The position numbers and the translations under genes are program-made. Positions 1-35,879 of a stretch of DNA of 35,879 nucleotides are shown piece after piece (the stretch's first letter is position 1; each line of letters begins with the position of its first letter). The stretch comes from Candidatus Geohabitans tengchongensis (GTDB lineage Bacteria; Sysuimicrobiota; Sysuimicrobiia; Sysuimicrobiales; Humicultoraceae): positions 1-35,879 of the forward strand of contig JAVKIH010000024.1 in NCBI GenBank assembly GCA_031459625.1, read 5' to 3'. The notes beneath the pieces are model-generated. The model ran no database searches. It was not told the origin of the DNA and was given only the letters and a program-made list of their open reading frames with translations.

Positions 1-284
1 AGGAAGGCCAGGTTGCGCCCGATGAAGGTCCCGCACAGGCCGCCCAGCACGAAGAGGCCCAGCGCGGCGGGCGTGAGCGGCGGCAGGGTGCCGCGGGCGG
101 CCTCCACCAAGAGGAGCCCGACGTAGAGCACGGCGTTGGCCACCATGGTGGCGAAGACGCCGAGGTCCGGGGGGACGGGCGGGCGCCGCGGGTCCGGGAC
201 GAGGGGGGCCATGTAGCGCCGGGAGAAGACGGTGCTGAGGGCAAACGCCACCGCGGCGAGCAGCGCGAAGAGCTCCCCGACCAT
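1..284 (-). CDS. DMT/EamA-family membrane transporter, N-terminal part (runs off the window edge)
   Basis: Manual translation from ATG at 284: MVGELFALLAAVAFALSTVFSRRYM...VFATMVANAVLYVGLLL...ALGLFVLGGLCGTFIGRNLAF. Typical EamA first repeat; not in the ORF track. Confidence 0.8.
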   Translation of the reverse strand, partial: MVGELFALLAAVAFALSTVFSRRYMAPLVPDPRRPPVPPDLGVFATMVANAVLYVGLLLVEAARGTLPPLTPAALGLFVLGGLCGTFIGRNLAF

Positions 285-293
285 CGGACCGCG

Positions 294-371
294 TCAGGGG
301 AGCAGCGGCGTCAGGTCGAGCAGGCGCACCCCGTCCCCCACCGACCAGAGGGCGATCGGGCCATCCGCGCC
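294..371 (-). pseudogene. 3' remnant of an unidentified gene (...GADGPIALWSVGDGVRLLDLTPLLP*)
   Basis: Host-like GC3 codons; stop codon lies 9 nt upstream of the EamA ATG (operon-like spacing). Further upstream the frame is only the antisense shadow of hydantoinase B. Confidence 0.45.
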
Positions 372-1307
372 GTGCCCGACGGCGTCTACCGCGGCGCCTC
401 CACCTTCACCCTGCGGGGCGAGCGGCTGCGGCTGGGCTGCGCCGTCACCGTGGACGGGGACGAGATCACGGTAGAGTGGGACGACGTGCCGCCGCAGCTG
501 CCGGAGGGCGGGGTGAACTGCACCCTCTCCTACACGGCGGCGCACACCACCTACGCGCTCAAGTCCATCCTGACGCCCGAGGTCCCCAGCAACGCCGGCT
601 GCTTCCGTCCCCTGCACGTGCGGGCCCCGGAGGGCAGCATCCTCAACTGCCGCTACCCCGCCGCGGTGAGCCAGCGCACCATGGTCGGGTGGTTCTGCGG
701 CCCGGCCATCTTCCGCGCGCTGGCCGAGGTCCTGCCCGACCGGGTGCAGGCCTTCACCGGACTGCCCGGCGTGTGCACCGCCTACGGGCGGGACGAGCGC
801 GGGGAGACTTTCAACGACCACATCATGTTCGGCGGCGGCCAGGGCGCCAGCGCCCACGGGGACGGCTACGCCGCCCTGATGTACCCCACCTCGGCGGGCA
901 ACGTCCCGGTGGAGATGTTCGAGCAGCGCACCCCCCTGCTGGTGGAGCGCAAGGAGCTCATCCCCGGCTCCGGCGGACCCGGGCGCCACCGCGGCGGGCT
1001 GGGGCAGGAGGTGATCCTGCGCAAGCTCTACGACGACGGGCTGCCGGTGCTGGTGAACGTCCTGCCCCACGGCACCGACTCGCCCCAGCCGGGCCTGCTG
1101 GGCGGGGGGCCGGGCGGCCCGGCGGGGGCGGAGGTGCGGGGCGCGCGGGTGGAGCCGGTGGCGGGGATCGGGCAGCTGGTGGAGCTGCGCCGCGCCGAGG
1201 ACGTCATTATCATCCGCTCGGCGGGCGGCAGCGGCTACGGGAACCCCGCCGAGCGCCCGCAGGCGCTGGTGGAGCGCGACCGCCAGGAAGGCTACGTGCG
1301 GGAGTAA
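357..1307 (+). pseudogene. Hydantoinase B/oxoprolinase family protein, C-terminal half only
   Basis: RAIRAVPDGVY, NAGCFRPL, GSILNCRYPAAV, FGGGQGA, PVEMFE, GGPGRHRGGLG and GGSGYGNP motifs. Starts at a mid-protein motif with no RBS; the N-terminal part is absent. Confidence 0.8.
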
Positions 1308-1309
1308 AC

Positions 1310-1942
1310 GTGGGCGCCCGCCCGCGCTACTGCACCCTCTGCCGCACCCCCCTGGAGTGGCGCGCCGTCGAGCCCGGCCGCGCCCCGCAGCCGGTCTGCC
1401 CGGCCTGCGGCCACGTCCACTGGCAGAACCCCAAACCCACAGCCTCGGCCCTGGTCACCCGACGCCGGGGGGGCCGCCGGGAGGTCCTGCTGGTGCGGCG
1501 GGGGGTCGAGCCCTACCGCGACCACTGGGACTGCCCGGGCGGCTTCATGGACCCGGACGAGGACCCGCCGGCGGCCATCCGGCGCGAGCTGCGGGAGGAG
1601 CTGGGGGTCGAGGTGGCCGTGGGCGACCTCGTCGGCATCTACGCCGACCGCTACGACGAGACCGGCGAGCCCACGCTGAACATCTACCACACGGCCACCA
1701 TCCGCGCCGGCACCCCCCGCCCCGCCTCCGATGTCAGCGGGGTCGGCTGGTTCCCGCTGGACGCGCTGCCCGAGCCGATCGCCTTCCGCAACAACCGCCA
1801 GGCCCTGGCCGCGCTGGCCGCGCGAACCCGCGCCGGGCGCCCTCCGCGGCGTGGCGACGGCGGCCTGGCACCGCCCGGTGGAGGGCGCAGGCGCGGTGCG
1901 GCGGGCCCGACGGCCAAGAGGAGAAGGACGCTAGCCCGGTGA
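1310..1942 (+). CDS. NUDIX hydrolase with N-terminal zinc ribbon
   Basis: GTG at 1310; CTLC...CPAC...NPKP, then a Nudix-box-like PGGFMDPDEDPPAAIRRELREELG. This is the 3' part of ORF 476..1942. Confidence 0.9.
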   Translation: MGARPRYCTLCRTPLEWRAVEPGRAPQPVCPACGHVHWQNPKPTASALVTRRRGGRREVLLVRRGVEPYRDHWDCPGGFMDPDEDPPAAIRRELREELGVEVAVGDLVGIYADRYDETGEPTLNIYHTATIRAGTPRPASDVSGVGWFPLDALPEPIAFRNNRQALAALAARTRAGRPPRRGDGGLAPPGGGRRRGAAGPTAKRRRTLAR

Positions 1943-1986
1943 AGGACGGGGAGAGCCCCAGCCGAGTAGAGAGCGGGAGGACGAGG

Positions 1987-3306
1987 ATGGCCGAGCGGAA
2001 GATCACCAGGCGGGAGGCGTTGCGTGCGGCCGGGGCGCTGGCGGGCGCCAGCGTCTTGACGACGTTCGGGGTGCGGCTGCTGTCCGCGTCGGTGCCCAAC
2101 GACACGGTGGAAGCCGCCGCGGGGCCGCGGGCGCCGCTGCGCATCGGCTTCCAGGTGCACCGCACCGGCATCGGCGCCGTCTACGGGCGGTGGTACGAGC
2201 GGGTGGGCAACGCGGCCCTGCGCCTGATCAACGAGCAGGGGGGCATCGCCGGCCGCCCGGTGCAGATCATCGTCGAGGACGACGGCACCGACCCCAAGCG
2301 CGGCGTGGAGGTGGTGGAGAAGTTCGTCAACCAGCACCGCGTCGACTTCATCTTCGGGACGCTCTTCTCCCACGTGGTCATCGCCGCCGCCCCGCGGGCC
2401 GGGGAGCTGAAGGTCCCCTACCTGGTGGTCAGCGAGGGGTACCACGTGGCCTCGGGCAAGCTCAACCGCTACGTCTTCCAGCCCGGCATCACCGACGTGC
2501 GCGCCCAGGTCACCGCCGTGGCCCCCTGGATCGTGAAGAACCTGGGGAAGCGGGCCACGCTCATCTTCCCCGACTACGCCTTCGGCCACGACCACCGCGA
2601 CTTCTTCAGCGCGCGGCTGCGCGCGCTGGGCGGCGAGGTGGCGGCGCTGGTGCCCATCCCGCCCACGGAGACCTCCTTCACCCGCTACTTCGCCCGGGTG
2701 CCGCGCAACACCGACTTCATCTACCACGTCATGGTGGGACCGGGGGTGCTTACCTTCGTCAAGGAGCTGGGCGAGCACTTCGGCGCGCGCAAGCCGAAGC
2801 TCTTCGGCTTCATCGACTCCCTGGAGGGCGTGGACATCGCCACGCCCGGCCTGGAGTACCTGGAGGGGAGCTTCCTGTGGGAGGCCTTCCCGCGCTACGC
2901 CGGCAACGTCAAGACCGCCTTCGAGCAGCAGTACCGTGACCGCGTGGGCGTCGACGCCAACGGGGCCAGCAAGGCCGACCCGAAGGACGTCTCCACCTAC
3001 TCCCACATGTTCGGGGTGTGGGAGACGCTCTTCGTCATCAAGCGGGCGGTGGAGGAGAGCGGCTACGCCAGCCGCACCCCCGCGGACTACCGGAAGTTCA
3101 TCACCACCCTGGAGGGCTTCACCAGCTTCCCCGAGAGCCTGCAGCACCCCCAGGGGCCGAAGCGCTTCAACGGGAAGCTGCACCAGGTCTTCGGCCACCA
3201 GTTCATCTCCCAGGTGCGGAACAAGCGCCTGGTGGTGGTCCACCGCACCGCCATCGAGGACGGCCTCTACCCGCCGGAGGGCGACTACACCAAGATGCCG
3301 CTGTGA
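1987..3306 (+). CDS. HAAT/Liv-type ABC transporter substrate-binding protein with Tat signal
   Basis: RBS then ATG at 1987; twin-arginine ITRREAL plus hydrophobic stretch; INEQGGIAGRPVQIIVEDD and PDYAFG motifs. Confidence 0.92.
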   Translation: MAERKITRREALRAAGALAGASVLTTFGVRLLSASVPNDTVEAAAGPRAPLRIGFQVHRTGIGAVYGRWYERVGNAALRLINEQGGIAGRPVQIIVEDDGTDPKRGVEVVEKFVNQHRVDFIFGTLFSHVVIAAAPRAGELKVPYLVVSEGYHVASGKLNRYVFQPGITDVRAQVTAVAPWIVKNLGKRATLIFPDYAFGHDHRDFFSARLRALGGEVAALVPIPPTETSFTRYFARVPRNTDFIYHVMVGPGVLTFVKELGEHFGARKPKLFGFIDSLEGVDIATPGLEYLEGSFLWEAFPRYAGNVKTAFEQQYRDRVGVDANGASKADPKDVSTYSHMFGVWETLFVIKRAVEESGYASRTPADYRKFITTLEGFTSFPESLQHPQGPKRFNGKLHQVFGHQFISQVRNKRLVVVHRTAIEDGLYPPEGDYTKMPL

Positions 3307-3360
3307 GCCTCCCGCGGCGCTGACGCCTCCGGGGATGCGCCCCCGGCCCGTCCTCCCCCC

Positions 3361-4224
3361 GTGACACCCGCCGGCCAGGCCGTCCTGGCCCTGCTGGAAG
3401 GCGTCGTCTCCGGGCTGGTGCTGGCGCTCACGGCGCTGGGCCTCTCCCTCGTCTTCGGGGTCATGCGCGTGGTGAACATCGCCCACGGCGACTTCTTCAT
3501 GCTGGGCGCCGTCTTCGCCTGGTACGTCACCACCGCCACCGGCAGCTTCCCCCTGGCGCTGCTCGCCGCCCCGCTGGCCGCCGCGGCGGTGGCCCTGGCC
3601 GCCGACCGCCTGGTGCTGCGCCCCATCGGCTACGCCCCCGAGCCCACCATCGTGGCCACCATCGGCCTCCTCTACGTCCTGCAGCAGGCGGTCCTGAGCG
3701 TCTACGGCCCCTATGCCCGTCCGGTCCCCGAGCCGGTGGCCTTCCGCGTCGACCTTCCCTGGTTCGGCTACTCCGGCTACAAGCTCGTCGTGGCGGCGGC
3801 GGCCACAGCACTGCTCGGCGCGGCCTGGCTGCTGATCACGCGCACCCGCCTGGGGCTGTACATGCGGGCCACGCAGCAGGACCGGGAGATCGCCCAGGCC
3901 TTCGGTGTCCCGGTGCAGCGCATCTACGCCGCCGCCTTCGGCCTGGGGGCCGCGCTGGCGGCGCTGGCCGGGGTGCTCATCGTCCCCATCCGCCAGGCGC
4001 ACTACCTGATGGGGCTGGACGCGCTCCTCCTCTCCTTCATGGCGGTGATCATCGGCGGGATCGGCAGCCTGGGCGGAACGCTGGCGGCGGCGCTGTTCAT
4101 CGGGCTGGTCGACGGGGCGCTCTCCGTCTTCTTCTCGCCCACGCTGGCGCGCATCGCCGCCTCGCTGGTCGTGGTGGCGGTCCTGGTCGCCCGCAGCGGC
4201 GGGCTGCTGGAGGTGCGCGGGTGA
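3361..4224 (+). CDS. Branched-chain amino acid-type ABC permease (LivH-like)
   Basis: GLSLVFGVMRVVNIAHGDFFMLGA; TRLGLYMRA; IIGGIGS. Confidence 0.92.
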   Translation: MTPAGQAVLALLEGVVSGLVLALTALGLSLVFGVMRVVNIAHGDFFMLGAVFAWYVTTATGSFPLALLAAPLAAAAVALAADRLVLRPIGYAPEPTIVATIGLLYVLQQAVLSVYGPYARPVPEPVAFRVDLPWFGYSGYKLVVAAAATALLGAAWLLITRTRLGLYMRATQQDREIAQAFGVPVQRIYAAAFGLGAALAALAGVLIVPIRQAHYLMGLDALLLSFMAVIIGGIGSLGGTLAAALFIGLVDGALSVFFSPTLARIAASLVVVAVLVARSGGLLEVRG

Positions 4225-5210
4225 GGGCGGGGGCCATGGCGCCCGCCGGGCCGGACCGGCACGACGGACGCGTCTGGGCGCTGCACCTGGGGGTGCTGGG
4301 GCTCCTGGCCCTGCTGCAGGCGGTGCTGCCCCCGTTCCACCACGGGATGGTCACGCGCATCATGCTGCTGGCCGCCTTCGCCGCCGGCTACAACCTGCTC
4401 CTGGGCTACACGGGGCTGATGAGCCTGGGGCACGCGCTGCTCTTCGCCGCCGGGCTCTACGCCGCCGGGCTCGGCGTCTACTACGGGCAGCTGGCCCCGC
4501 TGCTGGCGCTGGGGGCTGGGGTGGCGGCGGGGCTGGCCGCCGCCGCGCTGGTGGGTGCCGTGGCCCTGCGCACCACCGGCGTGGCCTTCCTCATCGTCAC
4601 CCTGATGGTGGCTCAGATGGGCTTCCTCACCACGCTGCACTTCAACCGCATCACCGGCGGCGACCAGGGCCTCACCCTCACCGGCAGGCTGCGCCCGCTG
4701 GCGCTGGGCCCCTGGCATCTGGACCTGGCCCTGCCGGCCGCGAAGTACAACCTGGCCCTGGCCGTCCTGGCCGCAGGCCTCCTCCTCTCGCTGTGGGTCG
4801 TGCGCTCGCCGCTGGGGCGGGTCCTGCGGGCCGTGCGCGAGAACGAGGAGCGGGTGCGCCTGCTGGGCTACGACCCCTTCCGGTACAAGCTGCTGGCGCT
4901 CGTTCTCTCGGGCGGCCTGGCCGGGGCGGCGGGCGCGGGGTACGCGCTCCTCTTCGCCTACGTCGGCTCCGCGTTCGCCGACGTCCTCTACTCCATCCTG
5001 CCCTTGCTGTGGGTACTGGTGGGCGGCGCCGGGACGACGCTCGGCCCGCTCGTGGGGACGGCGCTGATGGTCTACGTGGTGGACGTGGCCAGCGGCCTCA
5101 CCACGGCCTACCTCTTCGTGGTGGGCGGCACCCTGCTGCTGCTGGTCCTGTGGTTCCCCCAGGGCATCGTGGGGACGGCGCGGGCGCGGTGGTGGCCGTG
5201 GCTGCCGTGA
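4221..5210 (+). CDS. Branched-chain amino acid-type ABC permease (LivM-like)
   Basis: YNLLLGYTGLMSLGHA; TGGDQG; SPLGRVLRAVRENE; GTGA overlap with the upstream gene. Confidence 0.92.
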   Translation: MRAGAMAPAGPDRHDGRVWALHLGVLGLLALLQAVLPPFHHGMVTRIMLLAAFAAGYNLLLGYTGLMSLGHALLFAAGLYAAGLGVYYGQLAPLLALGAGVAAGLAAAALVGAVALRTTGVAFLIVTLMVAQMGFLTTLHFNRITGGDQGLTLTGRLRPLALGPWHLDLALPAAKYNLALAVLAAGLLLSLWVVRSPLGRVLRAVRENEERVRLLGYDPFRYKLLALVLSGGLAGAAGAGYALLFAYVGSAFADVLYSILPLLWVLVGGAGTTLGPLVGTALMVYVVDVASGLTTAYLFVVGGTLLLLVLWFPQGIVGTARARWWPWLP

Positions 5211-5947
5211 CCCCGCTGCTCGAGACGGTCGGCCTCACGAAGCGGTTCGACGGGCTGGCGGCGGTGCAGGCGGTGGACTTCACCCTGACCCCCGGAGAGA
5301 TCCGCGCCCTCATCGGGCCGAACGGGGCCGGCAAGACCACCCTGCTCGGGCTGATCTGCGGGCGGCTGGCCCCCACCGCCGGGCGCATCCGCTTCCGCGG
5401 CCGCGACATCACCGACCTCGGGGCGCACGCGCGGGTGGCGCTCGGCATCGCCTACACCTTCCAGGTGACGAGCGTCTTCCGCACCATGACCGTCTTCGAC
5501 AACGTGGTCCTGGCGGCGCAGCGCCGGTGGGCGCGGGGGTGGCGGGCGGCGCTGGCCGCCGACGGCCGGGCGGTGCGGGAGGAGGCGGCGCGGGTGCTGG
5601 AGGAGGTGGGGCTGACCGCGGGCTGGGACCGCCCGGCGGGAGCCCTCCCCTACGGCCACCGGCGCCTGCTGGAGGTGGCCATGGCGCTCGCCGCCGATCC
5701 CGTCCTGCTGGCCCTCGACGAGCCCACGCAGGGCCTGGCGGGGGAGGAGATCGCGCTCCTCACCGACCTGCTGCGCCGCCTGGCCGGGCGCCTCACCATC
5801 CTCCTGGTCGAGCACAATTTGGCGGTGGTGCTGGAGCTGGCCCGGCGCGTCACGGTGATGCACGAGGGGCGCATCCTGGCCGAGGGGACTCCGCCCGAGA
5901 TCGAGACCAACCCCGAGGTGCAGCGCGTCTACCTGGGAGCCGCCTGA
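5207..5947 (+). CDS. ABC transporter ATP-binding protein (LivG-like)
   Basis: GTG at 5207; GPNGAGKTT, LPYGHRR, LDEP, VEH, and C-terminal VQRVYLG. Confidence 0.93.
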   Translation: MTPLLETVGLTKRFDGLAAVQAVDFTLTPGEIRALIGPNGAGKTTLLGLICGRLAPTAGRIRFRGRDITDLGAHARVALGIAYTFQVTSVFRTMTVFDNVVLAAQRRWARGWRAALAADGRAVREEAARVLEEVGLTAGWDRPAGALPYGHRRLLEVAMALAADPVLLALDEPTQGLAGEEIALLTDLLRRLAGRLTILLVEHNLAVVLELARRVTVMHEGRILAEGTPPEIETNPEVQRVYLGAA

Positions 5948-6020
5948 TGGCCCGAACCGGCCTGGTGCCGTGCCAGCTCCACCGGCCCACGCTCCACCGT
6001 GGGAGGCGCACCGACGCCTG

Positions 6021-6758
6021 ATGCTGACCGTGGAGGGGCTCACCTGCGCCTACGGCCAGGCCCGCGTGGTCCACCAGGTCTCCTTCCACGTGGCTCCCGG
6101 CGAGGTGCTGGCCCTGCTGGGGCGCAACGGGGCCGGGAAGACGACCACGCTGCGGGCGGTCATGGGGCTCCTGCGGCCGGTGGCCGGGCGCATCCGGCTG
6201 GACGGCGTGGAGCTCACCGGCCTGCCCGCGCACGCCGTGCCGCGCCTGGGGCTCGGCTACGTCCCCCAGGGGCGGCGCCTCTTCCCCGCCCTCACCGTGG
6301 AGGAGAACCTGCGCATGGGCCTGCTGGTGCGGGGCGGCCGCCCCGCCGACCTGGAGCCGGTCTTTGCCCTCTTCCCGGTGCTGCGCCAGCGGCTGCGCCA
6401 GCGGGCGGCCACCCTCAGCGGCGGGGAGCAGCAGATGGTGGCCACCGCCCGGGCCCTCGCCGCGCGCCCGCGCGTCCTGCTGCTCGACGAGCCCACCGAG
6501 GGGCTGGCGCCGCTGCTGGCCGCACGGCTGCTGGAGACCCTGGCGGCGCTGCGCGCGCAGGGCGTGGGCGTCTTGCTGGTGGAGCAGCGCATCGAGGCCG
6601 CGCTGCGCGTGGCCGACCGGGTGGCCGTGCTGGAGACCGGCCGGCTGGCCTGGGAGGGGTCGCCCGGGGCGCTGCGGGCCGACGAGGGGCTGCTGCTGCG
6701 CCTGCTGGGGGTGCGCCGCGCGCCGGGGCGCCCGGGCGCACCGCGCAGCGCGAGCTGA
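6021..6758 (+). CDS. ABC transporter ATP-binding protein (LivF-like)
   Basis: ATG at 6021; GRNGAGKTT, LSGGEQQM, LLLDEPTEGLAP, LVEQ. Confidence 0.93.
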   Translation: MLTVEGLTCAYGQARVVHQVSFHVAPGEVLALLGRNGAGKTTTLRAVMGLLRPVAGRIRLDGVELTGLPAHAVPRLGLGYVPQGRRLFPALTVEENLRMGLLVRGGRPADLEPVFALFPVLRQRLRQRAATLSGGEQQMVATARALAARPRVLLLDEPTEGLAPLLAARLLETLAALRAQGVGVLLVEQRIEAALRVADRVAVLETGRLAWEGSPGALRADEGLLLRLLGVRRAPGRPGAPRSAS

Positions 6759-7294
6759 TGCAGGCGGTGATCCCTCCGCAGCGCGTGCGCGGCCGCCTCG
6801 CCTTCGAGTTCGTGCGCCCGCCCGGTGACCGCCGCACCCTGGAGGGGCTGCTGCTGGAGGCGGACGAGCGGATGCTGGTCCTGGCGCACCCGCTGTCCCC
6901 CCGCCGCCCCGTCGTCGTCCGCGGCGAGACGGTCCTGCAGGCCGGCGACTGGGCGGTGTGGTTCCTCTTCCAGGGGGAGCCCTTCGACGTCGGTCGGATC
7001 TACCGTCCCGACGGGACCTGGACCGGGTACTACGCCGACGTCCTGGAGCCGGTGCGCTGGCGGGGACGGGACCCCGCCACCCTCGCACCGCTCGTGGACC
7101 TCTTCCTCGACCTGTGGGTCTCCCCCGAGGGCGACTGGACCGTGCTGGACGAGGAGGAGTTCGCGCAGGCAGTAGCCGCAGGGGCGCTGACGCCGGCGCA
7201 GGCAGGGCACGCCCGCCGCGTCCTGGCCGACCTGCAGGCGCGCACGGCGCGTGGAGCGTTCCCGCCGCCGGTGGTGCGCGACTTCCGGCTGTAG
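6758..7294 (+). CDS. DUF402 family protein (possible nucleotide hydrolase)
   Basis: TGATG coupling at 6756-6760; GYYADV...DLFLDLWV...LDEEEF acidic motif. Confidence 0.8.
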   Translation: MQAVIPPQRVRGRLAFEFVRPPGDRRTLEGLLLEADERMLVLAHPLSPRRPVVVRGETVLQAGDWAVWFLFQGEPFDVGRIYRPDGTWTGYYADVLEPVRWRGRDPATLAPLVDLFLDLWVSPEGDWTVLDEEEFAQAVAAGALTPAQAGHARRVLADLQARTARGAFPPPVVRDFRL

Positions 7295-7296
7295 CC

Positions 7297-9672
7297 TCAG
7301 CCTGGGCCTCTTCGGTCCGCCGCTTCGTCCTCCGGCCGGTCCCGCAGCCACGCCAGCACGAGCGCGGGGGTCACGGGCAGGACGTCCACGTCCCGCCCCA
7401 GCGCGTCGCTGATGGCATTGGCCAGGCAGCCCACCGCGCCGATCGTCCCCGACTCCCCCACTCCTTTGAAGCCGCGTTCCGTGTAGGGCGAGGGCGTCTC
7501 CAGGTGGTGGACCTCGACCGGCGGCACCTCCGCCGCCGACGGCAGGAGGTAGTCCATGAAGGTCGCGGCGAGCGGCTGTCCCGCCGCGTCGTAGCGCAGC
7601 GCCTCGTAGAGCGCCTCCCCCAGGCCCTGCGCCACCCCACCGTGTGTCTGCCCCTCCACCAGCAGCGGGTTGAGCAGCGGCCCGCAGTCCTCGGCCACGA
7701 CGTAGCGCAGGACGCGCACGACGCCGGTCTGCGGGTCCACCTCCACCAGCGCCGCGTGCGCCCCGTTCCCGAAGGCCGCCGGCGGCGGGTCGTAGGTGAC
7801 GGCCGCCCCGAGCCCCGGCTCTTCGCCGCCGGCGAGGTAGCCCAGCGCCGGCACGTGCGCCGCCCGGGCCACGTCGCGCCAGGTGAGGGCGCGGGCCGGC
7901 GTCCCGCGGACGAAGAAGCGGCCGCCGTCCAGCACGACGTCCTCCGGGGCCGCCTCGAGCAGGTGAGCGGCGATGGCCACCGCCTTCGCCCGCACCCGCG
8001 CGGCGGCGCGCACGATGGCCCCGCCCGAGGCGACCAGCGCGCGGCTGGCAAAGGTGCCGCTCCCCTCCGGGGCCAGGTCGGTGTCCACCGGCGCCACCAC
8101 CACCAGCTCCGGGTCGATGCCGAGCTCGTCGGCCAGGAGCTGGGCGAAGGCGGTCTCGTGCCCCTGGCCCTGGGAGGGCGAGGAGGCCCACAGCCGCACC
8201 GTGCCGTCGGGCTCCACCTGCACGCGCGCGCCGTCGTAGCCGCGCATGTCGGTCATGCCGCGCCGCAGGAAGGTGCGCGACCCCATCCCCGTGAACTCGG
8301 TGAAGACGCTGAGTCCGATGCCCACCCGCCGGCCGGCCGCGCGCGCTTCGGCCTGGGCCCGCCGCGCCCCCGCGTAGTCGAACGCCTCCAGCACCGCCGC
8401 CAGCGTCTCGTGGAGGCGGCCGCTGTCGTAGACCAGCCCCGCCGGGTTGGTATAGGGGAAGGCCTCGGAGGGGATCAGGTTGCGGCGCCGCACCTCGGCG
8501 GGGTCGAGCCCCAACCGCGCAGCCACCTTGTCCACCAGGCGCTCCATCACCCACGCCGCCACCGCCATGCCCACCCCGCGGTAGGCGCCCAGCGGCGCCT
8601 TGTTGGTGGCGACAGCCAGCGCGCGGCAGGCATAGGCCTCCACCCGGTAGGGGCCGGTGAGGATGTTGGCCGCGGTCACCGGCTCGATGGCCACGGTGAG
8701 CGGGTAGGCGGAGTAGGCGCCGGCATCCGAGCACAGCGTCGCCCGCACCGCCAGCAGCCGCCCCGCCGCGTCGGCCGCGGCCTCGGCCTCGACCCACACC
8801 TCGCGGGCCTGGGTCATCGTCAGCAGGTTCTCGTGCCGGTCCTCCACCCACTTCACCGGGCGGCGGAGCCGCTGCGCCACGGCGCAGGTGACCAGGTCCT
8901 CGGGGTAGAGCATCATCTTCGGCCCGAACCCGCCGCCCACGTCCGGGACCACCACCCGCACCTGCGCCGCCGCCAGCCCCAGCCCGCGGGCGACCGCCTC
9001 CTTCAGGTGGTGGGGAGTCTGGGTGGAGGCCCAGACGGTGAGGCGCCCCGGCGGGTCCCACGCGGCGGCCACGCCCCGTCCCTCCAGCGGCGCGCCGGCC
9101 ACCCGGCTGTGGCGGAAGGTGCCGCGCACGACCACGGCGGCGCGGGCGAAGGCCGCCGCGACGTCGCCGGAGGCCACCTCGCGCTCCAGGAAGCGGTTGC
9201 CGGGGACGTCGGGGTGCAGCTGCGGGGCATCCGGGGCGAGGGCCGCGTCCAGGAAAGCCACCACCGGGAGCGGCTCGTACGTCACCGCCACGCGCTCGGC
9301 CGCGTCCTCGGCCACGTAGCGGTCGGCCGCGGCCACCACGGCCACGGGCTCCCCGACGAAGCGCACCACCTCCCGGGCGAGCGGCGGCCAGCTGCCGCCG
9401 CGGTAGCGGGCATCGCGCAACGCCGCGGTGATGGGGGCGAGCGCCAGGTCGGCGGCGGCGAAGACGGCGACCACCCCGGGGACGTCCAGGGCCGGTGCGG
9501 CGTCGATGGCGCGCACGCGGGCGTGGGCGTGCGGGCTGCGCACGAAGGCCAGGTGGAGCATGCCGGGCAGCGCCAGGTCGGCCAGGTAGCGGCCCTCCCC
9601 GCGCAGCAATCGGGGATCCTCGCGGCGCCGCACCGCCCGGCCGACCCAGGAGGTGGTGGCGGGCGCGCTCAC
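7297..9672 (-). CDS. Xanthine dehydrogenase family molybdopterin-binding large subunit (CoxL/CutL-like)
   Basis: RREDPRLLRGEGRY, VRSPHAHA, DVGGGFGPK, AYRGVG, QGQGHET, GTFASR, EGQTHGG, KGVGESG. Confidence 0.93.
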   Translation of the reverse strand: MSAPATTSWVGRAVRRREDPRLLRGEGRYLADLALPGMLHLAFVRSPHAHARVRAIDAAPALDVPGVVAVFAAADLALAPITAALRDARYRGGSWPPLAREVVRFVGEPVAVVAAADRYVAEDAAERVAVTYEPLPVVAFLDAALAPDAPQLHPDVPGNRFLEREVASGDVAAAFARAAVVVRGTFRHSRVAGAPLEGRGVAAAWDPPGRLTVWASTQTPHHLKEAVARGLGLAAAQVRVVVPDVGGGFGPKMMLYPEDLVTCAVAQRLRRPVKWVEDRHENLLTMTQAREVWVEAEAAADAAGRLLAVRATLCSDAGAYSAYPLTVAIEPVTAANILTGPYRVEAYACRALAVATNKAPLGAYRGVGMAVAAWVMERLVDKVAARLGLDPAEVRRRNLIPSEAFPYTNPAGLVYDSGRLHETLAAVLEAFDYAGARRAQAEARAAGRRVGIGLSVFTEFTGMGSRTFLRRGMTDMRGYDGARVQVEPDGTVRLWASSPSQGQGHETAFAQLLADELGIDPELVVVAPVDTDLAPEGSGTFASRALVASGGAIVRAAARVRAKAVAIAAHLLEAAPEDVVLDGGRFFVRGTPARALTWRDVARAAHVPALGYLAGGEEPGLGAAVTYDPPPAAFGNGAHAALVEVDPQTGVVRVLRYVVAEDCGPLLNPLLVEGQTHGGVAQGLGEALYEALRYDAAGQPLAATFMDYLLPSAAEVPPVEVHHLETPSPYTERGFKGVGESGTIGAVGCLANAISDALGRDVDVLPVTPALVLAWLRDRPEDEAADRRGPG

Positions 9673-9691
9673 CGGGGCCGGCCTCGGCGCC

Positions 9692-10402
9692 TCACAGGCC
9701 CAGGTAGGAGACGCGCACGTGGGGGTCGTCGAGCAGCTCGGCGCCGGTGCCGGAACGCACGATCCGCCCGTGCTCCATGACGTAGCCCTGGTGGGCGAGC
9801 GGCAGGGAGGCGTGGACGTTCTGCTCGATGAGCAGCACCGTCACCCCCTGGGCGTGGATCCGCCGGACCGTCTCCATGATGGCGCGCACCAGGGTGGGCT
9901 GCAGCCCCAGGGACGGCTCGTCGAGGGTGAGCAGCTCGGGGGCGGTCATCAGGGCCCGCCCCAGCGAGAGCATCTGCCGCTCCCCGCCGCTGAGGGTGCG
10001 GGCGAGCTGCCCCTGGCGCTCGGCCAGGCGCGGGAAGAGGTCGAAGACCTCGCGCAGGCGCTGCGCCTGCTGCGCCCGGGCCCGCGCCACGGCGGCGGCG
10101 ACGAGCAGGTTGTCCCGCACCGTCATCTCCGGGAAGACGCGGGCACCCTCGGGGCTCACGGCAATCCCCAGGCGCACGATCTCGTCGGGGCGCAGCCGGT
10201 CGATGCGTCGCCCGCGCCACAGCACCGCCGGAGCGGAACCGCGTGGCCGCAGCAGCCCCACGATGGCGCGCAGCAGCGTCGTCTTGCCGGCGCCGTTGGG
10301 CCCGATGAGCACCGTGACCGTCTGCGGCCGCACCTCCAGGGAGACGCCGCGCAGCACCGTCAGGTCCCCGTAGCCCGTGGTCAGGTCGCGTACCTCCAGC
10401 AC
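9692..10402 (-). CDS. ABC transporter ATP-binding protein (LivF-like)
   Basis: GPNGAGKTT, LSGGERQM, LDEPSLGL, IEQN. Confidence 0.93.
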   Translation of the reverse strand: MLEVRDLTTGYGDLTVLRGVSLEVRPQTVTVLIGPNGAGKTTLLRAIVGLLRPRGSAPAVLWRGRRIDRLRPDEIVRLGIAVSPEGARVFPEMTVRDNLLVAAAVARARAQQAQRLREVFDLFPRLAERQGQLARTLSGGERQMLSLGRALMTAPELLTLDEPSLGLQPTLVRAIMETVRRIHAQGVTVLLIEQNVHASLPLAHQGYVMEHGRIVRSGTGAELLDDPHVRVSYLGL

Positions 10403-10423
10403 GGCGCGCCTCCCGCCCCGCCC

Positions 10424-11143
10424 TCAGGCGAAGGCCTCCCCCAGGTAGGCCTTCACCACCTGCTCGTCGCGCATGACCCGGGCCGGCGGGCCGTCGGCCA
10501 GCTTGCGCCCGTGCGTGAGGACCACGACCCGCTCGGCGAGCGTCACCACGGTGCGCATGACGTGTTCGATGAGCAGCAACGTCCGTCCCCGGGCCCGCAC
10601 CTGCCGCAGCACCTCCACCATCTCGGCCGCCTCCGCCACCGTCAGCCCGGCCAGGTTCTCGTCCAGGAGGATCAGGCGCGCTCCGGTGGCCAGGGCGCGC
10701 GCCAGGTCGAGCCGCCGGCGTTCGGCGGTAGTGAGGCTGGCGGCGGGGGCGTCCGGTTTGGCCAGCCCGACCAGCTCCAGGCAGCGGACCGCCTCGGCGC
10801 GGGCCTCCCGTACCCCCAGGCCCCGGCCGTACATCGCCCCCACGGCCACATTCTCCCAGGCGCGCAGCCCCAGCAGCGGCTGGGGGATCTGGAAGGTCTT
10901 CACGATGCCCAGGCGGCAGACGCGGTGGGCGGGCAGCCCCGTGATGGGGCGACCCTGGAAGCGGATCGTCCCACCGGTCGGGGGGAGGAGGCCGGCGATC
11001 ATGTTGAACAGCGTCGTCTTGCCGGCGCCGTTGGGCCCGATGACGGCCACCACCTCACCCTCGTCCACACTGAGGGAGACGCGGTCCACGGCCACCAGCG
11101 CGCCGAAGGTGCGCGTGACGTCCCGGCACTCCAGCAGGCTCAT
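10424..11143 (-). CDS. ABC transporter ATP-binding protein (LivG-like)
   Basis: ATG at 11143 (MSLLECRD); GPNGAGKTTLFN, LLDE, IEHVM, KAYLG. Confidence 0.92.
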   Translation of the reverse strand: MSLLECRDVTRTFGALVAVDRVSLSVDEGEVVAVIGPNGAGKTTLFNMIAGLLPPTGGTIRFQGRPITGLPAHRVCRLGIVKTFQIPQPLLGLRAWENVAVGAMYGRGLGVREARAEAVRCLELVGLAKPDAPAASLTTAERRRLDLARALATGARLILLDENLAGLTVAEAAEMVEVLRQVRARGRTLLLIEHVMRTVVTLAERVVVLTHGRKLADGPPARVMRDEQVVKAYLGEAFA

Positions 11144-11144
11144 G

Positions 11145-12107
11145 TCACGACTCCGCCACCCGCCGTTCCGCCGGAACGGCGGGCCGGGCGCGGCGGCGCA
11201 GCCGCAGCCGCGCCAGCCCCACCACACCCTGCGGGAAGACGAGGGAGACGGCCATGATGACCAGCCCGATGATGATGAGGTAGGCGTAGAGCAACCGCGT
11301 GCCCAGGACCTCGGCCAGCACGACCAGCACGGCCGCGCCCAGGAGCGGACCGAAGGGCGTGCCCAGCCCGCCGAGGATCGCCATCACCACCATCTGGAAG
11401 GTGATGGTGGGGCCGAAGGCCTCGTTGGCGTTGATGTAGGTGAGCCAGTACCCCGCCGTCCCGCCCACCCAGGCGATGAGCACCGCGGAGAGGCAGTAGG
11501 CCCAGCGCTTGAGGGCCAGCACGTCGATGCCCGAGGCGGCGGCCGCCACCTCGTTCTCGCGGATGGCGCGCAACCCGTAGCCGAAGCGGGAGCCCTCCAG
11601 CCACAGGGAGGCGGCCAGCGCCAGCGCCAGGATGGCCAGCAGCACGTAGTAGAAGTACGTGGTCCCCGGGCCCAGCGGGAAGGTGATGCCGTGGCTCCCG
11701 CCGGTGAGGGTGAGGCCGGTCACGCGGTCGAAGGAGAGCGCCCCCTCGCGCAGCGCCTCGGCCAGGGCCAGCGTCCCCACGGCGAAGTAGGCCCCGCGCA
11801 ACCGCAGCGTGGGCGTGCCCACGACGTAGGCCACCAGGGCGGCCAGCACCCCGGCGGCGGCGAGCGCCGGCAGGAAGGGCCAGTGCGCCCGCGTGAGGAG
11901 CACGGCCACGGTGAACCCCCCGAGCCCGTAGTGCACCACCGGGCCGAGGTCGACCGGCCCCGCGTACCCCGCCAGCAGGTTCCACGCTGAGGCCAGCGCC
12001 CCCCACATGAAGATCACGGCCAGCAGCCGCACCAGGTAGGGGCCGGCCACCAGCGGGAGCAGGGCCAGCCCCGCCACCAGCGCCGCCGGCAGCCCCAGCC
12101 GCCTCAC
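11145..12107 (-). CDS. Branched-chain amino acid-type ABC permease (LivM-like)
   Basis: GTG at 12107; WNLLAGYAG, LRLRGAYFA, SRFGYGLRAIRENE, ILGGLGT. This is the 3' part of ORF 11145..14105. Confidence 0.9.
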   Translation of the reverse strand: MRRLGLPAALVAGLALLPLVAGPYLVRLLAVIFMWGALASAWNLLAGYAGPVDLGPVVHYGLGGFTVAVLLTRAHWPFLPALAAAGVLAALVAYVVGTPTLRLRGAYFAVGTLALAEALREGALSFDRVTGLTLTGGSHGITFPLGPGTTYFYYVLLAILALALAASLWLEGSRFGYGLRAIRENEVAAAASGIDVLALKRWAYCLSAVLIAWVGGTAGYWLTYINANEAFGPTITFQMVVMAILGGLGTPFGPLLGAAVLVVLAEVLGTRLLYAYLIIIGLVIMAVSLVFPQGVVGLARLRLRRRARPAVPAERRVAES

Positions 12108-12973
12108 TCGACCCGGCCCCGCCCGGTGATGCCCGCGGGGCGCAGCGAGAGCGTCACGTAGAGCAGCAGGAAGGCCACCATGAGCGAGAGCCCCGCCTCC
12201 AGGTAGGTCTCGGTGAAGGCCTGGGCCAGGCCGATGGCCAGCCCGCCGTAGAGGACCCCGGGGATGTAGCCCATCCCGCCCAGCACCACCACGGCGAAGG
12301 CGAAGAGGGTGTAGGTGAGCCCCATGTAGGGGTGGATGTTGGTGAAGTAGGCGACCAGCGAGCCGGCCGCGCCGGTCACCCCGACCCCGAGGGCCACCGT
12401 GAGGGCGAAGACGCGCCGGGTGTCGATGCCCGCCAGCTGCGCCATCTCCCAGTCCTGGGCCGTGGCGCGCATGGCCCGGCCCAGCGGGGTACGTGCCAGC
12501 AGCGCGGAGAGCCCCGCCACCATGAGCAGCCCGAGCCCACCGGCGACCAGGCGGGTGTAGGGGAGGACCACCTCTCCCAGGTGAAGGCTGCGGTCCAGGT
12601 AGGGGACGCTGAGGACGCGGTAGTCCGCCGACCACAGCCGCAGCGCCGCGTTCACCAGCACCAGCGAGAGACCGAAGGTGGCCAGCAGCGAGACGAGGAG
12701 CGGCGCCCCCACCGAGCGGTTCAGGACGAACCGCTGCAGCCCGTACCCGAAGGCGAACAGGAGCAGGAAGGCGACGGGCAGGGAGAGGAGGGGGTCCACG
12801 CCGTGGCTGCGGGCCAGCCAGTAGGTGGTGAAGGCGCCGAGCATCATCAGCTCGCCATGCGCGGCGTTCACGATCCCCGTGACCCCGAAGATCAGCGAGA
12901 GCCCCACGCCCGCGGCGGCGTAGACGCCGCCCAGCAGCACCCCGTTGGCCACCGCCTGGAGGAAGACCATCAC
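12104..12973 (-). CDS. Branched-chain amino acid-type ABC permease (LivH-like)
   Basis: GLSLIFGVTGIVNAAHGELMMLGA; TPLGRAMRA; VVLGGMG. Confidence 0.92.
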   Translation of the reverse strand: MMVFLQAVANGVLLGGVYAAAGVGLSLIFGVTGIVNAAHGELMMLGAFTTYWLARSHGVDPLLSLPVAFLLLFAFGYGLQRFVLNRSVGAPLLVSLLATFGLSLVLVNAALRLWSADYRVLSVPYLDRSLHLGEVVLPYTRLVAGGLGLLMVAGLSALLARTPLGRAMRATAQDWEMAQLAGIDTRRVFALTVALGVGVTGAAGSLVAYFTNIHPYMGLTYTLFAFAVVVLGGMGYIPGVLYGGLAIGLAQAFTETYLEAGLSLMVAFLLLYVTLSLRPAGITGRGRVE

Positions 12974-13036
12974 GGCGGGGCGCCCGCTCCTGCCTCGCGG
13001 CGCGGCCTGTCGCCGGCCAGCGCCCCCGGCCCCGGC

Positions 13037-14290
13037 CTAGCGGCGGTCCCAGGGGGGCATGGGGTAGCGCAGCGGCTTCGCCCCCTGCAGCTTGGGCCAG
13101 ACCAGGACCCCGCGGCCGTCCTGGATCTGCACGGCCAGCGGCGGCTTCAGCACGATGGCCCCGTCGGGCCCGAACTTCACCCGCCCGTACAGCGACTGGA
13201 AGTCCAGCCGGTGCATCTCCTCGGCCAGGCGCTCGCGGTCCTCCGCCGACAGCGGCGGCACCAGGTTGAGGTTCTGCACGGCGACCTGCTGGGCCACCGC
13301 GCAGGCCGTGGCCGCCACCTGGGTGTAGTCCGGCTCCTTCCGGTACTTCAGGCGGAAGCGCTCGTACCAGGTGCGGGAGGTGCCGAAGACCGGGTCGCGG
13401 TAGTAGAGCGAGGGTACCCACTCGGAGGCCCCCACGGCGTACTCGGCGTCCCGCCCCAGCTCCTTCACGAAGTCGGGGACGGTGGGTCCGAAGCTGAAGC
13501 CCACGCCCTTGGGGGCGTAGCCGACCTCCTTGGCCGCCTTCATCACCCGCAGGGAGTGGGCCAGCAGGCTGCCCACCAGGAGGACCTCCGGGTTGCGGCG
13601 CTTGACCTTCTGCAGGAGCGAGGTGTAGTCGGCGAGCGCCAGCGGGAAGATCTCGAAGTGGACGACGCGCACGCCGTGGTCCTGGAGCACCTTCCGGAAG
13701 CCCTCCGCGGAAAGCTTGGCGAAGAGGTGCTCGGCCCCGATGATGGCCGCGGTCTGGGGCTTGGGCCGGGCGTTCACGAAGACCTCGGCGACGGCGCGCA
13801 CCTCCTCGAAGGTCTTGTTGAGCGTGGCGAACGTAAACTTGAAGCCGCGCTCGAAGATGGGGTTGGCGCTGGCCGCGCCTGAGCAGTACGGGTACTTGTA
13901 CTTCTCCGCCACGGCGGTGGAGGCGAAGACGACGTTGCTGCCAAACCCCCCGAGCAGCAGGTCGACCCGGTCGACGGTGGCCAGGCGCTCGACCAGCTGG
14001 GCGCTCTTGGCCTCGCTGGACTCGTCGTCGTAGACGATCAGGCGCACCGGGTACCGTCCGCCGCGGGACTCGATGCCGCCCCGCTCGTTCACCGCCTCGG
14101 CCCACAGCTCGTAGGCCTCCTTGAGCAGCGTGCCATCCCGGCCGAAGATGCCGCTCAGGGCCACCGCCACGCCGATCCGGAACTCCCGCGCCTGAGCGGC
14201 CGTGGGGCGCACCGCGACCAGCGGCAGGACGAGCCCCACCGCCAGGGCCAGCGCTGCCAGCCGTCTCGCCAACGTGGTCCTCACGCGCAT
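13037..14290 (-). CDS. HAAT/Liv-type ABC transporter substrate-binding protein
   Basis: GGAGG RBS and ATG at 14290; signal peptide ending near TAAQA; VNERGGI...YDDES. Confidence 0.9.
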   Translation of the reverse strand: MRVRTTLARRLAALALAVGLVLPLVAVRPTAAQAREFRIGVAVALSGIFGRDGTLLKEAYELWAEAVNERGGIESRGGRYPVRLIVYDDESSEAKSAQLVERLATVDRVDLLLGGFGSNVVFASTAVAEKYKYPYCSGAASANPIFERGFKFTFATLNKTFEEVRAVAEVFVNARPKPQTAAIIGAEHLFAKLSAEGFRKVLQDHGVRVVHFEIFPLALADYTSLLQKVKRRNPEVLLVGSLLAHSLRVMKAAKEVGYAPKGVGFSFGPTVPDFVKELGRDAEYAVGASEWVPSLYYRDPVFGTSRTWYERFRLKYRKEPDYTQVAATACAVAQQVAVQNLNLVPPLSAEDRERLAEEMHRLDFQSLYGRVKFGPDGAIVLKPPLAVQIQDGRGVLVWPKLQGAKPLRYPMPPWDRR

Positions 14291-14346
14291 CTTCCTCCCC
14301 TCCCCTGCCACATCGTGGCCGGCTGTGCCGACCGCCGCTCCGCCGG

Positions 14347-14985
14347 CTAGGGCGCGTCCACCTCCACCCGCACCGGCGTGGAGCGCCCGCCGTTGCACGG
14401 GCCGATCTCCAGCGGGCAGACGGAGAGCGCCACCACGAGCGGCATCTCCGCCCGGAACTCGACGTAGTCCCCCGGCCGGCTGGCCGGCAGGCCGATCACC
14501 CACCGCCGGTTAGCGCAGTCGTGCTCGTACCGCATGTTGATGTCGAAGGTGTCGGGGATGTCCTCCGGCAGCAGGCCGTAGGGCGCCACCACCCGGCTGA
14601 TGATCTCGTGGCAGCCGTCCTGGGGACCCACGCCCAGCTGGACCTCGTAGAGGAAGCGGTTGCACATCCGGTTGTGGCAGTCGTGCACGCCCTTCTCGGG
14701 CGCCGTCTCCTTGAGGATCGTCATCATGGGCCGGCAGAGCGTCGAGCGCAGGACGTCGCCCTCGGTGAGCCGGTCGCGGGGGATGTACTCGCCGACGCGG
14801 GCGGGGACGTACCGCGTGCGCGAGTAGGAGGTGGAGAGCTTCTCCCGCAGGTTGTCGCGGTTGAAGAGGGCCATGTCCACCACCTGCTGGCCCTCCAGGT
14901 CCACCACACGCAGGATCTGACCCGCCTCGAGCTCCAGGGCCAGCCCGTGCTTGCCCGGCACCACCTGCTCGAAGACCCGCCTCAC
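14347..14985 (-). CDS. DUF1989 / urea carboxylase-associated family protein
   Basis: GTG at 14985; LRVVDLEGQQVVD, HDCHNRMC, GCHE, GDYVEFRAEMPLVVALSVCP. Confidence 0.88.
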   Translation of the reverse strand: MRRVFEQVVPGKHGLALELEAGQILRVVDLEGQQVVDMALFNRDNLREKLSTSYSRTRYVPARVGEYIPRDRLTEGDVLRSTLCRPMMTILKETAPEKGVHDCHNRMCNRFLYEVQLGVGPQDGCHEIISRVVAPYGLLPEDIPDTFDINMRYEHDCANRRWVIGLPASRPGDYVEFRAEMPLVVALSVCPLEIGPCNGGRSTPVRVEVDAP

Positions 14986-15791
14986 CGCCGTCCCCGCACG
15001 TCCATCAGGGCCTTGCGCTGCCCGCCGTCGAGGGTGATGAGCGCCCCGTTCATGAAGCTGGCCCGGGGCGAGGCCACGAAGACCGCCACGTCGGCCACCT
15101 CCTCCGGGGTGCAGATGCGCCCGAGCGGGATCGACGCGGTGGCCAGCCGGGAGGCCTCCTCCGTGGAGAGCCCCATGTCCCGCGCGTAGGCGGCCACGAG
15201 GCCGTCCCACCGGTCGGTGGCCACCGGTCCCGGGTTGATGGCGTTCACCAGGATGCCGTGGGGGCCGTACTGCTCGGCCAGGGCCAGGGTCACCGCCAGG
15301 TCGGCCGCGTTGGCGGCACTGGGCGTCAGCTCCCAGAACGCCGGCTTGATCCCGTCGTTGCCGACGATGTTCACGATGCGCCCCCCGCCGGCGCGCAGCA
15401 TGTGGGGGATGACCGCCTTCATGAAGCGGATGTAGCCCAGGAACTTCGTCTGCAGGGCCAGGGCCCAGTGCTCCTCGGTCAGGTCCAGGAGCAGGCCGCC
15501 CGGGGCAGCTCCGGCGTTGTTCACCAGGATGTCCAGGCGGCCGAAGTGGGCGGCCGCCTGGTCGGCGATGCGCGGCGGGTCCTCGGGCCGCATGACGTCG
15601 CCCGGGAAGGGGACGACCTCGGCGCTGGTGGCCTGGCGGATCTCGCCAGCGACGCGCTCGAGCCGCTCCGCGTCGCGGGCGACGATCCCCACCCGCGCAC
15701 CCTCCCTGGCCAGGGCCACGGCCACCGCCCGGCCGATGCCCTTGCTGCCGCCGGTGACCAGCGCCACCTTGCCGCCCAGCCCCAGGTCCAT
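14982..15791 (-). CDS. SDR family oxidoreductase
   Basis: ATG at 15791; VTGGSKGIG, LVNNAG, NAINPGPVATDR, DGG. The usual YxxxK is not canonical (PSAAN). Confidence 0.9.
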   Translation of the reverse strand: MDLGLGGKVALVTGGSKGIGRAVAVALAREGARVGIVARDAERLERVAGEIRQATSAEVVPFPGDVMRPEDPPRIADQAAAHFGRLDILVNNAGAAPGGLLLDLTEEHWALALQTKFLGYIRFMKAVIPHMLRAGGGRIVNIVGNDGIKPAFWELTPSAANAADLAVTLALAEQYGPHGILVNAINPGPVATDRWDGLVAAYARDMGLSTEEASRLATASIPLGRICTPEEVADVAVFVASPRASFMNGALITLDGGQRKALMDVRGRR

Positions 15792-15810
15792 GGGCGCCTC
15801 CCCTACGAGC

Positions 15811-15850
15811 CTAGTTTCAATTACATTGAAGTTCAATTAAACGAAGCTAG
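15811..15850. promoter_or_regulatory. AT-rich operator/promoter with TTCAAT-N3-ATTGAA inverted repeat and a second half-site
   Basis: 15816 TTCAAT-TAC-ATTGAA 15830, then G-TTCAAT-TAA-ACGAA; about 25 nt upstream of the SDR start. Confidence 0.7.
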
Positions 15851-15907
15851 AGCGGCCTCCTGCCGGCGGGGCCTCCCGGCGCGGGCAGGCTGTCGTCGTC
15901 AGAAACC

Positions 15908-16777
15908 TTACGGACGCTCACCCGGGCGACGGGCACCCACGGCCCGGCCACGTCCGCCGGCGATCAGCTCGGTGTACAGCTCCGGCCGGCGGTCGCCGAT
16001 GAGGTCCATCTCCGCCGTGGCTCGCGGGGCGGGGCCGCGCACCTCCGCGGTCAGGACCTCCTCCCGGTCCGGCGCGGCCGGGCCCGCCCGGACCATTCCG
16101 TGCGGGTCGACGATCAGGCTGCACCCCAGCGTGCGCACCCCGCCGTCCTGCCCCGCGCGGTCGGCGCAGGCCACCCAGAGCCGGCTGCCGTAGGCGTATC
16201 CCGCCGCCAGGTAGGCGGCCCCGCACCACCCGCGCGCGTCCCACGGCTGGGGCTTGCCGCGGTCGGTCCAGGTGGTCGGGACGGCCAGCACCTCCGCGCC
16301 CCGCAGGACGAGGAGGCGCACCGCCTCCGCGAAGCGCAGGTCGTAGCAGATCAGGGGGGCGAGCCGGCCCACGGGCGTCTCCCACACCTCGAAGCGGTCG
16401 CCCGGCGTGAAGACCTCACGCTCGAAGTGGTAGAGGTGCACCTTCCGGTAGACACCCCGGAGGCCCCGGGGACCGACCAGGACGGCGCTGTTGCGGAGGT
16501 CCCGGCCGTCGCGTTCGGGCAGGCCTCCCAGCACCCACATCCCCGTCTCCCGGGCCACCGCGTGCCAGGCCCGGACCGTGGGGCCGTCGAGGGGTTCTGC
16601 GGAGGGTGCCACCTCCTCGCGGGTGCGGAAGTCGTAGCTGACCGTGCACAGCTCCGGCAGGACAGCCAGCCGGGTGCGCTCCGCCGCGGCCTGGCGCAGC
16701 AGCCGGACGGTGCGTTCCCGCATCGTCGCCGCGTCCGCCCACGGCGCCGCCAGCTGGACGACCGCCAGGCGGCTCAC
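15908..16777 (-). CDS. Carbon-nitrogen hydrolase (nitrilase superfamily amidase)
   Basis: Catalytic triad motifs LPE, YRKVHL, ICYDLRF. Confidence 0.92.
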   Translation of the reverse strand: MSRLAVVQLAAPWADAATMRERTVRLLRQAAAERTRLAVLPELCTVSYDFRTREEVAPSAEPLDGPTVRAWHAVARETGMWVLGGLPERDGRDLRNSAVLVGPRGLRGVYRKVHLYHFEREVFTPGDRFEVWETPVGRLAPLICYDLRFAEAVRLLVLRGAEVLAVPTTWTDRGKPQPWDARGWCGAAYLAAGYAYGSRLWVACADRAGQDGGVRTLGCSLIVDPHGMVRAGPAAPDREEVLTAEVRGPAPRATAEMDLIGDRRPELYTELIAGGRGRAVGARRPGERP

Positions 16778-16793
16778 GACGACAGGGCGCCCG

Positions 16794-17231
16794 TCACGCC
16801 GCCCACGGGGGCGGGCCGAGCGGCTGGGTCAGCTCCACGAGCACGCCCCCGGCGGGGTCGCGCAGGAACGCGATCAGCGTGTTGCCGGCGCCCCGGCGCG
16901 GCGCCTCGTCGGCCAGGGCCACGCCGCGGGCCCGCAGCGCTGCCAGCGCCGCGGCCAGGTCGTCCACGGCCAGGGCGACGTGCTGGACCCCCTCGCCATG
17001 CGTGCGCAGCCACTCGGCGTTCCACCCCTGGTCGGTGAGCGGCTCGATGAGCTCGATGAGCGTCTCCCCGACCGGGATGAAGGCGATCCGGAGCTCGCCC
17101 GGCCCGTACTCCTCCCAGGCGCGCACCCGCAGCCCCAGCGCGGCCAGCCGGGCGGCGGTGGCGCGCGCGTCCCGGACGAGGACGCCCACGTGGTGCACTC
17201 CCCGGACGGCCAGCGGCGGAGCGTCGCTCAC
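16794..17231 (-). CDS. VOC family protein (methylmalonyl-CoA epimerase-like)
   Basis: HHVGVLV, IELIEP, GEGVQHVALAVDD, GGVLVEL. Confidence 0.85.
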   Translation of the reverse strand: MSDAPPLAVRGVHHVGVLVRDARATAARLAALGLRVRAWEEYGPGELRIAFIPVGETLIELIEPLTDQGWNAEWLRTHGEGVQHVALAVDDLAAALAALRARGVALADEAPRRGAGNTLIAFLRDPAGGVLVELTQPLGPPPWAA

Positions 17232-17271
17232 GGCGGGGAGGCGGGCCGGCGCGCGCCCCCAACGCGCACGG

Positions 17272-17937
17272 TCACGGCACGAGGGCGGCCACGCGGGCCG
17301 GCCCGCCGTTGCCGCCCACCACGGGCACCGGCATCGCCAGCAGCGTGAACTCCCGGACGGGGATGGCGTGCAGGTTGATCAGGTTCTCGATCAGGCAGAC
17401 GTTGGCGCCCAGCGTGATCAGGTGCACCGGGTAGCGCGGCTGCCCCGGCGGTTTGGGCGGCCCGCCGTCCACGGCGAAGTCCACCGCCAGCGCCCGCACC
17501 CCGCACTCCACCAGCCACTCCGCCGCGTCGGTGGCCAGGTAGGGGTTGTCGCGGTAGAAGCGCGGGTCGCGCCAGTGCTCCTCGGCCCACCCGCTCCAGA
17601 GCACCGCCCGGCGGTCGCGCAGCTGCGCGGGGTCGCCCACCGCCTGGCGCAGCGCCTCCACCGTGAAGGGCTGGCCCGGCCGGGCGTGCATGCGCAGGTC
17701 CACCAGGACCGCCGGCCCGCACAGCCACTCCAGCGGCACCCGGTCGATGGTCAGCCCGCCCGGGATGAAGTGGTAGGGGGCGTCGATGTGCGTCCCGGTG
17801 TGGATGCTGAAGGTGGCGAACCCGGTGGAGAGGCCGTGCAGCTCGTGGTGGTGGATGGGGACGTAGTAGATGTGCGGGTGGCCGGGGACCGGCTCCACCC
17901 CCGGCCCCCAGGGGATCGTCAGGTCGATCAGGCGCAT
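17272..17937 (-). CDS. Cyclase family metal-dependent hydrolase (kynurenine formamidase-like)
   Basis: MRLIDLT; HTGTHIDAPYH; PVH; IENLINL; GGPARVAA. Confidence 0.9.
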   Translation of the reverse strand: MRLIDLTIPWGPGVEPVPGHPHIYYVPIHHHELHGLSTGFATFSIHTGTHIDAPYHFIPGGLTIDRVPLEWLCGPAVLVDLRMHARPGQPFTVEALRQAVGDPAQLRDRRAVLWSGWAEEHWRDPRFYRDNPYLATDAAEWLVECGVRALAVDFAVDGGPPKPPGQPRYPVHLITLGANVCLIENLINLHAIPVREFTLLAMPVPVVGGNGGPARVAALVP

Positions 17938-17993
17938 CCGCACCGCCCCGCCGCCCGGCCCCCCCCCGGACGGCCGCCGAAGCCGCGCGGCCC

Positions 17994-18995
17994 TCATGCC
18001 CGCCCCTCCGCACCCGCCGCCTCGGACGGCTCGACGAGGAGGCGGCCGTCCCGCACCACCACCTCGCCGTCCAGCTCGACCGTCGGCCGCAGCAGCAGCC
18101 CGTCCAGGTGGAGCTGGCTCGTCACCACCCCGCCGATGACGTGGTTGTCCCCGATGGCCACGTGCACCGAGCCCGCCACCTTCTTGTCCTCCGTCATCGA
18201 GCCGATGAGCCGGGCCCGGTCGTTGGTGCCGATGGCGAACTCGGCGATGTTGGTGGCGTGCTCGTCGGCCTCGGCGACCAGGCGGCGCAGCGCCTCCGCC
18301 GAAGCCCCGCCCTCGATGGCCACCACGCGCCCCGCCCGCACCGTCATGCGGATGGGTGCGTCCAGACGCCCCAGGTTGTCCATGGTGTGCTCGACGACCA
18401 GCGTCCCCTCGGCAGTGCCCTCCACGGGGGCGATGGCCGCCTCGCCGTCCGGCATGGCGGCGAAGGTGCCGGGCCCCCCCACCCGGCCGGTGAGGGCGAT
18501 GGCGCGGCGGCCGGCCACGCTCATCACCAGGTCGGTCCCCGCCGGGGTGCGCACGCGCACGCGCTCGGCGGCGGTGAGGCGCCGCGCCACCTCGCGGGTC
18601 ACCCGGTCGATGCGGTCGTAGTCGGCCAGCATGGCGCCGTGGGTCATGATCTCCTCGGTGACCCCGCGCAGCACCAGCACCCGCGCGCCCGCCTGGAGCG
18701 CCTCGCGGGTGGCGTCGGTGTGGGTCATGGCGTAGGTGACCGGCTGGATGACCACATGGGCCGCCTTCATGGCCGCGCCCACGGGGGCGGGGGGGTCGTT
18801 GCCGTGGGCGGCGCGCGGCAGCATGGTCACCAGCACCGGCTCCGCGCCCACCTCGCGCACCGCCTCGGCGATGGCCTCGGCGATCCGCTGCGTCTGGGTG
18901 TCGCAGGCCACCACGACGACTTCGCCGGGCTGGACCCGCGCGCAGGTGCGGACGACGGTGCGGACGCTCTCACGCAACGAGACGGCGACGGCCAT
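17994..18995 (-). CDS. M29/aminopeptidase T-like metalloprotein
   Basis: Own RBS (GAGAGGAGG) and ATG at 18995; TPAGTDL, MPDGEA, AEFAIGTN, VHVAIGDN, HLDG. Confidence 0.8.
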   Translation of the reverse strand: MAVAVSLRESVRTVVRTCARVQPGEVVVVACDTQTQRIAEAIAEAVREVGAEPVLVTMLPRAAHGNDPPAPVGAAMKAAHVVIQPVTYAMTHTDATREALQAGARVLVLRGVTEEIMTHGAMLADYDRIDRVTREVARRLTAAERVRVRTPAGTDLVMSVAGRRAIALTGRVGGPGTFAAMPDGEAAIAPVEGTAEGTLVVEHTMDNLGRLDAPIRMTVRAGRVVAIEGGASAEALRRLVAEADEHATNIAEFAIGTNDRARLIGSMTEDKKVAGSVHVAIGDNHVIGGVVTSQLHLDGLLLRPTVELDGEVVVRDGRLLVEPSEAAGAEGRA

Positions 18996-19121
18996 GCGAC
19001 CTCCTCTCACGGTCGACGGACGACATGGGCGCTCACTTCCTTCGCCGCCTCCGGCGTCGCTCCCTGGCGGTGTGCAGTGGGGGACTGCGCGGCACGACGC
19101 TGGGGCCGCCGGGGGCCGCGA

Positions 19122-19610
19122 CGGCAGGTGGGGGTTGGCACCGGCCAGGAAGGCCGCGATCTCGTCGGCGTTGCGGCCGGCGCGGTCGTCGGCGGCTTTC
19201 CGGCGGGCCTCACTGCCGGCCAGCGTGGCCGAGAGCCGGTCCTGCACGGCCTGGACGTGGCCGGTGAAGAGAGTGCCGAACTTCGCCGCCGCATCGGTGC
19301 CGTAGAAGGGGGCGATGGCCTGGCCGATGGCGCGGGCGTTCTGCAGGGCCCGCTCCTCCGCGACGCGGGCCGCCGCGCGCTCTCCCAGGCGGGTGGCCAC
19401 GACAGAGGCGCGCGACCAGACGATGTGGTCGACGAGCAGCCCGCGCAGGGCCATGCGCAGCTCCGCCACCGTCAGCGTCTCGGGCGCCGCGCGGACCGGC
19501 GCCGGTACCGTGGTGACCGCCACCACGGCCGCAGCCGCGAGCAGGGCGGTGGCGGCCAGCGCGATGGTCATGCTCCTCGAGCGGACGAGCCTCAGCACGT
19601 GCGTCCCCAT
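19122..19610 (-). pseudogene. Exported His-containing helical protein, apparently C-terminally truncated
   Basis: AGGAGGAGG RBS and signal peptide; DHIVWSR, PFYG, TGHVQAV, NADEIAAFLAGANPHLP; then non-coding-like sequence with no stop before the next gene. Confidence 0.6.
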
Positions 19611-19676
19611 GGCGTTCCTCCTCCTGTTGCCGGATTCCCCGCTGGTCGGCCCCAGGCGGCGGAGCGCCGCACCGAC

Positions 19677-20549
19677 TCAGTGCGCCCGACCCTCACCTCC
19701 TTTCCGACCCTGCCGCGCATCCTGCAGGGCGCGGCGCAGGTGCCGCAGCCAGGCGCCGGCCGCCGGCAGACGCCGGGCGGCCTCGGGCCGGTCCATCTGC
19801 GCCGGAGGGACGCCCAGCGCGTCGAGCGTCCGTCCCAGCGCCACGCTGTAGCGCAAGTACCAGGTGACGAGGTCCACCAGGACACGGTGGCGGCTGCGCA
19901 CCGCACCGGCCTGGTCGGGATGGGCGCCGATCTCGGCCCCGAAGACCTCCGCGCCGTCGCTGACGAGAACGAGCCACCGCCCGGCGCGCTCGGGCGGCAC
20001 CCGGTACCGGTGGAGGGTCCCCACGCACCCACCGCACGGCTCCGGGCAGGCCTCCAGACAGAGCGTGGTGACGCGCACCCCCCGCCGGCGCGCCGCCGCC
20101 AGCGCACCGGCCAGCGCCCGGGCCTCGGCGGGGGTGAGGGCGATCCACAGCACGCGCCTGGTGGCCTCCACCTGCGCCCTGGCCTGCTCGAGGATCCGGT
20201 CGTAGCCGCGCACGTTCCAGGCCACGTCCTCAGACCGGGCGGGGCGGACGCGGGTCAGCGCGCGGCGCGCCTCCACGGCGTGGCGCTGGAAGGCGGCTGC
20301 GAGCCGGCCGATCAGCTCGGTCGGCGGGACGGGGGCGTATTGCACCCCCTCAGGGGTCTGCAGGCGGCGGACGGCCCCCCGGGACTCAAGACGGGCCAGG
20401 ACGGTGTAGACGTTCGGGCGGGGAATGGCGCTGGCCCGGGCGACCTCGTACCCCGTGGCGGGGCTGTGCCGGAGGAGGGTGACGTAGACTCGGGCCTCGT
20501 ACGGGCTGAACCCCAGGGCCTCCAGGTGCCGTTCCGGGTGGGCCGCCAT
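19677..20549 (-). CDS. TrmB family transcriptional regulator with Cys cluster
   Basis: LGFSPYEARVYVTLL, TGYEVARASAIPRPNVY wHTH; CLEACPEPCGGC in the effector domain. Confidence 0.88.
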   Translation of the reverse strand: MAAHPERHLEALGFSPYEARVYVTLLRHSPATGYEVARASAIPRPNVYTVLARLESRGAVRRLQTPEGVQYAPVPPTELIGRLAAAFQRHAVEARRALTRVRPARSEDVAWNVRGYDRILEQARAQVEATRRVLWIALTPAEARALAGALAAARRRGVRVTTLCLEACPEPCGGCVGTLHRYRVPPERAGRWLVLVSDGAEVFGAEIGAHPDQAGAVRSRHRVLVDLVTWYLRYSVALGRTLDALGVPPAQMDRPEAARRLPAAGAWLRHLRRALQDARQGRKGGEGRAH

Positions 20550-20570
20550 CGACCGCCCCCAGGGTAATGG

Positions 20571-20592
20571 AGTAGTTATGAAAGCAACTACT
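20571..20592. promoter_or_regulatory. Palindromic operator AGTAGTT-N8-AACTACT
   Basis: Perfect 7-bp inverted repeat in an AT-rich patch 21 nt upstream of the TrmB ATG. Confidence 0.7.
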
Positions 20593-20712
20593 ATGCTGCC
20601 GCCCCGGGGCACCCCTGTCAACGCCCCCGTCGGCGCCCGCCTTCCGAGGCCCGGGCAGGCGCCCGCCCCGGCGGGTGCGGGGCCCGGGGACCGCTCAGCC
20701 CGGGGGTGAGGG

Positions 20713-21303
20713 TCAACCTGCCTCGAAGGGTCGGCCCACGGCCAGCACGCGGCGCAGGGGCGCTTCCAGGCTGTGGTAGTGGGGGTCGGGCTCGGCGCCG
20801 ACGGCGTCCAGGACCTTGCTGAAGAAGCTGCGGACCGAGGCGGCCAGCGCGATGTCCAGGATCTCCTCGTCGGTGAAGCCGTGGCGGCGCAGCGTCTCGA
20901 TGTCCTCGGGCGTCACCCGCCAGGCGTGCAGGGCGATCTTCTCCGCGTAGGCCATCATCGCCACCTCCTCCGGCGGCAGCCCCGCCGTGCGGTAGTTGCG
21001 GGCGATGGCCTCCACCTGCTCGGCGCTGAAGAGTTGGGCACGGAGCACCGCTCCGTGAGCGACCATTCAGTAGGTACAGCGCAGGGCGCGGGCCGCGGCG
21101 ATGGTGACCAGCTCGTACCGCCGCAGGTCCATGTGCGCGCGGATGGCGTCCCGCAGCGCCCGCCACGCGGCGATGACCTCCGGTCGCAGGCTGAGGGCCT
21201 GCGTGGAGTGGGCCGCCGCCCCGTCCCGACGGCGGTCCTCCTCGTACAGGTCGCGCAGCAGCCCGGTCGCCTCCTCGGGGGGCACGGTGCGGATGAAGGC
21301 CAT
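20713..21303 (-). CDS. AhpD/carboxymuconolactone decarboxylase-like peroxidase-related protein, probable selenoprotein (CxxU), 196 aa
   Basis: GGAGGTG RBS and ATG at 21303. ORFs 21067..21312 and 20713..21066 are in one frame, separated only by TGA: RRYELVTIAAARALRCTY-U-MVAHG...LRRHGFTDEEILDI. SECIS-like hairpin downstream. Confidence 0.85.
21039..21057 (-). promoter_or_regulatory. Putative bacterial SECIS element
   Basis: mRNA: UGA AUGGUCGCU CACGGAGC GGU GCUCCGUG; perfect 8-bp stem with a GGU loop starting 17 nt after the UGA. Confidence 0.75.
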
Positions 21304-21357
21304 GACGTTCACCTCCGGGGTGGAGTTGGGAGCGACGGTGCGGGCCGGGGAAGGCCG

Positions 21358-24300
21358 TCAGTGCGCCGCGATCCCGAGCAGCGTCTCCGCCTGCCGTCCG
21401 AGCGGCCCCGCCCGCAGCTGGGCGCGCACGGCGTCGTCGGCCATGGCCGCGGCCACCGCCTCGACCCGCGCCCGCGCCTGCGCAGCCTGCGCGCGGGCGC
21501 CGGTGCCGTCCCCCCGGGCGGCCAGCACCGCACCGCGCGCCAGCGCCGCCTCCGCCTCCAAGAGCCGGAAGCCCAGTCCGCGGAGCACGCCGTCGACGCG
21601 GTCGAGATGGCCCACCGCGGGCCCGAACCGCCCGCCCGCCGTACAGCAGGCAGCCAGCGCGATCCCCGCATGGGCGGCCGCCGCGGGCAGCCACCCGGAC
21701 GGGATCTGCGCCAGGACGGCCCGCGCCAGCGCCTCCGCCCGGCCGACGTCGTCCGCCAGCGCCAGCGCGTGGGCCACGTCGGCGGCGGCGATCAACGTGC
21801 TGGGTGAGACGATGGGCTGACCCACCGCCTCGACCACCTCGTCCACGAACGGCGAGTCCCGCTCCCCGCGCTCCACGGCCAGCAGCGCGTGCGCCGCGGC
21901 CAGGGTGGGCCGGTGGACGTCGCCCGGGCGCAACGCGCCGGGCGGGAACTCGTCGACCAGGACCAGCACCGGCCGCAGGTCGCCCAGCGTCCGGTGGAGC
22001 TGAACGCAGTTGAAGAACGTCACGGGGTTGGTGTAGCCGATCTCGCGTGAGAGCTGCAGGGAGGTCTCCAGGTGGCGCGCCGCCGCCTCCAGGCAGGCCA
22101 GGCCGAGCTCGGCCATCCCGCTGAACTGGGCGATCCACATCCGCCGCCGACGGTCGCCGATCTCCTCGGCCAGGCGGTCGGCCTCCTCCAGCGCCGCCAG
22201 CGCCTCCACCGCGCGGCCGCCCAGCCACAGGTAGAGCCCCCGGTAGCTGCGCGCGGTGGCCTCGCGGGCCCGGTCCCCGCCCGCCCGGGCCTCGCCGATC
22301 CCGCGCTCCGTGAGGTCGAGGGCGCCGGGCAGGTCGCGCACCAACCAGCGGACCGTGGAGAGGAGGTTCAGGACGCCCGCCACCGCCCCATGGTCCCCGA
22401 GCGCCTCGAAGATCGGCAGGGCGGTACGGGCCAGCTGCTCCGCCTCACCGGGACGGTTCTGGTCCCAATGCGCGTTGGCGGTCTCCAGCAGACACAGCCC
22501 TTCGGTGCGGCGGTCCCCCACCGTGGCGGCCAGGCGGCGGGCCTCCTCGTAGCCGGCGATGATCTCCGGGATCGGGACGCGCCGGCGCCGGTGGTCCAGC
22601 CGGACCTGCTCGAAGCGCAGCGCCGGCTCCACCTCCCGGCCGCCTGCCGTCTGCGGGAGGAGGCGCAGGGTCTCGGCGATGTCCGCCTCCGCGCCGTCGT
22701 ACTCCCCCAGCAGCTGGCGGGCCTCGGCGCGGTGGCGCAGCAGGCGCAGGCGGAGGTCCGGAGCGAGGTCGACCCCCAGCGCCAGGGCCCGGGTGTAGGC
22801 GTCGGCGGCGCGCCGGTTGGCGAAGAGCCGGCGGGCCCGGTCCCCGGCCCGCACCAGGTACTCCAGCGCCCGGGCCGGTTCGCGGGCGCTCGTCCAGTGG
22901 TAGGCCAGCAGGTCGAGGAGCTCCTCGGTGCGCCCGGCGGCGGTGCGCTCCACCCAGGTCGCTACCTGCGCATGGGTGCGCGCCCGCACCGCCCGGGGCA
23001 GGGTGGCGTAGGCGACCTCGCGCGTCAGGATGTGCTTGAAGATGAACTCCCGGTCGCCGGCCAGCGTCGACTCCGCCCGCTCCCGGATCAGATCGCGCCC
23101 CTCCAGCCGGTCGAGGATCCCCGCGAGCGGCACCGTCTCCTCCACCAGGGCCCGCAGCGTCCCCATCCAGAAGATGCGCCCCACGACCGCGGCCTGCTGC
23201 AGGACGCGCTTCTCGTCGTCCGGCAGGCGGTCGAGCCGGGCGGCGATCACGCCCTGCACCGTGTCGGGCAGGGGGAGGTCGTCCAGCGCCCGACCGACCT
23301 GCCACCGGTCCCCCTCGGCGGTCAGCACGTCCTGCTCGACCAGCAGCCGCACCATCTCTTCCATGAAGAAGGGGTTCCCCTCCGCCGCGTCGGCGATGCG
23401 GGCGGCCAGGCGCTCGGGCAGCGTCGGGGCCCCCGGCAGGAGGGCGGCGAGGAGGCGGCGGGCCTCGGTGGCGTCCAGCGGGCTGAGGTCGATGCGGGTG
23501 GCGTCGCGGGCGGTCCCGCCCCAGTGGGGGCGCCGCTCCAGCAGCTCCGGACGGGCCGCTGCCAGGATGAGCACTGGGACCTCCTGCAGGCGGGAGGCGG
23601 TGTAGTCCTGGAGGTCCAGCAACCCCTCGTCGCCCCAGTGGAGGTCCTCCACCACGAGCACGAGCGGCCGCTGCCGCGCCCGCGCCTCCAGGTAGCGGCG
23701 CCAGGAGAGGAACGCCTCCTCGCGCGCGCTGCGGGGGTCGTAGGCGGCGACGGCCGAGCCCGGAAAGACCAGCCCGATGAGGAAGCCCAGCGCCGCCGCC
23801 ACCGTGTCGGCCTCGTCGGGGAGGCGCTGCGCCACGGCCGCGCGCAGCTTCTCCCGCGCCGCGTCCTCGGGGTCGTCGTCCCGGATCTGCGCGTCCTGCT
23901 TGAGGATCTCGGCCACCGCCCAGAAGGCCAGCCCCTCCCCGTAGGGGAGGCAGCGCCCCGTGCCGATGGCCGGCGTTTCCGGCAGGGCGCGCAGCAGCCC
24001 CACGAACTCCTGCTGCAGCCGCGACTTCCCCACGCCGGCGGGCCCGAGGACCGTGACCAGGTGGGCGCGACGCTCCGTCACCACCCGGTCGTACAGGCGC
24101 AGCAGGAGGTCGAGCTCGCCGGTGCGCCCGATCAGCGGGGCACGCCGCCCCGCCGGCGCGCCGGGACGCGTCCGCAGCCCCACGACCTCCCAGGCCGGGA
24201 CCGGCCGCTCCTTGCCCTTCAACGCCAGCGGCCCCAGCGGCTCGGTACGGGCGCCCATGAGGATGGCCCCCGGACGGCCGTACTGCTGGAGCCGGGCCGC

Positions 24301-24789
24301 CACGTTCACGGCGTCCGCCGCCAGGTGGAACTCGCCGAGCCCGCCGCCGCGCGGGTCGGCCACCACCTCGCCGGTGTTGATGCCGATGCGCATGGCCAGG
24401 GTCGGGGCGCCCTCGGCGGCCAGTTGCTCGTTCAGCCGCGCCAGCGCTCCGCGCATGGCCAGGGCCGCCCGCACCGCCCGCAGCGCATCGTCCTCGTGCA
24501 CCTCGGGCAGCCCGAAGATGGCCAGCGCGGCATCGCCCACGTACTTCTCCACCGTCCCACCGAAGCGCCTCGCCTCCGCGGCCACCATGCCGTAGAAGCG
24601 GGAGACGACCGCGCGCAGGTCCTCGGGGTCGAGGGCGTCGGCCAGTCCGGTGAACCCGGCCAGGTCGGCGAAGAGGACCGTCACCAGGCGGCGCTCCTCG
24701 CCGGCCTCGGCGCCAGGCAGGAGCGTGCCGCACTGCCCGCAGAATCGCATCCCTGCCGGGTTCTCAAAGGCGCAGGTCGGGCAGCGCAT
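21358..24789 (-). CDS. Zinc ribbon + class III adenylate/guanylate cyclase + STAND/AAA ATPase + TPR protein
   Basis: CPTC...FCGQCG; FADLAGFT, KYVGDA, RIGINTG, DAVNVAARLQ; GPAGVGKS, LVVEDLHW, EGNPFF, FKHILTREVAY; helical repeats. Confidence 0.92.
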   Translation of the reverse strand: MRCPTCAFENPAGMRFCGQCGTLLPGAEAGEERRLVTVLFADLAGFTGLADALDPEDLRAVVSRFYGMVAAEARRFGGTVEKYVGDAALAIFGLPEVHEDDALRAVRAALAMRGALARLNEQLAAEGAPTLAMRIGINTGEVVADPRGGGLGEFHLAADAVNVAARLQQYGRPGAILMGARTEPLGPLALKGKERPVPAWEVVGLRTRPGAPAGRRAPLIGRTGELDLLLRLYDRVVTERRAHLVTVLGPAGVGKSRLQQEFVGLLRALPETPAIGTGRCLPYGEGLAFWAVAEILKQDAQIRDDDPEDAAREKLRAAVAQRLPDEADTVAAALGFLIGLVFPGSAVAAYDPRSAREEAFLSWRRYLEARARQRPLVLVVEDLHWGDEGLLDLQDYTASRLQEVPVLILAAARPELLERRPHWGGTARDATRIDLSPLDATEARRLLAALLPGAPTLPERLAARIADAAEGNPFFMEEMVRLLVEQDVLTAEGDRWQVGRALDDLPLPDTVQGVIAARLDRLPDDEKRVLQQAAVVGRIFWMGTLRALVEETVPLAGILDRLEGRDLIRERAESTLAGDREFIFKHILTREVAYATLPRAVRARTHAQVATWVERTAAGRTEELLDLLAYHWTSAREPARALEYLVRAGDRARRLFANRRAADAYTRALALGVDLAPDLRLRLLRHRAEARQLLGEYDGAEADIAETLRLLPQTAGGREVEPALRFEQVRLDHRRRRVPIPEIIAGYEEARRLAATVGDRRTEGLCLLETANAHWDQNRPGEAEQLARTALPIFEALGDHGAVAGVLNLLSTVRWLVRDLPGALDLTERGIGEARAGGDRAREATARSYRGLYLWLGGRAVEALAALEEADRLAEEIGDRRRRMWIAQFSGMAELGLACLEAAARHLETSLQLSREIGYTNPVTFFNCVQLHRTLGDLRPVLVLVDEFPPGALRPGDVHRPTLAAAHALLAVERGERDSPFVDEVVEAVGQPIVSPSTLIAAADVAHALALADDVGRAEALARAVLAQIPSGWLPAAAAHAGIALAACCTAGGRFGPAVGHLDRVDGVLRGLGFRLLEAEAALARGAVLAARGDGTGARAQAAQARARVEAVAAAMADDAVRAQLRAGPLGRQAETLLGIAAH

Positions 24790-24892
24790 GGGTGTTTCCC
24801 TGCTTTACACGCCGGGAGGGCATTCCCCTCCCCTCTGCGCTGCCCTGCGACGGCGACGGCCCCGAGGTCAGGGCACGGGAGGTCGGCGTGAG

Positions 24893-24958
24893 ATGGCTCA
24901 GGTGGCGCGCTGGACCCTGCTGCTCGCGCTCGTCATCTTGATCGTGCTGATCGGGTGA
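24893..24958 (+). CDS. Possible 21-aa hydrophobic small protein MAQVARWTLLLALVILIVLIG
   Basis: GGGAGGT upstream, GC3-rich codons, one transmembrane- or signal-like segment in intergenic space. Confidence 0.45.
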   Translation: MAQVARWTLLLALVILIVLIG

Positions 24959-25022
24959 ACGGCGGACCCGGGCGCCTGGTGCGCCGGTCCGAGTCCGCAG
25001 ACCCCCGACTCGGCCCCGCCGG

Positions 25023-25997
25023 TCAGCCCCGCGGCAGCAGCAGCACCTTCCCCTTCGTCTGGCGCCCTTCCAGGTAGCGGTGCGCCTCGGCCGCCGCCTC
25101 GAGCGGCCAGACCCGGTCGATGCGCACCCGCACCTCGCCCCGGACGATCCACTCGAAGAGCTCCCGGCTGCGCCACAGCAGCTCCTCCCGGGTGGCGATG
25201 TAGTGGCCCAGGCTGGGGCGGGTGAGGAAGAGCGACCCCTTGGCGTTGAGGATCTGCGGGTCGATGGCCGGCGCCGGTCCGCTGGCCTGGCCGAAGAGGA
25301 CCAGGTAACCGCGCGGCCGCAGGCAGTCGAGGCTGCGCAGGAAGGTGGCCTGCCCCACCGAGTCGTAGACCACGTGCACCCCCGCGCCGCCCGTGCGCTC
25401 CCGCACCGCCGCCACGAAGTCCTCCTCCGTGTAGCGGATGACCGCGTGCGCGCCCGCCTCTCGGGCCACCTGAGCTTTCTCCTCGGTGGAGACCGTCCCG
25501 AAGACGGTGGCCCCGCGCCGCACCGCCGCCTGCACCAGGAGCGCCCCGGTGCCGCCCGCGGCGGCGTGCACCAGCGCCGTTTCGCCCTCCCGCAGAGGGT
25601 AGGTGCTGGTGGTCAGGTAGTGGGCGGTCAGGCCCTGGAGCAGGGCGGCGGCCGCGGTGCGCAGCTCCACCTCCGGCGGCACGGGGACGAGGCGCCAGGC
25701 CGGCACCACGGCGTACTCGGCATAGGCGCCCAGCGTCATGGCGTAGGCCACCCGGTCCCCCACGCGCACCTCCTCCACGCCGGGCCCCACCGCGTCCACC
25801 ACGCCGGCGCCTTCCGAGCCCACGGTGAACGGCGCCTGAGCCCGGTAGACGCCGCTGCGGTAGTAGATGTCGAGGAAGTTCACGCCGACGGCCTCGAGGC
25901 GCACGCGGGCCTGGCCTTCGCCCGGCTCAGGGACCGGCACGTCCTCCACGCGCAGCGCCTCCACCGACCCCGGTTCGTGCACCCGCACCGCCTTCAC
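25023..25997 (-). CDS. qor: NADPH:quinone oxidoreductase (zeta-crystallin/MDR family)
   Basis: GTG at 25997; [47 protein letters not shown]. Confidence 0.9.
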
Positions 25998-28900
25998 GTC
26001 CCCACCTCCTGTCGCCCGACCTGCCAGCGCAGCTCCACGACCGTGCCACGCGGCCCGGCCCGGGTCACCACCTCGTCCGCCAGGCCGCGCATGATCAGCG
26101 CCCCGCGCCCCCGTCCCCGCTCCACGGGAGCGCGCCACTGCCCCTGGTCCGCGACGAGCACGGTCAGCGCCTCCCCCTGCCACTCCCCGCGCACGGTCAC
26201 CACGCCCGGCTGCCCGCTGTAGGCGTGCTCCACGACGTTGAGCACGGCCTCGCCCACCGCCAGGACGATGGGCGTGGCCAGGTGCGGCGCGCCGACGCGC
26301 TCGGCGAAGGTGCGCACCGCCCGGCGGATGCGCCGCAGGTTCTCCGGCACGGCCGGCAGGGTGAGGACCAGCGGCGCCTCCGGGGGGAGCGCGTCCAGGA
26401 CCAGCAGGGCGAGGTCGTCCTGCTGCGGCCCGCCAGCCAGCACCTGGTCCACCAGACGGGTCACCGCCAGGCCGGGCTCGACGGCGCGGGCCTCCGCCAT
26501 CGCCTCCAGCAGCCGCCGCTCCCCTTCCACGATGTCGCGGGTGGCCTCGACCAGCCCGTCGGTGTAGGCGACGAGCCGGCACCCCGGCGGGAAGGGCACG
26601 CGCTCCTCGGTGCAGGCCAGCCCCGTGAAGATGCCGAGCGGCGGGCCCGAGGAGTGGAGCAGCCTGGCCTCCCCGTTCGTCTGGAGCACCGCCGGCGGGT
26701 GACCGCCGCCGCTGTAGACGAGCTCCCCACGGTAGATGTCCACCAGGGCCAGCCACATGGAGAGGTGCAGCCCGCCGGGGATCTGGTAGAGGAGGTCGTT
26801 CACCACCCGCAGGATCTCGGCGGGGGAGCGCCCCTCCAGGGCGTAGGCGCGAGCGACGTGGCGCACCTGCCCCATGGTGGCCGCCGCCGGCGGGCCGTGC
26901 CCGGCCACGTCCCCGATGCCCACCAGCAGCCGGTCGTCGGGAAGGAGGAAGGCATCGTACCAGTCGCCGCCGATGCGCGCCTCCGGGTCGGCCGGCCGGT
27001 AGACCGCCGCCACGGCGGTGAAGGGCGGCTGGGGCAGGTCGGCCGGCAGCAGGGCCCGCTGCAGGGTCTCCGCCAGCTGGCCGGCCAGGCGGCGCGTCTC
27101 CTCGAAGAGCTGGCGGCGCGAGAGGACGACGGCGAGCTGGTCGGCCACCGGCTGGGCCAATCGCACGTGCTCGGCGGTGTAGGCGCCTGGCTCGGCGTGC
27201 CCGAAGTTGAGGGTGCCGATCACCCGCCCCTCGGTCGCCAGCGGCAGGACCAGGTAGGCGCGGATCCCGGCCCGGGCGAGCAGCGCGTCCTCGGCGAACT
27301 CCGCCTCCCGCCAGGTGTCATGCCGGATGAAGGGGCGCCCGTGGTCGATCACCCAGCCGCGCACGGTCCCGGCCCGCGGCCCCTCGAAGCGCTCGGGCGG
27401 GGCGGTGAGCGGCGGGCCGCTGAAGTACGGCATGCGCAGCCAGTCCCGTTCCGGGACGTAGAGGGAGACCGTCACCCGCACGAAGGGGACGAGCACGCGC
27501 AGGGCCGCGGCGAACTCGTCGAAGACCGGGCCGAGGTCGGTGGAAGCAGCGGCCAGCGCGATGATGCGGTTGAGGGCCTGGAGGCGGTGTGCCTCCTCCT
27601 CGGCACGCGCCCGGGCCCGCCGCTCCGCCTCGATGAGCCGGGCGTTGGTGATGGCCGCGCCGGCGCGGTCGGCGATGAGCAAGGAGAGGCGGAGGTCCTC
27701 CTCGTCCCAGCGCTGTCCGACCCGTCCACCCACCACCAGCAGGCCGAGCGGACGGCCGCCGCTGTAGATCGGGACCGCCATCACCACCGGGTCGTCGTCG
27801 GCCCCCTCGGGCGCATCGAGCAGGGCGCGGAGCGCGTCGCCGCGCAGGTCGCCGCGCGTCAGCACCACCGGCCGGCCCTGCTCCAGGATGCGGCGGGCCC
27901 GCAGGTGCTCGCTCAGGCGCTCTTCCCCGAACCCGCACCGCAGGGCGTCGCCCCGCTCGGCCTGGGGGTGGTAGATGGTGTCGAAGCGCAGGACCTCCTG
28001 GCCGGCGTGCACCAGGCCGATGGCGCACCACTGGCCCAGGGTCTCGGCGCAGCGGGTGGCCACGCGGTCGAGGAGGGCCGGGAGCGCCTGCTGGCGGGCG
28101 AACTCCACCATCAGGTCGGAGATGAACTGGGTGTGGCGGTCGCGGCGCCGCCGTTGCTCGGCCAGGCGACGGCGGTGCACGGCGGCGGCCAGGCGGTCGG
28201 CGACGGCCCCGGCGGCGCGCACCGCCTCGCCGTCGAAGGCCCGGGCGCTGCGGGCCGCCAGCACCAGCGCGCCCAGGGCCTCGTCGCCGAAGCGCATCGG
28301 CGCGACCAGCAGCGCGGCGCGGTCGATGGCCAGCGCCTCACCCAGCCCCACCGGCCCGCTCCCGCGGCCCAGGACCGCCGGCCCCGCCGCCCGCGTCAGC
28401 GCCTCCACGACCGCCGCATCCGTGGTGAGCGCCTGCCACGTGCGGGGGAAGAGCCCGAACCCGATCTGTGCGCCCGGCGTCAGGCGGGCCCCCTCACCCC
28501 GCAGCACCGCGGCCGTCTCGCCCAGCGCCGGGACGAGACGGCGCAACACGCCCTCCAGCGCCACCGCCTCCTCGGGCTGGCGCATCAGCAGGTCGGTGAC
28601 CTCGACCAGCAGGGCCTCGTCCTGCTCCCGTCGCCGGGCGTGGAGGAGGTCGCGGTGCAGCCGGTGCTGCACGGCGCGGTACTGGCTGCCGGCCACGGCC
28701 ACGAGCAGGAGGGTGAGGACGTAGAGCGTCTGCGGCAGCAGGTCGGCCCGCAGCTTCGCCACCACCTGCCCGGCCGGCGCCTCCAGGAAGGCGAGGGCCA
28801 GCAGCGCACTGCCCAGGGCGGCGACCACCCCCGGCATCAGCCCCGTCAGGTGCGCCACCACCAGGACGCCGGGGACGTAGAGCAAGAGGAACTCGCGGCG

Positions 28901-29041
28901 GTAGCCGAGCTGGAGCAGCCCGATGACGAGCGTGCACAGCGCCGCCAGCAAGCCGCCCGCGGCGATGCCCAGCAGGGCGCGCAGGACGGGCAGGAGCGCC
29001 GCCGCGCCCGCCGTTAGCGCCCGGCGGCGTCCGCGCCCCAT
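25994..29041 (-). CDS. Membrane-anchored multi-GAF SpoIIE/PP2C phosphatase fused to an RsbW-like HATPase domain
   Basis: N-terminal TM helices and three GAF-like segments; [50 protein letters not shown]. Exact start uncertain. Confidence 0.9.
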
Positions 29042-29388
29042 GCGCGAGCGGCGTTCACCGCGTCGGCCTCGCCCCGGAAGATGGGGAAGACCTCGTCCAA
29101 TCCGGTGATCGTGAACATGCGCTCGATCTGGGGCTGGGTGTAGATCAGGCCGAGGTTCCCTCCGGCCTCCCGCACCTGCTTCAGGGTCGCGGTGAGGACG
29201 GAGAGCGCGGTGCTGTCCAGGTAGGTGGTCTCCAGCAGGTTGACGATGAGTCGCGTGTGCCCCTCGGCCAGCAGGCCGTCGAGCGCCGCCTTGAGCTTGG
29301 GCGAGGTGTAGAGGTCGAGCTCGCCCGCCACGTCGAGGAGTGGCACGCCGTCCACCTTGCGGACCTGCACCTGGATGTCCACCGGCAC
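29014..29388 (-). CDS. STAS domain anti-anti-sigma factor (RsbV/SpoIIAA-like)
   Basis: GELDLYTSPKL, YLDSTAL (phosphoacceptor Ser), FTITGL. Confidence 0.92.
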   Translation of the reverse strand: MPVDIQVQVRKVDGVPLLDVAGELDLYTSPKLKAALDGLLAEGHTRLIVNLLETTYLDSTALSVLTATLKQVREAGGNLGLIYTQPQIERMFTITGLDEVFPIFRGEADAVNAARAWGADAAGR

Positions 29389-29851
29389 ACTCCCCCTTCA
29401 GCCTCCGTCAGCCTTCCGCGTCCCTCTCCGGACCCGACCGCCGAGTCCCCCCAACCTCCCCCCGCACTACGTCTAAACCGGCGACGAAGTGGGCAGGAGG
29501 CAGGTGGCGGGGGCGACGGGCCTCCTCGACCTGGAACCGGTCCGATCGGCGCGGCCGCCTCCCACGTGAAGTGACCTGCTGCCGAGGGCTGGCCGCCTCT
29601 CCCCCGCCGTCTTCCTCCCCCTCTCGGACGCCGCCCCGCGCCTCCGGCCGGGGCGGCGATCACTCCCGCCCGCGCCACAGACACGTCCGCGTCCGACTTT
29701 CCTCCGGCGACTCTCCACCATGATGGACTACCGTGCCCGGCTTCTCAAGGTGCGAGAGGCGCACGCCCCCTGCCCGTCGGGACATCTTCCGCATCCGGGG
29801 CGGCGCACGGTCAGTGGGCGGTGCGGTCCTCCAGGGGGCGGGAGGGGAGCA

Positions 29852-29860
29852 TGCTATACT
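29852..29860 (+). promoter_or_regulatory. Extended -10 promoter element (TG-c-TATACT)
   Basis: TGCTATACT 13 nt upstream of the ATG at 29874. Confidence 0.5.
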
Positions 29861-29873
29861 GACCTCACTGGGG

Positions 29874-30674
29874 ATGGCGCGTGCCCGGACCTTGACCGAA
29901 ATCGAGATCCGTCTGTTCGACCGGCCGCGGAAGCTGCCGTTTCGCGGGCGGTCCCTCAAGACCCTGTCGTCCATCCTCCGCCGCGAGGCCCGGCGTCCGG
30001 GCTCCTGGCTGGAGAAGGCCGCCGAGGTGGTGGAGACCCTCGCGGCCGAGGGGTGGCGGTACCGGGCCTTCACCGGCAAGAACCTGATCCTGGCCCACCT
30101 GAAGCCCATCAGCAGCGAGGAGATGCGGGCCTACCTCTCCCGGCGCTTCGGGGAGGAGGTGCTGGCGCACATCGCGGTCTATGAGCCCACGGGCGACGGC
30201 CCGCCGCCGCTCCCCAAGGCCGACGACGAGCTGACGCGGGAACTGCGCCGCCTCATCGGCGCCGAGAACCACCAGGAGGACCTCTACCTGGGCCACCCGC
30301 CGGAGGAGCTCAGCGAGCTGCTCCTGGACATGTCCTTCCTGGCCCAGGAGGCGCTCGACGACGTCGAGGTCTCCTCCGCGCTGGAGCGCCTGCGGGAGGA
30401 GCACGAGCAGGACGCCCTCTACCGCGACCTGCACGCCCGCTACCAGGCGCTCAGCGGGCGTACCAGCATGGGAGACCCTGCGGCCGAGGAGGCCTACTGG
30501 GACCTCTTCTCCCACATGTCCCGCCGGCTCGCCCGGCTCATCCCGGCGCTGCGCGGCTTCCTGGAGCGGCGCGGCTTCAGCGACCTCTGCGAGCACGAGG
30601 CCACCGCCTTCCTCACCGCCGCCCTCTCCCAGGCCCTCTCCTACATCGACGCGCACGACGACGAAGACCAGTGA
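29874..30674 (+). CDS. Hypothetical protein
   Basis: Host-like codon usage from the ATG at 29874; GTGA overlap with the peptidase gene; no family recognised. Confidence 0.75.
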   Translation: MARARTLTEIEIRLFDRPRKLPFRGRSLKTLSSILRREARRPGSWLEKAAEVVETLAAEGWRYRAFTGKNLILAHLKPISSEEMRAYLSRRFGEEVLAHIAVYEPTGDGPPPLPKADDELTRELRRLIGAENHQEDLYLGHPPEELSELLLDMSFLAQEALDDVEVSSALERLREEHEQDALYRDLHARYQALSGRTSMGDPAAEEAYWDLFSHMSRRLARLIPALRGFLERRGFSDLCEHEATAFLTAALSQALSYIDAHDDEDQ

Positions 30675-32125
30675 GCTTGACCATCGAGGAGTTCCAGACC
30701 CGGCTGGAGGGTCTGGAGGTCGAGCTCAACCGCGAGACCTGCCGGCAGTACGCGGGGTGGCCCTACGACGAAGCCCGCATGGAGGCGCTGAGCCGCCAGA
30801 TCGAGGCCCTCGCCCGCGACGCCCTGGCCGCGCTTCCCCCCGAGGCCTTCCCCCGCCCGCTCCACTTCGCCGCCCTGCGCGCCGCGGCCGCCTCCACCTA
30901 TACCCGGCTGGACAACGAGATCTACCGGCTGCGCAGCGAGGCGGTGCAGGTGGCGGAGGGGGACGAGGTCGTCACCCTCAGCACCTGGCGGCGCTTCAAC
31001 CACCGCCACGCCCGCGACCGGGCCCGCCGGCGCCGCGTCTTCGACGGCCTGCTGGAGCAGGCCCGGGTCCTCACCCCGCTCCTGGCGGAGCGCATGGCGC
31101 TGAGCCGACGCGTCTTCGCGCCGCTGGGGCTGACGCCGCTGGACGTCTACCTGGAGGAGGAGGGCGTGGACGCGGCCACCCTGCGCGGGCTGGTCGAGCG
31201 CACCGCCCGCGCCGCCTACCCGGCCTTCCGCGCCGAGCTCGACGCCTTCGCCGCGGAGCTGCTGGGGGGCCCGGCGGAGTACTACGACGACTTCTACGTC
31301 TTCGGGCACGTCATCTACGCGCCCGTGGACCCCGCCGTGGCCGCGCTCGACGTCCCGGCGCTGGTCGGGGAGGTCTGCCGGCGCCTGGGCTTCGACCTGG
31401 CGCGCATCACCGTGGACGCCGAGCCGCGCCCCGGCAAGCACGCCTCCCCGGTCTGCTTCGGAGTGCACATCCCCCACGAGGTCTACGTCCTCTACCAGCG
31501 CACCAGCCCGACCAGCGACTACACGGGCTACGCCCACGAGATGGGCCACGCGCTGCACTTCGCCTCCGTCGATCCGGCGCGCAGCTACACCGACCGCTAC
31601 CTCATCCCCGCCGGCGTGGCGGAGCTCTTCAGCACGCTCCTGGAGACGCTGGCGGTCCACCCACGCTTCCTGGTGGAAGAGGCGGACCTGCCCCCTGCCG
31701 TGGCGGACGACCTGGCCCGCCGCGAGCGGTTCCTGCAGCTCTATTTCCTGACCTTCTACGGCGCCAACGCCCTCTTCAAGCTGCGCTACTGGACGGAGCA
31801 GCCCGACATGGACGGCGCCGACGCCCTCTACGCCGCGCTGTACCGCGAGCTGGTCGGCCTGCCCATGCCCGGGCGCTACTGGCAGACCCACCACGTCGTG
31901 GCCCTCTACGACGTCTACGCCCCCTCCTACCTGATCGCCCGCGTGCGCACCGAGGAGCTGTGGGCGGAGCTCGTGGCGCGCTTCGGGCCGACCTGGTGGC
32001 GCGAGGCCGCAGCCGGCGCGTTCCTGCGTGAGGCGCTGATGGGCCCCGGCCGGGCGGTGCGGCTGGACGCGTTCTCCCGCCTCGACCCCACCCCGTACCT
32101 GCGGTCGCTGGAACTGGCGGCGTGA
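30671..32125 (+). CDS. HEXXH zinc metallopeptidase (M3/M32-like gluzincin)
   Basis: RPGKHASPVC, AHEMGHALH, downstream AELFS, YAPSYL. Confidence 0.8.
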   Translation: MSLTIEEFQTRLEGLEVELNRETCRQYAGWPYDEARMEALSRQIEALARDALAALPPEAFPRPLHFAALRAAAASTYTRLDNEIYRLRSEAVQVAEGDEVVTLSTWRRFNHRHARDRARRRRVFDGLLEQARVLTPLLAERMALSRRVFAPLGLTPLDVYLEEEGVDAATLRGLVERTARAAYPAFRAELDAFAAELLGGPAEYYDDFYVFGHVIYAPVDPAVAALDVPALVGEVCRRLGFDLARITVDAEPRPGKHASPVCFGVHIPHEVYVLYQRTSPTSDYTGYAHEMGHALHFASVDPARSYTDRYLIPAGVAELFSTLLETLAVHPRFLVEEADLPPAVADDLARRERFLQLYFLTFYGANALFKLRYWTEQPDMDGADALYAALYRELVGLPMPGRYWQTHHVVALYDVYAPSYLIARVRTEELWAELVARFGPTWWREAAAGAFLREALMGPGRAVRLDAFSRLDPTPYLRSLELAA

Positions 32126-32193
32126 CGCGCCGCGGCGGGCCGGCCGGACGGTCACCGCGGGCCTCCTCCCCGTCCCGGGCGCTGCCGTAGAAT

Positions 32194-32218
32194 GTTTAGG
32201 AACCGTTTCCCCGGGTAG
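32194..32218 (+). promoter_or_regulatory. SigB/SigF-type promoter candidate
   Basis: GTTTAG-N13-GGGTAG immediately upstream of a STAS gene; TAGAAT at 32188-32193 is also present. Confidence 0.5.
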
Positions 32219-32231
32219 GAAGTTGTTAGAG

Positions 32232-32615
32232 ATGCGTACCGCTGCCGAGTCCCATCCCTGGGGCACCCTCTTCACCATCCAGGGGGAGGTCGATCACCTG
32301 GAGGGACGGCGCCTCTTCGAGGACCTCTACCGCTGCCTGAACGGGCCGCTGGTCATCGACGCCTCGGGCATCGAGTACATCGACACGGGCGGCATCGCGG
32401 CGATCATGGAGATCCTCAAGCACGTGCGCAACCGTCAGGGGCTGGTGGTGATCGCCGGAGCCACCTCGCACGTGGGCGAGATCTTCGAGATCGCCGGCTT
32501 CGGCCGCCTGCGCCCCTGGCTGGTGCTGGCTCCGACGGTGGAGGAGGGCATCCGGATGGCCCAAGAGTGGCGCCGCACCGCCCCCTCCGCCTCCCAGACC
32601 GCCTCGAGTTCCTGA
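32232..32615 (+). CDS. STAS domain protein
   Basis: QGEVDH, IDASGIEYIDTGG, IFEIAG. Confidence 0.85.
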   Translation: MRTAAESHPWGTLFTIQGEVDHLEGRRLFEDLYRCLNGPLVIDASGIEYIDTGGIAAIMEILKHVRNRQGLVVIAGATSHVGEIFEIAGFGRLRPWLVLAPTVEEGIRMAQEWRRTAPSASQTASSS

Positions 32616-32633
32616 CCCTCGGGGACCGCCCGC

Positions 32634-33743
32634 CTACCCCTCTGCTCCGCCTCCCCCACCGGCGCGGGCCCGGTCGGCCCGGCGGACGTCCCGCCGTACC
32701 GCGTTCAGGATCTCGCCCACGATGACCTGCAGGGCCGCCGCCACCGGCACCGAGAGGAGCGCCCCCATGATCCCCAGCAGGCGCGCCCCCACGATCAGGG
32801 CGATGATCGTCAGCAGCGGCGAGAGCCCCACCGCCGCCCGCATCACCCGCGGCACGACTAGGTTGCCCTCGACCTGCTGAATGACGGTGTAGAGGGCGAT
32901 CACCAGCACCACCTTCACCCACGGGCCCTGGAAGAGGGCGACCAGCACCGCCGGGACTGCCCCCAGGATGGGGCCGATGATGGGGATCACCTCCGTCAGG
33001 CCGGCGATGAGGCCGAGGAGCAGGGCGAAGCGGATGCCGAGGAGCGCCGTCCCCACGCCGGCGGCCACGCCGATGATGGTCATCAGGATGACCTGCCCGC
33101 GCAGCCACCCGCCGAACTTCTGCCCGATGGCGAGCAGGACCGCCTCCACGCGCTCCCGCTGCTCCGCCGGGAAGAGGGTGAGGAACTGCTCCTTGATGGC
33201 GCGGGCCTCCAGCAGCATGTAGAAGGTCATGAAGAGGACGGTGACGAGCGCGGCCAGGCCACCGAAGACGCGGAAGACCACTCCGGCGGCGGTCCCCAGG
33301 TGGCGGCTCAGGCCGGCCAGGCGCTCGGGCAGGCCGGTCAGGTAGCCGGAGAGGTTCGGCAGCCAGGGGTAGCGGGCCGTGAAGCGGTCGAGGGTCCGGC
33401 CGAGGTTGTTCAGGATGTCGGGGAGCTGCTGCAGGAAGGCGGTGGCCTCCGCCACCAGCGGGGTGAGGATGATGCTCCCCAGGGTGCCGATCACCAGGAA
33501 GAGGGCGGCGTAGAGGACGAGGATGGCCACGGGCTGCGAGAGGCGCAGGTCGCGGCGCCCCACCCGCAGGCGCTGCCGCTCGATGGCGGTGACCATGGGG
33601 CTGAACCCGGTAGCGAGGATGGCGGAGATGAGGATGAGGACCAGGATGTCGGTGAGGAGGAGGAGCAGCCGGGCCAGGCCGATGAGGACCAGGGAGGTCA
33701 CCACGACCAGGGCCGTGGTGAGGACGACGTCACGCGGGCGCAT
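32634..33743 (-). CDS. AI-2E family transporter (PerM-like)
   Basis: GWLRGQ, EVIPIIGP, QQVEGNLVVPRVM, GALLSVPVAA. Confidence 0.92.
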   Translation of the reverse strand: MRPRDVVLTTALVVVTSLVLIGLARLLLLLTDILVLILISAILATGFSPMVTAIERQRLRVGRRDLRLSQPVAILVLYAALFLVIGTLGSIILTPLVAEATAFLQQLPDILNNLGRTLDRFTARYPWLPNLSGYLTGLPERLAGLSRHLGTAAGVVFRVFGGLAALVTVLFMTFYMLLEARAIKEQFLTLFPAEQRERVEAVLLAIGQKFGGWLRGQVILMTIIGVAAGVGTALLGIRFALLLGLIAGLTEVIPIIGPILGAVPAVLVALFQGPWVKVVLVIALYTVIQQVEGNLVVPRVMRAAVGLSPLLTIIALIVGARLLGIMGALLSVPVAAALQVIVGEILNAVRRDVRRADRARAGGGGGAEG

Positions 33744-33864
33744 CGCTCCTAGGGGTTCGGCCCGGGAGGAAGGGGTTCCTGGACGGAAGGCCGCCGGCGC
33801 ACCGCGCGGCGCCGGAGCACGCCGGGGCCGAGGACGGCGCGGGGTGTGGTGCCCGACCGTCGCG

Positions 33865-33894
33865 TTGACATCCCTCTGGGCGGACGGCTACGAT
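33865..33894 (+). promoter_or_regulatory. Sigma-70-type promoter of tRNA-Asn
   Basis: TTGACA (33865) - 18 nt - TACGAT (33889). Confidence 0.7.
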
Positions 33895-33923
33895 GAGGCA
33901 GGGTCAGTCGACGGCAAGCGCGT

Positions 33924-33999
33924 TCCGCGGTAGCTCAACTGGTAGAGCGTCCGGCTGTTAACCGGAGGGTTGCAGGTTCGAGTCCTGCCCGCGGAGCCA
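33924..33999 (+). tRNA. tRNA-Asn (GTT)
   Basis: 76 nt; acceptor stem TCCGCGG/CCGCGGA, D-arm GCTC/GAGC, anticodon stem TCCGG/CCGGA with loop CTGTTAA, T-loop GGTTCGAGTCC, encoded CCA. Confidence 0.97.
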
Positions 34000-35499
34000 T
34001 TTGTTCCAGTCTTCGAACCGCTGGGGGTTGGGTAACCCGTACCAGACCTCCACGGTTCGACGATCATGGACCAGCACCTTCTTCACCAGCCGGTGGAGGA
34101 GGTACTTCTTTTGAGGGGCCGGCCCCTCGGCCATGACCCGCTCGAAGTTCTCGACGAGGGCGACCAGCATCTCCCGGTCGACGGCCGGCAGCTCCAGCCT
34201 TTCCCGCCGCGCCTCGAGGTCGCGCTTCTCGCCCTCCAGCTCCTCCAGGCGGGCGCGGAGGTCGCGGACCTTCTCGTTGCAGAGTTCGGGCGTCAAGGTC
34301 CCCGCCTCGAAGGCCTCGAAGTAGCGGTCCATCGCCGCCTGTGTCTTGGCGGCCTGCGCCTCGACCTTCCCGATCTCCTTCTCCAGGATCGGCTTCTCGG
34401 TCCCGAGCCGCTTGTTCGCCTCCGCCCAGACGCGTGCCATGAACTGCTCGTCGCGGAACATCGCCTTGATGTCCTCGGTGACCGCCGCCTCCAGGAGCTC
34501 GGCCCGCACGTACTCCTGCTCGCAGTCGTGGTCGTTGAAGCGCTTCGAGCAGACGTAGTACGGGACGTGGACGCCCTTCTTGTAGCCCCCGCCGCCGAAC
34601 ATGTGGCTCTTGCAGCGGGCGCACTTGATGATGCCCGTGAGGAGCCGCTCGTCGCCGTTGTGCCATTGGCGGCCCTTGAGGTCCTCGTGCCGCTCCTGGA
34701 GCACCTCGTTCGCCTTCTGGAAGAGTACCTCCGACACGAGCGGGTCGTGCTGCCCCTCGTAGAGGACCTCGCGCCAGCGGATCTTCCCCACGTAGACCGG
34801 GTTCTTGAGCATGTAGAGGACGACGCGCCGGCCCCACTTCCGGCCGTTGCGGTTCCGGTGTCCGGCCTCGTTGAGCTCGTTGCAGATCGCCGACGCGCCC
34901 TCCTTCCCCAGGGCGTACATCTTGAACATCTTGCGGACGATAAGGGCCTCCTCCTCGTGGACGACCAAGCCCTTCTTCTCCGGGTCGAGCTGGTAGCCGT
35001 AGGGCACGTTGCCGCCCACGAAGTTCCCGCCCTTCGCCTTCTTCTCCATCCCGACCTTCGTGCGCTCGACGATGGTCGCGTGCTCGAACTCCGCGAAGAC
35101 GCCGAGCATCTGGAGCATCATCTTCCCGGCGGCGTTCGACGTGTCGAAGGGCTCGGTGATGCTCTTGAAGGTGACGCCGTTCTTCGTGAGCTCGTCCACC
35201 ATCTGGGCGAGCTCGCGGACCTTGCGGGAGAGCCGGTCGACCCGGAAGACGAGGAGCGTGTTGAAGGCCCGCGCCTCGGCGTCGTAGAGCATCTCCTCGA
35301 GTCCGGGCCGGTTCATGTGGGTGCCGGACTCGGTGTCGCGGTAGACCTTGTGGAGCTGCCACTCGTCGTCCCACTGCGCCTTGCAGAAGGCCTCGAGCCG
35401 CTCCTTCTGCGCGCCGAGCGAGTACTTCTGGTGGTCCTCGTCGGTCGAGATGCGGGTGTAGAACGCGATCCGCGGGGGCTCGCGCTTCTCGTCACGCAT
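33958..35499 (-). CDS. Large serine recombinase (integrase)
   Basis: YTRIST catalytic motif, DRLSR, PYGY recombinase domain, NPVYVG, zinc ribbon CARC...YYVC...C, coiled coil. Confidence 0.95.
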   Translation of the reverse strand: MRDEKREPPRIAFYTRISTDEDHQKYSLGAQKERLEAFCKAQWDDEWQLHKVYRDTESGTHMNRPGLEEMLYDAEARAFNTLLVFRVDRLSRKVRELAQMVDELTKNGVTFKSITEPFDTSNAAGKMMLQMLGVFAEFEHATIVERTKVGMEKKAKGGNFVGGNVPYGYQLDPEKKGLVVHEEEALIVRKMFKMYALGKEGASAICNELNEAGHRNRNGRKWGRRVVLYMLKNPVYVGKIRWREVLYEGQHDPLVSEVLFQKANEVLQERHEDLKGRQWHNGDERLLTGIIKCARCKSHMFGGGGYKKGVHVPYYVCSKRFNDHDCEQEYVRAELLEAAVTEDIKAMFRDEQFMARVWAEANKRLGTEKPILEKEIGKVEAQAAKTQAAMDRYFEAFEAGTLTPELCNEKVRDLRARLEELEGEKRDLEARRERLELPAVDREMLVALVENFERVMAEGPAPQKKYLLHRLVKKVLVHDRRTVEVWYGLPNPQRFEDWNKWLRGQDSNLQPSG

Positions 35500-35879
35500 G
35501 GCGGGCCGCCCCTTTGAACATCTTCCTGACGATGATGGCCTCCTGCTCGTGGACGGCGAGGCCCTTTGCCGGGTCCAGCCGGTAGCCGTAGGGCACGACG
35601 CGTTCCGCTCCTTCCACAGTCAGCAGTTCCACGCCGACGGCGCGGAGCGCGCCCAGGATGGTCTCCAGGAGCGTCGCGCTCCGGGCCAGGCGGGCGATGT
35701 CGCGGACGACCACGCGGCGCAGTCCGCCTCGGCGGGCATCGGCCAAGAGGCGGCGGAGCGCGGGCCGGTCGGCGTCAAGGCCGGACTTCCCGGGATCGGC
35801 GTAGACGGCCATGCTCCCGGCGTCCTCCACGAGGCCGAACGCCTCCCGGCCCTGGGCCTCGCAGGCGGTTCCGGCGGCG
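34000..35879. mobile_element. Edge of an integrative element/genomic island at tRNA-Asn
   Basis: Recombinase genes directly abut the tRNA 3' end with no terminator; by eye, lower GC and Lys-richer coding than the host genes. Confidence 0.8.
35492..35879 (-). CDS. Small serine recombinase-domain protein (5' end beyond the window)
   Basis: Frame open to the window edge; YADPGKSG...RPALRRLL...RDIARLAR; tail VPYGYRLDP...RKMFK; 8-nt overlap with the integrase start. Confidence 0.75.
   Translation of the reverse strand, partial: AAGTACEAQGREAFGLVEDAGSMAVYADPGKSGLDADRPALRRLLADARRGGLRRVVVRDIARLARSATLLETILGALRAVGVELLTVEGAERVVPYGYRLDPAKGLAVHEQEAIIVRKMFKGAARHA

Follow-up and report, generated by a model that had tools for sequence, protein, structure and literature searches.

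The window, a stretch of 35,879 nucleotides, carries on its minus strand one intact gene for an AhpD-like protein, whose internal TGA is very likely read as selenocysteine (Sec). Taken as a whole, the best explanation (probability roughly 0.68) is a Sec-decoded enzyme of the AhpD fold, predicted to act as a hydroperoxide or protein disulfide reductase. The gene belongs to the catalogued family of AhpD-like CxxU selenoproteins, and nothing defining sets it apart from that family. Its elements are the following:

21312..21316, minus strand: GGAGG, Shine-Dalgarno-like by sequence, 8 nt before the ATG at 21303
20713..21303, minus strand: coding sequence of the 196-residue AhpD-like (TIGR01926 / COG2128) protein, with one TGA taken as read through
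21112..21114, minus strand: Glu64, predicted proton-relay glutamate, invariant in 9 of 9 alignment rows and spaced as in the available part of PMC3141380
21076..21078, minus strand: Cys76, first residue of CxxU and predicted resolving cysteine, present in 54 of the 56 loci with TGA and in 21 of the 72 with Cys
21067..21069, minus strand: in-frame TGA, predicted selenocysteine 79 (TGA in 56 and TGC or TGT in 72 of 128 loci)
21039..21057, minus strand: SECIS-type hairpin within the coding region, with an 8-bp stem and the 3-nt loop GGT (21049-21047)
21055..21057, minus strand: His83, predicted proton-relay histidine, invariant in the 9-row alignment (available part of PMC3141380)
20713..20715, minus strand: terminal TGA, a real stop; homologs terminate close to this point, P0078 at the same residue

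The gene starts at ATG 21303, passes the in-frame TGA (21069-21067) at codon 79 and ends at the TGA of 20715-20713, and the read-through product carries the motif ELVTIAAARALR-C76-T-Y-U79-MVA-H83. A plain ORF caller cuts it into 21067-21312 (81 residues, from an upstream in-frame GTG start) and 20713-21066 (117 residues), and the public record P0078, which stands alone, is 93% identical to this second half. A sequence-only reading of this DNA had joined the two frames into one in-frame gene of 196 residues, leaving the strand unstated; the minus-strand product bears this out, passing TIGR01926 and taking an AhpD-type fold, and the plus-strand translation was rejected as the gene. That reading had also seen no ribosome-binding site before the second ATG, and on inspection of the sequence nothing like GGAGG precedes ATG 21066, directly after the TGA. 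No internal stop other than codon 79 was found in the gene, and GC3 is 0.96 before the TGA and 0.93 after it.

Sequencing error had been named as a possible refutation. The stretch 19400-22400 is unbroken, with zero differing letters in the contigs of four of four sequencing runs compared, all with shares of at least 0.1. They come from one study, from which this DNA may itself derive, and are therefore not independent. One run, labelled RNA, gave a single 13.7-kb contig over the whole stretch; its depth is flat, and it does not count as evidence of expression.

The family assignment rests on both profiles and structure. The read-through product scores 93.4 bits against the TIGR01926 cut-off of 81.8 (85.9 bits with the stop left in place), passes TIGR00778 and matches PF02627. 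It scores only 16.4 bits against the 191.95 of TIGR00777, AhpD proper, and its weak matches to the same core in NF041238 (AhpD_rel_CFYUT; 33.8 bits, cut-off 175) and NF053654 (YciW-related; 31.7 bits, cut-off 310) lie far below membership. An AlphaFold model, built from the 9-row alignment with Cys placed at 79, reached a pLDDT of 95 and superimposes on 2PRR, 6K40 and 2OYO, which the protein also matches by sequence, with TM scores of 0.82-0.83 at 28-29% identity. Its helices 60-73 and 77-90 form a helix-turn-helix holding the relay E64, C76, Y78, U79 and H83, of which Glu64, Tyr78 and His83 are conserved. The spacing "E-x-C" given in the sequence-only reading has to be corrected, the actual form being E-x11-C-x-Y-C/U-x3-H.

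Compared with the wider set of solved structures 2PRR, 6K40 (from D. radiodurans), 2OYO, 3C1L and 2PFX, the protein shares the fold (TM 0.77-0.83), the motif E-x11-C-x-Y-C-x3-H and a length of about 195 residues; unlike it, those proteins have Cys in place of Sec, are 22-29% identical and are mostly uncharacterised in function. Five relay positions of M. tuberculosis AhpD and P. aeruginosa PA0269 map to Glu64, Cys76, Tyr78, Sec79 and His83 at 16-25% identity, with Glu64 corresponding to PA0269 Glu36 and M. tuberculosis Glu118, and His83 to PA0269 His55 and M. tuberculosis His137 (available part of PMC3141380). In M. tuberculosis AhpD the motif lies near the C-terminus and the gene shares an operon with ahpC, whereas the gene described here has no ahpC neighbour. 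The subclade is about 28% identical to solved members and belongs to a 73%-GC lineage found in hot-spring metagenomes; an ESM Atlas search with the relative P0018 matched CMD-family clusters alone.

Selenoproteins of this kind have been described before. The available parts of earlier surveys report 27 AhpD-like CxxU selenoproteins in 2005 (PMC1088965), two in genomes (PMC1794560) and 299 sequences counted as "AhpD-like 1" (PMC2398784), and the available part of PMC13326102 has an AhpD-like selenoprotein family as the BSepDB example page. The statement that Sec forms of AhpD-like proteins are predicted and little characterised agrees with Table 1 of PMC13188914, which in its available portion lists "AhpD-like protein, TIGR01926, CxxU" as predicted and not experimentally verified, and our literature search found no biochemical study of a Sec AhpD. 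A Cys homologue from Deinococcus is a possible AhpE reductant (available part of PMC6300522). The gene resembles the catalogued family in passing TIGR01926, in its CxxU motif with Sec second and in an in-frame SECIS that fits the consensus; it differs in forming a separate subclade from a 73%-GC hot-spring lineage, a subclade that may already be included in paper supplements or in BSepDB. The work thus corrects an annotation, that of a gene split by ORF callers and present in public databases as its second half alone. It also extends by one member, likely heat-tolerant, a widespread family that is without bench verification according to the available part of the PMC13188914 table and our literature search. 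Sec and Cys forms that pair up in nature, about 60% identical and with a SECIS that is still there or has decayed, make a handy set for asking what selenium adds.

To follow the TGA column we drew on 41 relatives, 10 loci from a genome scan, 80 metagenome loci (the best of 387 confirmed matches) and 94 genomes of the class; 128 loci were left after dropping nine duplicates and one match without the column. The sequence-only reading had placed the TGA on the second Cys of the family motif, and the results agree: column 79 is TGA in 56 loci, TGC in 61 and TGT in 11, with neither TAA nor TAG in any, and the TGA loci reach down to 21% identity. Relatives that all carry TGC or TGT, named there as grounds for doubt, were thus not what we found. 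The E cut of the 128-locus set left out some weak matches; two of these were examined, and one, the partial match L031, had TTT at the column. Within the class the close form occurs in 18 genomes, and every one of them has TGA at the column.

Position 76 is less constant, being Cys in 75 of the 128 loci, and the first Cys is kept by nearly all TGA carriers (54/56) but by a minority of Cys carriers (21/72). A Cys-only clade of 43 rows, nested among the Sec forms (e.g. L079-L095, L103-L125), has mostly lost it (S/H/N-x-x-C) and dominates the close Cys loci, just 8 of 51 of which retain it. A strict rule of first-Cys loss in Cys forms was rejected, CxxC being present in 92 of the 120 top database proteins. 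In eight loci of the 43-row clade a 2OG-Fe(II) oxygenase-like gene was seen by eye directly upstream. Some Cys relatives (e.g. L050, L058) retain a broken remnant of the hairpin, which suggests Sec-to-Cys reversion, although the trees are quick and midpoint-rooted and the direction of Sec/Cys change is not proven by them. Two public records, P0022 and P0168, show Trp at Sec columns, likely from TGA translated under a Trp-reading code.

Decoding of UGA requires a SECIS, an element that the sequence-only reading had called for and had not identified. A hairpin begins 10 nt after the TGA, with its GGT loop at +18; it also encodes H83-G-A-V-L-R, and the His83 codon forms the foot of its stem. With 8 bp, GGT at +18 and -12.5 kcal/mol, it fits the consensus in the available part of PMC13188914 (stem 4-16 bp, loop 3-9 nt with G among its first two nucleotides, distance from the UGA 16-37 nt, MFE <= -7.5). 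In the set of 97 close loci, 46/46 TGA carriers and 0/51 Cys carriers have a stem that closes at +18 (loop 3 or 6) with five pairs or more, by a rule fixed after viewing the data. A scan of all 128 loci that applied the published limits on loop, spacing and stem found dG <= -7.5 in 51/56 TGA against 7/72 Cys loci, and dG <= -5 in 56/56 against 15/72. On a quick tree with the motif masked, hairpin and TGA show six changes of state; well-supported branches give three independent pairs only, all concordant (sign test p 0.25).

The stem was also compared at constant peptide. Where the peptide is HGA-x-L, 42 of 47 loci with TGA have the stem, against 0 of 19 with Cys; since it tracks the TGA at a fixed peptide, codon choice and not protein sequence makes the stem. 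The gene has 11 rare codons, four of them among codons 81-90, and synonymous reshuffling (20000 draws) produced the 8-bp stem in 1.1%. Covariation was assessed in 46 standard-register rows, with 10 TGA rows in other registers set aside: A-U becomes a G-U wobble in 14, both sides change in two, and all loops begin with G, in a hairpin whose sequence hardly varies within the subclade. Shuffle z-scores of the hairpin alone are weak (-0.9 to -2.0), and the case is carried by the comparative tests. In six relatives (L063, L066, L069, L072, L073 and L102) the 3' arm has moved by one codon, giving a 6-nt loop with G second and keeping a 5-6 bp stem, with a matching peptide change from HGAVLR to HGAVLL or HGAVVL.

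The machinery that the sequence-only reading had expected elsewhere in the genome is present in this assembly, which is 94% complete. Contig C23 holds selA and selB above their cut-offs and, 1.5 kb after selB, a tRNA-Sec (selC) that passes the Rfam score; selD, also above cut-off, lies on C1 and has its own in-frame TGA and hairpin. Of all 46818 TGA triplets of the genome, 75 were flanked by coding-like codons in both directions; six of the 75 resemble selenoproteins by eye (the AhpD-like gene, SelD, PDO, glutaredoxin, ArsC and a methyltransferase), the rest being mostly ordinary gene ends by eye. Likely selenoproteins of known kinds are the PDO at C34:9464 (+), which passes TIGR02187, the glutaredoxin/Uxx-star-like protein at C1:333700 (-), the ArsC-type arsenate reductase at C12:267392 (-), with a weak 5-bp hairpin, and SelD at C1:5930 (+).

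Among class genomes, selA occurs in 18/18 with the close TGA form. It is also found in 77/94 overall and in both Cys-carrier genomes tested, and its presence therefore discriminates little. For the same two Cys-carrier genomes, a Sec-to-Cys change following loss of the Sec machinery is unsupported. The distant TGA carrier G029, a genome 72% complete, gave no selA match, and in the TGA-form carrier G096 (genome of L038) selA appears in two pieces at C2:182884-184214, possibly through an assembly error or a frameshift.

Judged from these comparisons and from established bacterial Sec decoding, the TGA of codon 79 is almost certainly translated into selenocysteine, assisted by the downstream hairpin. 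SelB-GTP-Sec-tRNA would bind the G-containing loop and insert Sec at position 79. By analogy with M. tuberculosis AhpD and PA0269, the protein is probably a hydroperoxide/disulfide reductase working through a Cys76-x-x-Sec79 centre. The Sec79 selenolate, aided by a Glu64-His83-water relay, may attack either a peroxide or the disulfide of a peroxiredoxin; Cys76 would resolve the intermediate to a selenenyl-sulfide, and a thioredoxin-fold protein would re-reduce it, for which the Sec-PDO and Sec-glutaredoxin of the genome are candidates.

The invariance of position 79 (Cys or TGA in 128/128 loci), set beside the 75/128 with Cys at position 76, supports Sec79 as the nucleophile. In M. tuberculosis AhpD it is likewise the second Cys, Cys133, that attacks AhpC, while in B. 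thailandensis AhpD the first Cys is the more important one (available part of PMC6626918), and Sestrin2 keeps the first alone (available part of PMC4674687). The reactive Cys thus varies within the superfamily, as these last two favour the first. PA0269 is merely a weak H2O2 reductase (available part of PMC3141380).

That the selenolate acts instead on a small organic substrate, in reductive dehalogenation as by Bmp8 or in repair of chlorinated or modified thiols, is a less likely reading. Bmp8 is an AhpD-fold debrominase with reductive dehalogenation chemistry, and our literature search for a Bmp8 paper found none that was relevant. It is matched by sequence (E 1.8e-7) and by fold (6OHI and 6OHJ, TM 0.70-0.71 at 17-18% identity), one-thiol chemistry would fit the 43-member Cys clade, and no AhpC/TSA gene adjoins the AhpD-like gene. 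However, the peroxidase-related 2PRR, 6K40 and 2OYO are structurally closer, the Sec forms retain Cys76 in 54 of 56 cases, and the surroundings of the close loci show no conserved genes for halogen chemistry or biosynthesis. In a stronger version the whole subclade would have no antioxidant role and would use its selenium as Bmp8 uses its thiol chemistry, for reductive dehalogenation or another reaction with a single nucleophile, and its Cys-reverted single-cysteine descendants would keep the chemistry without selenium; it finds a parallel in the Sec-dependent thyroid deiodinases and appears improbable.

Sec decoding itself has weaker competitors. A real stop, leaving two small proteins (78 and 117 residues), a pseudogene or a sequencing error, is very improbable: genes here usually stop at TGA, this one's own end included, and an ATG directly follows codon 79, but the same TGA stands at the same column in 56 loci of widely differing identity with no further internal stops, the hairpin is tied to it, the second half has no ribosome-binding site, the contigs of the four runs of that one study agree, and in the model a stop would part Cys76 from His83 inside one helix. 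That the TGA encodes Trp or Gly by a variant code, or Cys via a special tRNA, is scarcely credible despite the Trp in P0022, given that both Trp residues of the gene are encoded by TGG, that so few genomic TGA triplets look coding on both sides, that the sole UCA-anticodon tRNA found is the tRNA-Sec beside selAB, and that the 72 non-TGA loci always have Cys and never Trp or Gly.

In the window, the AhpD-like gene lies 54 nt from an upstream adenylate-cyclase/AAA/TPR protein and is followed by a TrmB-type regulator. No flanking ORF matched any of the 96 other close loci, in a comparison limited by short contigs and by flanks of 1.5-4 kb, and in consequence the neighbourhood indicates neither partner nor substrate. 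The six PF00578 (AhpC/TSA-type) matches of the genome are all on other contigs. A search of 20400-21600 for sites resembling promoters or terminators came back empty, and an Rfam search of the window returned a tRNA as its sole match.

The TrmB-type regulator gene starts at 20549 on the minus strand; some 20 nt upstream of it, at 20571-20592, an AT-rich inverted repeat with arms of 7 bp and a spacer of 8 nt was noted by eye and is a possible operator. Elsewhere, 7297-19610 (-) holds a co-oriented catabolic cluster of an M29 peptidase, a cyclase/arylformamidase-like protein, a nitrilase-family hydrolase, an SDR, a DUF1989 protein, a branched-chain-type ABC transporter and a subunit of a xanthine/CO-dehydrogenase-family molybdoenzyme, none of which passes a specific NCBIfam cut-off. 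Near the contig end, a large serine recombinase ORF (33958-35499, minus strand) runs with its 3' end into the tRNA-Asn at 33924-33996 (+), which likely marks the edge of an integrated element.

Outside the window, the methyltransferase of the TGA scan (C10:13426-14184, minus strand; L154:927-1685) is a class I SAM enzyme with W-S-L-U-C and a 9-bp hairpin, and passes no NCBIfam cut-off. It appears more novel than the AhpD-like gene and seemingly unrelated to it: a link between the two found no support, with 5 of 18 carriers overlapping against 4.8 expected from 25/94 (hand count). The WSL-UU-type motif is absent from the covered portion of Table 1 of PMC13188914, and a literature search was also without a match. 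Thirty class loci were fetched (including relatives L159-L182, L186 and L187), comprising 24 with TGA-TGA, two with TGA-Cys, one with Cys-TGA and three weak generic matches; leaving the last three aside, 27/27 share one nearly invariant hairpin sequence. The adjacent TGA codons likely encode Sec-Sec, served by one conserved hairpin for both. Full-length database homologs (n=17) carry WSLCC in 16 cases and WSLWW in one, and a DNA pattern search found the double-TGA form in 23 of 94 class genomes, against 0 for the reversed control.
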